DNA of 64,000 nucleotides from contig CAVYNY010000007.1 of the NCBI GenBank assembly GCA_963769935.1, forward strand, positions 224,001 through 288,000. Direction: 5' to 3'. Shown here piece by piece: positions 1 through 64,000 of the stretch; position 1 is the first letter of the stretch, and each line of letters starts with the position of its first letter. Origin of the DNA: an uncultured delta proteobacterium (GTDB lineage Bacteria; Desulfobacterota; Desulfobacteria; Desulfobacterales; JAFDCJ01). Both the position numbers and the translations under genes were made by a program. Below the pieces are notes generated by a model. The model was given only the letters and a program-made list of their open reading frames with translations. It was not told the origin of the DNA and made no database searches.

Positions 1-413
1 GACAGCCAGGGCCAAGCCGTTCTTGAACTTTGTTGTAAATCGAAAATCATCAGTTTTTTATGAAGCAATATAAGTCCCCGCTGTCCGTGACATAATCGTT
101 ATTATGCTAAGAATATTATGATTGAATTGAAAGAGCCGATCTATAATGATAAAGAATATCCGTATGTGAATCACATGAACATACTTCATGATTCATTACA
201 GCTCATCGATGTTCAGTCATTAGTAAAAAAATGTACTGACAGGTGGTATAACTAAACGCTATGTCGGGTCAACGACTCGGTGGTGAGGCTTGGCAGATTG
301 CAAGGAGAATATCATTGAGATAATCGAACGTATCTTTAAATAATCCAGTATCAAAGTGACCGGATCTGTCACGGGTGTGTGATAATATTCTTCCCAGCAA
401 AGGAGAAAATTTT

Positions 414-602
414 ATGCACACCGACCGGATGAAACCGCAGCCCATGAATGAAAGCCAGCTGGAGCATATCAAAAAACAGATCATCAAAACCTACCTGTAC
501 CTTATAAGTCACACTGAACACGATCCAAAAGTGGTCGAGGTTATGAAATTATCCGCGCTGGCGGATGTGCAAAGAAGGTATGAGGCCAGGGAGCCCTGGT
601 GA
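414..602 (+). CDS. Small hypothetical protein (62 aa)
   Basis: AAGGAG RBS upstream of ATG at 414; open frame MHTDRMKPQP...EAREPW; no family recognised. Confidence 0.45.
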   Translation: MHTDRMKPQPMNESQLEHIKKQIIKTYLYLISHTEHDPKVVEVMKLSALADVQRRYEAREPW

Positions 603-645
603 CGTGAAACCTTCAGATACGCGATCTTAAACGTATCTTTTTATT

Positions 646-920
646 TTAGTACACCCCGTATTTCTCAAGCGCTTCCCACATGGTGATGATGTTTGCGGGA
701 GGGACGTCGGCCTGGATGTTGTGAATGGTGTTGAAGACGTAGCCGCCGCCTGGCGCCAAGGCCCCGATATTGCGGTGCACGTCGTCTTTAACTTCTTCGG
801 CGTGCCTGAGGGCAGGGCCTCGTGGGTGTTCGCAGGGCTGCCCCAGAGCACCAGGTTCCGGCCGAAATCCCTCTTGAGAGCCTTCGGCTCCATGTCTTTG
901 GCGCGAAGGTGAAATTGAAT
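646..920 (-). pseudogene. C-terminal remnant of a uroporphyrinogen decarboxylase (URO-D/MtaA-CmuA)-family protein, frameshifted
   Basis: AKDMEPKALKRDFGRNLVLWG...LPSGTP, then after a 1-nt shift near 798 EEVKDDVHRNIGALAPGGGYVFNTIHNIQADVPPANIITMWEALEKYGVY*, a typical URO-D-family C-terminus. No N-terminal part upstream. Confidence 0.75.
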
Positions 921-1117
921 AAGTTGAGGCCGGCCTGTAGGTCCGACCGGCTGACTCGCTTAAACTCCTTTTTTTACCTTATAAGAATCGAGATTACTAA
1001 GTATCTCTGACATATTTCCAGGGACAATTTCATTATTTTATCCAGCTGCCAAATCTTCTAATTCTTCTGAAATTGCTTCATCGACAACGATTTTTTTCAT
1101 AACTAATAACTCATATC

Positions 1118-2218
1118 TCAGCGAAAGCTCTTTCGCACGGGTGTCCGCTTAAGCGGCAGTTGTACCGGTTTGCCGCCGGCCAGGGCTGAGCGGTAGATGG
1201 CCAGGATAATCTCAAGGGACTTGCGGGCTTCCGGCCCATCTATCAGGGGTTTTTGACCGGCTTTGAGCGAGCGGACGGCGTCTTCGAAATTTTTCAGATG
1301 TCCGCTGAAATCAATAGCCTTGGGGTCGGCGGCACCGGCACCAGCCTCTTCGGCCCGGGTCCGGAATTTTTGCAGTATTTTTTTGTCCCCAGGTTTTTTC
1401 TTCTTGAATTCCCACATCGTGAAGGAATTATCCCGCATGAAGATCGATCCCTCCGAACCGCACAGATGAACTTCGGCCGGGTGACCGGTCGGCGAGAAGC
1501 AGGATGTGGAGCCCTCGATGACTCCCAGAGCACCATTTTTAAATTTTACTATGGCAACCGCATTGTCTTCGGTCTCGATCCTTTCATGAATGGCGCGATC
1601 CGCAAAGGCACAAACGGACTCAACCTCACCGGCCAGATAGTACAACAGATCGATGGTGTGAATGGATTGGTTCATCAGAGCCCCGCCGCCGTCCAGCAGC
1701 CAGGTCCCCCGCCAATCGCCGCTGTCGTAATATGCCTGGGTGCGGTACCACTTGATGTAGGCATCCGCCAGGGTGATTTTGCCCAGGCGCCCGGCTACGA
1801 CGGCCTGCCTGAGCACCGCGGTGGCCTCGTTGAATCGGCGTGGAAAGATGCCGGCCAGCATGACCTTGTTTTCGCTGCAGACCCGGATCATGCGGTCAAC
1901 CCGTTCCAGGGTCACCTCCAGCGGCTTTTCGCAAATAATGTGTTTGCCGGCTCGGGCCGCCTGTTCGCAGGGCTCCAGGTGCGCTCCGCTGGGTGTGGCA
2001 ATGGTCACAATATCCAATCCGGGATGGGCCAGAAACGCCCTGTAATCCTGATAAGAGGTGCAGTCATGTGCTTGGGCGACCCGATCCGCGTTGGCTTTGC
2101 TGCGTGAAAAGACACAGGCCAGGTACCCGCCCTTCATGGCTTCAATTGCCCGGGCATGAAAATCAGCGATCATCCCGCAGCCGACAATACCGAAACCATA
2201 ACCGCCTTTTTTTGCCAT
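1118..2218 (-). CDS. Gfo/Idh/MocA family NAD(P)-dependent oxidoreductase
   Basis: GIVGCGMIA Rossmann motif, ICEKPL, GGGALMNQSIH; GGAGG RBS. Confidence 0.92.
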   Translation of the reverse strand: MAKKGGYGFGIVGCGMIADFHARAIEAMKGGYLACVFSRSKANADRVAQAHDCTSYQDYRAFLAHPGLDIVTIATPSGAHLEPCEQAARAGKHIICEKPLEVTLERVDRMIRVCSENKVMLAGIFPRRFNEATAVLRQAVVAGRLGKITLADAYIKWYRTQAYYDSGDWRGTWLLDGGGALMNQSIHTIDLLYYLAGEVESVCAFADRAIHERIETEDNAVAIVKFKNGALGVIEGSTSCFSPTGHPAEVHLCGSEGSIFMRDNSFTMWEFKKKKPGDKKILQKFRTRAEEAGAGAADPKAIDFSGHLKNFEDAVRSLKAGQKPLIDGPEARKSLEIILAIYRSALAGGKPVQLPLKRTPVRKSFR

Positions 2219-2236
2219 GACGTCCTCCCCCCTTTA

Positions 2237-2286
2237 AAAATGCCTAAAATGCCTAAAATGCCTAAATTGTCTAAAATGCCTAAAAT
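2237..2286. repeat. 9-bp tandem repeat (AAAATGCCT x5, one degenerate unit)
   Basis: aaaatgcct-aaaatgcct-aaaatgcct-aaattgtct-aaaatgcct in the intergenic gap. Confidence 0.9.
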
Positions 2287-2313
2287 TAATGCATCCTTTC
2301 TCCTTTATCCTTT

Positions 2314-3606
2314 TCAATGCAGCATCTCAAAAGGCGACGCAAGGGCTTTGGTCCTGGCGTTCGCCAGCAGGGTGTACTTGGCGATGGTGCAGGCACGATG
2401 CCCCGGAGATTCGATGCCTTTATCCAGTTGCTCGATAAATGCGTCGCGCACCCGGTAGAAATGCTGCTCATGGGTTGTTCTTATATTGTCGGGAATCTGA
2501 ATCAAGTAGGCATTTTTTTCCGGGGTCGTCGAAAGGCCCGGATACCTGTCAGACCATGTTGTCAGGCATCGCTGAACGGCTTCCTCAACCTGCTCTCTGT
2601 TTTCCCGCGGCACAATTAGAAGCTCGGTTTTAAAGTCTTTTTCCGGCAACTGGCGGATCATAAGGTCGGAACGAGTGCCTTTGATGAGAGATCGATGGGT
2701 GTCTCTACCCCCGGGCGGCTCGTCCAGGTACCAGATTTCCCGCAGATAAACCGGTACGCCCCTGATGCGGTAAATCAATTCGCCGTTGCAAAAATAGTCC
2801 AGGACATCATCTTTCACATATTCACGAATATCCTGTGGAAAGTGATCGGTGCCTGTGATCTTTGCGAACTTATCCAGGGGAACCCTGGTTGCCCAGCGTC
2901 GGGCTTCTACCAGTTCAATATCTTTTTCATAATCGATAGCCGTGGCGGGAAACAGCATCCATTGGGTCATGTCCACCAGGTGAATGGTGGTATCGACAAG
3001 GCCTTCACCCTGGACATCGATATCAAAATACCAGGCCGGTCGCACCAGGGGTCTTGCATTGACAATCTTGTAAAGATGATGGACACATTCTTTGAAGACC
3101 GAAGGGCTGGTGTCTTTTTCGATTCGAATTTTTCCAAAAACTTTTTCTTCCTTCATAAATTCTTTTTGAAGCAGGGTAGCAATTTCGTAGCGTTCGGTCA
3201 TGATATCCGCCGCCAGGGGGCGATCGGGTGCCAGGGCCGATCGCAAAAAAGGCAGCGCCGCCTCGGTTGTTACCCATGGTTTATCTGCTAATATCGCAAA
3301 CCCTGCCTGGCTCAAGGCATCGATGTTTTTCATCTTGGTGTTGTTGCGGCCGGCCAGAACGACGATATCTCCCTTTTTTTCATCAATTAATTTTTCAAGA
3401 CTGTCTTTTCCGCGGTAGACGCTCATTCGCCAGCGGGTGGGGTTGACCTGTCGGTTGTTGAAGGCTTCAGCAATCTCCAAAAAGCGATCCAGATCCGGCC
3501 CCGGTTCCGAATACACATGGATATCATCGGAGAGACTTGGATGACGTTCACGCAATACCAGGGCGGCGTGGAAGTGACCGGGATTTAGTATGAGGAGTTT
3601 ATGCAT
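2314..3606 (-). CDS. Putative oxidoreductase (Gfo/Idh/MocA-related, Oxidoreduct_C-type C-terminal domain)
   Basis: LNPGHFHAALV start, LADKPW, DIMTERYEI, RPAWYFDIDVQGEGLVDTTIHLVD, HEQHF motifs. Confidence 0.8.
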   Translation of the reverse strand: MHKLLILNPGHFHAALVLRERHPSLSDDIHVYSEPGPDLDRFLEIAEAFNNRQVNPTRWRMSVYRGKDSLEKLIDEKKGDIVVLAGRNNTKMKNIDALSQAGFAILADKPWVTTEAALPFLRSALAPDRPLAADIMTERYEIATLLQKEFMKEEKVFGKIRIEKDTSPSVFKECVHHLYKIVNARPLVRPAWYFDIDVQGEGLVDTTIHLVDMTQWMLFPATAIDYEKDIELVEARRWATRVPLDKFAKITGTDHFPQDIREYVKDDVLDYFCNGELIYRIRGVPVYLREIWYLDEPPGGRDTHRSLIKGTRSDLMIRQLPEKDFKTELLIVPRENREQVEEAVQRCLTTWSDRYPGLSTTPEKNAYLIQIPDNIRTTHEQHFYRVRDAFIEQLDKGIESPGHRACTIAKYTLLANARTKALASPFEMLH

Positions 3607-3619
3607 GGTTGTATCCTTC

Positions 3620-4159
3620 TCATCTTTTCAACTCTGCCCGCATTATCCGATCGGCCTCCCGATAGGAATCCATGCTGCCGATGTCCAGTCGGGATGCATT
3701 CAATTTAAAGGCATATACTGCCTCGGTCTGGCACAAATAATCAATGAAATACCCTGGAGCATCGCTATTTGCAGAGCTGTTGACAAACGCTTCGAGCCTG
3801 GGCCGGGCCGAAGCCTGCAGGGAATACAGCGGTGGGCAGGACCACGTGGACTGCGGCCGGCCCGGCTTTTCGTGCTGGCGAATCACCCGGTCCTGCGCGT
3901 CCAGTTCAAGTACGCCGGTTTTTTTCAGCTTACGCCTGTCCATCTCAGGCAGCGCCGCAACATAATGATGGCGACTCTGCAAAAATTGCCGGCAGAGGGG
4001 CTTGATGGAAAACCGGTAGATGTTATCGCCGGCGGAAACCAGGATCCTGGAGGTATCTGAAATATGCTTCAACACCAGTTGCAAATCGGCCGCTGCCCCC
4101 CGTCGACTTTCATTGGCTTCAGCGTCGTCATTGTAAATCTCAAATAATTTGCTTTTCAT
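3620..4159 (-). pseudogene. N-terminally truncated sugar-phosphate nucleotidyltransferase
   Basis: Retains ND..NE.RRGAAADL, VSAGDN, EKP, PPLY and DIG; lacks the N-terminal LAAGxGTR motif, with no in-frame extension upstream. Confidence 0.7.
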
Positions 4160-4263
4160 GGCAAGTCAATGCCAAAAAACAAAGGTGAATTTGCCCAAAC
4201 GTTGCTTAAGTCTGCTTAACTCTTCATGTGGGGTAGACGGAAGGCAGCCGATTTTCCCGGGAC

Positions 4264-4298
4264 GATGCTGGATGCTGGATACTTGATGCTGGATATTG
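4264..4298. repeat. 7-bp degenerate tandem repeat (GATGCTG x5)
   Basis: gatgctg-gatgctg-gatactt-gatgctg-gatattg. Confidence 0.85.
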
Positions 4299-4568
4299 TG
4301 GAATTCGCCGAGTGTGGGATTCTGAAACATCCAGTATTTACATGATATCTGTTTAGAGACTGATTTTGATTCGAACTGCGAAAATGATTGAAAAAGATTT
4401 TTCCCTGTAATAAACACAGCAGACAGCTGATAACGCCGGTGAATCATAACGATCAATAAAGGAGGTGATCACAAAAACGCCCTTCATGTTTCCAACCGGA
4501 TGTATAATCCGAACCTATGACCGAGCCTTCTCACATTTTTCAGACACCTACTGCAAGAGGGGGACATC

Positions 4569-4966
4569 ATGAAAAGATCCTATTTGATTGCAATCGTACT
4601 CGCCGTTTTGCTGGCAATGCCGCTGGGCGCGGCCGCAAAAACCATCAAACTCACCGTCGCTGAAATCCACCCCCAAGATTATCCCACCACGCAAGGGTTG
4701 TTCAAATTCGCCGAACTGGTAAAGCAACGTTCCAAGGGAGAAATTATCGTCGATGTCAAATACGGCGGCCAGCTGGGGAAAGGCGAAAAGGAGGTTGTCG
4801 AGCAGGTGCAGTTCGGTGCGCTGGACATGGCCCGCATCAGCGTCTCACCGGTCACCGAGTTTGGGCCTTCACTGGAAGCTTTTGGCCTGCCCTACATCTG
4901 GGCCAGCCGCGATCATATGTGGAAGGTCTTGAACGGTCCGACCGGCCAGGGACTTTTAAAAGATGC
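4569..4966 (+). pseudogene. dctP: TRAP transporter substrate-binding protein DctP, N-terminal third only
   Basis: Signal peptide, [39 protein letters not shown]; similarity stops abruptly at about LLKDA. Confidence 0.85.
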
Positions 4967-5467
4967 GGCATTTCCCAGAAACTGATCGTCATGGCCAATG
5001 TGTTTGTCGGCCGGATCCGGGGGGGCCTGGCCATGGTGAATGTCCTGGCATCCATGCTGTTCGGCGGGATATCCGGCTCCTCGGTGGCCGATACGTCCTC
5101 GATCGGCTCCATCCTGATTCCGATGATGCGAAAGGCCGGCTATGACAATGATTATTCGGTGGCCGTCACCATTTCTTCCTCCGTTCAGGGGGTTATCATA
5201 CCGCCGAGCCACAATGTGATCATCTATGCCCTGGCGGCCGGCTGGGTGACCGTGACCGTAAACGGAATTCAAACCCAGTTTTCGCTGTCCATCGGCAAGC
5301 TGTCTCTGGCCGGCGTCATCCCGGGAATTCTGGTGGGCATCACATTGATGGTCATTTCCTCCTATCTGGCCGTCAAACGCCGGTATCCGCAGGAAAAGCC
5401 CCTCAGCCCGAGGGAAAGCTTCTATAAAGTGGTCGACGGCGCTTTGGTGACCAATTCCCTGATCCAT
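4967..5467 (+). pseudogene. dctM: TRAP transporter large permease DctM, internal fragment
   Basis: [54 protein letters not shown]; neither terminus present. Confidence 0.85.
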
Positions 5468-5671
5468 CTGACCGACTCCCGCAGCTTTCTCTCCTACCCA
5501 CGGCATGAGTACTTTCGGAGAATATTGTGCAACCTGCTGGGCAAAGAGGTGGAAGGCGGCGAACTGCCCGATGACCTCGAACTGCTGGGGAATATGGTCA
5601 AAGATATTTGCTACTACAATGCCGAGAGCTATTTCGGCTTCAACGATTCTGACGATAAAGAGCTGCATTAG
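5468..5671 (+). pseudogene. uxaC: Glucuronate isomerase UxaC, C-terminal fragment fused in frame to the DctM fragment
   Basis: [25 protein letters not shown]...ELPDD...[13 protein letters not shown] is the conserved UxaC C-terminus. Confidence 0.88.
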
Positions 5672-5697
5672 CAGCGGAAGAGGGGAGGAACATTAAA

Positions 5698-6639
5698 ATG
5701 ATTAAAGTCGCTGTCGCCCAGTCCGCACCGGTTTTATTTGATTGCGATGCGTCGATAGAAAAAGCCGTGCAGGTCGTCAATGAGGCCGGCCGCGCGGGTG
5801 CCAGGCTCGTTCTTTTGCCGGAAGCCTATATTCCCGCCTATCCTCGCGGGTTCAGCTTTGGGATGGTTGTCGGCAACCGAACCCCGCAAGGCCGTTCACT
5901 CTGGAAACGATATTGGGAAAACTCCGTGGATGTTCCGGGCAAAGCCACCGAGGCTTTAGGGGCGGCGGCCCGCGAAGCGGGCGTGTATCTGGCGATCGGG
6001 GTTGTCGAGCGGGACGCCGAATACAGCCACGGCACGCTTTTTTGCACACTGTTGTATTTCAACCCCCAGGGGAAATTGATGGGCAAACACCGCAAACTGA
6101 AACCCACCGGTTCCGAACGGTTGATATGGGGCGAAGGGGATGGCAGCACCATGCCTGTTTTTGATACCGACATCGGACGCATCGGGGGCTTGATTTGCTG
6201 GGAAAACCATATGCCGCTGGCCAGGGTGGCCATGTACAGCAAAGGGGTCGAGATTTATCTGGCCCCCACGGCCGACCAGCGGGACATCTGGCAGGCCACC
6301 TTACGGCACATTGCCTTTGAAGGCCGCTGTTTTGTCCTGGGCTGCAATCAATTCGTGACCAAAGACATGTATCCCGCCGAATTGGAAGCGATCGATGAAC
6401 TCAAAGATCAGCCGGAGATCATGTGCCGCGGCGGCAGCGTGGTCGTCTCTCCGATGGGCGAGGTGCTGGCCGGCCCGGTGTATGACAAGGAGGCCATATT
6501 GTACGCCGACCTTGACCTGGATGAAATTGTCAGGGCCCAGTTGGACCTGGATGTCGTGGGCCACTATGCCCGGCCGGATGTATTTCAGCTCTATGTAAAT
6601 GAGAAGCCTTTGAAACCGGTAAACTATAACCCTAAATGA
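5698..6639 (+). CDS. Nitrilase (carbon-nitrogen hydrolase family)
   Basis: Catalytic triad motifs LPEA, KHRKLKPT, ICWEN; C-terminal DVVGHYARPD; GGAGG RBS. Confidence 0.93.
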   Translation: MIKVAVAQSAPVLFDCDASIEKAVQVVNEAGRAGARLVLLPEAYIPAYPRGFSFGMVVGNRTPQGRSLWKRYWENSVDVPGKATEALGAAAREAGVYLAIGVVERDAEYSHGTLFCTLLYFNPQGKLMGKHRKLKPTGSERLIWGEGDGSTMPVFDTDIGRIGGLICWENHMPLARVAMYSKGVEIYLAPTADQRDIWQATLRHIAFEGRCFVLGCNQFVTKDMYPAELEAIDELKDQPEIMCRGGSVVVSPMGEVLAGPVYDKEAILYADLDLDEIVRAQLDLDVVGHYARPDVFQLYVNEKPLKPVNYNPK

Positions 6640-6674
6640 GTCAAAATTCTTCTCGTCTTGAAGGGGGAAAAATT

Positions 6675-7447
6675 ATGGTTGTCGATCTGACCGGCAAAAC
6701 AGCCGTGATTACCGGGGGCACAGCCGGCATCGGCTTGAGCATTGCCGAAACCCTGGCCGGCGCCGGCGCAAGGATAGCAATTTGCAGCCGTGTGCAATCA
6801 AATGTTGCCGGGGCCTTAAGTTATTTGAAAGGCAAAAAAATCAATGCCTACGGGCAGGTCGCCGATGTGTCCCAGCGCGCGAGTATCTTTTCATTGGCCG
6901 ATGAAGTCGAGAAAAAATTGGGCGGCATCGATATCTGGATCAGCAATGCAGGCATCTTTTCGCCGAAAAAGCTTATCGACACTCCGGAAAATTATGGCAG
7001 CAGGTGATGGATGTCAATGTCAAGTCAATTTACTACGGCGGATTGATTGCCGCCGATAAAATCAGAAAGCGCGGCGGCGGCGTGCTGGTAAACGCCGCCT
7101 CATTTGCATCCTTAATGCCTTCGATCGGCAGCGGCGCCTATGCCGCATCGAAGGCAGCCGTTTACAGCATGACCAAAACCCTCGGCGCCGAGCTGGCGCC
7201 TTTCAACATCCGCGTCGTCGGTTACGCGCCCGGCGTGATCGAAACCGGGATGACGGAACCGGGAATTAATTCAAGGGGCAGGGAGCTTGCAGGCCAGATT
7301 GCGCTGCAGCGATTCGGCCAATGCCAAGAGATCGCCGCGGTGGTCCTGTTCCTGGTTTCAGACCATGCGTCATACATCACCGGAACCTGCATCGAGATAT
7401 CCGGGGGCAAATTCTGCGTTCAAAATCCCGTGGACGCCTGGAGATGA
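6675..7447 (+). pseudogene. SDR family oxidoreductase split by a single-base frameshift (real or sequencing error)
   Basis: TGGTAGIG and SNAG in one frame, YAASK and ITG in another; one extra A in the GAAAATT run at ~6988-6991 gives continuous IDTPEKLWQQVMDVN. Confidence 0.8.
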
Positions 7448-7459
7448 AGAGATGAAGAG

Positions 7460-7518
7460 GTGTCACATCTTATTTTTTAAGAATTCCCAGGCGACATTAA
7501 ATATTTAGGGTGCGACAC
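7460..7518. repeat. Imperfect REP-like palindrome
   Basis: GTGTCACATCTTA...TTAGGGTGCGACAC just downstream of the SDR stop. Confidence 0.45.
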
Positions 7519-7819
7519 TATTGCTTTCACTATAACAAGCTGCTGCAGCCCCTGCGGGCAAAATCCACAAGAACGGATAGCCGTTTATTCCAACCTTGAA
7601 GACCTGGTCCTCTGGGCCAGGATTATTGGCTTTAGAGATTTGATGCCGTCTTGCTTGAAACTTTTGGTGAATTGGTTTAAATCACAGGACAACCAAAGAC
7701 AAAGGAATACACGATCGATTTGGTGAAATACAGCCAGGAATCAGTGAACGGTCGTCCGAATCACGCGGTGTCTTCGATAACCTTGCCGTCATGGCAAAGA
7801 GAGCTGTTTAAATTTCCAT

Positions 7820-8221
7820 ATGCATGAAACGGGCGCTTTGCAGGTAGTCAGGCTGCTGCTCGACAGAGGAATTGGAGTGGAGGCCGGCATCTGGACCGCC
7901 AGGGCAGCCGAGATCCTGCTATACAGCGACTTCGCCGACGAATGCCTGCGGATTCTGATCGAGCCCGCCGAGGGGCCGGGCGATGCGCGAACGAACTTGT
8001 CAGAGATAGAGACCGGCCTGGATCGTGTCCGCTGTCCGCGCCTCCTGCATGGCCTCGGAGCATCGGCTTGGGAGTTCATCAAGCTGGCGGCGGCGCGCAC
8101 CTATGACACGCGCACCGGTTTCGAAGACACGCTGAAGCTTCCGGACGGGTCCCTGGCGGAGAGCAATGCCGAGCTGGTTGCCGCGGTACGCCGGGTCGTC
8201 GCGAATGTGGTCTCACCATGA
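7820..8221 (+). pseudogene. C-terminal half of a BKACE (3-keto-5-aminohexanoate cleavage, DUF849) family protein
   Basis: HETGA, GIGVEAGIW, RILIE, PRLLHG, DTRTGFEDT..LPDG.LAESNAELV; the N-terminal metal-binding HxH half is missing. Confidence 0.75.
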
Positions 8222-9357
8222 ATACAAAAGCAAGGCGTTATGATAATGATTGGCTCACTGTGCTGGCAATGCTGACTATATTTTTCTTTCATTGTGCCAG
8301 GTTCTTCAATTTTGAAGATTGGCATGTGAAGAACAACCAATTAGATGCAGGCCTGAGCCTTTTTGTTGCAATTGTGGCCCAGTGGATAATGCCGCTATTT
8401 TTTATACTTTCAGGCATAAGTTCCTGCTACTCGCTGAAGTCCCGGACAACCGGCCGCTATATCGGCAACCGATTCCGGCGTCTGGTCATTCCTCTGATAT
8501 TCGGTACATTCATATTGCTCATTCCCGTGCAGGTTTGGATTGAACGTGTCAGTCACGATCAATTTAATGGAAGTTTCATCGAATTCTACCCGCACTATTT
8601 TGAGGGATTTTATGCCTTTGGGGGAAATTTTGCCTGGATGGGCCTTCATCTCTGGTACCTGGAAATGCTTTTTATTTTTACCCTGATTACACTTCCGCTC
8701 TTCATTTTGCTGAAGCAAGAAAATATTCAGGAACTGATTTCAGGGGCCGCGGCGTTTTTTGCGCAGAACGGCGCCATCTTCCTTTTTGGTGTCCCGCTGT
8801 TTGCGATGGAATTGCTGGTCAACTTGCAGCCGGAAGGTGTCGGAATCAGAAGCTTTGGCGGGTGGAGTCCTCTTTCGTATCTCGTTTTTTTTGTAGCAGG
8901 CTTCCTGTCGGGCTTGGATTCAAGATGCAGAGAAGCGATGGAAAGATCCCGGTATGTTTCACTGGCGTTGGGGCTCTTGACAACCGGTTTGATGTTCTTC
9001 TTCCCTGTGGATACAGCTCCCCTTGGAGAGTTCGTATCCTATAGTCTGACGGAATTTTGCCGGTCCTTCAATTCATGGTTTTGGCTCGTGGCCCTGCTTG
9101 GCTTCGGGAGTAGATTTCTCAACTTCAACAACGGGATATTGAAATATGCCAGAGAAGCGGTATTGCCGTTTTACATTCTTCATCAAACGGTAATCGTCGT
9201 AATCGGTTTTTATATTGCCGATTGGGAAGCGCGCGTTGCGGTGAAATACCTCACGCTCAGCACCCTGTCATTTATTGTGATCATTGCCGCATATGACTTG
9301 TTGATCAAACGGGTCAAGGCATTGCGATTTTTATTTGGAATGAAAGTCGAAAAATGA
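8218..9357 (+). CDS. Acyltransferase 3 family membrane protein (OpgC/MdoC-like)
   Basis: RRYDNDWL, MPLFFILSG, RFRRLVIP, HLWYL, PFYILHQ; multiple TM segments. Confidence 0.88.
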   Translation: MNTKARRYDNDWLTVLAMLTIFFFHCARFFNFEDWHVKNNQLDAGLSLFVAIVAQWIMPLFFILSGISSCYSLKSRTTGRYIGNRFRRLVIPLIFGTFILLIPVQVWIERVSHDQFNGSFIEFYPHYFEGFYAFGGNFAWMGLHLWYLEMLFIFTLITLPLFILLKQENIQELISGAAAFFAQNGAIFLFGVPLFAMELLVNLQPEGVGIRSFGGWSPLSYLVFFVAGFLSGLDSRCREAMERSRYVSLALGLLTTGLMFFFPVDTAPLGEFVSYSLTEFCRSFNSWFWLVALLGFGSRFLNFNNGILKYAREAVLPFYILHQTVIVVIGFYIADWEARVAVKYLTLSTLSFIVIIAAYDLLIKRVKALRFLFGMKVEK

Positions 9358-9476
9358 GTTTATTTATGAGGCCAAGCAAAAGCCTCTGGAAATGGATCCA
9401 ACGGCGGAGCCCGGAGAACAGGGCACGCTAGATAGCGGCGCCGCAAAGCTTTTATCGGCCGGGGACATGTTATCCA

Positions 9477-10040
9477 ATGGAAACCGTACTATTTTATCAG
9501 GTCAACAGCGCCGAGCACAGACAGCAAGCGGGCGACCTGATTCGTGAGTATTTGGAATGGTTGAACCAGCTCGTACAGCGCGATTACGGCATTGAATTCG
9601 ATGTCGAAGCCATGGTGGCATCCGATCTGTCGGACGCCGACAAGTTTCATCCGCCGGGCGGGCGTTTCTACCTTGTTAAGTACGGCGGCGATATCGCCGG
9701 GGTCGGTTGTTTGAAAAAACTTGAAGAAGGCGTGGGGGAAATCCAGCGCATGTATGTTCCGGCCTGCCTGAGAGGAAAGGGCATCGGGCGGGCTATCGTG
9801 AATCGTTTGATAGAAGATGCCCGCGCCGTCGGGTATCGCCGGCTGAAACTTGAGAGCTTGGAATTTCTGGCAGCGGCACATTCGCTATACCGGTCGGTAG
9901 GCTTTCACGAAATCGATCCATACGCCGATAACAGCATGAAATCGTACCAGGACGCGGAAAACCTTGATAAGTACTATTCGATTACTGTATTTATGGAGCT
10001 TGATCTTCAGCAGTCGGAATCAAAGAATGGAGGAGCTTAG
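9477..10040 (+). CDS. GNAT family N-acetyltransferase
   Basis: EIQRMYV..LRGKGIGR acetyl-CoA motif A; LYRSVGF. Confidence 0.9.
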   Translation: METVLFYQVNSAEHRQQAGDLIREYLEWLNQLVQRDYGIEFDVEAMVASDLSDADKFHPPGGRFYLVKYGGDIAGVGCLKKLEEGVGEIQRMYVPACLRGKGIGRAIVNRLIEDARAVGYRRLKLESLEFLAAAHSLYRSVGFHEIDPYADNSMKSYQDAENLDKYYSITVFMELDLQQSESKNGGA

Positions 10041-10072
10041 CTATGAGGAGAATTTTACTCAAAATGCCCATA

Positions 10073-10112
10073 CAAAGCCTCCGAAGGTCTGTACATCTTA
10101 TCGGAGGCTTTG
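10073..10112. terminator. Stem-loop downstream of the GNAT gene (possible terminator)
   Basis: Perfect 12-bp arms CAAAGCCTCCGA / TCGGAGGCTTTG with a 16-nt loop; weak U-tract. Confidence 0.45.
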
Positions 10113-10231
10113 CAGGAAAATTTATTCGTTTAAATCGGCATGCAAAGAAGCATTAATCAGCTGCCGAATTAAATTAAGCCAGCATTTAGCATGCGGCATG
10201 ATGACCGAGGATAGCAAATCAAGAGGAGGAG

Positions 10232-10474
10232 ATTAACATCGGAAACGACGGCAACGGCAGTCTCCTGTTCCTGGACGGAGCCGGCCAAAAGCTTTTCCGG
10301 CTCAACACCCGCAATATGTCCCTGACATTGGTGGCCGCGGATCTGCCGATTGGCTATTCAACGGTCGGCGGATATCCTCCCGTTGAATTTCCCTGGCCCA
10401 TGGCGGTCGGCTCCAATGGCGACATCTACCTGGCTACCATGAACCGCGGAATGATAAAATTACAGAAAAAATAG
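10232..10474 (+). pseudogene. Orphan C-terminal fragment of a probable beta-propeller (NHL/SMP-30-like) protein
   Basis: Open frame INIGNDGNGSLLFLDGAGQKLFRLN...MAVGSNGDIYLATMNRGMIKLQKK* with no start codon at its 5' end (in-frame TGA at 10202); not in the ORF track. Confidence 0.5.
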
Positions 10475-10480
10475 AGCGAA

Positions 10481-10963
10481 ATGTTGTTCAAAATAATATC
10501 AGGCGGCCAAACCGGAGCCGACAGGGCAGCCCTGGACGCTGCCCTTAAATTTGATATGCCTTACGGCGGTTGGCTCCCCAAAGGCCGCCTGGCCGAAGAC
10601 GGCCCTCTTGACGCCAAATACAGTCTCAAAGAGATGCCCACCGACAGCTACCCCGCCCGAACCGAACAGAATGTCGTTGATTCAGACGGCACGGTCATAT
10701 TCTCGCATGGCAAGCCCACCGGCGGAACGGATTACACGCGGGAAATGGCCTTAAAACATGGTAAACAGCTGCTCGGTATCGATCTGAACCTGACCGCTTC
10801 CCATGATGCAGCCTCATTGATTGTGTCCTGGATTCAGTTGCGGCGGATAAAAATCTTAAATGTTGCCGGTCCCCGGGCCAGCGAAGATGCGGGCATATAT
10901 AATGACGTGTTCCGGATCCTGGCTGTGGTCATACTAACGCAAAAGAAGGCGCAAGGTTCTTAG
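10481..10963 (+). CDS. Putative molybdenum carrier protein (SLOG superfamily)
   Basis: KIISGGQTGADRAALD, GWLPKGRLAEDG, RTEQNVVDSDGT, LNVAGPRAS. Confidence 0.85.
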   Translation: MLFKIISGGQTGADRAALDAALKFDMPYGGWLPKGRLAEDGPLDAKYSLKEMPTDSYPARTEQNVVDSDGTVIFSHGKPTGGTDYTREMALKHGKQLLGIDLNLTASHDAASLIVSWIQLRRIKILNVAGPRASEDAGIYNDVFRILAVVILTQKKAQGS

Positions 10964-11122
10964 GCAGACAAAAAGAGAAGGAATAGGGATTTGAAGGGTC
11001 AAACCTGGGAACCGTCGACGTCATGTGGGAACCAGCAAGCAGCATCCGGGTCGAATAGGTTTGTCAATTCCGCAACGGACGACTTGAAGATTCACAGCGG
11101 GTTGCGCTGAAATAAAAAAAAC

Positions 11123-11154
11123 ACTTGACATTATCAAGTATTTTTGTTGATAAT
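11123..11154 (+). promoter_or_regulatory. Sigma70-like promoter overlapped by a palindromic candidate MarR operator
   Basis: TTGACA (11125-30), N18, GATAAT; inverted repeat ACTTGA-N5-TCAAGT (11123-11139) covers the -35 box. Confidence 0.6.
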
Positions 11155-11181
11155 GGCAAATAATTTGAAAAACCCGCATTA

Positions 11182-11339
11182 AGGGCTCACTCAAAAATAA
11201 CTTCACATTTTATACGCTGATGCATCTCTTGCGGCTGCGTTGCGAAAGCTCGGAATATCCAGATATTCCTGCGTTTTCGCGCCTTGCCGCAAGAGCGCCT
11301 CAACGCCTAAAACCGTGAATTAATTTTTTCATGAACCCC
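11182..11339. mobile_element. ~160-bp nested palindromic element (MITE/REP-like)
   Basis: Outer arms GGGCTCAC..AAAAATAACTTCACATTTT / AAAACCGTGAATTAATTTTTTCATGAACCC; inner CTCTTGCGGC/GCCGCAAGAG, GCGAAA/TTTCGC, GGAATATC/GATATTCC. Confidence 0.65.
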
Positions 11340-11351
11340 AAGGATCAAATC

Positions 11352-12281
11352 ATGGCCTCAACTCACATCGGTCAACATGTCGAAGCCGTGCGCCGGTTCA
11401 GCCGCTTTTATACCAAGCAAATCGGACTGCTGCAGGAGAAAATATTGCGCAGCCCGTTTTCGCTGGCCGAAGCCAGGGTCATATATGAACTTGCCCACCA
11501 TGAAAAGACAACCGCCACGGAACTTTCCAACGAGCTTGGTTTAGACGCCGGCTATTTAAGCCGCATCTTACGCGATTTCAATAAACGGGGTCTGATAGAC
11601 AAGGGCCGCTCCGAAGCGGACGGGCGCAAAAAGTATTTACGCTTATCTGAAAACGGGCAAGCTGCATTTGCCGGGATTAACACCCGCTCCCGCAGAGAAA
11701 TCGAAGCGAAATTGAGTAACCTGTCGCCGGCTGACCGGACCCGCCTGGTCCAGGCAATGCAAACGGTTGAAGATCTGCTTGGTGCCAAGACTGAAAACAA
11801 GGTGCCCTATATCCTGCGGACTCACCAGCCGGGCGACATGGGCTGGGTCGTTCACCGCCACGGCATCCTGTACGCCGAGGAATACGCCTGGGATGAGCAA
11901 TTTGAGGCACTGGTGGCGGAAATTGTGACCGGTTTTATCCGAAACTACGATCCCAAAAGGGAGCGCTGCTGGATAGCGGAAATGGATGGCGATAGCGTCG
12001 GGTCGGTTTTTCTGGTCAAGCAATCAGATTCAACGGCCAAGCTACGCCTGCTGCTGGTTGAGCCAAAGGCCCGCGGGCTGGGTATCGGCAACCGCTTGGT
12101 GAATGAATGCCTGAAATTTGCCCGGCAGGTCGGTTACAGCCGGATCACGCTCTGGACCAACAGCATTTTGACGGCGGCGCGCCGCATCTATCAAAAGGCC
12201 GGCTTTCGGCTCACTGATGAACAACCCCACACAAGCTTCGGCCATGATTTGATCGCCGAGACATGGGAGTTAAAATTGTAG
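11352..12281 (+). CDS. Bifunctional MarR-family regulator / GNAT acetyltransferase
   Basis: N-terminal wHTH (EARVIYEL, LDAGYLSRIL, DGR) plus C-terminal GNAT (LRLLLVEPKARGLGIG); ATG 11352 follows AAGGA. Confidence 0.92.
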   Translation: MASTHIGQHVEAVRRFSRFYTKQIGLLQEKILRSPFSLAEARVIYELAHHEKTTATELSNELGLDAGYLSRILRDFNKRGLIDKGRSEADGRKKYLRLSENGQAAFAGINTRSRREIEAKLSNLSPADRTRLVQAMQTVEDLLGAKTENKVPYILRTHQPGDMGWVVHRHGILYAEEYAWDEQFEALVAEIVTGFIRNYDPKRERCWIAEMDGDSVGSVFLVKQSDSTAKLRLLLVEPKARGLGIGNRLVNECLKFARQVGYSRITLWTNSILTAARRIYQKAGFRLTDEQPHTSFGHDLIAETWELKL

Positions 12282-12320
12282 CAATTGATTTCAAATCGAT
12301 TATCTCCTGGAAAGCTAATC

Positions 12321-12384
12321 AACTTATGAACTTACGCACTTATCAGCTTCCTATCTTCTCGACTTCCCGACTTCAGAACTTTTC
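12321..12384. repeat. 8-bp degenerate tandem array (nnCTTnnn x8)
   Basis: aacttatg-aacttacg-cacttatc-agcttcct-atcttctc-gacttccc-gacttcag-aacttttc between convergent genes. Confidence 0.65.
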
Positions 12385-12459
12385 ACCTGTTCATCATTAC
12401 AGCCTCAGTGCTTCCCGGTCTTCTAGTAATTCGCCAATCTTAATGATTGGGCGATAACC

Positions 12460-13716
12460 CTATAAATCCGAGACAAGATTGCCGTCTTTGCCGAATTTTA
12501 GCGGCCGCGCAGCTCCGATGATGCTGAGCCCTTTTGATTTTTTGGCCTCTGCCAGCATGGCCTGGGAAATATACATCTCCTCCAGATGCAGGGTGTCGCG
12601 GATATGGACGATGCGGGCATTTTGCGGTTCGACCAGTCCGATGGTGTTCAGCGCGGTGTCGATTACCTCGCGATCCGTGTTGAAATAAGGCGGTATCCGG
12701 ACGGCTTCGGGGCAGGAGGATGTGACGGCATTCATGTAGGTTGCCCGGCGATCAATTTTATCAACCAGCCGTTTGGTGGTAAAGTCGGCATTGCCGACGG
12801 CAGTAGCGTTGCCCTCGGAGTCGGCCGTCAGATCCCGCACAAAGATACGCAGGACATCGATTTTAGTGTCGGGGCGGTGGTAGGAGATGACGGTGCGGCC
12901 GATCACATTCTGGTCCATGCCCGTGCCGCTGATTTCCTTGCCCATCCAGTCAACGATCAGCAGGTCAATGGGATCCAGGGGTATTTGCGGCAGCAGCAGC
13001 TTGGCTTTTTTGAGCAATTGCGGTTCTGTCTTCTCGATTTCTCCAGCCGGGATGGCGCGGATGATTTCCGTTTCGTCCCGCTGATTTTCAACCACGGCTA
13101 CGCCGAACGCAATCGGACACTTTTCCAATATCACCCGGGCCACCGATGTTAATACGGGATAGTGACCCAGCCGCACAATAGCATTGTGATACAGGTCGGC
13201 CCCTTTTTGCTTGCCCAGTCCGATGGCCATGATCTTCGTCAAACCGCTTTCGATGTTGCCTTTAAAATCCGTGTGAGGTTTGACCCGGTTGAAGACGACG
13301 ATGTGGTCGGCCTGGGAGGCGTAACGGTCCAGATATACCGGAATCCCGTCAGGGGTGGCCCCGATCTGGACCACCTGCATGGACGATTTGATGGGCACAC
13401 CCATGTTCTCTTTGGTCACGCCGTAATGCTCTAAAATCTTTTTTTGTCCCGCGGGTGTGGCGCCGCCGTGGCTGCCCATGGCCGGGACAATGAAAGGTTT
13501 GGCGCCGATTTTTTTCAGCTCCCGCACGATTTCAGCCAGAATTACGGCCAGGTTGTTGATGCCGCGGCTACCGGCGGTAATGGCCACGGTTTGTCCCCGG
13601 GCAATTACTTTTTGAGGCTCGATCCGGCCCAGTTCAGAGCGGACTGCGGCTGGAATATCTTTGATGGGATTGGTTTTGAAATTTTGCCTGATTCTAATCA
13701 TTTTCGGGTATTTCAT
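12460..13716 (-). CDS. LarA (lactate racemase) superfamily protein, paralogue 1
   Basis: VAITAGSRGI, PAMGSHGGAT, NRVKPHTDF, ESGLTKIMAIGLGK, MGKEISGTGMD; AGGAG RBS before ATG 13716. Confidence 0.8.
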   Translation of the reverse strand: MKYPKMIRIRQNFKTNPIKDIPAAVRSELGRIEPQKVIARGQTVAITAGSRGINNLAVILAEIVRELKKIGAKPFIVPAMGSHGGATPAGQKKILEHYGVTKENMGVPIKSSMQVVQIGATPDGIPVYLDRYASQADHIVVFNRVKPHTDFKGNIESGLTKIMAIGLGKQKGADLYHNAIVRLGHYPVLTSVARVILEKCPIAFGVAVVENQRDETEIIRAIPAGEIEKTEPQLLKKAKLLLPQIPLDPIDLLIVDWMGKEISGTGMDQNVIGRTVISYHRPDTKIDVLRIFVRDLTADSEGNATAVGNADFTTKRLVDKIDRRATYMNAVTSSCPEAVRIPPYFNTDREVIDTALNTIGLVEPQNARIVHIRDTLHLEEMYISQAMLAEAKKSKGLSIIGAARPLKFGKDGNLVSDL

Positions 13717-13771
13717 GTATTTGCATCTCCTTTTCGAAGTCAACTTGCTGCCCGGACCATTTGATTTCTGC

Positions 13772-13801
13772 TTGACGGCAGAATAATAATGAACGTATAG
13801 T
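13772..13801 (+). promoter_or_regulatory. Candidate sigma70 promoter for kdgK-eda
   Basis: TTGACG-N18-TATAGT in the divergent intergenic region. Confidence 0.4.
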
Positions 13802-13937
13802 TGCGCAATTTTTCGAGCCGCCGGTGCCTATTGCCGTCCACCTGGGTTTTTAGCATAAAACAGATTTTAAAGGAACCATTAAATGATCTTGCCGAACGTA
13901 CAAAAGTCACCCGACAAATGAGGATGGAGGAGCTTTC

Positions 13938-14924
13938 ATGTACGATTTAATTACCTTCGGGGAAGCCATGATTCGATTGTCTCCGCCGGATTTTAAGCGA
14001 CTGGAGCAGACCACCACGCTGGATCTGAACATCGGCGGCGCCGAATTAAACGTAGCCGTCGGCGTTTCGCGCCTCGGCCTGAAAAGCGCCTGGATATCCA
14101 AACTGCCCGACAACCCCCTGGGCCGGATGATTGCCAATAAAGCCCGCGAGCTGGGCGTGGATGTTTCTCCGGTTATCTGGGAAAAAGAGGGCAGGGCAGG
14201 GCTTTATTTTCTGGAATACGGAGCCACGCCGCGTTCCAGCTCGGTCGTTTATGACCGCGGCAATTCATCTTTTAGCAGCATCCAGCCGGGTGAGGTGGAC
14301 TGGGATGAGATTTTTAAATTGGCCAAATATTTTCATCTGACCGGTATTACGCCGGCCGTCAGCCATTCAGCGGCTGCGGCAACCCTGGAGGCGCTCCGGA
14401 AGGCCAAAGCCTCGGGCTGCAAAGTAAGCCTGGATTTGAATTACCGCGCCAAGCTGTGGAGCTCCGCCGCAGCGAATCAAACCCTGGCGCCAATGATGGA
14501 CTATGTGGATATTTTAATTACCACCAAAGGCGATACGCGCACCATCCTGGGTGTCGAAGCGGAAAATGATGAGACGCTGGCCGGGATTCTGCTCGATAAA
14601 TACCCCATCGAAATGGTTGCCGTCAGCTACCGGGAAGGCGACTTCGTCCGGAACTGCCTGTATAGCGCGCTGGCCAGGACCCGGGAGAAAACCTTCACCA
14701 GCCGGACTTATGATATAGAAATCGTCGATCAGGTCGGGCGGGGGGATTCATTTGCAGCCGGATTTTTGTACGGCATTATTGTCGAGAATGATGTTCAAAC
14801 GGGGCTGGATTATGGTGTCGCCTTCGCGGCGTTGAAGCACAGTTTTCCGGGAGACTTCAACTGGTGCACCCGGGAAGAAGTTGAGGCGCTGCTGGCAGGA
14901 CCCCGACCGGGGGTACACCGATAG
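13938..14924 (+). CDS. kdgK: PfkB-family sugar kinase, 2-dehydro-3-deoxygluconokinase-like
   Basis: FGEAMIRL, GGAELNVA, YDR, DLNYRAKLW, DQVGRGDSFAAGF; adjacent to eda. Confidence 0.85.
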   Translation: MYDLITFGEAMIRLSPPDFKRLEQTTTLDLNIGGAELNVAVGVSRLGLKSAWISKLPDNPLGRMIANKARELGVDVSPVIWEKEGRAGLYFLEYGATPRSSSVVYDRGNSSFSSIQPGEVDWDEIFKLAKYFHLTGITPAVSHSAAAATLEALRKAKASGCKVSLDLNYRAKLWSSAAANQTLAPMMDYVDILITTKGDTRTILGVEAENDETLAGILLDKYPIEMVAVSYREGDFVRNCLYSALARTREKTFTSRTYDIEIVDQVGRGDSFAAGFLYGIIVENDVQTGLDYGVAFAALKHSFPGDFNWCTREEVEALLAGPRPGVHR

Positions 14925-14974
14925 GTAATCCGGTACCGAAATGACGACGGGTTTTCGTGTTGTGGGGTGTAAGG

Positions 14975-15634
14975 ATGATATCTAAAGATAAAGACAAGGT
15001 TAAAAATGAAATATTGCGCTGCGGGTTTGTGCCGATAATTCGAACCGACAATTCGCAGGCGGCTGTGCGGGTGGCCGGGGCGATACGTGACGGCGGGGCG
15101 CCGCTGCTTGAAATCACCATGACGGTGCCCGGTGCCCTGGATAGTATAAAAGAAATTGTCGACACTTTCGGCGATACGGTTCTGGTGGGCGCCGGCACCA
15201 TCCTCGACTGTGAAACCGCCCGCATGGCTATTCTGGCCGGCGCCGACTTTATCGTCGCACCGATCCTGGATGCGGCGACCATTCGCCTGTGCCACCGCTA
15301 TAGTAAAATCGTTATGCCCGGTGCGCTGACGCCAACCGAAATCCTTCAGGCCTGGGAACTGGGGGCCGATTTTGTCAAAGTCTTCCCGGCCGATGCCCTG
15401 GGCGGACCGGCGTATATAAAAGCCGTCAAAGCCCCGCTGCCGCAGGTTGACCTGATCCCCACCGGCGGCGTGGATATTGATACGGCGGTGGATTTTATCC
15501 GAGCCGGCGCAGCGGCGGTCGGTGTCGGCAGCGCGCTTATCGATAAACAAATTATTGCCGCAGGTGACTGGGGCCGGCTGACGCAGAAGACCGACGAATT
15601 TTTACAGACCATCCGTGCGGCGCGGAACGGGTGA
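14975..15634 (+). CDS. eda: KDPG/KHG aldolase
   Basis: [29 protein letters not shown]. Confidence 0.93.
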
Positions 15635-15720
15635 GAAGACGGGATGCTAAGAAGTTGAGAAGGTTGGATGGTTAGAAGGTAAGAGGGTGTGAGGATAAGA
15701 AGCTGATAAGCTCGTGAGCA
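15631..15720. repeat. 8-bp degenerate tandem array (about 11 units, GTnAGAAG-like)
   Basis: gtgagaag-acgggatg-ctaagaag-ttgagaag-gttggatg-gttagaag-gtaagagg..., starting at the eda stop; a CAATCAyy-type array follows at ~15790-15846. Confidence 0.7.
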
Positions 15721-15869
15721 AAGGATGATTAAGGTCGATTATATTGCGTCCACGACTCCTCCGGTTAGCCCTTTCCCCCCGTCGACTTAATCAATCACTT
15801 ACAATCATCCAATCATCCTAATAGCCAATAACTATTAACTATCACTTACACCGGCTGGAGACGGATCGC

Positions 15870-16901
15870 ATGAAGGCCCTGGTACTGGAAGAATATAACC
15901 GGCTGACTTACAAAGAAGTGCCCGATCCGCAGGTCGGGCCGGATGATGTGCTGATCCGGGTTAAAGCCGCCGGAATTTGCGGCAGCGATGTGCACGGCAT
16001 GGACGGCAGCACCGGCCGGCGTATACCGCCGCTGATTATGGGGCACGAGGCCTCGGGGGTTATAGCGGACGCGGGTTCAAATGCCGGAAAATCCAAGCCG
16101 GGTCAGCGCGTTACGTTCGATTCCACGGTTTATTGCGGCGTATGCTTTTACTGCCGCCGGGGTGCTATCAATTTGTGCGACCAGCGCCGCGTGCTGGGTG
16201 TAGCGTGTGCTGATTACCGTCAAAACGGCACCTTTGCCGAATACGTGGCCGTGCCCCGGCATATCGTCTACCCCCTGCCTGATAAGATCACCTTCGAGCA
16301 AAGCGCCATGGTGGAGCCATGTTCCGTGGCATTCCACGCAGTGGCGATTACCCCTCTGTCCTTAAATGATACGGCGGTTGTCGTGGGCGCTGGTATCATC
16401 GGGCTGCTGGTAATTCAGACCCTGCGAACTTCCGGCTGCGGCCAAATTATCGCCGTCGATCTCGAGCCGGAAAGACTGGCGCTGGCACGGCAGCTGGGCG
16501 CAGACCGGGGCTTGAATCCTGGTGAGGAAGATGCCCTGTCCGTGATTAAAAAAATAACCGGCCAGCGGGGCGCCGACGCGGCGTTCGACGCGGTCGGGCT
16601 GAATGCTTCCTTGAAGACCGCCCTGGGAAGCCTGCGCAAAGGCGGTGCACTGACCTTAATCGGCAATTTAAAACCTCAAGTCGAACTGGCGCTTCAAACC
16701 GTGGTAACCGGAGAAATCACCCTGAGGGGTTCATGTGCGTCCCGTGGTGATTACCCGGCCTGTCTGGATATGATTGCCCGGGGTGCCATTCTGGTCGATC
16801 CGTTGATCAGCGCTACAGCCCCGCTTGCAGACGGCGCGCAGTGGTTTCGACGGTTATATGCGAAAGAGCCCGGCTTGATTAAGGTTATACTCAATCCCTG
16901 A
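15870..16901 (+). CDS. Zn-dependent polyol/sugar-acid dehydrogenase (galactitol-1-P/iditol dehydrogenase-like)
   Basis: GICGSD, GHE, structural Zn CxxCxxCx7C, GAGIIG. Confidence 0.9.
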   Translation: MKALVLEEYNRLTYKEVPDPQVGPDDVLIRVKAAGICGSDVHGMDGSTGRRIPPLIMGHEASGVIADAGSNAGKSKPGQRVTFDSTVYCGVCFYCRRGAINLCDQRRVLGVACADYRQNGTFAEYVAVPRHIVYPLPDKITFEQSAMVEPCSVAFHAVAITPLSLNDTAVVVGAGIIGLLVIQTLRTSGCGQIIAVDLEPERLALARQLGADRGLNPGEEDALSVIKKITGQRGADAAFDAVGLNASLKTALGSLRKGGALTLIGNLKPQVELALQTVVTGEITLRGSCASRGDYPACLDMIARGAILVDPLISATAPLADGAQWFRRLYAKEPGLIKVILNP

Positions 16902-16913
16902 AAAGTAAGTAAT

Positions 16914-16956
16914 GGTTCAGCGTTCAGGGTTCAAGGTTCAGCGTTCAGAGGTTCGA
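16914..16956. repeat. 7-bp tandem repeat (SGTTCAR x6)
   Basis: ggttcag-cgttcag-ggttcaa-ggttcag-cgttcag-(a)ggttcga. Confidence 0.85.
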
Positions 16957-17022
16957 GTCTCATGTCCATAGGCGTTCAAATAAGATCAACCGGCTATTCA
17001 GAAAATGCCAGAAATATTGGAC

Positions 17023-17094
17023 GTGGGAGCGGCTTTTAGCCGCGATTTGAATCGGACTGCGCTCTTTTAATTCGCGGTTGAAAACCGCTCCCAC
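17023..17094. repeat. Inverted REP pair (REPIN-like, GTGG/GTAG family)
   Basis: GTGGGAGCGGCTTTTAGCCGCGA ... TCGCGGTTGAAAACCGCTCCCAC. Confidence 0.75.
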
Positions 17095-17167
17095 ACCATC
17101 TTTGATCTTTTTGAGGTTCCAATGAAATTTATCGTCCTCACCTTTTCTAAAAATGAGGAGTTTAGTA

Positions 17168-17962
17168 ATGAAAAAAGATATATTCGACCTCACCGGTAAA
17201 GTGGCCGTCGTCACCGGTGCCAGTCGGGGGCTTGGCCAGTATTTCAGCCGCGCCCTGGCCCGGGCCGGCGCCGATCTGGTAATCACCAGCCGGCAGCTGG
17301 AATACCTGGATGCCTTTAGACAGGAGATCGAATCCCTGGGGCGCCGGGCGCTGCCGCTGCCGCTTGATGTGCGGGACTATGACAGTATCCAGCAGATGGT
17401 TGAAAAGGCCGGCCGGCACTACGGCCAAATCGACATCCTGGTAAACAATGCCGGCTGCAATGTTCGCAAAGCCGGCCTTGAGGTAACCTGGGATGACTGG
17501 AATCTGGTGCTGAACACCAATTTGCGGGGCACATTTTTCGTGGCCCAGGCGGTGGCCAAAAAAATGATTCCACGTCAATACGGTCGAATCATCAATATCG
17601 GCTCCGTAACTAGTGTGTTCGGTTATGCCGGTCTGGCGCCATACTGCGCCAGCCGGGGAGGCGTCAAGCAGTTGACCATGTCGCTGGCCGATGATTGGGG
17701 TAAATTCGGGATTACCGTTAATTGCCTGGCGCCGGGTTGGTTCAAGACCGAGCAGACCAGGGCGATGTATGAGAATAAAGACTGGGTCGATTATCTGACC
17801 GATCGCATACCCTTGAAAAGGCCCGGCACCCCCCATGATCTTGATGGAGCGGTGGTCTTTCTGGCCTCCGATGCGGCCGAGTATCTAACCGGACAGACCA
17901 TCCTGATAGACGGCGGTATAACGACCGGTTCCACCCGGGCAATGCCGGCAGTAAAAGCCTGA
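17168..17962 (+). CDS. SDR oxidoreductase, gluconate 5-dehydrogenase/KduD-like
   Basis: FDLTGKVAVVTGASRGLG, NNAG, IGS, YCASR, PGWFKT; GAGGAG RBS. Confidence 0.88.
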   Translation: MKKDIFDLTGKVAVVTGASRGLGQYFSRALARAGADLVITSRQLEYLDAFRQEIESLGRRALPLPLDVRDYDSIQQMVEKAGRHYGQIDILVNNAGCNVRKAGLEVTWDDWNLVLNTNLRGTFFVAQAVAKKMIPRQYGRIINIGSVTSVFGYAGLAPYCASRGGVKQLTMSLADDWGKFGITVNCLAPGWFKTEQTRAMYENKDWVDYLTDRIPLKRPGTPHDLDGAVVFLASDAAEYLTGQTILIDGGITTGSTRAMPAVKA

Positions 17963-18352
17963 CCGAATCCAGGAAAATCCAGCTTTAAACCGGAGCCAGG
18001 CACCAAAAACGTTTCGTATTCGATCAAGCCGGCAGTCTCCTTCGGCCGGCGGCGGTGCCGACACCTGCAATCATTTGACACTCTCCGCACTCGGCAACAT
18101 CGACCGCAAGTTGTCGATACGGCGCCGCTAAACGCTTAAAGGATTTCACTTGACAACAAGAGTTGGTTGCTAATATCTAAGTCTTCATATTTGATTATCT
18201 TTTTCGCCGATAGATGCACCTGCAGACATATTGGAGGGAATTTTTTTCAAAACGTTATCGATCGGAGGTTTTGCACCACCTTAAAGATTCTTAACCGGTC
18301 CGTGATCGATGTCAACCAGCAACTAAAACAACAAATTAAAAAGGAGGAAGTT

Positions 18353-19327
18353 ATGAAATCTAAGAATTTGGCTTTTGCGGCGGTAATCTTTGCATTCATA
18401 TTTGCCCTTGGCTTGACCGCCGCTTCGGCTGCGGATTACCCCAGCCGGCCGATCACATTGATCTGTCCCTGGGGTGCCGGCGGTGGCACGGATGCGGTAT
18501 CGCGAATCATTGCCACCCTGCTCAAAAAAAACCTGGGTGTGCCGGTCAACGTCGTCAACCGCACCGGCGGCAGCGGGGCTGTGGGGCATACGGCCATGGC
18601 GACGGCTAAACCCGACGGCTATACCATCGGTATGCCGACAGTTGAAATCACCATGATGCACTGGATGGGGCTGACCCAGGTGACATACAAAGACCTGACT
18701 CCCGTGGCCATGGTGAACTTTGATCCGGCCGGCATCAACGTGCTTGCGGATTCGGACTGGAAAACCTACAAAGAACTTGAGGACTACGTGCGCAACAACC
18801 CCGGCAAACTGAAGGACTCCGGCACCGGCCAGGGCGGAATCTGGCATCTGGCCATGGCCGGCTGGATGAATGCCATCGGGCTGTCCCCGGAAGCGATCAA
18901 ATGGATTCCCAGCAAAGGCGCCGCCCCGGCCCTGCAGGATCTCATGGCCCACGGCATCGATATGAGCACCTGCTCGCTGCCCGAGGCTGCGACCTTGATT
19001 GACGCCGGAAAAGTCAGACCCCTGGCGATCATGGCTGATGAAAAGGATCCGAAGTTTCCGGAAGTCCCGACCCTCAAAGAACTTGGGATCGATTGGACCT
19101 GTGGTGCCTGGCGCGGGATTGCCGCTCCCAAGGGAACGCCCCCGGAAATAGTGGCCGTGCTTGAAAAGGCCGTTGAAAAAGTCGTTAAAAGCGATGATTT
19201 TATTAAATTTATGAAAAACCGCGGCTTTGGCATTTACTGGCTGAATTCGGCTGACTTTGCCAAGGCGATCGCTAAGGCCGACGAGGACAACGGCAAAATC
19301 ATGAAGGCGGCCGGCATCGTCAAATAA
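18353..19327 (+). CDS. tctC: Tripartite tricarboxylate transporter substrate-binding protein
   Basis: Signal peptide, YPSRPITLICPWGAGGGTD, NRTGGSG, PDGYT, WRG; AGGAGG RBS. Confidence 0.92.
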   Translation: MKSKNLAFAAVIFAFIFALGLTAASAADYPSRPITLICPWGAGGGTDAVSRIIATLLKKNLGVPVNVVNRTGGSGAVGHTAMATAKPDGYTIGMPTVEITMMHWMGLTQVTYKDLTPVAMVNFDPAGINVLADSDWKTYKELEDYVRNNPGKLKDSGTGQGGIWHLAMAGWMNAIGLSPEAIKWIPSKGAAPALQDLMAHGIDMSTCSLPEAATLIDAGKVRPLAIMADEKDPKFPEVPTLKELGIDWTCGAWRGIAAPKGTPPEIVAVLEKAVEKVVKSDDFIKFMKNRGFGIYWLNSADFAKAIAKADEDNGKIMKAAGIVK

Positions 19328-19351
19328 GAAAAAAAGCACGAGGAATCAACC

Positions 19352-19810
19352 ATGCGAACGAGTAACACGGCCATCGGCCTGGTCTTAATTGTTTTTGCCT
19401 CTGCCGTACTGATCCACGTCCAGGGATTTCCGACTCTGGAAAACGGCTACCCGGGTCCGTCGCTGTTTCCGGAGGTCCTGGCCGTGTTATTCATTTTTTG
19501 TGGAATCGGGTTAATCATCCAGGGAGTCCGCCAACGAGAAAAAATCCTGAAATTCGACCTGGGAAACATTACCCTATCGGGGTGGCTGAACATTGTTTTT
19601 GTGCTGGGTACGATATTCTGCTACATATTTTTCGCCGAATATATAGGGTTTCTAATCTTCTCCTTTGTGATTCTTATGATTCTGATGAAATGGTTGAAAG
19701 TGAAAATACTGCCGAGTTTGGCCATGTCGATCATTGTGACCCTGTCCATTTATATCTTATTTGCAAAAGTTCTGCTTGTACCCCTGCCGTGGGGCCTCTG
19801 GGGCTGGTAA
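19352..19810 (+). CDS. tctB: Tripartite tricarboxylate transporter small membrane subunit
   Basis: 4-5 TM segments, GPSLFP, VPLPWG; lies between tctC and tctA. Confidence 0.88.
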   Translation: MRTSNTAIGLVLIVFASAVLIHVQGFPTLENGYPGPSLFPEVLAVLFIFCGIGLIIQGVRQREKILKFDLGNITLSGWLNIVFVLGTIFCYIFFAEYIGFLIFSFVILMILMKWLKVKILPSLAMSIIVTLSIYILFAKVLLVPLPWGLWGW

Positions 19811-19814
19811 AAAA

Positions 19815-21356
19815 ATGGAACATATCCTGACCGCAATTTCTCTCATCGTACAGCCATATGTGCTGATGATAATTGGTATTTCCGCAATCTATGGGCTGTT
19901 TGTCGGCGCTATTCCCGGCCTTACGGCGACCATGGCAACTGCGCTGCTGGTGCCGGTTACTTTTTTTATGGACCCGGTTCCGGCGCTGGCGGCTATTGTT
20001 ACCATGGAAGCCATGGCCATTTTTGCCGGTGATATTCCGGGCGCATTGGTGCGAATTCCCGGCACCCCCTCCTCGGCGGCCTATGTCGATGAATCCTACG
20101 CCTTCACTCAGAAGGGTCAGGCCGGCTACGTGCTGGGGGTGGATGTCACGGTGGCGGCCATTGGCGGCATGATTGGTTCGATTATCCTGATTTTGCTGGC
20201 CCCGAGGCTGGCCGAAGTGGCGATGCAGTTCACGTCGTTTGAATATTTCTGGCTGGCCTGCATCGGTTTGAGCTGTTCCGTTCTGGTGACCAAAGGCTCC
20301 CTGCTGAAGGGCCTGGTTTCCTTGCTGATCGGGCTGATGATGACCACGGTCGGGGTGGACATTACGCTGGGATATCCGCGGTTTACGTTTGGAATTACGG
20401 ATTTTTTAAACGGTTTTACATTTATCCCGGCGATGATCGGCATGTTCGGCATTTCCGAGGTTATGCGCAATGTCTCCTCGGAGGACTGTAATTATACGGC
20501 CACCGGGGTTCAAACGAAAAAGATGTTTACGGGTGTTTTTAAAACGATTCGAAAGTACAAGTTCAACGTGGTCCGCTCCGGACTGATCGGCACCTTTGTA
20601 GGTATTTTACCCGGTGCCGGTGCGGACATCGCGGCCTGGATCGCCTATGCGGTCAGCAAAAAATTTTCCAAAGAACCGGAAAAATACGGTACCGGGCACA
20701 TCGAGGGTATCGTTGACGCCGGTACGGCCAACAATGCCGGCTTGGGCGGTGCCTGGGTGCCGGCCCTGGTCTTCGGCATCCCGGGTGACTCCATTACCGC
20801 CATCGTGATTGGGGTCCTGTTCATGAAGGGGCTGCGGCCGGGCCCGATGATCTTTCAGCGGACTCCCGAGATTCTGTATGCCGTGTATATCACCTTTATC
20901 CTGGCCAACCTCATTTTAATTCCATTTGGCGTCATGGCCATCAAGACCGGCAGCCAGATGCTGCGAGTACCTCGCAATATGTTGATGCCGGCGATCCTGA
21001 TGTTTTGTATCGTCGGGTCCTTTGCCATCAACAATACCACTTTTGACGTCGGCGTCATGCTGGCCTGCGGGATATTGGCCTACTTTATGGAGGCCAATGA
21101 TATACCGGTTGCACCGGCGATTCTGGGGATCGTGCTGGGCAACCTCCTGGAAGACAGCTTTATGGTTTCCATGATAAAAAGCGACTGGGACCTAACTGTG
21201 TTCTTCCATCGCCCTGTGAGCGCCGTGCTCGGCATCATAACCGTGATTTTGTGGAGCGGTCCTTTCATCGCTGTGTTTCGCAAGTGGCGGTTGGATACCA
21301 AAAACAACCCAGCGAAAAATGAGGAATGCCGACCCGGTTTTAAAGATGTTGTTTAG
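19815..21356 (+). CDS. tctA: Tripartite tricarboxylate transporter large permease
   Basis: GAIPGL, RIPGTP, GILPGAG, ANNA, FGIPGD, PGP. Confidence 0.92.
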   Translation: MEHILTAISLIVQPYVLMIIGISAIYGLFVGAIPGLTATMATALLVPVTFFMDPVPALAAIVTMEAMAIFAGDIPGALVRIPGTPSSAAYVDESYAFTQKGQAGYVLGVDVTVAAIGGMIGSIILILLAPRLAEVAMQFTSFEYFWLACIGLSCSVLVTKGSLLKGLVSLLIGLMMTTVGVDITLGYPRFTFGITDFLNGFTFIPAMIGMFGISEVMRNVSSEDCNYTATGVQTKKMFTGVFKTIRKYKFNVVRSGLIGTFVGILPGAGADIAAWIAYAVSKKFSKEPEKYGTGHIEGIVDAGTANNAGLGGAWVPALVFGIPGDSITAIVIGVLFMKGLRPGPMIFQRTPEILYAVYITFILANLILIPFGVMAIKTGSQMLRVPRNMLMPAILMFCIVGSFAINNTTFDVGVMLACGILAYFMEANDIPVAPAILGIVLGNLLEDSFMVSMIKSDWDLTVFFHRPVSAVLGIITVILWSGPFIAVFRKWRLDTKNNPAKNEECRPGFKDVV

Positions 21357-21479
21357 AGCCGGATACCCCGCCAGAGCATATTCCCCCCGATGGAGTTGAA
21401 AAGCCAATTTTAAGCTATTGGCTGCTATATATTTTGTGGGACCTAATTCGGACGAGTTGTATCCAAAAAAGAGACTAAT

Positions 21480-21557
21480 CACGAAAACACGAAAGGACGA
21501 AAACACGGAAAAGAGACGAGATAAATTTCGTGTTTTTCTAGATTTCGTGTTTTCGTG
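21480..21557. repeat. CACGAAA direct repeats followed by inverted TTTCGTG repeats
   Basis: cacgaaaacacgaaaggacgaaaacacggaaa ... tttcgtgtttttctagatttcgtgttttcgtg. Confidence 0.8.
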
Positions 21558-21630
21558 TTAAAAAAAATATAAAACGAAAACAAATTACAAATAAGACTAT
21601 ACTAAGCGTCTAAAGAGAGGATCACCAAAA

Positions 21631-23162
21631 ATGACCGCACCCCGCCCACTCACGATACGTCTTCACAATTCCGACAACGTAGTTGTCGCCCGCGTTGATA
21701 TTCCGGCCGGAACCAAAGTCCCGGAGGAGCAGATCGTCAGCCGTGAGCCGATTTCCTTCGGCCACAAAGTTGCCGCGTCCCCCATAAAATCAGGCGAGGC
21801 CGTAAAAAAATACGGTCAGATTATCGGGTTTGCCTCAAAGGATATCCAACCCGGAGCGCACGTTCACACCCACAACGTCGGGATGAAAGCCTTCGACCGT
21901 GATTACGCCATCGGTGCCGATGCTGATTTATCGCCCGAATATGAGGCGATGCCGGCGACATTCTGAGGGAATTGTCAGAGCGGACGGCCGGGTTGCCACC
22001 CGCAATTACATCGGTATTATCAGCACAGTGAATTGCTCGGCCTCGGTGAGCCGGTTTATCGCCGATGCCTTCAAGGGGGATGCACTGGCTGAATTTCCCA
22101 ATGTGGACGGAGTTGTCTCCCATCTGCCATGGCATGGGCTGCGCCTGTTCCAACGACCAGGAAGGATTCGAAATGCTGCTGAACGTTTTAGCCGGCTATA
22201 TCCGCAATCCCAATTACGGTGCCATCCTGGTCGTCGGCCTGGGATGCGAAGTCATGCAGATCGATACTTTGTTTCAGCGCAGGGACCTGCAGCAGAACGC
22301 GCTGCTGCAGACCATGACCATCCAGGGAACCGGCGGTACCCGAAAAACCGTGCAGCAAGGTATCGAGCGGGTGCGCGCCATGCTGCCCGTTGTCGATCAG
22401 GATCGAGCGCACACCGGTCTCAGCCGGCCAGCTCATCCTGGGCCTCCAATGCGGCGGTTCCGACGGTTACTCCGGACATTACCGCCAACCCGTCGCTGGG
22501 CGCGGCGGTTGATCTGCTCGTGCGGCATGGGGGGGCCGCCGTTCTGGGTGAAACCCCGGAGATTTACGGCGCAGAACATCTTCTCACCCGCCGCGCCGTC
22601 TCCCGCGAAGTTGGCGAAAAGCTGATCGACCGCATTCACTGGTGGGAGAATTACACTGCCGAAAAATAATGCCGAAATGGACAACAATCCTTCACCCGGC
22701 AACAAAGCCGGCGGCCTGACCACCATTCTGGAAAAATCCCTCGGCGCGGTGGCCAAAGGCGGAACCGGCAACCTGGTGGATGTGCTGCAATACGGCCAGC
22801 CCATAACCGGCAAGGGACTGATGTTTATGGATACGCCCGGCTACGACCCGGTCTCGTTGACCGGAATGGTTGCCGGGGGCGCCAATATCATCTGCTTTAC
22901 GACCGGCCGCGGTTCGGTTTACGGCTGCAAGCCGATCCCGAGCATCAAACTGGCAACCAACACTGCAATGTTTCGCCGCATGGATGATGACATGGACATC
23001 AATTGCGGGGAAACCATGGACGGCTTGACAACCGTGGAAGAGATGGGCCGGCGTATTTTCGAATTCATTCTGGATGTTGCCTCGGGACGCAAGACCAAAA
23101 GCGAATTGAACGGTATCGGCGAAGACGAATTTGTACCCTGGAACATCGGCGCCGTGATGTAG
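21631..23162 (+). pseudogene. uxaA: UxaA/GarD family sugar-acid dehydratase interrupted by five +1 insertions (possibly intact in vivo)
   Basis: SAF domain (GHKVA, HVHTHN), RNYI, HGMGC, GLGCE, CGGSD, ANP, GETPE, NNPSPGNKAGGLTTILEKSLG, FTTGRG; removing single bases at ~21964, 22118, 22401, 22476 and 22661 gives one ORF. Confidence 0.85.
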
Positions 23163-23298
23163 TATTTCCCCCTATGAATTGGCCTGAAAAAGGATTGGCC
23201 TGGGGGGAAGGCGTGTCCCTTTCAATCAGATGTAATTCGCACGAATCAGGCGTCATTATTGATTAGATGAAAAACGTGCAATCCAGGAGAAAGCTTCC

Positions 23299-24643
23299 AT
23301 GAAAATACTCAGTGTTGATGTCGGTACTACCGCTATGAAAATGGGGGTGTTTGAGGATATCAACGGCGGTCTTGACCTGCTCAGGCAATTCTACCAGGAG
23401 TATTCGATCAATACTTACAATGACGGGCTGTTCAGTGATATCGAGCAGGAAAAATGGCAGCAGGCGTTTGCGGCGGGGTGCAGGGAAATGTCAGATTTTA
23501 TGCCCCAAATCGATGTCATTGCCCTTTCCGGCACGACACCGGGACTGACGGCCATGGATCAGGAGGGCAATGCGCTTTATCCGGCCATTCTCATGCTGGA
23601 CCAGCGTTCCCGGACCCAGGCCCAGCAGATCATCGACCGGATCGGTCTGGAAACACTGCTCAAGTGCAACCGCCAACATGCCGGTGGCCGGCGGCTGTTC
23701 GCTGGCCAGCATTCTCTGGCTCAAAGACAATCTGCCCGGGGTGTTTAAAAAGACGCACGTTTTCGGCCATTCCAACACCTTCATGGCCCGCTGGCTGTCC
23801 GACAAATTTGCCATGGACCCCTCATCGGCCTCGCTGACGGCGATGTACCGTACCGCCGAGAATGATATGACCTGGGATAATGAAATCCTGGATGCGTTTG
23901 ATCTGTCGGCCGCCTGTTTGCCGGAGTTGATGCCGGCCTACCACAGCACGGGCAAGCTGCGCACGAGTCTTGCCGCAGAGTTTGGCTTCAAGAAGGAGCC
24001 GCCGGTATTGATCGGCGGCAATGACGCCGTGCTGGCAGCATATTCGGTGGGCATCCGGCAGCCGGGCGAAATCTTCAACATCAACGGCACCTGCGAAATT
24101 TCCATGGTCTGTCTTTCCAAATGTTTTGCCTCCCGCAATTATAACATCCGCACCCACGTCCTGCCGGAGCGGTGGTTTTCCTTTTATGTGATGAATGCAG
24201 GCGGCAAGGCCTTCGAGTGGTTTAAAAATCTTTTCTGCAGCGAGATGAGCGAAGAAAAATTCTTCAGCGATTTTATCCCGCATACTATTGAGAAGTGGTT
24301 GAACCGGGAAAGCGGTGTGGCTTATATGCCATATCTGATGGGTTCCAGGTATTCTCTGGCACCGCTGAAAGCCGAATTTCGCGGGCTGACCCAGGAGACT
24401 TCCCGCGAAGAACTGCTGGCCGCGCTGGTTCGGGGCCTTTGTGAGTATCAACGGGAGAATCTGAAGGAAGTTTCCCTTGAAATGCCCCTGGCCGATGAGA
24501 TCATAGTCTCCGGCGGGGCGGTCAATGAGGCGCTGATCCGTGCTAAAACCAAATGGATGCGCAACTGCAGCTACCGATTTGAGACCGAATCCTCGTTGAA
24601 GGGAGCAGCCATGTTGGGGCGGAAGTATTTAGTGGGTGGTTGA
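23299..24643 (+). pseudogene. FGGY-family carbohydrate kinase with one +1 frameshift (possibly intact in vivo)
   Basis: DVGTTAMK, DQRS, GGND, GT, PYLMGSR, SGG; frames join by removing one base at ~23662. Confidence 0.82.
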
Positions 24644-24680
24644 CTTTGATTTCACCCGGAATAATGGAATAGTGGAATTG
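24642..24680 (-). repeat. Internally deleted fragment of the 43.5-43.8 kb element, opposite orientation
   Basis: gactttgatttcacccg matches the reverse complement of 43720-43736 (14/17); ggaataatggaa matches the reverse complement of the TTCCATTATTCC tract at ~43676-43687. Confidence 0.6.
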
Positions 24681-24684
24681 TTAT

Positions 24685-24939
24685 TTGGACCGCGGACCCA
24701 TTGCCCTGGTGGAAGACGGCGATATCATATCCATCGATATTCCCGCCCGCACCCTGAATATCGTCGGACCTAAAGACGGCCGCCTTAATTCAAATGAGGT
24801 CCAAGCCCTGCTGGCCGAGCGCAAAAAGAGTTGGACCCCTGTCGTCCGGCAGCATCCCCCCGGGATCCTTAAACGATATACCTCCCAGGCGGCATCGGCC
24901 ATTAAAGGGGCGTATCTGGAAACTCAACGAACTCAATAA
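24685..24939 (+). pseudogene. C-terminal remnant of an IlvD/Edd family (dihydroxy-acid/sugar-acid) dehydratase
   Basis: GPIALVEDGDIISIDIPARTLN...ERKK...GILKRY...SAIKGA is the family C-terminus; most of the gene is absent. Confidence 0.82.
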
Positions 24940-24957
24940 ACGCTGTAAACTCGCCCG

Positions 24958-26187
24958 ATGTTTCCAAGCTCACCATATCGACTTACGCTGCTGGTCTGCC
25001 TGGCGGAAATATTCGGCCTGGCTTCCATTGCCGTCTTTCCGGCGCTGCTGCCGACGTTCAAGGCGGAATGGCAGTTGAGCAACACGGCCGCCGGCTGGAT
25101 CAGCGCGGCCTATTATGCGGGCTACATGATTCTGGTGCCGGTGCTGACCAGCATCACCGACCGGATTGATGCCCGCCGGATTATGGGATTGGGAGCATTA
25201 TTCGCTGCCATGTCGGCCGCTGGCTATGCTTATCTGGCCCAGGGATTTTGGTCGGCCCTTGTACTGCGGCTTCTCTCCGGGGTAAGCTTGGCCGGAATTT
25301 ACATGCCCGGGCTCAAGGTGGTCGGCGATCACACCGAAGGGGAGGGGACGCTGCAGTCCCGGTTTGTTTCTTTTTACACCGCAAGCTTCAGCATCGGCGC
25401 CAGCCTTTCGTATCTGCTGGCCGGTGAAATCAATGTGCGGGCCGGGTGGCGCTGGGCTTTTATGGCATCTGCCATAAGTGCCGTCGGCGCACTGGTAATT
25501 GTCATTTTGTATGTGCCCCCGGCGCGGGTGCGCAGTGCTGAAAAGAACGGCGCCCTGCTCGCGGATTTCAAAATTGTTTTGCGATCCAAGGCGGCCATGG
25601 CTTATGTTCTGGCATACGCCGCCCACATGTGGGAACTTTTTGCGCTGCGAACCTGGATTGTGGCTTTCCTGGCCTTCAGCATTCAGCTGCAGCCGGCCGG
25701 CGCCTTTACCTGGCGTCCGACCCAGATCGCCTTTATTGTCAGTCTGATCGGGCTTCCGGCCAGCATCGGCGGCAATGAGTTGTCCCGTATCTTCGGCCGC
25801 AGAAAAGTTATAACGGTCGTGATGATCGTATCCGCGGCATTGGGAACGATCCTTGGTTTCAGCGCAGCCTTGCCGTACTTACTGGTGGCCTTCATGGCGA
25901 TCTTGTACGGCATCACCATTATTGGTGATTCAGCGTCGCTGACTGCCGGAGTTGTCGCCGTCGCCCCTGCGGGCTATCGGGGCACGACCCTGGCCGTTCA
26001 CTCCACCTTCGGATTTTGTTCAGCCTTTCTCAGCCCTCTGGCTGTCGGCGTCGTGCTCGACTTTTTCGGCGGCAACCGCCTGGCCTGGGGTATGGGCTTT
26101 GTCTGTATGGCCGCCGGCAGTTTGCTGGGGCCGGTGTTTTTAGCGCGGCTTAAGTCCGATACGAATGGGAAGAAAGATATAATTTAG
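24958..26187 (+). CDS. MFS transporter
   Basis: About 12 TM segments, TDRIDARR motif A, YMPGLK, HMWELF. Confidence 0.88.
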   Translation: MFPSSPYRLTLLVCLAEIFGLASIAVFPALLPTFKAEWQLSNTAAGWISAAYYAGYMILVPVLTSITDRIDARRIMGLGALFAAMSAAGYAYLAQGFWSALVLRLLSGVSLAGIYMPGLKVVGDHTEGEGTLQSRFVSFYTASFSIGASLSYLLAGEINVRAGWRWAFMASAISAVGALVIVILYVPPARVRSAEKNGALLADFKIVLRSKAAMAYVLAYAAHMWELFALRTWIVAFLAFSIQLQPAGAFTWRPTQIAFIVSLIGLPASIGGNELSRIFGRRKVITVVMIVSAALGTILGFSAALPYLLVAFMAILYGITIIGDSASLTAGVVAVAPAGYRGTTLAVHSTFGFCSAFLSPLAVGVVLDFFGGNRLAWGMGFVCMAAGSLLGPVFLARLKSDTNGKKDII

Positions 26188-26822
26188 ATATAAACTAAGG
26201 AATCCGGGTGTTAAAAAAGCACATAGCAGTTAGCAAAATATTCACTTTATTAAAAAATGGCTGTATGAACTAGAATTTTGGTGGTTTCGAATTAATTGCG
26301 ATAGAAGACGCATATCCCCCGTTTCACCGCCAGTATGCGATATAACAATATATTGTGCCGGACCACTGGCTCTAAAAATCATAACCCGTATATTTTTTTT
26401 CATACAATTTCCATATTTCCATAATTTCAGGGTTAGGCATGCAAACTTTTAGACAAACCAAGATTTGTTTTATTAGCTGATGCAATATGCAATCAGACTC
26501 CTCGAAGACTGTGGGGTGCATATTGGACTGGGGCAGGGATGACCTTGAGGGCTGATCGAAGGAACAAAATCCCTTCTGTCAAATAAAGAAATATCCTGAA
26601 AAACGCACAGAAAAGTATATTCCACCGGAAAACGATTTTTGGAAAGTCTTTAATTAAGCATAAGGCGACAGCCATGAACGGGTCCAGGGCCGTTAGATGC
26701 TTATCTCTTTATTGCATCTTGCCGGTTGAAGAATCGAGATATTCGGCTTCAAACTGTCCGATCTGGATTTTCCCAACAGTAAAGTTATGTTTTGAAGCCG
26801 AAGGCCGGAGTCCAATTTTGTA

Positions 26823-28073
26823 TTATCGTCTGTAATAGGATAGGACTTTTGTAATTGATGAGGCCATTGCCTCTGAATGCTGGGAAGTGAAACCTTCGTT
26901 CCAAACGATATAAATTGTTTCTCTGCAATGTTTTTCTGCCACCGGGCACAAGCCTTCTTCGAATCTATATTCCCCCCAAACTCCACTGAGGGGGAATCCG
27001 GATTTTCCAAACGTCATTCGATCACGCAAAACTTTATATAAGTAAAGAGGCCGATCTAAATAGCCACAATGTGCAGGGAGACCCTCCGCATTGAGAGCTT
27101 TTACAATGTCTGAAATTGGTACTCGAAACACTTGAGGATCAAGCCGGAACGTATAAGCATAGTAACTACAAAAGCCTCCGTCAACAATGCGCTGCGGATA
27201 TACCCCTATTTCGCTGCCAATTAATGCCGAGAGCAAGTTTGCGGAGCTACTTCTATCGACTACCACCTTATCAAGTTTGGGTAATTGTGCGAGGCCCACA
27301 GCAGCTTGGAGCTCAGTCATATGGTAGTTCGGAGCAAGAAAGAGGTGATCGCGCCACTCGTCACGCGGCCATCCCTTGTCAGCACACAGCCGAAGTTCGC
27401 GTCCAAAGGCCTTATCCTTTCTGGCTATGACGAGACCGCCGTCTCCCGTTGTAATGTGTTTAGATTGCTGGAGGCTAAAACATCCAAGGTCCCCTATGGT
27501 CCCTACAATTCTATTCTGATATTTAGCGAGAAAGGCTTGGGCACAGTCCTCAATCACGGCAATTTTATGCCTGTGTGCGATGTCCATTATTGGATCCATG
27601 TCACAAGGAGCTCCAAAAATATGGGTAACGATTATCGCTTTCGTTCGTGGGGTGATACGATCTTCAATGAGTCGTGGGGACATGGTAAAAGTTTCTTCGT
27701 CAATGTCTACAAATACTGGGATATTTGCCTGGTATAGGACTGGAATTACGGTTCCCATGTCGGTGATGGGGGAAGCCAGTATTTCATCCCCCGGCTCGGT
27801 GTTGAGAGAGATCAATGCCGCGTGTATTGCAGCGGTGCCGCTGCTTGTGGCTATAGTAAATGGAACACCGAATTTCTTGGCGAAATTTGCTTCAAATTGA
27901 CGAACTTTAGTGCCATATATATACGCGAGGGTTCCAGAGTCCAGCACCTCTTTGACGGCCTCCAACTCTTCTTCTCCTATGGTTCTCCCTGAGCGGTTTT
28001 TGTGGGTTGGCAATGGCCCCTTTATGGCCTTCTCTCCACCAAAGATCGCTAACTGCTCTTGTCTGTTTTGCAT
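26823..28073 (-). CDS. DegT/DnrJ/EryC1/StrS family PLP aminotransferase
   Basis: SSGTAA, PVFVDID, IEDCAQA, FSLQQSKHITTGDGG (PLP Lys), NYHMTELQAAVG; GGAGG RBS before ATG 28073. Confidence 0.92.
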   Translation of the reverse strand: MQNRQEQLAIFGGEKAIKGPLPTHKNRSGRTIGEEELEAVKEVLDSGTLAYIYGTKVRQFEANFAKKFGVPFTIATSSGTAAIHAALISLNTEPGDEILASPITDMGTVIPVLYQANIPVFVDIDEETFTMSPRLIEDRITPRTKAIIVTHIFGAPCDMDPIMDIAHRHKIAVIEDCAQAFLAKYQNRIVGTIGDLGCFSLQQSKHITTGDGGLVIARKDKAFGRELRLCADKGWPRDEWRDHLFLAPNYHMTELQAAVGLAQLPKLDKVVVDRSSSANLLSALIGSEIGVYPQRIVDGGFCSYYAYTFRLDPQVFRVPISDIVKALNAEGLPAHCGYLDRPLYLYKVLRDRMTFGKSGFPLSGVWGEYRFEEGLCPVAEKHCRETIYIVWNEGFTSQHSEAMASSITKVLSYYRR

Positions 28074-28171
28074 CTTACCTCCCATGCACAGTAAAATACT
28101 TTTGTTTTTCGTTAAAAAAGTCTAATGCAAAAACTGAATTATCAGTACCACAATGAGTATATTTTAATCCA

Positions 28172-29005
28172 TTATTTAAGACCCGAAAGGGCTATGCCGC
28201 GTATCATATACTTCTGCGAGATTATATACGCGATTAACATGGGGCCAGTGGAGAGCACGGTGGCCGCCATTAAGGGTCCATAGTTTATATTTCCATAAGG
28301 ATCCTTGAACAGGGCGAGCCCCACGGGGATCGTTCGCATGTTAGGTGAGTTTATTACGATTACTGGCCAAAGAAAATCGTTCCAACACTCCAGAAAAAGG
28401 ATCATTGCCACTGTTGCTATGATGGTCTTGACCAGCGGGGCGATGATGGTCAAAACGATACGAATTTCTCCCGCACCATCCATCCGCGCTGCCTCGATTA
28501 GATCCACGGGAATTGCTTTAATCCCCTGCCGGAGCATAAATACGCCGAAAGCGCTGGCGAAGTTCGGGGCCAAGATCCCTTGATAGGTATCCACCCAGCC
28601 GATTTTTGATAGCAAAACATACAAGGCAACGGATGTAACTTGGACCGGCACCATAAGCGTTCCCAAAATTAGGATAAAAAAGAAGTTTTGCAGAGGAAAG
28701 CGATAAACGGCGAACGCATACCCAGCGAATAATCCGAACAGGAGTGAACAGGTGACGGAGACAAAAGCAACGACGAAGCTGTTCCAGTAGTAGGTCAGCC
28801 ATGGAGCCTTTTCATAAGCTTCAATGAAGTGATGAATTGTCAGATGGGTTGGAATCCACTTGGGTGGAAAGGAGATGATGTCCTGCGCAGGACTGAAGGC
28901 GGTAATCAGCATCCAATAAAATGGACAGATCATCAGCACCGCCACGATACTAGCGATAAGGTAGAAATTCAAATTCCTAAGGCCCTTTACAATTGAACTC
29001 ACCAT
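28172..29005 (-). CDS. Carbohydrate ABC transporter permease (MalG-like)
   Basis: EAARMDGA EAA motif, WNDFLWP. Confidence 0.93.
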   Translation of the reverse strand: MVSSIVKGLRNLNFYLIASIVAVLMICPFYWMLITAFSPAQDIISFPPKWIPTHLTIHHFIEAYEKAPWLTYYWNSFVVAFVSVTCSLLFGLFAGYAFAVYRFPLQNFFFILILGTLMVPVQVTSVALYVLLSKIGWVDTYQGILAPNFASAFGVFMLRQGIKAIPVDLIEAARMDGAGEIRIVLTIIAPLVKTIIATVAMILFLECWNDFLWPVIVINSPNMRTIPVGLALFKDPYGNINYGPLMAATVLSTGPMLIAYIISQKYMIRGIALSGLK

Positions 29006-29017
29006 GTCCTTAACCCC

Positions 29018-29932
29018 TCAATATGTGACTTCAAAGCGCTTAGAGTAAACGTGTTGCAACATCGTGATTACCAATATAAAAATGAAGAGGACCATAGCCT
29101 CGGCTGCAGCTAGGCCGAAGTTGAAACGCTGAAACGCCTGCCGGTACAACTCCAAAACGACTACGTTGGTTGAATTGGCAGGACCCCCTCCAGTCAATAC
29201 AAAGACCTGATCGAAGACCTGGAAAGCGAGAATACTGTTATAGATCAAAATAAACGTTGTCGTGGGAGCTAAAAGCGGTACTGTGACGTGCCAAAAGCGC
29301 TGAAAGGCGCCGGCCCCATCGATGGTGGCTGCTTCGTAAAACTGTGCCGGGATGGCCTGAAGCCCAGCTAGGTAGATAATCATATTGTAGCCCAGGGTTT
29401 TCCAGATGCTAAAAATGATGATGGAAGTGAGCGCCGTATGGCTGGACATCAGCCAGGACTGAGGCTCAATATGCAACAGACGAAGGACGACATTAAAAAG
29501 TCCGAACTGGGGATTATATAGCCACCACCAGACCATTGCGGCGGCTACCGTGCTTGTTACCATGGGTGAGAAATAGATCGCCTTAAAGACAGACTGGAAC
29601 CGGAACTTGGAGTTGAAAATGACGGCCAACAATAGCCCGAGGGTGGCCGAGGTGGGGACGATGGCCGCGACGTACACCAAGGTGTTTAATGTTGCCCCGC
29701 GGAAGATCTCATCCGTGAGAAGAGATCGAAAGTTATCTAACCCGATGAAGGTAAATTGTCTCCGAAGCAATTCAACTTTGTAAAAGCTGTAGAGCAGGGT
29801 CTGGATGGAGGGGACTACCCGAAACAGACCGAAGAACAAAATGACAGGCGCGATAAAAAGGTAGGCATGGAAAATGCGTCTTGAGCGGAGGGTGGCCAAA
29901 GTATGCGCCACTGATTGTTTATGCTTACCCAA
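29018..29932 (-). CDS. Carbohydrate ABC transporter permease (MalF-like)
   Basis: GLDNF, AGLQAIP..YEAATIDGA, FQVFD; TTG start is uncertain. Confidence 0.92.
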   Translation of the reverse strand: MGKHKQSVAHTLATLRSRRIFHAYLFIAPVILFFGLFRVVPSIQTLLYSFYKVELLRRQFTFIGLDNFRSLLTDEIFRGATLNTLVYVAAIVPTSATLGLLLAVIFNSKFRFQSVFKAIYFSPMVTSTVAAAMVWWWLYNPQFGLFNVVLRLLHIEPQSWLMSSHTALTSIIIFSIWKTLGYNMIIYLAGLQAIPAQFYEAATIDGAGAFQRFWHVTVPLLAPTTTFILIYNSILAFQVFDQVFVLTGGGPANSTNVVVLELYRQAFQRFNFGLAAAEAMVLFIFILVITMLQHVYSKRFEVTY

Positions 29933-29966
29933 TTTCTTTGTACTCCCGGGTTTCGAGTTTCAAAGA

Positions 29967-29996
29967 GCTGCCCCAGGGGAACCTCCCTGGGGCAGC
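29967..29996 (-). other. GC-rich intercistronic hairpin after the binding-protein gene
   Basis: Perfect 12-bp stem GCTGCCCCAGGG / CCCTGGGGCAGC with no good U-tract. Confidence 0.7.
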
Positions 29997-30003
29997 AGCC
30001 AGT

Positions 30004-31299
30004 CTATTTAGCGGCGTCAGCGATAGCTTTGTTGCCCAGTCGTTCCGCATCAGCGAGTGCCTCATCAACGGAAGCCTCGTGATGCCAAACTTTCTGGATG
30101 GCAGAACCGAGTGCATCAAAGATGCCATTGAGTCCGAGGTTATTTGGATAAGATATCCCGCAAAGGTAGAGAGGCTTTAGGCTTTGATCGTATGGATCGG
30201 ACCTGAAGGGCTCCTTATCCCAGTTTTCCATGTACAGGGGTGTTGCATCATACTTTTTGGCTAGTTCGTAGTCCTTCTGTGGGCTGTTTAGCCATTCAAG
30301 GGCCTTCCAGGCCAGCTCTTTATTTGTGGCCTGCCTCGGCACAACATACATCCAGGCGCCCATAAGAGTCACATGCTTATCTCCAGCGTGGGGTACGGGC
30401 GGTAAAGCTACCCCCCACTTCAGATCTGGAGCATCTCTGGGCTGTTGAGCCTTGATGCTCACGGTCTCGCTGATTTGCATGGAGGCGATACCGCTGATAA
30501 AGGCGGCGCGGGGATCCGGAAAGTTCAGGCTCGTTGATCCGTCCACGTCCAACATGTCCAAAATGAGTTGAAGCGCGGATTTACCGGCCGCATTGTTATA
30601 CATCGTTTTGCCTCCGCGCAGAGCCAACGGATCGTTGACCAATGCAGCGCCTGCCCCATAAATGGCCCACCAGTGCTTGTGAACGATCCCATGGGGATGC
30701 CCTACATGCCGGATGGCATACCCCACCCGCGTAATGTTGCCTTGACTGTCTCTTTTGGTCAATTTCTTGGCATATTCACGAAATTCAGCCCAGGTTACAG
30801 GCGGCCTTTCGGGATCCAGTCCGGCCTCTTCAAAATGCGCCTTATTCCAAGTCAAGCCATAGATCTCAAGGCCGAACTGGGGATAGCCCCACATTAGGCC
30901 ATTGCCGTAATCCGAAAGCGTCCTGACCTCTGGAGCGGTAGCCGCAAGCCAGGCCTTGGCTTTTGCCTCGGATACCGGCTCTAACATATCCTCCTTCAGA
31001 AATCCAGGAATCCAGGACCTGTCAACGAGCAGGATATCGCCTGTTTTCCCTGCCGCCGCACTCGCAAAAAGCTTCTGAATCATCGTGTCATAGTCCAATC
31101 CCACCAGCTGCACTTTACAGTTGTTTTTAGCCTCAAACTCGGCAAACAAGGTCTTGTCCTTGTATGAGGCAGTTCCCGGAGCGATGTCTCCTTCGGGATA
31201 CCACAGGGAAATGGTAGTGGGGCCCGCACTGGCTATCGTTACGAGGGCGAATAAAAAGATGATAGCCAATGTTAAGCACATAGTCTTATGATTTTTCAT
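30004..31299 (-). CDS. Carbohydrate ABC transporter substrate-binding protein (family 1)
   Basis: Signal peptide ending ASA, WNKAHFEEAGLDPERPPVTWAEF; AGGAGG RBS. Confidence 0.9.
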   Translation of the reverse strand: MKNHKTMCLTLAIIFLFALVTIASAGPTTISLWYPEGDIAPGTASYKDKTLFAEFEAKNNCKVQLVGLDYDTMIQKLFASAAAGKTGDILLVDRSWIPGFLKEDMLEPVSEAKAKAWLAATAPEVRTLSDYGNGLMWGYPQFGLEIYGLTWNKAHFEEAGLDPERPPVTWAEFREYAKKLTKRDSQGNITRVGYAIRHVGHPHGIVHKHWWAIYGAGAALVNDPLALRGGKTMYNNAAGKSALQLILDMLDVDGSTSLNFPDPRAAFISGIASMQISETVSIKAQQPRDAPDLKWGVALPPVPHAGDKHVTLMGAWMYVVPRQATNKELAWKALEWLNSPQKDYELAKKYDATPLYMENWDKEPFRSDPYDQSLKPLYLCGISYPNNLGLNGIFDALGSAIQKVWHHEASVDEALADAERLGNKAIADAAK

Positions 31300-31558
31300 C
31301 GAAAAGTACCTCCTTTTCAGCCAAGGTTGGCAAGAAAAATTGATTTTATTTGACGGCCCTTGTTTGAGCCATCCCCATACACACCATTATTTCCTGGTCA
31401 ATGATTCATCAGGTCAAGTTTATATTGGGAGATCCTTTTAGTAAATTCTTTGAACTGTATTCATTATCAGGCAATCTTCTTAATGCGATCCCGACGGATC
31501 AAGCCTGGCACTTTGAGCGAAACGGTATTCAACGGGCTCTTGTACCAAAATTATCGCA

Positions 31559-31655
31559 ATGTATACATAACTAGTGTGATATCATGTTCTGATAATCATT
31601 TTTATTAATCCCCTAAAAAATTATTGTCAATACAAAATTTATATAATTTTGTATT
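31559..31655. promoter_or_regulatory. Candidate GntR operators in the binding-protein/ATPase divergent region
   Basis: Perfect palindrome ATGTATACAT (31559-31568) and inverted repeat AATACAAAATT-N5-AATTTTGTATT (31629-31655). Confidence 0.55.
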
Positions 31656-31846
31656 CATTTTATGCTTGCTTTTTAATACAATAGCTTTTATTCTTTTTTG
31701 CATTGGCATAATAGGTTATTGTTGCACCTTTAAGAATTATAGGTATTCTTAAATATAGATTATAGACTGGCCGACTATTGGTATGAGAGGAACAACTATT
31801 ACTGGTCACTCAGCCTGGATAGCATGACTTATCGGAGGCACCATAA

Positions 31847-32953
31847 ATGGCAAAAGTTGTGTTGAAAAGTCTTACTAAAAAATACGGCAATGTTGTGGCA
31901 GTAAACAATGTCAATCTTGAGATTTCAGACCGGGAGTTTGTTGTGCTGGTTGGACCTTCCGGCTGTGGCAAAACAACAACCCTGCGGATGATGGCCGGGT
32001 TGGAGGAAATCACGGAAGGGGATATCTATATCGGGGATCAACGGGTCAATGATTTGGTATCAAAAAACCGCAACATCGCCATGGTGTTTCAAAGCTATGC
32101 TCTCTATCCTCATATGAATGTTTTCGATAATATGGCCTTTGGGCTAAAAATGCGCAAGGTGCCAAGGAAAGAGCGGATAAAGTTGGTCCGGGATGCGGCA
32201 GACATTTTAGGGGTTCAGGACTTGTTGGACCGCAAACCCAAACAGCTCTCGGGCGGCCAAAGGCAGCGTGTTGCTTTAGGACGAGCGATTGTTCGTAATC
32301 CGGAAGTGTTTCTGTTTGACGAACCTCTGAGCAACTTGGATGCAAAACTTCGGGTGCAGATGCGAACTGAGTTGGTCAAGTTGCACAAGCGACTGAAATC
32401 AACTTCAGTCTATGTTACCCATGATCAAGTAGAGGCCATGACCATGGGAGATCGTATCGTGGTGATGAAGGACGGCCTGGTCCAACAGGTAGGTGCTCCC
32501 TTAGAGCTTTACAACAAACCTGCTAATCTATTTGTTGCCGGTTTTATTGGCAGCCCGGTTATTAACCTTCTGCCGTGCCGGATGGTAAGGGAAAATTCCC
32601 TGGTGTACCTAGAAACCAGCGGTTTTAAACTACAGCTTCCGGAAGATTTGGCTATGACTTCGCTAGCCGCAAAGGCAACAGAATTTATTTTGGGGGTGCG
32701 CCCGGAAGACATTGCCCAAGATTGGAAGGGAGAGCCATCTGCCCGAAAAAGCGGCCACATCCAAACCAAAGTGGATGTCATCGAAACGCTAGGCAAGGAA
32801 ACGTATATAGATATTATAACGGGGGATGATAAAATGACCGCGATCATAAGCCCCAACATAAAAGTTGCCATTGGTGATGACATCAATTTAGAAATAAACA
32901 TGGACAAGATTCATCTGTTTAGTAAAAAACAAGGTGGAGAGGCAATTTTTTAA
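31847..32953 (+). CDS. Carbohydrate ABC transporter ATP-binding protein (MalK/UgpC-like)
   Basis: GPSGCGKT, LSGGQRQR, DEPLSNLD, YVTHDQ, C-terminal TOBE region. Confidence 0.95.
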   Translation: MAKVVLKSLTKKYGNVVAVNNVNLEISDREFVVLVGPSGCGKTTTLRMMAGLEEITEGDIYIGDQRVNDLVSKNRNIAMVFQSYALYPHMNVFDNMAFGLKMRKVPRKERIKLVRDAADILGVQDLLDRKPKQLSGGQRQRVALGRAIVRNPEVFLFDEPLSNLDAKLRVQMRTELVKLHKRLKSTSVYVTHDQVEAMTMGDRIVVMKDGLVQQVGAPLELYNKPANLFVAGFIGSPVINLLPCRMVRENSLVYLETSGFKLQLPEDLAMTSLAAKATEFILGVRPEDIAQDWKGEPSARKSGHIQTKVDVIETLGKETYIDIITGDDKMTAIISPNIKVAIGDDINLEINMDKIHLFSKKQGGEAIF

Positions 32954-33155
32954 TGGAGATGCCTCGTAAAAGACTTGGTTGGTATAATCTACGGCGTTTG
33001 CTTGCTGTGAATGCCGTTATAGACCTAATATAAATTATGCCACAGCAGGTGTTTGTTTGCGCTGCTATGAGCTTGTTTTCGAAATGGTAAATCAACCGAT
33101 TGCCTAAATGCCGTGTTATGTCAGGCATCCGGCAAATATTAGGAGGGCTTACATT

Positions 33156-33992
33156 ATGATTAAGCTTGCAGTTGCGGTTGCCACCGAAGATGCAATTCCT
33201 GATGCGTTTGTAGTGTGGCGGGGCATTGAGGCCTCTATGCGCAAGGCTGTTGAATTCGGGTATGACGGAATTGAACTTGCGCTTAAACATGCAGGACAGG
33301 TGAAGGCGGACAGGCTTGAAGCGTTTTGTTCTGAATACGGAGTTTCGATTCCATGCATTTCTACCGGACAGGTTTTCGCCGGACTCGGTTTGTATTTTAC
33401 GCACCCCGATAAAAATAAAAGGAAAGAAGTAAAAACTGTCTTCAAAGATCTAATTGATCTTGCATCTCGGTTCGGTGCCATGGTCAATATCGGTAGGGCA
33501 AGAGGTTTTGTAGAAAAAAACGAAACCATGGAGAGTGCACAGCTGCGATTTCTTGAAATTGTACGGGAGCTGGCTGAATACGCTAGTGGGAAAGCAGTAA
33601 ATCTTATTTTAGAACCTGTTAACCGGTATGAGATAAATTTTATCAACTCCGTCGAGCAAGGGGCCGCTCTTATGAAAACAATAGGGGCCCCTAACATGGG
33701 GCTTATGCCTGATCTATTTCACATGAATATTGAGGACCGGACGCTCGGCGGCGAACTTGAGCGATTTTCAGAATACGTAAAATATATCCACTTTGCGGAT
33801 TCAAACCGCTTGGCTCCGGGGCAAGGGCATATTGATTTCGACAGTGTGTTTGAATCGCTTGAAAAAATGAATTATGACGGCTGGGTTTCAGTAGAGATTT
33901 TACCGAGACCCGATCCGGATGCAGCAGCTCGCCAAGCAATCGAATATCTGAAACCTCGGATTGATAAATATAATATACCCGGAAAGTATTGA
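33156..33992 (+). CDS. Sugar phosphate isomerase/epimerase, IolO (5-keto-L-gluconate epimerase)-like TIM barrel
   Basis: STGQ, IGRARG, EPVNRYE, DLFHMNIE, HFADSNRLAPGQGH, SVE; AGGAGG RBS before ATG 33156. Confidence 0.87.
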   Translation: MIKLAVAVATEDAIPDAFVVWRGIEASMRKAVEFGYDGIELALKHAGQVKADRLEAFCSEYGVSIPCISTGQVFAGLGLYFTHPDKNKRKEVKTVFKDLIDLASRFGAMVNIGRARGFVEKNETMESAQLRFLEIVRELAEYASGKAVNLILEPVNRYEINFINSVEQGAALMKTIGAPNMGLMPDLFHMNIEDRTLGGELERFSEYVKYIHFADSNRLAPGQGHIDFDSVFESLEKMNYDGWVSVEILPRPDPDAAARQAIEYLKPRIDKYNIPGKY

Positions 33993-34209
33993 ATGCCGCT
34001 GCAATCCAGATATAAAACAACATATAAGGCCAGTCTTGTGATTTGCAAATGCCTTGAATAATTAACCCGGTTACTGAAAGCCCAAATTGAAAACAAATTG
34101 ACCGGTTTTGAGCGCTTTGTGGAAACCACATGCTGTGATGGGTGTTGCAACACATGAAAAAAGGCCCTCAGAACATCGTTCATAAATTGCACAAATTAAG
34201 GAGGTCATA

Positions 34210-35112
34210 ATGAAAAACAGTATCGGTTTTGTCGGCGCCGGCCTGATGGGAAGAGGAATAATTAAAAACTTACTGAAAAATGGTTATTCCGTACAAATTT
34301 TTATCCATAAAAGCACTGAAGCAGCTGAGATTTTGGGAAAAAAGGGAGCCACAACTACCCGCTCCCTTGAAGAACTGGCAAACCAAAATGAAGTATTTAT
34401 GCTGGCCGTTCCAGCATCTCCTGAGGTGGAACAGGTGATTTTGGGCAATCAGGGTCTTATTAACTTCCTATCCAAAGGAAAGATAATAATTGACTTGAGT
34501 ACGAGCTATCCTGAATCCACAAAAATGATTGTGGAAAAATTGCAAAAAAAAGGAATTAGAATGTTGGACGCTCCGATGACCGGCAGCACACCACAGGCGG
34601 AGGCGGGCGAACTGAACCTGATGGTAGGCGGCGAAAAATCGGACTACGACGAGATGTACCCTATATTTGAGGCAATAGCAAAAAACATCTTTTTTGTGGG
34701 AGAACATGGGGCTGGGCATACTGTGAAATTAATGAACAATTTTCTCGGACAGCTGAATGTATCCGGTTTATCAGAAATGCTGGTTTTCGGGCAAAAATAT
34801 GGAATTGATTTGCAGGCATTTTTCGACGTCGTCAGCGTCAGCGGAGGAAATAGTGCCGCCTTTCAGGGCACGGTGCCAAAGGTTTTGAGCAGAGATTTCG
34901 GAGTCTCGTTTCATCTGAAACTCGTGCATAAGGACTTGCGATATATTACGGAACTCGGTCGTGCAACAGGAGCACCCATGCCGATTGCCAATAATATCTT
35001 TAATATGTACGATATGGCAAAGGCAGCAGGTTATGGTGATGAAAACTTTTCCGCGATAGTCAAATTATATGAAAAAATTACCGGTGTAGAGGTTAAGAGA
35101 GAGAAAAAATAG
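34210..35112 (+). CDS. Beta-hydroxyacid dehydrogenase (HIBADH/GarR/LtnD family)
   Basis: GFVGAGLMG, DLSTS, DAPMTGS, VKLMNN, KDL. Confidence 0.9.
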   Translation: MKNSIGFVGAGLMGRGIIKNLLKNGYSVQIFIHKSTEAAEILGKKGATTTRSLEELANQNEVFMLAVPASPEVEQVILGNQGLINFLSKGKIIIDLSTSYPESTKMIVEKLQKKGIRMLDAPMTGSTPQAEAGELNLMVGGEKSDYDEMYPIFEAIAKNIFFVGEHGAGHTVKLMNNFLGQLNVSGLSEMLVFGQKYGIDLQAFFDVVSVSGGNSAAFQGTVPKVLSRDFGVSFHLKLVHKDLRYITELGRATGAPMPIANNIFNMYDMAKAAGYGDENFSAIVKLYEKITGVEVKREKK

Positions 35113-35532
35113 AGACTTTAATTGATAGCAATCCTTTAATATCTAAGGAAAAGAGAAAAACTTGCGGAGGCCGATGGAGTTGGGAGATATAAAGATTACC
35201 TGCCAAATAATCAACCCAGTCCAAGCGGCCACCGCAAGTGAAATCCAGTAAATCACAAAAGCGAGAAGGCTTCTATAAAATGCCCATGATTCGATTCGAG
35301 GATCAACGAACTTAGGCAGGGCAGTTCAATCCGCCAACGTCCCTGTCGAAGTCACCGCCGTTGGCTTCAACAAAAGCAAAAAGGGGTGCTCGCAGCTGCT
35401 CCCCCTTATTTTACACCGCCAAGCAAACGGGTTAATTTTTAGCTATCTATCGTCGCCCCGGTAAAATGCCTGACTCAAATGAGGCCGAACGGTTTAAGCC
35501 GAACTGTTTTACGCAATATTGGATAAGAATCT

Positions 35533-36885
35533 TTAAAGACCATATGCAGAGCGGTCGCGGCGCATTTCACAGAGCAATTCATCCACGACTAATAAGGTCT
35601 TCTCCACATCCTCGGCTGTATGGGCTGCTGAAGTATATTGCCGTCCCCTTGAGGGATGAAACCTGATGCCTCTTTCCAGGCCGCCTTTTCTGAATTTTTG
35701 ATACGCAACTTTGTTGACCATGAAATTGTCTCTGTAGTCATTCATTTTCTGCTGTATCCCGAATGCAAGTTGCCAAATTGACCCAACTGCATCACAAAAT
35801 AAGCAAATATCATTACTTTTAGCGATGGCTGCTATTCCGTCTACCACGGATCTTGTCAAGTTCGCCATATGCTCATAAATCGAAGGATTTTCCAACTCTC
35901 CGATCGTTGCTTTGCATGCTGCAATACAAATTGGATTTCCATTAAACGTTCCCACAGGATGCACACCCGAGTCCATTATTTCCTTTTTTCCGGCAACTCC
36001 GGCTAACGGATAACCCCCTGCTACCGCTTTTCCGAATGAACATGTATCCGGGGTCACGCCATAATACTCTTGCGCCCCGCCGATGGAAAGGCGGAATCCG
36101 GTGATTACCTCATCGAATATCAAAACGATGTCGTTTTTTGCCGTCAGATCTCTTAGGCCTTGCAAGTAACCGGGTTTGGGAAAAATAGGCTCACAGTTGC
36201 CCATGATAGGCTCTGTGATTATGGCGGCGATCTCATGCCCTTGCCTTTCTATTACCTTTTCGACCAATTCTAAATCGTTCCACGGAAGCACTATTATATC
36301 ATCTGCCGCCTTTTCGCGTTGACCAGCGCTGCCAATCGTTTTCCAGGGTTTATTTCTCGGCCCTAAATGTTGCAGAGAATCGGGTCTAACGCTTATCAGT
36401 TCCTCGTCGGACCAGCCATGGTAATGCCCCTCGAATTTTACTATTTTATCTTTGCCAGTAAATGCTCTTGCTAAGCGGAAGTTCAGCATATTTGCCTCTG
36501 TGCCACTAGCTGTGTAGCTAACTAATTCGGCACAAGGAATTATGTCAACCAATTTTTCGGACACTTCATTGAGTATTTTGTCCGGGGCAGCGAATATCGA
36601 TCCTCTGCCTATCTGATCGATTACTTCCTGATTCAAAACAGGGGGACAGTAGCCAAGTATCATCGGCCCATAGCCACCCATATAATCAATATACTCGTTG
36701 CCATCGACATCATAAATCTTTGACCCTTTTCCACGCTCAATATAGATAGGGTAATTTTCGGTTGGTGATTTGTGCAGGCTACTTGCTACTCCGTTGACAA
36801 GGCAACTCTTGGCCTTCTCGAAATATTCCCTCGATTTGGCGGTTTTTTCCCCCCAAAAATCATTCTGTTTCAAATTCGACTGCAT
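35533..36885 (-). CDS. Class III aminotransferase, glutamate-1-semialdehyde aminomutase-like
   Basis: DVDGNEYID, SGTEA, KFEGHYHG, FDEVITGFR, FGKAVAGGYP, GTFNGNP; context argues against housekeeping hemL. Confidence 0.88.
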   Translation of the reverse strand: MQSNLKQNDFWGEKTAKSREYFEKAKSCLVNGVASSLHKSPTENYPIYIERGKGSKIYDVDGNEYIDYMGGYGPMILGYCPPVLNQEVIDQIGRGSIFAAPDKILNEVSEKLVDIIPCAELVSYTASGTEANMLNFRLARAFTGKDKIVKFEGHYHGWSDEELISVRPDSLQHLGPRNKPWKTIGSAGQREKAADDIIVLPWNDLELVEKVIERQGHEIAAIITEPIMGNCEPIFPKPGYLQGLRDLTAKNDIVLIFDEVITGFRLSIGGAQEYYGVTPDTCSFGKAVAGGYPLAGVAGKKEIMDSGVHPVGTFNGNPICIAACKATIGELENPSIYEHMANLTRSVVDGIAAIAKSNDICLFCDAVGSIWQLAFGIQQKMNDYRDNFMVNKVAYQKFRKGGLERGIRFHPSRGRQYTSAAHTAEDVEKTLLVVDELLCEMRRDRSAYGL

Positions 36886-37014
36886 CTTGAAAACCCCTTT
36901 TCCGGTCAAAATTATTAATAAATAGTATCTGAAATCACTGAACCCGATTTCGAGGATTGCGAAAACATTTCAGGCTTTAATATTCGCAAACAAAGGAGTA
37001 GTTAACAGCGCTAC

Positions 37015-37596
37015 TTACTTCAACCCTTCTGACAAATAGGCGATACAGGCAAGTTCTTCAATAAGATCGGCCATGTTGTAAGCCGTTACGATGTCTTGTC
37101 CCAAGGCTACAATTCCATGTTGCTCCATTAAAAGGGCTTTGCAGCCAGGGTTTTCTTTAATGACGCGTGCAACATTTTTCTGCAGATCATCTGACCCTGA
37201 CGGGGCAAAAGGTACACGCGGCATTGGAGGTTGTTTAAAAGCTGCATCAGTCACCATAGGTATGTCCCGCTGTTTTACTGCAAAGGCTGTAGCATAGGGC
37301 GAATGGACATGCAAAACGGCACTGATATCAGGGCGCAAACGTAAGATATCGGCATGGAAGCGATACTCTTTGGAAGGTTGATAACTTCCACCCTTCGTCC
37401 ATTCATAGGAAGTAATGCGAACATGGACCAGGTTATTTAGCTCACTATCGCCGAGAGAAATGCCTGAGGCAGTGATAACCATATCCTTCTCGCTCAGCCT
37501 TGCGCTAAAATTTCCGCCTGTGCCTCCAACAAGGCACCTATGATAAGCCTTTTGGGCGTATGCCACAAGTCGCTTTCGTATCTCTTCTTCTGTCAT
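37015..37596 (-). CDS. Class II aldolase/adducin family protein (FucA/AraD-like)
   Basis: GGNFSAR, PSKE..FH, HVHS, QHG metal ligands; start overlaps the kinase stop. Confidence 0.9.
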   Translation of the reverse strand: MTEEEIRKRLVAYAQKAYHRCLVGGTGGNFSARLSEKDMVITASGISLGDSELNNLVHVRITSYEWTKGGSYQPSKEYRFHADILRLRPDISAVLHVHSPYATAFAVKQRDIPMVTDAAFKQPPMPRVPFAPSGSDDLQKNVARVIKENPGCKALLMEQHGIVALGQDIVTAYNMADLIEELACIAYLSEGLK

Positions 37597-39155
37597 TCTT
37601 TCTTTGCTCCTGTTATCCAAACCTCAGGTAAATCTAATTTCGCCAACCGTTCAAAATACGGTTTAACATCTATATAGAGTTCTTTATAAATTGGGAACAG
37701 ACGATCGTATACGGCCTGACCGATGGGCTCAGGATGGAACTCACGACCTGTCACGACAACTTGATTCACTGCAGTTAAATAATCGGGGTAGGCTCCGACG
37801 CTGACGCCGGCCAGTATAGCAACGCCCAGCACTTCGGTATGCGCCTGCGTCAAACTCACTATTTTTTTCCCCAATGCGTTAGCAATGATTTGATTCCATA
37901 CGTTGCTTTCAGCGGCTGCGCCTCCAATACGAATTGTCTTAATATCCAATCCTCGGTCCAATTCAAGAATTTCGACCACATGTTTGATAGCAAATGCGGC
38001 ACCCTCCAAAACAGAGCGTATAAAATCGTTGCGATTATGACCCAGTGTCACTCCGAAAAAGACCCCACGGGCAAATGGGTCCCAGATCGGTGTCCGTTCG
38101 CCTGAAATATACGGTAAGAATACTAAGCCTTTGCTTCCAGGAGGCGCTTGTTCCGCTTGGGCGGTCAGAAAATCATAAGCATCCTGCTTAGTTAAATTCG
38201 CCATTGTTTGTTCCGTCTGACCGAAATTATCCCTCAGCCAGCGTAAAGAAGACCCCACACCATTGATAGCCCCGATAGATAACCAACGATCGTTTACGAC
38301 ATGGGTGCAGTTCATAAACCGATCGTCAAATTGAGGTTCGCCCAAGGTGGAGGCCACCCTTGCGGCTGTTCCCATAATGATGAAGCAGTCACCCGGGCTC
38401 ATAACACCAGATCCGATAGAGGCCCCGACTGTGTCCATGCAGCCGGCGATTACAGGAGTACCGGGAGCCAATCCAGTCAGACGTGCTGCCTGAGTCGTGA
38501 TTTCGCCTGCTACTGCTTCGGATGGAAGTACTCTTGGCATCTTCTCCAGTGGAATCCCCAGTGCTTCTCGGAAAGAGCTATGCCATTCCATCTTCCGAAT
38601 ATCGAATAAAAGGGTAGTAGAAGCCCTTGAGTAGTCCATCGTGAACTGGCCTGTTAGCCGGGCCACAATATACCCGCCGGGCACCATAAGTTTATGGGCG
38701 GCATCGAATGTATCAGGGTCCTCGTTTTTCAACCATAGAATTGATGGTAGAGAATAGGCACCAGGTGCTACAGGGTTGCCTGCAATGGCGAAAACGTTGT
38801 CTGCCCCTAAAATTCGGCGAACTTCTTCCACCTCCGGGAGGGTTCTCTGGTCCCATAGCATGATGGCAGAGCGAAGTGGCTGTCCCTTGGAATCAACGGC
38901 GATCAACCCGTTAGTACAACCCACTCCTATGGATAAAATTTCTTTCGAATTGATACCCTTTATCGCTTTACTGATAGCCTGCACTGCAGCCCGCCACCAC
39001 ACCTCGGCATCATGTTCCGCTTGGCCGGGCACCTTGCTGATCATTTGGTATTCACCATATCCTGTTCCGATGAGGGAGCCATCCAAGGCGAAGAGCCCAA
39101 CCTTGGCGCCGGTCCCCCCAATGTCAAGACCCAATAGGTAAGGACCTTCTTTCAT
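37593..39155 (-). CDS. FGGY-family carbohydrate kinase (xylulokinase-like)
   Basis: GLDIGGTGAK, WDQR, PYISGERTPIWD, LEG, GG. Confidence 0.92.
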   Translation of the reverse strand: MKEGPYLLGLDIGGTGAKVGLFALDGSLIGTGYGEYQMISKVPGQAEHDAEVWWRAAVQAISKAIKGINSKEILSIGVGCTNGLIAVDSKGQPLRSAIMLWDQRTLPEVEEVRRILGADNVFAIAGNPVAPGAYSLPSILWLKNEDPDTFDAAHKLMVPGGYIVARLTGQFTMDYSRASTTLLFDIRKMEWHSSFREALGIPLEKMPRVLPSEAVAGEITTQAARLTGLAPGTPVIAGCMDTVGASIGSGVMSPGDCFIIMGTAARVASTLGEPQFDDRFMNCTHVVNDRWLSIGAINGVGSSLRWLRDNFGQTEQTMANLTKQDAYDFLTAQAEQAPPGSKGLVFLPYISGERTPIWDPFARGVFFGVTLGHNRNDFIRSVLEGAAFAIKHVVEILELDRGLDIKTIRIGGAAAESNVWNQIIANALGKKIVSLTQAHTEVLGVAILAGVSVGAYPDYLTAVNQVVVTGREFHPEPIGQAVYDRLFPIYKELYIDVKPYFERLAKLDLPEVWITGAKKE

Positions 39156-39507
39156 ATGGCCGTCGCCTCATTGTCGCGAAATAAATTCGCCATCCGAACA
39201 AAGTTTCGTCTATTCATTTTCGCCCCGAGCGGAGCATTTCATCCAAGTATTGGTCAAGTTAAATCCAAGGAGGTTCTCAAACTTTGCTGATATTTTCGCT
39301 TTTTCTTCATTGTCAGATCGCAAAATTGCGGCTTTCTTAGTCCGCTTTTCTATGAAGTGTGCCCTGCTTTGCTGCCTTTTTTCTCAGTTTGGCCATGAAT
39401 GAAATAATTCATGGCACTGCACTAACCCAAAACCTCAAATCTGTTTGCAAAAAAGAGGAATATATGAGTGCAATATACGCTCTAAATGAATCCAATAAAC
39501 AACCAAA

Positions 39508-39595
39508 TAGTATACAAAATATGCTTTGTCAATAGATATATTGGGATATTATTGGACAAAAAAATGGTTGATTTTGTATACCTTTTAGGTATAAT
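39508..39595. promoter_or_regulatory. Candidate GntR operators and gntR promoter
   Basis: GTATACAAAAT (39510-20) and its perfect inverse ATTTTGTATAC (39571-81); TTGATT-N16-TATAAT (39568-39595) facing gntR. Confidence 0.55.
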
Positions 39596-39660
39596 CCTAC
39601 TCGATTAGAAAATAAACTGATTGAAAGCTATCCCCTTCAATTAATGGATCGGAGAAACTG

Positions 39661-40368
39661 ATGAGTCGACCTAAAAAGGACATAGTAGTGCAATCCACTA
39701 CCGGCGGCACCTTGCAAGATAAGGCATATGATTATGTAAAAGAAAAAATAATGAAACGGGGTTTGGCGCCCGGTCAGAATGTGACGGATGCCCAAATTGC
39801 CAATGAACTGAACATGAGCCGAACCCCTGTTCGAGGAGCATTGCTTCGCCTGGATCAAGAAGGGTTCCTTGTCAGTAACGCTGGCAAAGGTTGGAAAATA
39901 TATTCCCTTTCTTTGGAAGATATTAAAGATATTTTTGATATTAAATTGCAATTGGAGGGAATGATTTGCAGAAAAGCTGCTGCCAGCGATGATAAGAAAA
40001 TGCGGGGCCTTTTAAAAGCAACGCTTAAAAATATGAAAAAAGCTTTTGAATCCTATGATCTCACAGCATGGCAGACTGCGGATATGGAACTGCATAACAC
40101 AATCTTTGCCATGAGCGCCAACCAACGAGCCGCCCGCATAATCAAAGATCTGAATGATCAATGGTACCGTGTACAGATTGGACTTGTTGCACTGGAGGGT
40201 CGAATGCAGCGCTCGATTACTGAGCATGAGGCTATCGTCGAAAGCATTCTGGCCAACGATGAGGAAAATGCAGATATCAATATGCGGCGTCACCTGACGA
40301 ACCTGAGGGAAGAGCTTGTCAGGGTATTGGTTAACCTTGTATTTCCTTTCGCGCAAAACGGTATTTAA
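39661..40368 (+). CDS. GntR family transcriptional regulator (FCD domain)
   Basis: wHTH with MSRTPVR; C-terminal FCD with DMELH, EHEAI, RHL. Confidence 0.92.
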   Translation: MSRPKKDIVVQSTTGGTLQDKAYDYVKEKIMKRGLAPGQNVTDAQIANELNMSRTPVRGALLRLDQEGFLVSNAGKGWKIYSLSLEDIKDIFDIKLQLEGMICRKAAASDDKKMRGLLKATLKNMKKAFESYDLTAWQTADMELHNTIFAMSANQRAARIIKDLNDQWYRVQIGLVALEGRMQRSITEHEAIVESILANDEENADINMRRHLTNLREELVRVLVNLVFPFAQNGI

Positions 40369-41123
40369 TATTAACATTTACCCACACCGGGCTATATATC
40401 CTCGATAGAAAAGATTACCTTCTGACAAGGGGTCAGTTTTCTTGCCTGTAGGGCACCCTCAAGGGTGAATACGACACCTATGCAATTCACTTTTTTAACG
40501 TCAATCTGATCTGGAAGTTTTAATTTATATATTTTGGATTGCGATACGCAATTTAAAAAAAAAATTAAATGATGGATTGCCGCAATGAAGCAAATCTTTT
40601 AGTACTGGCAAAAAATCTTGGATTTGTTGTTCTAATCTCTCCATCATTGATTTCCACCAAAAAAATGGCGGACACTATATATTGTGGTAAGCCTTTTGAT
40701 CTCATGCTTGAAGACTACTCGATATATCTCAAAGCAAAAATTTATTTTTGTTTGTTATTAAGTACAGGAAGATTTTATTCTCATACCTTGTGCAAGATGC
40801 CCAACTATCATAATGATCAAAAATATTGCAGATACGAAATGGATATTTTATGCTTGCCCCAGTCGATTTGCGAATGTCAAACCCAAAAACCTGGAAGCTC
40901 AAGCCAGGGAAATTTCTCAAACCCCAATAAATCGGAATCTATTGCCTTGTTTCCAACTCGAAAATAATATCGTTATTTTATTCCAATTGCGGTTTAGCCT
41001 TGATTTGGATAAACTTAAGAGTGCATATTTTTTCGGTTGATTTTTGTGATCATTCGCCTTAATTACATCCGGCTGGTTCTATCCTGTGAGGATCACTGTA
41101 GGTTTTGCGGAAAGATTTAGTAA

Positions 41124-42380
41124 ATGGTATCGACGCTTATCTCCTTCGGGGCCCTTTTTACATCGGCCCTGTTTTTTCTGATGGGTGGCGGGCTGTTGAA
41201 CACCCAACTCAGCCTGCGCATGACGCAGGTTGGATTTTCAACCCCGACAATCGGCACCACTCTGGCATGCTATTTTCTGGGATTGGTGTTTGGATATTTT
41301 CTGTGCCATCGCTTGATCCGACGGGTTGGCCACATCCGATCCTTCGCTGTATTTGCTGCTGCCGGCACAATAATCGTTATCCTGCACGGGCTTTATATTT
41401 CAGCTTTGTTTTGGGCGACTCTCAGATTCTTCAACGGAATTGCCAATTTCGGCTTATTCATGGTAATTGAGAGCTGGTTGAACGAATGCACCGAGCCCCG
41501 AACACGCGGACGAGTGTTTTCCGTCTACATGACCCTAACTTACATGGGAATTGGCATCGGACAGCAACTACTCAATTTCGGCAATGGCGGTGGTCAGAAT
41601 GTGTTTTTCATTGCGGCGCTTCTCTTATGCTTAAGCCTGATTCCGGTATCCGTTACGCGATCCGTCCATCCCGAATTACCGCAGACGGCCCACTACACTT
41701 TCAATGCGCTTTTCCAGAAGGTACCTCTCGGCATGATAGGCTGCTTTGCAGCCGGCCTGACAAACAGTGCGTTTTTTTCGATGGCCCCGGTTTTCGGAAC
41801 AAAAATCGGTCTCTCCGTCTTTCAACTGTCGTGGTTCATGTCGACGACCGTTATTGGCGGCTTCGCCGTACAATGGGTCGTCGGCATTGTCTCGGACCGG
41901 TTTGACCGGACCCTCATCTTGTGCACCGTCGCGGGGCTGGCGGCATTGCTCAGCATCGTTATTTTAATGAACAACGGAACGTCTTTTTATCGGTTCCTGG
42001 TTGAAATGGCAATTTTCGGTGGACTTATTTTTGCGGTCTACCCGGTAGCCGTTGCCCGGGCGAATGACGTGTTCGAAGGCAAGGATGCGGTGGCGGTCAG
42101 TTCCGCATTATTGCTATGCTACAGCATTGGTGCCGTCTTCGGCCCCATACTGGCAGCTGCCGTAATGGCGCTGTTGAAAACTCCCTATGGATTGTATGTA
42201 TACTGGTCACTGGTCGCTGCGGTATTTGCCGTTATTACCATCTATTTAAAGCATAAGGAAAGAATCACGATCATTCCAGTGGCGGAGCAGGGAAATTTCG
42301 TTCCCATGAAGAATACGTCATCAGTTGCATTGGTGTTGGGCCCCGGGGCGGAGGCGGATGGCGATAAAGCTACGCATTGA
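41124..42380 (+). CDS. MFS transporter (YcaD-like)
   Basis: RRVGHIRSF, ESWLN, RGRVFSVY, SDRFDR, YP...ARAND. Confidence 0.88.
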   Translation: MVSTLISFGALFTSALFFLMGGGLLNTQLSLRMTQVGFSTPTIGTTLACYFLGLVFGYFLCHRLIRRVGHIRSFAVFAAAGTIIVILHGLYISALFWATLRFFNGIANFGLFMVIESWLNECTEPRTRGRVFSVYMTLTYMGIGIGQQLLNFGNGGGQNVFFIAALLLCLSLIPVSVTRSVHPELPQTAHYTFNALFQKVPLGMIGCFAAGLTNSAFFSMAPVFGTKIGLSVFQLSWFMSTTVIGGFAVQWVVGIVSDRFDRTLILCTVAGLAALLSIVILMNNGTSFYRFLVEMAIFGGLIFAVYPVAVARANDVFEGKDAVAVSSALLLCYSIGAVFGPILAAAVMALLKTPYGLYVYWSLVAAVFAVITIYLKHKERITIIPVAEQGNFVPMKNTSSVALVLGPGAEADGDKATH

Positions 42381-42571
42381 GAGATATCTCCTTTTCATCC
42401 GGCATCAGTTGCTGCCGAACCATCGTGTCTGCTCTCCTTTCTGGGAAGAAAGAAGAATAATAGATCAACGGGCAAGTTTAAAAATTACGAAACGAAAACC
42501 AAGTCAAGAATAATGAACCGGATCGGTTGAGAAAGCATTAAAAAGCGCTATCAACCCGTTCTTGTCCCCGG

Positions 42572-43351
42572 TTACCAGGAACTGGGACCAAAAGTGCTGA
42601 GCATACCGCCGTCGACGTACAAGGTATGGCCGGTAACAAAATCAGAGGCCGGGGACGCCAGGTAAACGGCGGCATTGCCCAGGTCCTCCGGTTTACCCCA
42701 TCTGGCCCAGGGCGTTTTCCATTTGACCCATTTATCAAAGGATTCATCTTCCCATAGTGCTCTGGTCAAATCCGTCTGAATAAATCCGGGGCCGATGGCA
42801 TTGACATTGAGGCCGTGTTTGGCCCAATCCACCGCCAGGGCCTTGGTCAGCTGCCGAATACCGCCCTTGGAAGCTGCATAGGGTGCGTTGTCTTCCCGAA
42901 CGGTTTCGCTCATCAGGGAGGCAATATTGATGATTTTCCCCTTTCTGCCGGTTTTAATGCGTTCTCTGGCAAAAGACTGGCACAAGGCAAAAGTTGCCGT
43001 CATGTTTAAATTGATGACAAAATTCCAGTCTTCCACAGTTAATGCATCGGCGGGGCCGCGCCGGGTTCCCCCGGCATTGTTGACCAGGATATCCACCCCG
43101 CCGGTGTCTTTGACGATATCGGCAAACAGATCACTAATTTGGCCGGTGTTGCTCATGTCAAAGGAATAAATCCAGACCCGCCTGCCTGTGGGAGACAGCT
43201 TTTCCAGGGCCTGGTCCAGAGTTTTTTTAGTACGCGCAACCAGCGCAAGGTCTGAACCTGCTTCAGCCAGTGCTTTGGCGATACCGAATCCGATGCCTTT
43301 GCTGCCGCCGGTTACCAGAGAAATTTTATCGTCCAGGCGAAATTGTTCCAT
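42572..43351 (-). CDS. SDR oxidoreductase, gluconate 5-dehydrogenase/KduD-like
   Basis: TGGSKGIG, NNAG, IAS, YAASKGG, GPGFIQT; AGGAG RBS. Confidence 0.88.
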   Translation of the reverse strand: MEQFRLDDKISLVTGGSKGIGFGIAKALAEAGSDLALVARTKKTLDQALEKLSPTGRRVWIYSFDMSNTGQISDLFADIVKDTGGVDILVNNAGGTRRGPADALTVEDWNFVINLNMTATFALCQSFARERIKTGRKGKIINIASLMSETVREDNAPYAASKGGIRQLTKALAVDWAKHGLNVNAIGPGFIQTDLTRALWEDESFDKWVKWKTPWARWGKPEDLGNAAVYLASPASDFVTGHTLYVDGGMLSTFGPSSW

Positions 43352-43499
43352 TGATTTAGCTCCTGTTTGATTATGAGTACGAATTGTTTCGGTTTGGGTA
43401 TTGATCAAAATATGATCCTTATCTAAACCGAAGTGGTATCGCATGTCAAATTTTAATCTTCTGGAAGCGGGGGCCGTGAAAAAATCCTGTTGGTCCTTT

Positions 43500-43800
43500 A
43501 AACCCTGTCAGATACAAGTCAGGGGCTTCGCCCTAATTGGAATGGTGGAATATTGGATTATTGGGAAAATGGGTTTTGGGATATTGCAATATTGGGTAAA
43601 TCGAAAAATTGGTCTTGATTTAAATGTCAGAATAGATAAAATCCTTCAAAAACCCACTATTCCATCGTTCCACCGTTCCATTATTCCATGGATTATCTGA
43701 TGAACGAAACCACCTCTCTGGGGTGGAATCAAAGCCTGGCACTCTGGGCCAGGTTTCTATACTCAACCAGTTGTAGAAATTCCGAGACGTTAAATTATGT
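43500..43800. mobile_element. ~300-bp non-coding structured repeat element (MITE-like) with 8-bp TGGAATxx arrays and their inverse
   Basis: tggaatgg-tggaatat-tggattat-tgggaaaa-tgggtttt (from 43538) can pair with aaaacccactattccatcgttccaccgttccattattcca (~43650-43688); small hairpins AGGGGCTTCGCCCT and CCTGGC-actctgg-GCCAGG; partial copies at 7603 and 24642. Boundaries approximate. Confidence 0.6.
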
Positions 43801-43841
43801 AAACAAGAACCCCTTTTTCGAAATATTAGTATGAGGCTGCG

Positions 43842-45095
43842 ATGAAACTTCCAAAGATGTACCGCCTTCGACAGAGATTCGACGAAAACAAAATTGCAAA
43901 TTTAGAGGAGACGGTGAAGGCCGCATTGGGCAAATTGTCTTTAGCCGCAATCAAACCCGGGCAGCGGGTGGCAATTACCGGCGGCAGCCGGGGAATCGCC
44001 AATATTGCCGACATTCTAAAGACCGTCGTTGATTTTGTGAAATCTTTCGATGCCCAACCCTTTATCTTTCCTGCCATGGGCAGCCATGGGGGGGCGACCG
44101 CCGAAGGGCAGGTCGCGGTGCTGGAACAACTCGGCGTGACGGAATCTTATCTGGAGGCACCCATTTTATCTTCCATGGAAGCGACAGAGATTGCCCGGAC
44201 CGAAGACGGTGTTCCGGTGTTTGTCGATAAAAATGCCCTGGCGGCCGATCATATCGTGGTGGTCAACCGGATCAAGTCCCACACCAAATTTAAGGCCCCC
44301 ATTGAAAGCGGTTTGATGAAGATGATGGCCATCGGCATGGGTAAACTGAAGGGAGCCGAGTTCTATCATAAAGCCGCTATCCAGTATTCGTTTCCCAAGA
44401 TCATAACGGATGCCGCCCGCCTGGTAATTCGAAAGACCCCGGTTTTATGCGCCGTGGGGATCGTTGAAAACGCCTATGGCCGTACTGCCCTGATTTCGGC
44501 CCTTGAACCTGACGACATTGAGGGCCGGGAAAAAGAGCTGTTGCTGCTGAGCAAGAAAATGATGGCCAAACTGCCGTTTGCCGATATCGATCTTTTAATC
44601 GTGGATGAAATGGGCAAAGACATCAGCGGCGTGGGGATCGATCCGAATGTAACCGGCAGAAATCGCGACCTGCTGGGAGTTTTTGACCATCCGGTGCAGG
44701 TAAAAAGGCTATTTGTGCGCGATCTGACGGCCAAGAGCAAGGGCAATGCGGTCGGGATCGGATTGACCGACATCACCACCCGCAGACTGGTTGACAAAAT
44801 TGACTATGCTGCCACCTACAAAAACTGCATCACCGGCATCAGCCTGGAAAAGGCCGCAGTCCCCATGCATTTTGATACCGATCGCGAGGCCATCGAGGTC
44901 GGCCTGGGTTCAATAGGATTGACTCCGCCTGAGAGAAGCAAGATTGTGAGAATAAAAAATACAAATTGTTTAGAGGTGGTTGAGGTGTCGGAAGCCTTTG
45001 CCGCCGAGATAAAAAAACGCTCCGATCTTGAAATTATCGCCGAGCCTCAGCCCATGGTGTTTAATTCTGATAATAATCTCCTGAATCTTGGGTGA
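43842..45095 (+). CDS. LarA (lactate racemase) superfamily protein, paralogue 2
   Basis: VAITGGSRGI, PAMGSHGGAT, NRIKSHTKF, ESGLMKMMAIGMGK, MGKDISGVG; collinear with paralogue 1. Confidence 0.8.
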   Translation: MKLPKMYRLRQRFDENKIANLEETVKAALGKLSLAAIKPGQRVAITGGSRGIANIADILKTVVDFVKSFDAQPFIFPAMGSHGGATAEGQVAVLEQLGVTESYLEAPILSSMEATEIARTEDGVPVFVDKNALAADHIVVVNRIKSHTKFKAPIESGLMKMMAIGMGKLKGAEFYHKAAIQYSFPKIITDAARLVIRKTPVLCAVGIVENAYGRTALISALEPDDIEGREKELLLLSKKMMAKLPFADIDLLIVDEMGKDISGVGIDPNVTGRNRDLLGVFDHPVQVKRLFVRDLTAKSKGNAVGIGLTDITTRRLVDKIDYAATYKNCITGISLEKAAVPMHFDTDREAIEVGLGSIGLTPPERSKIVRIKNTNCLEVVEVSEAFAAEIKKRSDLEIIAEPQPMVFNSDNNLLNLG

Positions 45096-45200
45096 AAGAT
45101 TTGATCCAGATTCGATGCCTCGGCCATTTTCTTCTCCTTTCTGTTTTAAATTACCTTACCGTATTGCCAATGCTTTCCAGCCTCCCAGCCTTCCAGCTTC

Positions 45201-46660
45201 TTATTTCCTTAGTTTTATCGGAACTGCGAGACTCAGATATTTATCCCTTTCTTCAAACATCAATTTTTTATCGACCATCATTTTTAAAAAGGCAACGATT
45301 TTGTCTTCAGCAAACGCCGGAAACCGGCTTCGAATACGCTTGAGAGATCGATGCTGCATACAAAAAAGATAGATCAGCCTGGAAGTCCCGACCAGACGGT
45401 GTTCTATCGAATCGGTCTGGTACAGCCGCTGTTTTATGATTAAAAATTTGCGGCCATCGCGAAAACTCAAAACCGGTGACGCTGCCGTTGCCCCTTGGAG
45501 TCCGGCGTAGGTTTTTTGCCACACGGCAACCATTTTTTTAACAGGCTGCCAGATTTTTTTCTGAAATCCCAGATCACCGCGGAAGGCCTGAATCATAAAC
45601 ACCATGGACCGTGAAATGCCGCGTGGAAATAAGCGGGACCAATTGGGATGATTAAAAACTGCTCTGATTCCATAGGCCGCAGGATTCTGCCACACCGGAC
45701 TTTCCAGACCCAGCCAGAAGTCCACGGTGTGAAGCGGTCGCAAGGGCAGGGCGAATTCAAGATTGCGCAGTGTTTCGGCCACATCCTGTTCATCGCTGCC
45801 CGGAAAATGAAGAATCAGATTTGAACAGTTTACGATACCCAGTGCCTCACAGTTTCGCATGATTTCCAGATTCTGGATTGCATTGGTACCTTTATGAAGC
45901 TTTTTCAGCAGGGACGTGCTGAGGGCTTCAATGCCGATTTGCAGTTCCTGCATCCCCGCGCACTTCATGACTTCCAGCTCCGAGGCCGGCGTGTTGGCCC
46001 GAATCTCGGCGAACAGACGCAGATCCTTTTGCAGGCGGCCAACTTTTTTAAATAGTTCCCCGGAAATTTTCCTGGGCAGCACATTATCCACGATGGACAC
46101 TGCCAGCGTTTGGTATCGGCCGGTCAGATGATCGATTTCATTTGCCACGCGAGCGGGATCTTTGCGGCGATATCCCTGCCACTGGAGGTTGAGATTGCAA
46201 AAAGCACAACCGGCGGCACGTCCCGGCATTTTGGGTGTTGACTTGCCGGATGCGATCGTTTTCTGCCACCAGCAGCCGCGTGATGTTTCAACCGGCAAAA
46301 CAGGGAAAAATACATTGACCGGAGCAAATGATTTGAGCAAAGCAAAATAATCATCGTAGTCCGGCGGCGGGAGTTGGTTCAGATTATCCAATTGACTGAA
46401 GCCGGCACCGTCATTGTCGTTCGCAACGGATTTAGGCGTCATAACGCCTTTGACGTGGGGTAGATCACCCGGATTGGAGGACGCTTTCAAGCCGGCTACT
46501 AATTGACTCAATGGCAGCTCACCCTCACCGTTGATGACAACATCAACTTCAGGAAACAGATCAAAAAGTTTCCCGGCCGCCGGGGTGGAAAAAGTCGAAC
46601 CGCCAATGACAATGACAAGCTGGGGAAACTTTTGTCGGACGACCAATAGGATGTAAATAC
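45201..46660 (-). pseudogene. 5'-truncated RiPP-maturation-type (B12-binding) radical SAM C-methyltransferase
   Basis: IVIGG, GEGE, PDYDDYF, ETSRGCWW...CAFCNLN, VDN, QIGIEALS, FPG. Upstream of ~46655 the frame runs into a 9-bp repeat, so most of the cobalamin-binding N-terminus is missing. Confidence 0.75.
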
Positions 46661-46662
46661 CG

Positions 46663-46720
46663 CAACGATCCAGACGACCCAAACGATCACAACGATCCAA
46701 ACCAATCGAGCAAACAACGG
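46663..46720. repeat. 9-bp degenerate tandem repeat (mAACGATCm-like)
   Basis: caacgatcc-agacgaccc-aaacgatca-caacgatcc-aaaccaatc. Confidence 0.75.
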
Positions 46721-46808
46721 CTTGCCATCCGATTACAGATATTCTATACATATCCCCGATGATTTTGTTTTGGCAATAAATTTTAAAAAAAATGGAATCA
46801 AATCTCTT

Positions 46809-47729
46809 ATGTTGAATAAACCGGATTTAAAGGTTGACATCGGTGGGCTGGAACTTCGAAATCCAGTGCTGACCGCCTCCGGCACTTTTGGTTATGCCCG
46901 GGAATTCGAGCATCTTGTTGACCTGAATCGACTTGGTGGCATCATCGTCAAAGGCCTGTCCCTGGAAGCCACCAAAGGCAACCCCCCGCCGCGGATTTAT
47001 GAAACACCCTGCGGCATGCTGAACGCCATCGGTCTTGAAAATTTAGGGATCGAGGCCTTCGTGAAGGAAAAACTGCCTTTTCTGCAAACGCTTAAACCGC
47101 CGCTCATTGTTAATATTTACGGCCGGCGCGAGGAGGATTATGTGCAGCTGGCGGCTCGCATCGAGGAAGTTGAGGCAATTGCCGCCATTGAGGTGAACAT
47201 TTCCTGTCCCAATGTAAAAGCCGGCGGGATGGTATTCGGCGTTGACCCGCAAGCCGCATTCAGCGTAATCAGTGCGGTTCGCAAACAGACCACGAAACCG
47301 CTGATTGTAAAATTATCGCCGAATGTCACCGACATCACTGCAATTGCCCGCACGGCGGAAGATGCCGGTGCAGACTGCCTCTCGCTGATCAATACCCTGA
47401 CCGCCATGGCTATTGATATAAACACCCGGCGCCCGAGGCTGGCGAACATTACCGGCGGGCTGTCCGGACCCGCCATCAAACCCGTAGCCCTGCGCATGGT
47501 CTGGCAGGTGGCCCAGGCTGCAGCAGTTCCCATTATCGGCATCGGAGGGATCATGTCGGCTGAGGATGCGCTGGAATTTTTTATCGCCGGTGCCACGGCC
47601 ATCCAGGTGGGCACCGCCAATTTTGTCAACCCACATGCAACCACCGATATTATTGACGGAATAGAAAAATTCCTGATTGAGAAAAATATTGAAAAAATAT
47701 CAGACGTGATCGGGACGCTGGAAATATAA
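46809..47729 (+). CDS. pyrD: Dihydroorotate dehydrogenase family 1B, catalytic subunit
   Basis: TASGTFGY, GNPPPR, MLNAIGL, EVNISCPN, VKLSPN, INT, GGLSG. Confidence 0.93.
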   Translation: MLNKPDLKVDIGGLELRNPVLTASGTFGYAREFEHLVDLNRLGGIIVKGLSLEATKGNPPPRIYETPCGMLNAIGLENLGIEAFVKEKLPFLQTLKPPLIVNIYGRREEDYVQLAARIEEVEAIAAIEVNISCPNVKAGGMVFGVDPQAAFSVISAVRKQTTKPLIVKLSPNVTDITAIARTAEDAGADCLSLINTLTAMAIDINTRRPRLANITGGLSGPAIKPVALRMVWQVAQAAAVPIIGIGGIMSAEDALEFFIAGATAIQVGTANFVNPHATTDIIDGIEKFLIEKNIEKISDVIGTLEI

Positions 47730-47731
47730 AA

Positions 47732-47830
47732 GTCGGAGTGATGGGGTGGGGGAGTAGTGGAGTAATGGAAAAGCTATTGTTCCCTGTCTTGTTATTTTAC
47801 TTCCAATACTCCAGCACTCCAATACTTCCC
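47732..47830. repeat. 8-bp TGGAGTAr array with inverted TACTCCA arm between convergent pyrD and leuA
   Basis: ggagtgat..ggagtagt-ggagtaat-ggaa ... ttccaatactccagcactccaatactt. Confidence 0.7.
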
Positions 47831-47835
47831 TTTTT

Positions 47836-49374
<1,539 letters not shown>

Positions 49375-49610
49375 TGTTATACTCCCATCATATTAGTTTC
49401 ATAGTTAAATGGTTGAATGGTTGATTAGGGAAAGCGGATTTTAACCTTTTCAATTAGACGATTTATTGGCCATTTGACTAAAACGACGAGAGCATGGGCC
49501 GCAGGACGCGGTGGGATGCAATTCCTGCGGCATTTATACCTTCCTTATTAAACACGGTTTTTCTCCTTATGAATTTGAGGATGCTTGCCGATTTTCCGGG
49601 GGCGGCTTGG

Positions 49611-51260
49611 TCATTTGGTAAATAACGGCAATTCCTCCTGAGCGGGGGTTTGTCGGCTGCGAATTTGCTTTTCGCTCGCCAGTTTGTACTGAAAGCTGTC
49701 CGCCAGCGCGTGCCAGCTGGCTTCGATGATATCTTCGGATACCCCAATGGTGCTCCAGATTTGATCCTGATCACGGGATTCGATAAACACCCGCACTTTG
49801 GCTGCGGTACCCCGGCTGCCTTCAATGACCCGCACCTTGAAGTCCACCAGGCTCATGGTATCAAGATCCGGATAAAATCGGTCCAGCGCTTTGCGCAAAG
49901 CATTGTCCAAGGCGCTGACCGGGCCATATCCCTCGGCGGCCGTGATTTCCTGCTTGCCTCCCACGGATATTTTTATCGTGGCATGGGCCGAACACGGTTG
50001 ATCTTTATCTTTTTCAATGCTTACCCGGAAAGATTCCAGTTCGAATAACGGCTCGAATTGATCGGTGAATTTTTCCATCAGGATTTTAAACGAACCCTCG
50101 GCGACGTCGAACTGGTATCCCTGCTGCTCCAGCTGTTTGATTTCAGCGACTATTTTACTGCTGTCGTATCCGTTGTTGCCCAGCTCAACACCCAATTCAC
50201 GGGCTTTGTATTCCACATTGCTTTTGCCCGACAAATCAGACACCAGTACCCGTCTTTGATTGCCAACCAGCTCAGGATCCATGTGTTCGTAGGCCCTGGG
50301 AACTTTCATGATGGCACTGACATGGATGCCGCCTTTATGGGCAAAGGCACTCTGGCCCACAAACGGCCGGTTGTTTATGGGAACCTGATTCGCAGTTTCG
50401 CTGATATATCTTGAGAGCGATTTAATTTTTTTCAGATTTTTTTCTGACAGGCAGGGGCGGTTCATCTTCAGGTTCAGGATGGGAATAATCGAATTTAAAT
50501 CCGCGTTGCCGCATCTTTCACCGTAACCGTTGATGGTGCCCTGGACCATTTCAGCTCCGGCCCGCAGGGCGGTGATTGAGTTTGCAACCGCCAAACCGCA
50601 GTCGTTATGGGTATGAATCCCCAATCTAATCGATTTTTTTCCTGAATCGGCCAGGCCTTTTTGATTCAAGGTTTGGCGCACTTCCTGAAAGATGGAGTCG
50701 ATTTCAAAAGGCAGCGTACCGCCATTGGTATCGCAAAGCACGGCGAAGTCCGCACCGCCTTCAATGGCGGCCGCCAGGGTTTGCAGGCAATAGTCACGGT
50801 TGTTTTTATAGCCGTCAAAAAAATGCTCGGCATCATAAATGACTTCACGCCCGTTCCATTTTAGAAATTGAACCGAATCGCGGATCATGGCCAGATTTTC
50901 CGCCAGGCTGTTGTGCATGACTTCTTCGACATGCAGATCCCAGCTTTTGCCGAAAATGGTGACCGTTGCGGTTTCACTGGCCAGCAGGGCTTTCAAATTG
51001 TCGTCATCGCCGGGCTGGATACGGGGCCGGCGGGTAGAGCCAAAGGCGGCGAGCCGGGCAGTTTTGAGGTTTACCCGTTTGGCCAGATCGAAAAACTGCA
51101 TGTCTTTCGGATTTGATCCAGGCCAGCCACCTTCGATATAGTGTATCCCGATATCATCCAACCGTAATGCGATCTTGATTTTTTCTTCGGCCGAAAACGT
51201 GATGTTCTCGCCCTGGGTGCCGTCTCGCAAGGTGGTATCGTATAAAAGAGTCGATTCCAT
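49611..51260 (-). CDS. cimA: Citramalate synthase
   Basis: YDTTLRDGTQGE, EGGWPGSNPKD, FGKSWDLHV, DAEHFFDG, GYGERCGN, AHKGGIH; true start at ATG 51260. Confidence 0.93.
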   Translation of the reverse strand: MESTLLYDTTLRDGTQGENITFSAEEKIKIALRLDDIGIHYIEGGWPGSNPKDMQFFDLAKRVNLKTARLAAFGSTRRPRIQPGDDDNLKALLASETATVTIFGKSWDLHVEEVMHNSLAENLAMIRDSVQFLKWNGREVIYDAEHFFDGYKNNRDYCLQTLAAAIEGGADFAVLCDTNGGTLPFEIDSIFQEVRQTLNQKGLADSGKKSIRLGIHTHNDCGLAVANSITALRAGAEMVQGTINGYGERCGNADLNSIIPILNLKMNRPCLSEKNLKKIKSLSRYISETANQVPINNRPFVGQSAFAHKGGIHVSAIMKVPRAYEHMDPELVGNQRRVLVSDLSGKSNVEYKARELGVELGNNGYDSSKIVAEIKQLEQQGYQFDVAEGSFKILMEKFTDQFEPLFELESFRVSIEKDKDQPCSAHATIKISVGGKQEITAAEGYGPVSALDNALRKALDRFYPDLDTMSLVDFKVRVIEGSRGTAAKVRVFIESRDQDQIWSTIGVSEDIIEASWHALADSFQYKLASEKQIRSRQTPAQEELPLFTK

Positions 51261-51273
51261 TTTTTTCTCCAGG

Positions 51274-52329
51274 CTACAGCTTTTTGCGGTTTTCCGGCCG
51301 CAACGAGCGGACGGTTGCACCGGTCCGCCACATTTCTGAATTTTTGAGTTCGGCAAGCTCTTTATCCAATTTTTCGCGGTAGTCCGCTGCACTGTTGGCT
51401 TCAAGCACGCGCCGGGTTTCTTGACCGGAGAGCACTTTTTCATAGAGCTCGTCAAACACCGGAGCCACCGCATCCCGAAAGCGCGGACTCCAGTCCAGGG
51501 CGCCCCGCTGAGCAGTTGTCGAACAATTGGAAAACATCCAGTCCATGCCGTTTTCGGCCACCAACCGGATCAGGCTCTGGGTCAATTCCTCCACGGTTTC
51601 ATTGAAGGCTTCGCTGGGGCTGTGTCCGTGTTTGCGCAGCAATTTGTACTGCGCCTCCATAACGCCTGCCAGGCATCCCATCAGAACGCCCCGTTCGCCG
51701 GTCAGGTCGCTGTGCACTTCTTTCTCGAAGGTTGTCGGAAACAGATAGCCGGAGCCCACAGCAATTCCAAGCGCCAGGGTTCTTTCTTTGGCCCGGCCCG
51801 TATAATCCTGAAAGATGGCATAGCTGGAGTTGATGCCGCTGCCGTCCAGAAAGTTCAAGCGCACGTTGCGGCCGGAACCTTTGGGTGCCACCATGATAAC
51901 GTCAACATTTTCCGGTGGAATAATGCCGGTTTGGTCTTTATAAACGATACCGAAACCGTGGGAAAAATAGAGCGCATTGCCGTCGTCCAGACATTCTTTA
52001 ATTTGCGGCCAGGTGGCTACCTGCCCGGCGTCGGAAAGCAAAAACTGAACGATGGTGGCCTTCCTGGCAGCTTCTTCAAGGGGAAACAGGGTTTGCCCGG
52101 GGGTAAATCCGTCTTCAACCGCCCGCCGCCAGGTTTTTCCCCCTTCGCGCTGGCCCACGATAACGCGGATGCCGTTGTCCCTCAGATTCAACGCCTGTCC
52201 CGGTCCCTGAACGCCGTAGCCTAAAATAGCCACCGTTTCCTTTTCCAGAATCTGCCTGGCTTTTTGCAAAGAGAATTCCTCGGATGTGATTACATCTTCA
52301 ACTACGCCGCCAAAATTAAATTGTGTCAT
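51274..52329 (-). CDS. ilvC: Ketol-acid reductoisomerase
   Basis: GYGVQG, FSHGF, VAPKGSG, SDLTGERGVLMG, NCSTTAQRGA. Confidence 0.95.
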   Translation of the reverse strand: MTQFNFGGVVEDVITSEEFSLQKARQILEKETVAILGYGVQGPGQALNLRDNGIRVIVGQREGGKTWRRAVEDGFTPGQTLFPLEEAARKATIVQFLLSDAGQVATWPQIKECLDDGNALYFSHGFGIVYKDQTGIIPPENVDVIMVAPKGSGRNVRLNFLDGSGINSSYAIFQDYTGRAKERTLALGIAVGSGYLFPTTFEKEVHSDLTGERGVLMGCLAGVMEAQYKLLRKHGHSPSEAFNETVEELTQSLIRLVAENGMDWMFSNCSTTAQRGALDWSPRFRDAVAPVFDELYEKVLSGQETRRVLEANSAADYREKLDKELAELKNSEMWRTGATVRSLRPENRKKL

Positions 52330-52423
52330 ATCTACCTCTTTTTTTATACGTTGTTGGTTAGGATAAAATTAGGTCCGATTAATAGGCATGTAAACCCTGT
52401 TTATCGCGGCTCCAGGCATTCCG

Positions 52424-52918
52424 CTAATTTGGCTCCCGGTAAAGCGCCAACGGTCCCGTTCTGGCCAGCTTCTGGATACCCATTGGTTTTAGAAGATTCA
52501 GCAGGGCCTCTATCTTGGCTGCATCGCCGGTAACCTCGATAATGAAATGCTCCAGTCCGATATCTACAACTTTGCACCTGAAGATATCCACAATCCGCAG
52601 GATTTCCGCGCGCTGCTCCGGTTTGGCGTTGACACAGATCAGGGCCATTTCCCGTTTGACGGCCTTGGGTCCGGTCATATCCCGCAGTTTAATAATGTTG
52701 ATCAGTTTCCTCAATTGCTTTTCGATCTGTTCAATGACCGGAGGGTTGGCTTTGGTGGTTATGGTAATTCGAGAAACCTGAGGATCCATTGTCGGGGCGG
52801 TAACAAGACTTTCGATATTAAAGCCTTTGCCGCTGAATAAACTCACGACCCGCGACAGTACGCCCGGCTGGTTGTCGACCAGCATCGTCATGATGTGCTT
52901 TTCTGCTTCCATAAACAT
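52424..52918 (-). CDS. ilvN: Acetolactate synthase small (regulatory) subunit
   Basis: VDNQPGVLSRV, FNIESL, RE.ALI, ARTG. Confidence 0.95.
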   Translation of the reverse strand: MFMEAEKHIMTMLVDNQPGVLSRVVSLFSGKGFNIESLVTAPTMDPQVSRITITTKANPPVIEQIEKQLRKLINIIKLRDMTGPKAVKREMALICVNAKPEQRAEILRIVDIFRCKVVDIGLEHFIIEVTGDAAKIEALLNLLKPMGIQKLARTGPLALYREPN

Positions 52919-52968
52919 ACTCCTTTTTCGCGTTGCGCGTTACGGGTTGCGCGCACCCCGCAACCCGC

Positions 52969-54657
52969 CTACACCAGTAACATTTCGGTAATGGCTGCTC
53001 CGGCCGGAACCATCGGGTAAACCCCTTCTTCTTTTTCAACGATAAATTCCATAATAACCGGTCTTGGAATCGCAAGGCCCTCTGAGAGAATGGATTGGAC
53101 TTCCGCCGGTTTTGTTGCGCGCAGGCCCACCGCGCCGTAGGCTTCGGCAAGTTTGACAAAATCTGGGGCGCAATCCATGCAGGTGCAGACATACCGCTTG
53201 TTGTAAAACAACTCCTGCCATTGCCTGACCATTCCCATGTAGCCGTTGTTCAGGATAACAATTTTCACCGGCAGACAGCTCTGGACGGCGGTGGCCATCT
53301 CCTGAATATTCATCTGGATGCTGGAATCGCCGGCAATATCCACCACTATTTTATCAGGGCAGGCCACCTGGGCGCCGATGGCGGCCGGAAGTCCAAAACC
53401 CATAGCCCCTAAACCTCCCGAGGTGATAAAATGATTGGGCTGATCATAGAGATAATACTGTGCGGCCCACATCTGATTCTGACCAACCTCGGTGGTGATG
53501 ATCGCCTGACCCTTGGTCAGCTCGTAAAGCTTCTCGACCACATATTGCGGTTTGATGGTGTCTTTCCCCTGGTTATACGCCAGAGAACCGGCGTTTTTCC
53601 ATTCATCGATCTGAGCGAACCAGTTTTTTCTTTTTTCATGCAGATCCCCCAGGTCTACTTCAGCTATCATCCGGTTTAAATGCTGCAAGCTGATCCTGCA
53701 ATCTCCCACCACGGGAACCGTTACCGGTATGTTGCGGCGGATGGTGGTGGGGTCGATATCGATATGCACAATTTCGGCCTGGGATGCAAATGCGTCGGTT
53801 TTGCCTGTTACCCGATCATCGAACCGCACCCCAATGGCAATCATCAGGTCGCAGACCGACGTGCACATATTCGCTCGATAGGTACCGTGCATTCCAATCA
53901 TACCCAGTGACAGCGGATCCGTGCCCGGAAACGCACCGAGCCCCATGAGCGATGTCGTCACCGGGGTCCGGGTTTTGCGGGCCAGTTCGGTCAGCTCCCG
54001 GGAGGCTTTTGACAGTATGACGCCGCCTCCGGCAAAAATGATGGGCCTTTCGCAACGTTCAATAAGTCCGATGATTTTCTTTAACTGCTTCATGTTGGGG
54101 TTGTAGGTGGGATTATAGGATTTTAGTTTCACCTCACCGGGTGGAATATATTCCGTGACGGCTTTGGCAACATCTTTGGGTATATCAACAAGAACGGGTC
54201 CCGGTCGCCCGGACCGGGCCAGATAAAAAGCTTCCTTAACCGTTGATGCCAGGTTGTCAACGGACATGACCAGATAATTGTGCTTGGTACAGGGGCGCGT
54301 GATGCCGACGATGTCCACTTCCTGAAACGCATCGTTGCCGATGAGTCCGGTCGGTACCTGACCGCTGAGAATGACCACCGGGATCGAGTCCATATAGGCC
54401 GATGCAATGCCGGTCACGGTGTTGGTGACGCCGGGTCCTGAGGTCACCAGACAGACACCCACCCGACCGGCGGCCCGGGCATACCCATCGGCGGCGTGCA
54501 CGGCCCCCTGTTCATGGCGGACCAGAACATGGTGGATATCTGTTTTGGCCAATTCATCGTAAATATCGATGATGGCACCACCCGGATAACCGAATATCGT
54601 GTCGACAGCTTCTTCCTTAAGAACTTCCATCAAAATTTGGGCACCGGTAAGTTTCAT
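52969..54657 (-). CDS. ilvB: Acetolactate synthase large subunit
   Basis: FGYPGG, RHEQGA, RFDDRVTG, GDSS...NN TPP motif, MVRQWQ. Confidence 0.96.
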   Translation of the reverse strand: MKLTGAQILMEVLKEEAVDTIFGYPGGAIIDIYDELAKTDIHHVLVRHEQGAVHAADGYARAAGRVGVCLVTSGPGVTNTVTGIASAYMDSIPVVILSGQVPTGLIGNDAFQEVDIVGITRPCTKHNYLVMSVDNLASTVKEAFYLARSGRPGPVLVDIPKDVAKAVTEYIPPGEVKLKSYNPTYNPNMKQLKKIIGLIERCERPIIFAGGGVILSKASRELTELARKTRTPVTTSLMGLGAFPGTDPLSLGMIGMHGTYRANMCTSVCDLMIAIGVRFDDRVTGKTDAFASQAEIVHIDIDPTTIRRNIPVTVPVVGDCRISLQHLNRMIAEVDLGDLHEKRKNWFAQIDEWKNAGSLAYNQGKDTIKPQYVVEKLYELTKGQAIITTEVGQNQMWAAQYYLYDQPNHFITSGGLGAMGFGLPAAIGAQVACPDKIVVDIAGDSSIQMNIQEMATAVQSCLPVKIVILNNGYMGMVRQWQELFYNKRYVCTCMDCAPDFVKLAEAYGAVGLRATKPAEVQSILSEGLAIPRPVIMEFIVEKEEGVYPMVPAGAAITEMLLV

Positions 54658-54673
54658 AGAGGCTTTTCCTTTC

Positions 54674-54719
54674 AAAAAAAAATCCGTTACCGGCGCGGGG
54701 GTCGGTAACGGATTTTTTT
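54674..54719 (-). terminator. Attenuator (intrinsic) terminator upstream of ilvB
   Basis: Stem ATCCGTTACCG / CGGTAACGGAT followed by a long T run on the minus strand, about 17 nt before the ilvB ATG. Confidence 0.88.
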
Positions 54720-54738
54720 GTTTTATTGGGAGGTGAAA

Positions 54739-54840
54739 CTATGCCATTACCAACCCTGGTTGCTCGCCGGCAATAATAATTATTCCGGCGAGTACGAGAA
54801 TAAGGCTAATAAGGTTGTTAATGGCAATTACTATAGACAT
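54739..54840 (-). CDS. ilv operon leader peptide (33 aa)
   Basis: MSIVIAINNLISLILVLAGIIIIAGEQPGLVMA*: 9 Ile, 5 Leu, 3 Val; directly upstream of the terminator; not in the ORF track. Confidence 0.85.
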   Translation of the reverse strand: MSIVIAINNLISLILVLAGIIIIAGEQPGLVMA

Positions 54841-54893
54841 GGTTGCATCACAGGTTTAATTTTGAAAAGCAGTAGCAACTATCCAACAGGTTG

Positions 54894-57170
54894 TCAAGCT
54901 TTTTCTTTGAATCCGCAGCCTTCAGTCAGGCAGGTGACATAGTTTCCCTGTTTTTTGGTAATTTTTTCTACTAGAAATTTCGCCCCGCACACCGGGCATT
55001 GGCGATCAAGGGGTTTGTCCCAAGTTGCGAAGGAACATTCCGGGAAGCGACTGCAGCCGTAAAAAATTTTGCCGCGCTTGGAGCTGCGCTCCACGACTTC
55101 TCCCTCGCAGCCATCCTGAGGGCACCCGAGCCCAATGGTTTTGCCGTGGCCGCTGGAATTTAAGGACTGGCTGTTTTTGCATTCGGGATACCCGCTGCAG
55201 GCCAGGAAGTCACCGTAGCGGCCTCTTTTGATGACCATGGGCCGGCCGCATTTTTCGCACGCCTTATCCGTAATTTCCTCTTCAGGAATTTCGACCGGTT
55301 GAATATTTCCCTTTTCATCCCGGGTGTAGTCCCTGGAATAGGTACAATCCGGATAACCGCTGCAGGCTATAAAATGTCCGTTTTTTCCGATTTTGATGCG
55401 TAGCTGCTTATTGCATTCCGGGCAATTCAGATCGGTCGGCAGGCCGACACCTTTAACGCTGAGCATTTTCTCGGATGCGGAATCCAGATCTTTTTTGAAC
55501 GGCTTGTAAAAGCGGTTTAAAACCTGCAGTGAGTCGATCTTTTCCGATTCCACCTGATCCAGATTTTCTTCCATTCTAGCGGTAAATTCAACATCGAATA
55601 TTTCCGGAAAGTTTTGCACCAACAGATCGTTGACAATAAAGCCCAGTTCATTCGGCTTGAAATAACCCCTTACCAGATCGACATAGCCCTTGCCGCGGAT
55701 GGTCGAAAGGATGTTAGCGTAAGTGCTGGGCCGTCCGATGCCGTTTTCTTCAAGTTCTTTTACCAGCGAGGCTTCCGAAAAACGCGGCGGCGGCATGGTA
55801 AAATGTTGTTTGGGCTCCAGCTGGTTGAGTTTCAGGACAGTTCCCTGGGCAAGCTCGGGCAGCTTTGGTTTCTGTTGCTCGGTTTCGGTCGCAATTTCAT
55901 CGTCCACCGACATGTAGAGCGCCATAAATCCGGGAAATTTTACCGAAGAACCGCTGGCCGAAAAAAGGTAGGCTCCGGCTTTAATCGTTAGTGAAATCTG
56001 ATTGATCAAGGCCTCCGCCATCTGAGAGGCCACGAATCGCTGCCAGATGAGCTGATACAAGCTCAGCTGCTCCGGCGAAAGATAGGGCTTGACCGCCTCC
56101 GGCGTATTGAAGACCGAGGTCGGGCGGATGGCCTCATGCGCGTCCTGCACCTTTTTGGTATTTTTGAAAAACCGTGGTTTGGGCAGGGCATAATCATTGC
56201 CGAAACGATCCAGAATCAACTGCTGCGCCTCGACGGCGGCCTCGGCCGCAATACGGGTGGAATCGGTGCGCATGTAAGTGATCAACCCCACGGGTTCGCC
56301 GGGACCCAGATCAATGCCTTCGTAAAGCTGTTGGGCAATGATCATGGCCTTGCGGGCGCTGAATCTGAGCTTGCGGATGGCTTCCTGCTGCAGTTTGCTC
56401 GTGGTAAAGGGGGGCAGAGGATTTTTTTTAACGGTCTTTTTCTGGATTTTATCGACAATAAATTGTTCCCCGTCCAGATCCCTTAGAATTTTGGCGGCCG
56501 CATTTTCATGCGGAATTTGTATCTTTTCTCCATTTCTTTTAACCAGCTTGGCTGCAAAGGGGGGCGGGGTGTCGCTTTCAAGATGGGCGGTAATCGACCA
56601 GTATTCCTCGGGTACAAAGGCCTGAATTGCCCGTTCTCTTTCGCAAATAATCCTAACAGCCACCGACTGCACTCTTCCGGCACTCAATCCGCCTTTTACC
56701 TTGCGCCACAGAAGCGGTGAAACCTGATAGCCCACCAACCGGTCGAGTATCCGACGGGCCTGCTGGGCTTCATACTTGGAGCGATCAAGCTCCTCGGGTT
56801 CGGCCATGGCTTTCTGGATTGAATTTTTTGTTAGTTCATGAAAAAGCACACGGTAAAAATTGCGTCCCTTTTTTTTCAAGACATCGGCCGTATGCCAGGC
56901 GATGGCCTCGCCTTCACGATCAGGGTCGGGGGCCAGATAAACGTCACGAGCATCGCCGGCGGCCTGCTTGAGGCTTTTTATGACTTTCTGTTTGCCCGGG
57001 ATGCATTTGTAGCTGGGCTTAAAATCGTTTTCGACATCAATGCCCATCTCTTTACTCGGAAGGTCCTTGATATGCCCCACGGTCGCCGCAACATTGTAGG
57101 CGTTGCCGAGATATTTTTTGATGGTTCTGACTTTTGTCGGTGACTCCACGACAACTAAGGGTTTGCTCAC
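54894..57170 (-). CDS. topA: DNA topoisomerase I
   Basis: VVESPTK, DPDREGE, SAGRVQS, LITYMRTDS (catalytic Tyr), GIGRPSTY, C-terminal Zn ribbons. Confidence 0.97.
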   Translation of the reverse strand: MSKPLVVVESPTKVRTIKKYLGNAYNVAATVGHIKDLPSKEMGIDVENDFKPSYKCIPGKQKVIKSLKQAAGDARDVYLAPDPDREGEAIAWHTADVLKKKGRNFYRVLFHELTKNSIQKAMAEPEELDRSKYEAQQARRILDRLVGYQVSPLLWRKVKGGLSAGRVQSVAVRIICERERAIQAFVPEEYWSITAHLESDTPPPFAAKLVKRNGEKIQIPHENAAAKILRDLDGEQFIVDKIQKKTVKKNPLPPFTTSKLQQEAIRKLRFSARKAMIIAQQLYEGIDLGPGEPVGLITYMRTDSTRIAAEAAVEAQQLILDRFGNDYALPKPRFFKNTKKVQDAHEAIRPTSVFNTPEAVKPYLSPEQLSLYQLIWQRFVASQMAEALINQISLTIKAGAYLFSASGSSVKFPGFMALYMSVDDEIATETEQQKPKLPELAQGTVLKLNQLEPKQHFTMPPPRFSEASLVKELEENGIGRPSTYANILSTIRGKGYVDLVRGYFKPNELGFIVNDLLVQNFPEIFDVEFTARMEENLDQVESEKIDSLQVLNRFYKPFKKDLDSASEKMLSVKGVGLPTDLNCPECNKQLRIKIGKNGHFIACSGYPDCTYSRDYTRDEKGNIQPVEIPEEEITDKACEKCGRPMVIKRGRYGDFLACSGYPECKNSQSLNSSGHGKTIGLGCPQDGCEGEVVERSSKRGKIFYGCSRFPECSFATWDKPLDRQCPVCGAKFLVEKITKKQGNYVTCLTEGCGFKEKA

Positions 57171-57305
57171 AGTCTATCCTCGCATCTGTTCTGTTTATAC
57201 ACAGCGTCGTATTTTAAAAGGCAAAATACTTGAAGCGTGTAAAATCTAATTGTCCGTTGTAGGTTGTCAATAGTCAGCCGGACATTTCTGCCTTTATTTT
57301 TCCTT

Positions 57306-58412
57306 TTAAGACGATAGGGTAAAATACTTGCCGGGTGATTGACGGATCAGTCCGGCGAGTTCTAATTTCAACAAAATGCCTGAAAGTTTGCCGGGTCCCA
57401 GGGCGATTTTTCTGACTAGATCGTCAATATGGATTGGATAAGGCCCGATGGCGTCGTATACCCGGGCTTCATCAGTTGCAAGCTCGGCTTTCTTTTCATC
57501 GACGCTGTTCCGGCTGGGCCGTGCGGAACGCTGGTTAAGCTGGATTAGCGGGGCAAGTTCTTCAACGATATCCTGGGCATGCTCGACAAGTTTGGCTCCC
57601 TGTTTGATAAGGGTATGCGTCCCCATGCTCTTGAACGACTGAATACTGCCGGGTACTGCAAACACTTCGCGGTTTTGCTCGACGGCCAGCCGGGCGGTGA
57701 TCAGCGAGCCGCTGTTTTTGGTGGCCTCCACGACGACCGTTCCCAGCGACATTCCGCTGATAATCCGGTTGCGTATCGGGAAATTATGGGCTTCGGGCTC
57801 CGTCATCAATGGAAATTCCGATACAATCGCACCGCTTTCAGAAATTCGCTGAAAAAGCCCTTTGTTTTCCGCCGGATAAATTCGCTCCAGACCGCTGCCC
57901 AGTATGGCAATTGTTTTTCCGCCAGCCGCCAGCGCCCCTTCGTGGGCGGCAGTGTCAATGCCGCGCGCCATTCCGCTGACGATCGTAAGACCGAGTGATG
58001 CCAGGGTGCCGCTCAAACTTTTGGTCGTCGTCATACCGTAGTCGGTTGCGTTTCTGGAACCGACCATGGCAAGCTTGGCGGGAGAGCTTTCGAGCCGGCC
58101 ATGGGTGTATAAAAAGAGCGGCGGATCAGGGATTTGGCGCAACAGCTGAGGATAATCCGGATCCGCCAGGGTTACGATGGCATAACCTCTGCGGGTCACA
58201 AGATCCAGCTCTGCTTCAACGCTGGCCGGTATTTGATGTGTTCTCAGTTTCGCGACATGACGGCTCGTGATTCCATCCACCCGCAGGAGCGCTTCATCGG
58301 ATGCCTGAAAGATTGCCGGCGCCGACTTGAACCTATCTATCAGACGTTTGCCAAGGAGATTTCCGATTCCCGGTACACTTTTAAGGCAAAACCATGACAG
58401 AAGGTTATCCAT
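57306..58412 (-). CDS. dprA: DNA-processing protein DprA
   Basis: VGSR, VSGMARGID, FPIRNRIISG, SGSLITA, AVPG; canonical dprA-topA synteny. Confidence 0.95.
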   Translation of the reverse strand: MDNLLSWFCLKSVPGIGNLLGKRLIDRFKSAPAIFQASDEALLRVDGITSRHVAKLRTHQIPASVEAELDLVTRRGYAIVTLADPDYPQLLRQIPDPPLFLYTHGRLESSPAKLAMVGSRNATDYGMTTTKSLSGTLASLGLTIVSGMARGIDTAAHEGALAAGGKTIAILGSGLERIYPAENKGLFQRISESGAIVSEFPLMTEPEAHNFPIRNRIISGMSLGTVVVEATKNSGSLITARLAVEQNREVFAVPGSIQSFKSMGTHTLIKQGAKLVEHAQDIVEELAPLIQLNQRSARPSRNSVDEKKAELATDEARVYDAIGPYPIHIDDLVRKIALGPGKLSGILLKLELAGLIRQSPGKYFTLSS

Positions 58413-58428
58413 TGCAGCCCATATTAAA

Positions 58429-59481
58429 TCACGACTTACCCTTGCTCTTGGTTTGTTTCGCCTGCCAGGCCATAAGAATCGGGCTGGCCACGAATATGGA
58501 CGAGTAGGTTCCCACTATGATTCCGACTAGCAGGGCGAAGGCAAAATCATGGATGATACCGCCGCCTAAGACAAAAAGGGCGGCCACCACCAGAAGGGTG
58601 GTCAGCGATGTCAGAATGGTGCGGCTGAGCGTCTCATTAATGCTGCGGTTTAAGATGACGTCCAATGGGCTTTTATGATATTTTCTTAAGTTTTCCCTGA
58701 TACGATCAAAAACGATAATGGTATCGTTTAAGGAATACCCGATAATGGTCAGCAGGGCGGCGATGATGGCCAGGGTAAACTCTTTGTCGAAAAGCGAAAA
58801 CATGCCGACGGTAATCGTGACATCGTGGATCAGGGCGACAATGGCGCCCATGGCGTACTTGAGCTCGAGAAACCAGAATAATACGAGGGATATAATCAGG
58901 GCGGCAACAATCAGAAAAGGAATACTGACTTTAAACAGCGTAAAAATATAAACCGCCCCGATCAGCGCCGCCGCCATAATGCCGCTGATTACCCACTTGA
59001 ACTCGAAGCGTCCTGAAATATAGATGGTGATAAACAACAGAGCGTAGAACATGGCAAATAATGCTTTTTCCCGCAAATCCTGTCCGACCTTGGGCCCGAC
59101 CATTTCCACCCGCCGAATTTCCGCATCCCCGCCGGTTTCCTTATCCAGGGCTTTTTTCAATTTCGCGGTGAAGCCTTCGGAGGTCATGACCGAACTGTCG
59201 GTGCGAACCAGATATTCATGGGTGTTCTGCTCCCCGAACCGCTGGACGGTGGATTGCTCGATTCCGATGTCTTTCATCCCGGATTTGATATCTGCAATGT
59301 TAGCCGGGGCCTGAAATTTCACCTGGATCAGCGTGCCGCCCTGGAAATCGACGCCAAGACTCGGGCCTCCGTGCAGGATAAGAGAAATAATACTGATGAG
59401 GATCATCGCACCCGACAAACTAAAAGCGATCATTTTTTTGCCGATAAAATCTATGTTAATGTCCGGCTTGATAAATTGCAT
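58429..59481 (-). CDS. secF: Protein translocase subunit SecF
   Basis: GVDFQGG, VGPKVG, ALIHDV, GYSLNDTIIVFDRIRE, GTYSSIF. Confidence 0.95.
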   Translation of the reverse strand: MQFIKPDINIDFIGKKMIAFSLSGAMILISIISLILHGGPSLGVDFQGGTLIQVKFQAPANIADIKSGMKDIGIEQSTVQRFGEQNTHEYLVRTDSSVMTSEGFTAKLKKALDKETGGDAEIRRVEMVGPKVGQDLREKALFAMFYALLFITIYISGRFEFKWVISGIMAAALIGAVYIFTLFKVSIPFLIVAALIISLVLFWFLELKYAMGAIVALIHDVTITVGMFSLFDKEFTLAIIAALLTIIGYSLNDTIIVFDRIRENLRKYHKSPLDVILNRSINETLSRTILTSLTTLLVVAALFVLGGGIIHDFAFALLVGIIVGTYSSIFVASPILMAWQAKQTKSKGKS

Positions 59482-59513
59482 AAAATTTCCTTCTGATTGG
59501 TTTACAAATTAAT

Positions 59514-61091
59514 CTAAATACTCAGCGTCTTTACCTGGCGGTGCATCAGGAGATAATCAAAAATCAACCGTGACAGGATCAGGGCGGTAAACATACTGGC
59601 GATAACACCCAGGCTCAAGGTGACGGCAAATCCTTTAACCGGGCCGGTGCCAAACTGGAAAAGCACCACCGCGGCAATCAGGGTCGTCACATTGGCATCC
59701 AAAATGGTCAGGGTGGCGCGGTTATAGCCGGCATCGATGGCTGCCCGCGGTGTGCGGCCCAATGCCATTTCTTCGCGGACCCGTTCAAAGATTATCACGT
59801 TGGCATCCACAGCCATACCGATGGTCAGAATAATTCCGGCCATTCCCGGCAGTGTCAGGGTGGCCTGAAAAGCGGCCAACCCGGCGCCGATCATCATGAT
59901 GTTCAGCACCAGCGCAAGGTCTGCGATCAGGCCGGAGATTTTATAGTAGACGATCATAAAGGCCACGACCAGGAACCCGCCGATACACATGGAAAGCAAG
60001 CCTTTGCGGATGGAGTCGGCCCCCAGCGAAGGGCCCACAGACCGCTCTTCGAGTATATTTACCGGTGCCGGCAGGGCACCGGCGCGAAGCACGATGGCGA
60101 GATCCCGTGCTTCATTAGTGGTGAAGCGCCCGGTAATGCGGGCCTGACCGCCGGCAATTTTTTCCTGGATAACCGGAGCCGAATAGACAGTCTGGTCCAG
60201 CACAATCGCCAGGCGCTTGTTAACGTTATCGGCGGTGATTCTTTCAAAGATGCGGGCGCCTTTCTTGTCAAAAGTGATGGAGACATAGGGTTCATTATAT
60301 CGCGAATCGATTTGAACCCGGGCGTCCGTCAGGTAGGCGCCGGTCAACAACGTTCTTTTCTTGAGCAGAAACGGCGTCTTCTGCGACCGGCGGGTTTCAG
60401 AATTTTCTTCAACTTTGTAAAGGATTTCGTCTCCCGGCGGGATATTGCCCTTTAGTGCGTCTTCGACTGAATGGGTGTCATCGACCAGTTTGAATTCCAG
60501 CAGCGCGGTTTTACCGATCAGATCCTTGGCTCGCTCGGTATCTTTGATGCCGGGCAGCTGAATTAATATCCGGTTTTCACCCTGACGTACGATATCCGGT
60601 TCGGAGACACCGAACTGGTCAATGCGATTGCGGATGGTTTCAAGGGCCTGGCTGACGGCCAGCTGTTCAATATGATCGCGATCCTTATCAGTAAGGCCCA
60701 AAATGATCGAGAGGGTGCCGTTGTCTTTTTTTTCCGAAATCTTGCGCAGATCTCTGAAATCTTCATCCAGCAGCGCTTGGAATTTTTCAATATTTTCCTC
60801 GTTTTTGACCTCGGCGGATATCTCGTTCCCTTTGATTCGATCCACCGCAACGTCCCGGATGAGCTTTTTTTTCAGCAATTCCCGTATTTCCTGAGCAATA
60901 CGCTCGACCGTGCTTTCAACAGCTTTTCCCGAGTCCACTTCCAGAACCAGGTGCATGCCGCCCTGAAGATCAAGACCGAGGTTGATTCTTTTGTGCGGCC
61001 ATACACCGGGCTTCAGGGTCGGAACAAGATAGATGATCGTCGCTACGATCACCACAATAACTGAAACCAATTGCCATGAAACATTCTTCAA
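59514..61091 (-). CDS. secD: Protein translocase subunit SecD
   Basis: LGLDLQGG, RIDQFGVSEP, LRAGALPAP, GMAVDANVIIFER. Confidence 0.96.
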   Translation of the reverse strand: MKNVSWQLVSVIVVIVATIIYLVPTLKPGVWPHKRINLGLDLQGGMHLVLEVDSGKAVESTVERIAQEIRELLKKKLIRDVAVDRIKGNEISAEVKNEENIEKFQALLDEDFRDLRKISEKKDNGTLSIILGLTDKDRDHIEQLAVSQALETIRNRIDQFGVSEPDIVRQGENRILIQLPGIKDTERAKDLIGKTALLEFKLVDDTHSVEDALKGNIPPGDEILYKVEENSETRRSQKTPFLLKKRTLLTGAYLTDARVQIDSRYNEPYVSITFDKKGARIFERITADNVNKRLAIVLDQTVYSAPVIQEKIAGGQARITGRFTTNEARDLAIVLRAGALPAPVNILEERSVGPSLGADSIRKGLLSMCIGGFLVVAFMIVYYKISGLIADLALVLNIMMIGAGLAAFQATLTLPGMAGIILTIGMAVDANVIIFERVREEMALGRTPRAAIDAGYNRATLTILDANVTTLIAAVVLFQFGTGPVKGFAVTLSLGVIASMFTALILSRLIFDYLLMHRQVKTLSI

Positions 61092-61437
61092 TGATCTTTT
61101 TCCTTCTCTTTGGTTATAGATCCGATTAAAAGTAATCCGTCAAGAAGTCGGCTGGGGTGGCCGGACTTCCCCAGTTTTCGGCTTGCGCCGGCCGCCTCAC
61201 CCGTCAAAACATCCATTGTTTGTGATCATCATACGAAAGCCCCAGAGAATTTGTCAAATGGTCCGGTGGTTAAATTGCAGCGGATAAACCGTGCGGCAGC
61301 GGGGACTGGGTCGGTTTGTCCGCCTTGAACAATTTAACGCCCCCGCCACTTAACGAAATTGCATGGGGCTGAGATTTTTAAACCCATATGATGCCACAAT
61401 CGTATTGGAAACCAATTGGGAATTCAGCATCTACCGG

Positions 61438-61776
61438 TTATTTTTTTTCCGGCTGGCTTTGGGTTGCCGGTTGAGCCAGGTTCGATACATTGCCGCGGGC
61501 GACTTTAACGCGAACCTTGTCGGCAATTTCGACGGTTATCGTGGTTTCATCCATACCGGTGATACGACCGTGGATACCGCCGCTGGTGATAATACGATCG
61601 CCTTTTTTTAGATTGGAAATCATCTGGCGGTGCTCTTTCGTACGCTTTTGCTGGGGGCGGATCAGCAAAAAATAAAATATGACAAACATCAAAATCAGCG
61701 GTATAAAACCTGCGAAACCACCGGCGCCGTTGCCTCCTGCACCCCCTGTGCCCATTGCATATGCTATATCAAACAA
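61438..61776 (-). CDS. yajC: Preprotein translocase subunit YajC
   Basis: FYFLLIRPQQKR, LKKGD.IITSGGIHG; TTG start with AGGAGG RBS. Confidence 0.95.
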   Translation of the reverse strand: MFDIAYAMGTGGAGGNGAGGFAGFIPLILMFVIFYFLLIRPQQKRTKEHRQMISNLKKGDRIITSGGIHGRITGMDETTITVEIADKVRVKVARGNVSNLAQPATQSQPEKK

Positions 61777-61964
61777 GACGATTCCTCCTTCCGGGTTGTT
61801 GACAGCTAGGTTATTCTATTTATCATTATATTATTAATATTATGATTTATATTATGCGGTTAGAAATAACGTAGGCATCTGTTTCGTTAAAATCACGATG
61901 ATATACTTTAAAAGATCGAATTCGTCAAATCTTTCTTGAATTTTTTTGTTCCGGGGGAAAAAAT

Positions 61965-63428
61965 TCACTCACGGCATATTATCTTGCTGTCTCCCGGAAC
62001 CATTGACCGATCGCCCTCAATTTCAACATTAAGCTCATGTCTGATTTCCAGATCGACAATCTCCCGGCGTTTTTTATTCAGAAGATATTCTGCCACATCC
62101 ACCGGCACGATTCCTTTGACCCGCTTGGCTTTTTCTTTGAGCGTTTCGAGGCTGAGTTTGCGTAGAAAACCGATGCCCAGCGTCTCGGCCGAAGGAACCA
62201 GCCCCTTGCCCTGACAATATTTACAGGGCAGATAACTGCCGAATTCGATCGAGGGGCGCATTCGCTGGCGTGACATCTCCAACAATCCAAACCGTGAGAT
62301 TTTGCCGACTTTTGTGCGGGCCTTGTCTTCTTTTACGAATTGTCTCAGGGTGCGTTCGATTTCGGATCGATGTTTGGCATCCTTCATGTCGATAAAATCG
62401 ATTACGATTAATCCCCCCAGATCCCTTAACCGCAGCTGTCGCGCAATTTCTTCGGCCGCCTCGAGATCGGTTTGGAATGCCGTTTGTTCAATAGACTTCT
62501 CATGGGTGGATTTACCGGAATTTACATCCACTGAGACCATGGCCTCGGTTTGCTCGATGACAAGGGTTCCGCCTGATTTTAAGGCGACCCGGCTTTCAAA
62601 TATTGACGCGATCTGGTCTTCGAGCTGAAACTTGGAGAAAATGGGTTTGGCGCCTTTGTAAAGCTTGACGATCTTGTCGTGCCGGCTCGCAAAAAGCCTG
62701 ATAAATTCCCGCACCTCATTGAATACGGTAGCCTCGTCAATCAAAATCTCGGCCACTTCCTGGGTGAAGGAGTCTCTGATCGATCGTATGACCAGATGAC
62801 GCTCCTTGTAGAGCAGGGCAGGGGCCTTCCGTTTCATCACGCTGTCCTTGATTGTTTTCCACAGCCGAAACAAATAGGTCAAATCCTTGGAGAGAGCTGT
62901 TTTGCTGGTATTTTCGGCGGCGGTGCGGATAATGAGCCCAAAGTCCTCAGGGATCTTTAATGTGGTTACTATATCTTTCAGACGTTGGCGTTCCTCATCG
63001 CTTTCTATCTTGCGTGAAACGCCCCGGTTGTCGCTGCCCGGCCTCAAAACCATATATCTTCCCGGTAAAGAAATGAAGGTGGTAAGCATGGCTCCCTTTT
63101 TCATAAAAGGATCCTTAATAACCTGCACCATCAATTCCTGTCCGCGCCGAACCAACTTGTCGATGGACTGCTGTCCATCTTCGGGGTCCATAAAATAGTC
63201 GCTGTGAATTTCATATTTTTGCAGGAATCCGTGGCGCTCGGCACCGTAGTCGACAAAGACAGCCTGGAGACTGGGTTCGATGCGGGAGACGATGCCTTTG
63301 TATATGTTGCCGTGGGTGATCTCCTTCAGGCTGCTCTCAATGCGAAACTCTTCAAGTTTGTTGTCTTTGACCGTTGCGACTCTACATTCTTCCGGGTCGA
63401 TTGCATTTACCAAAATTTTGATGCTCAT
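61965..63428 (-). CDS. Ribonuclease E/G family protein (catalytic domain only, RNase G-sized)
   Basis: GNIYKG S1 domain, DVNSG, RQLRLRDLGGLIVIDFIDM, EMSRQR, CxxC Zn-link. Confidence 0.93.
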   Translation of the reverse strand: MSIKILVNAIDPEECRVATVKDNKLEEFRIESSLKEITHGNIYKGIVSRIEPSLQAVFVDYGAERHGFLQKYEIHSDYFMDPEDGQQSIDKLVRRGQELMVQVIKDPFMKKGAMLTTFISLPGRYMVLRPGSDNRGVSRKIESDEERQRLKDIVTTLKIPEDFGLIIRTAAENTSKTALSKDLTYLFRLWKTIKDSVMKRKAPALLYKERHLVIRSIRDSFTQEVAEILIDEATVFNEVREFIRLFASRHDKIVKLYKGAKPIFSKFQLEDQIASIFESRVALKSGGTLVIEQTEAMVSVDVNSGKSTHEKSIEQTAFQTDLEAAEEIARQLRLRDLGGLIVIDFIDMKDAKHRSEIERTLRQFVKEDKARTKVGKISRFGLLEMSRQRMRPSIEFGSYLPCKYCQGKGLVPSAETLGIGFLRKLSLETLKEKAKRVKGIVPVDVAEYLLNKKRREIVDLEIRHELNVEIEGDRSMVPGDSKIICRE

Positions 63429-63670
63429 AAATTTTTATCCTTGCACTGGGCATATAAGAGATAATATTAATAATCAGTTCGATGACATGCGTTTATTTAC
63501 TCGAATATTAAATTGTTAGATACAAGTCAAACGATTTCTGGCGAATAGAAGGTTGCCGATAGCCGGATTTTGAAATTTAAAGCTTTTCTTTCACGGCTTT
63601 TGGAGCTAAAACAGTAAAGGGTTAAATTAGGAACCGGGATCGGTTGAGATCTGGATGTCGGAAAATTTGA

Positions 63671-64000
<330 letters not shown>

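Follow-up and report, generated by a model that had tools for sequence, protein, structure and literature searches.

According to PMC12632266, the epimerase IolO converts 5-keto-L-gluconate to D-tagaturonate, which is then processed by a reductase and altronate dehydratase. PMC12994016 describes a four-step tetronate route consisting of a dehydrogenase, OtnI, OtnK and OtnC (Ltn2D, OtnI, 3OtnK and 3OtnC), and PMC10107442 a rhizopine system (genes mosB and mocABCDEFR) in which rhizopine, made by MosB, serves as a source of carbon and nitrogen.

Within the window, the 64,000-nucleotide stretch of DNA that was analyzed, positions 26823..40368 hold 11 open reading frames, all intact and with no internal stops in their translations (Table 1); their places, strands and families agree with the 11-gene cluster described in an earlier note on this DNA. 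Pfam assigns them to DegT_DnrJ_EryC1, BPD_transp_1 (two genes), SBP_bac_1, ABC_tran, AP_endonuc_2, NAD_binding_2/11, Aminotran_3, Aldolase_II, FGGY_N/C and GntR/FCD. Glycosyltransferases and nucleotidyltransferases are absent from the 11, as that note had stated; Pfam likewise showed no phosphatase or exporter among them, and the block has no lactamase, amidase or oxidase. An NCBIfam cut-off is reached by none of its six enzymes. True starts (33156, 36882 and 37593) probably lie slightly downstream of those of the longest ORFs, the first being preceded by a ribosome-site-like AGGAGG. Promoter and terminator counts are at chance level, and no operator shared between the two divergent promoter regions was found.

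Table 1. Features of the inserted block (window positions)
Feature	Position	Strand	Remark
Inserted island, two MFS genes as borders	26160..41020		~1.15 kb in its place in relative G018
DegT/StrS-family PLP aminotransferase	26823..28085	-	nearest clade in catabolic loci
Sugar-type ABC permease, MalG/UgpE type	28172..29005	-	70-80% to orthologues (full-length matches)
Sugar-type ABC permease, MalF/UgpA type	29018..29932	-	65-80% to orthologues
Solute-binding protein (SBP_bac_1), tight uncharacterised family	30004..31299	-	invariant residues
ABC ATPase, UgpC/MalK type	31847..32953	+	above UgpC subfamily cut-off
IolO-like TIM-barrel keto-sugar(-acid) epimerase	33156..33992	+	NCBIfam, PDB alignment
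β-hydroxyacid dehydrogenase	34210..35112	+	closest to tartronate semialdehyde reductase, score under cut-off
Class III PLP aminotransferase, GSA-aminomutase-like, not HemL	35533..36882	-	tight family, 56-72%
Class II aldolase, FucA fold	37015..37593	-	PSxE Glu and three His present
FGGY carbohydrate kinase	37593..39155	-	adjoins aldolase in 7 other genomes
GntR/FCD regulator	39661..40368	+	Pfam; divergent from kinase operon

The block resembles the IolO route in the best PDB and NCBIfam matches of its epimerase, in sugar ABC uptake and in the IolM/IolO/IolB surroundings of one orthologue of its solute-binding protein (SBP), but lacks IolG, IolM and IolN, has two aminotransferases upstream, and combines a kinase, an aldolase and a reductase where the IolO route continues with a reductase and a dehydratase. 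With the tetronate route it shares the joint presence of a β-hydroxyacid dehydrogenase, a TIM-barrel isomerase, a kinase and a class II aldolase family, whereas its kinase is of the FGGY type and a sugar ABC transporter and two aminotransferases are added. The rhizopine system offers amino-cyclitol ABC uptake for carbon and nitrogen and the aminotransferase MosB, which we take to be a DegT-family member; MosB is biosynthetic, however, and MocA, MocC, MocDEF and MocR are absent from the block, whose regulator is GntR/FCD.

The block is an insertion, as follows from its absence at the same site in two same-genus genomes, where the flanks are joined (G018:C1275 and G008:C62), and from the atypical codon use of all 11 genes, whose codon adaptation ranks within the bottom 8% among 3883 ORFs of the genome (also low in both right-flank genes outside the block). 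Its GC content is 0.40-0.52, for the most part 0.43-0.49, compared with a predominant 0.51-0.56 to its left, and GC3 is 0.57-0.62 for the transporter genes versus 0.41-0.48 for the enzymes. The insertion was likely acquired horizontally; no terminal repeats, tRNA or Rfam element were found for the block. In sequencing runs, at most 0.11 of its words were matched, in short pieces only, and one contig joins the flanks, with just 38 bases on one side. The surrounding host DNA is a sugar-acid locus undergoing churn. Genes to the left of the block are broken, and its own 11 genes are all intact.

The complete 11-gene set was found in no other genome or contig searched, a limited sampling with many short contigs, and neither were the DegT gene and SBP family together; only pairs and subsets of the block genes recur. 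The kinase-aldolase pair is present in 7 other genomes, beside a PdxA-like gene in six of them but with no adjoining aminotransferase in any, the class III enzyme included (0/7). A β-hydroxyacid dehydrogenase gene belongs to the kinase-aldolase operon in all five loci from the class of genome G813, together with TRAP or TTT acid transporters, the block enzyme being 32-35% identical to these dehydrogenases. In both loci seen, class III orthologues come after a gene of the DHDPS family; in genome G1029, ~850 kb separate the class III orthologue from that of the aldolase. No DegT orthologue was detected in five genomes holding other modules of the block. Five small candidate co-occurrences between match lists were treated as chance. 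The "self-contained island" of the earlier note is a real unit by GC content, codon use and empty sites, but not evidently a single pathway; the block looks assembled from modules.

The DegT enzyme (PF01041, 268 bits; gathering cut-off 19.8) carries the PLP-lysine motif SLQQSKH and scores 182 bits against its best named NCBIfam equivalog (cut-off 420); neither a nucleotidyl- or glycosyltransferase partner nor a named DegT cut-off places it in an NDP-amino-sugar cluster. In a quick tree it forms a clade with its three nearest relatives (SH-aLRT 96), each of which belongs to a cluster for uptake or for acid-sugar catabolism; one of the three has a class III enzyme next to it. This last, from Ammoniphilus, reads class III aminotransferase-GntR-M81 amidase-DegT-TRAP, its class III enzyme being 39% identical to that of the block and outside the tight family. 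The Azospirillum and Rhizobium loci combine altronate-dehydratase family, DHDPS-family, shikimate-dehydrogenase-like, DegT and ALDH genes with either M81 and an amino-acid ABC transporter or a hydantoinase and a sugar ABC transporter; no M81 was found in the host genome, where a control search was likewise silent. Glycosyltransferases lie near 5 of the 15 best DegT loci, the sister group of the relatives sits in glycosyltransferase clusters, and the one match among 40 related genomes (37%) is in a surface-glycan-type cluster. No precedent was found for an open-chain acid as the substrate of a DegT enzyme, and the literature searched yielded neither a described catabolic DegT pathway nor a 5-keto-hexonate aldolase route.

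For the class III enzyme, HemL identity was rejected (TIGR00713, 366 bits; cut-off 527), and the question whether it is the only HemL of the genome is answered by a true HemL at C27:1186-2538 (661 bits). The two share their fold, the catalytic Lys and 37% identity, but the PVRA and SQFE motifs of HemL are LHK and SRGR in the block enzyme; PVRA occurs in none of 120 family members, and 113 of the 120 have RGR at the SQFE position, where the Arg presumably binds the 2-oxo-acid acceptor. A suggested likeness to NeoB/GenB did not hold: the C-6' aminotransferase in the PDB (7lld, which we take to be GenB-type) scores 113 bits versus 287 for GSA aminomutases, sharing the class III PLP fold without special kinship. 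Close matches were absent from 300, 86 and 161 other genomes, with none new among a further 66; viral contigs gave at most 39% across 78 loci, plasmids gave no close orthologue of the class III enzyme, the kinase, the aldolase, the epimerase or the dehydrogenase, and the ESM Atlas returned generic class III clusters only. The G1029 orthologue is accompanied by idonate-5-dehydrogenase-like, mannonate-oxidoreductase-like, aldonate-dehydratase-like and ALDH genes. In each of the three contexts seen, the class III gene comes after a gene of an aldolase family.

The SBP family has invariant R197, H198, K208, D262, R264 and E278; the predicted structure (pLDDT 92) matches sugar binders at ~25% identity with no ligand named, and structure comparison gives a sugar/oligosaccharide-binder fold. 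Of 11 loci with 61-72% SBP orthologues, 5 have an aminotransferase no more than 3.5 kb away, compared to 0 of 69 distant SBP loci; being mutually related, the 5 count as about two events. These aminotransferases belong to two different class III subfamilies, the neighbor in the present block being DegT, and this enrichment among close relatives supports a putative link of the transporter to amines. One orthologue lies amid IolM, IolO and IolB genes, all above their cut-offs, and another with a Zn-dehydrogenase, an FGGY kinase and a Cgl0159 protein; searches of 400 other genomes in the phylum and 101 in another phylum returned no close match. The ATPase gene heads the (+) unit that holds the epimerase and dehydrogenase, the other transporter genes being on a (-) unit, and thereby ties the transporter unit to that of these enzymes.

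The description of the epimerase as IolO-like is upheld: its best NCBIfam match is IolO (NF041099, 255 bits, below the cut-off of 300; next model 91), its best PDB match is TM0416 (E 5e-47), and the two proteins share the metal-site motifs EPxNRYE, DxFHMNIE, HxADSNR and VSVE in the alignment. The best-scoring models for the dehydrogenase are tartronate semialdehyde reductase GarR, both below cut-off (PRK11559, 245/397; TIGR01505, 236/341), and its best PDB match is 1vpd. Alignment to FucA structures places the catalytic Glu and three metal-binding His of the aldolase in FucA-type positions; PSKE is found in 117 of 120 family members, which carry TDAxFKQP at the position of HYMIAAAG in FucA.

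From the observed gene content, insertion, families, motifs and neighbors we infer substrates, reactions and the service of all modules to one compound: tentatively, and at somewhat less than an even chance, the probably horizontally acquired block would import a sugar or sugar acid that bears an amine and degrade it via a 5-keto-aldonate. After uptake by the ABC system, the DegT enzyme, working in the deaminating direction, would turn a secondary amine carbon, such as C5 in a 5-amino-5-deoxy-hexonate (an iminosugar with its ring opened), into a ketone. The IolO-like enzyme would then epimerize C4 of the 5-keto-hexonate, the FGGY kinase phosphorylate C6, and the class II aldolase cut C3-C4, giving DHAP along with tartronate semialdehyde (or an analogue), which the β-hydroxyacid dehydrogenase would reduce to glycerate or its analogue. 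The class III enzyme may take off a second amine, from a terminal position ahead of epimerization or, as its place after aldolase-family genes would suggest, from the aldehyde fragment. 5-keto-acid chemistry recurs in the IolO route, the IolM-IolO-IolB locus and the G1029 class III locus. Of the pathway first outlined, three points find support: a catabolic direction, a substrate with an amine and a class III enzyme other than HemL, the first two through the DegT clade in uptake and catabolic loci and the SBP relatives near aminotransferases. The NeoB/GenB likeness and conserved co-occurrence do not, and the neighborhoods of the kinase-aldolase and class III orthologues go part of the way to the refutation that the earlier note had set out.

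Its substrate had been given as an amino sugar or aminocyclitol, and the latter is less likely because the block has no ring-opening enzyme. Aminocyclitol catabolism would convert an inosamine- or streptamine-type compound to an inosose, have the ring opened by enzymes encoded elsewhere, and join the 5-keto-acid steps above. The inosose aminotransferases 2c7t, 5w70 and 7b0d are among the DegT matches, both SBP orthologue loci just described and the use of rhizopine are in keeping with it, and the genome carries two full genes of the creatininase family, to which IolN presumably belongs. Yet those aminotransferases do not outscore perosamine synthase, IolM, IolN, IolD and IolE are all absent from the block by Pfam, the best IolM-like proteins genome-wide have 31-34% identity, IolB has no match at 1e-20, and the nearest DegT relatives neighbor acid transporters and acid-sugar enzymes; we consider it unlikely. 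Quite unlikely is a four-carbon route in which L-threonate/D-erythronate-like acids are oxidized, isomerized, phosphorylated and decarboxylated to DHAP, with the aminotransferases feeding in amino-tetronates: LtnD, OtnI and OtnC models each match the corresponding block gene, and PdxA-like genes accompany the kinase-aldolase orthologues, but the scores (203/350, 68/325 and 88/250) fall far below cut-off and below those of other models for these genes, the SBP fold points to sugars or oligosaccharides, and the kinase is FGGY rather than DUF1537, presumably the usual OtnK family.

A patchwork, rather unlikely in our view, would dispense with a common compound: transporter plus DegT, kinase plus aldolase plus GntR, and the class III gene would be two or three unrelated modules joined by recombination. 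Each module occurs elsewhere without the others, GC3 differs between them, no shared operator was found and the host locus is churning; against this, the ATPase ties two of the units, the 11 genes have stayed intact amid broken neighbors, and the kinase-aldolase pair comes with a β-hydroxyacid dehydrogenase both here and in five other loci, albeit at the low identity given above. A biosynthetic role for the block, with a keto precursor converted to an amino sugar or aminocyclitol, is highly improbable: DegT enzymes are usually biosynthetic, judging by NCBIfam matches, and the sister group keeps glycosyltransferase company, but an importer with a binding protein sits here with a kinase and an aldolase, nucleotidyl- and glycosyltransferases, phosphatase and exporter are missing, and the nearest DegT clade is catabolic in three of three cases.

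At its plainest, the block is one more orphan catabolic cluster of familiar folds, whole in one genome only. Bacterial use of natural amino sugars, iminosugars and aminocyclitols beyond glucosamine is poorly charted, and the work yields three tight unassigned families: the binding protein, the class III transaminase and the kinase-aldolase pair. The wider proposal, which we regard as doubtful, is that amino-deoxy sugar acids, derived from iminosugars or otherwise, are degraded by a route not yet described: a DegT enzyme would act catabolically on a substrate free of nucleotide, and a new pair of FGGY kinase and class II aldolase would yield DHAP and tartronate semialdehyde from 6-phospho-5-keto-hexonates; the Rhizobium leguminosarum and Azospirillum DegT clade would feed a non-phosphorylative version. 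Rhizobium leguminosarum, Azospirillum brasilense and Ammoniphilus resinae are culturable stand-ins for the DegT step, which makes the question testable.

The 11-gene cluster described in the earlier note was recovered in full, with every ORF intact and in its stated family, and the claimed absence of glycosyltransferases and nucleotidyltransferases held for all 11 products. Within it, only the ATPase meets an NCBIfam cut-off; since 0/6 enzymes do so, none can be assigned a function by family rule. The block is a real, intact island of uncharacterised enzyme subfamilies, carried by an 8.0 Mb genome that is 96.7% complete; judged by its named relatives, the host may belong to Desulfobacterota.

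The island is also a recent insertion. A nucleotide-level search across 22 further genomes of the genus, with 13 candidates scored in each, picked up the flanks, the generic ATPase and a few stretches between genes, and none of the other ten island genes. At the empty site of one relative (G018), ~1.15 kb separates the left MFS gene from sequence matching window 41023; in another (G008), one ORF and then the SDR gene come after that MFS gene. All 11 island genes fall within the lowest 8% of 3883 ORFs in codon adaptation, which is also low in the MFS and SDR genes of the right flank, and GC3 reaches 0.57-0.62 in the binding-protein and permease genes, 0.50 in the ATPase gene and 0.41-0.48 in the others. 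Searches of the island gave no terminal repeat, no tRNA and no Rfam element. The left-flank genes broken in the window, which may reflect decay or an assembly error, are all intact in G018; the SDR and nickel-pincer isomerase on the right are conserved in relatives.

Coordinates of the island, its surroundings and comparison loci
Feature	Sequence	Coordinates
Island, 11 genes	window	26823..40368
Insert	window	26160..41020
DegT aminotransferase	window	26823..28085
Class III aminotransferase	window	35533..36882
AT-rich palindromes, one per divergent promoter region, mutually dissimilar	window	31633-31651; 39576-39594
Left flank: altronate-dehydratase-family gene and FGGY kinase split over several frames; IlvD-like gene reduced to last 75 codons	window	21631-24918
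Right side: gluconate-5-dehydrogenase-like SDR and nickel-pincer isomerase (group 22, above cut-off)	window	42572-45095
Second gene similar to nickel-pincer isomerase	window	12460-13743
Separate HemL of the genome	C27	1186-2538
DgaE-like gene (glucosaminate-6-phosphate ammonia-lyase-like, below cut-off)	L087	5676-6905
Azospirillum/Rhizobium plasmid cluster: DegT, shikimate-DH-like, DHDPS, altronate dehydratase, ALDH, with M81 or hydantoinase	L165; L166	9564-21581; 61-16707
G1029 cluster: imino-acid-oxidase-like subunits, two DHDPS genes, two class III aminotransferases, acid transporters	L312; L313	3140-19671; 1-9425

The class III aminotransferase is not the genome's HemL, which was found separately (661 bits, cut-off 527) and to which it is 37% identical. 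It falls in a family of its own, with its best 120 matches 56-72% identical, and in a 17-row clade with support 100/99. The PLP lysine is kept, the HemL motif PVRA is absent in 120/120 best matches and SQFE is replaced by RGR in 113/120, a pattern that presumably fits a true transaminase. The proposed likeness to GenB/NeoB was not upheld, a PDB C-6' aminotransferase scoring 113 bits versus 287 for aminomutases. Gene context was readable for two orthologues. That of G1029 (62%) follows a DHDPS-family gene, near SoxA/ThiO-like oxidase subunits, an aldonate-dehydratase-like enolase, ALDH, Fe-ADH, idonate-5-DH-like and mannonate-oxidoreductase-like genes and TTT/TRAP transporters; that of G697 (64%) is flanked by two features identified by visual inspection, a DHDPS-like fragment and a RidA-like gene. 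The large G1029 cluster may degrade a hydroxylated imino acid.

The best DegT match among 80 genome loci (51%) is in Ammoniphilus resinae, in the order class III aminotransferase, GntR, M81 amidase, DegT, TRAP; the class III enzyme there is 39% identical to the island's and lies outside its tight family. On plasmids, 9/24 matches, from Azospirillum and Rhizobium, reach 50-52%. All three plasmid loci opened share altronate-dehydratase and DHDPS-family genes, and two have shikimate-DH-like and ALDH genes; the Azospirillum locus adds M81 and an amino-acid ABC transporter, and the Rhizobium locus hydantoinase, SDR and sugar ABC genes. Both hosts of this cluster are culturable. In a quick tree (74 rows; 73/85 loci kept, short matches dropped), the window DegT and these relatives form one clade (SH-aLRT 96). 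By chosen gene markers, the 15 best loci comprise eight with uptake markers, five with glycosyltransferases and two with neither; the subfamily at large is mixed, and the clade nearest to the window enzyme is catabolic. Several of the longer relatives carry a fused Gfo/Idh/MocA dehydrogenase, and the operons of Paenibacillus relatives (L005, L008, L009) also encode a heparinase II/III-like protein, sugar ABC components and esterase-like products.

For the solute-binding protein, at least 120 relatives were retrieved at 58-77%; those with names come from Methylomirabilota and Armatimonadota, and the family has Arg, His, Lys, Asp and Glu positions that do not vary. Its predicted model has a sugar-binding fold, with no structural neighbour informative on ligand. 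Among the matches listed in a metagenome scan (11 close, 69 distant loci), an aminotransferase lies within 3.5 kb at 5/11 close versus 0/69 distant loci, and DegT at 0/11 close ones. Those five loci are not independent, and their enzymes fall into two class III subfamilies that are not orthologous to the window enzyme. Inositol- or polyol-type enzymes accompany L091 (IolM, IolO and IolB above cut-off) and L088 (Zn-dehydrogenase, FGGY, Cgl0159, TIM barrel), and four of the 11 lack informative neighbours. At L087, the DgaE-like gene faces the class III gene adjoining the binding-protein orthologue.

Aldolase orthologues (63-75%) occur in 2/300 genomes of the order and 5/281 of a related class, in 7/7 cases directly downstream of an FGGY orthologue (61-72%) and in 0/7 beside an aminotransferase. 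With families scanned at two loci and the remaining neighbours recognised by likeness, PdxA-like and Asp/Glu-racemase-like genes are present at 6/7 (the seventh contig begins inside the kinase), and a beta-hydroxyacid dehydrogenase and TRAP or TTT transporters at 5/7. The conserved TRAP/TTT-PdxA-like-beta-hydroxyacid dehydrogenase-racemase-like-GntR-FGGY-class II aldolase operon (L298, L300, L302, L303, L305, L285) is a candidate acid-sugar route with an FGGY kinase. The island aldolase keeps the catalytic Glu and three His of FucA but has TDAxFKQP in place of HYMIAAAG, which may suggest a polar or charged distal group.

Taken separately, the transporter and DegT with amidases point to an amine, TRAP/TTT and dehydratases to an acid sugar, and the IolO-like epimerase, together with 5-keto reductase-like genes close to a class III orthologue, to 5-keto chemistry; the dehydrogenase best matches tartronate semialdehyde reductases, whose substrate is also the predicted cleavage product. 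On these grounds we tentatively favour a route in which the substrate would be deaminated to a 5-keto-aldonate, then epimerised and phosphorylated; aldol cleavage of the 6-phospho-5-keto-hexonate would yield DHAP and tartronate semialdehyde, and the latter would be reduced. Against this route, the conserved co-occurrence expected from the earlier note failed to appear, the complete set being seen in no other genome searched; the two divergent promoter regions share no operator that we could find, and the island genes include no ring- or lactam-opening enzyme. Elsewhere the host genome encodes a hydantoinase pair (39% and 28% to the Rhizobium hydantoinase) and two creatininase-family genes, and a search of it for M81 gave no match, with its control likewise silent.

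That the island is a patchwork is unlikely. Aminocyclitol catabolism with ring opening in trans we consider improbable. Tetronate-type decarboxylation (compare PMC12994016) is a doubtful reading, and biosynthesis a very remote one. In literature searches at the level of titles and abstract openings, no description of this cluster, of a catabolic DegT route or of a 5-keto-hexonate aldolase route came up. The island is predicted, with good probability, to be catabolic and to act on an amine-bearing polyhydroxy compound.
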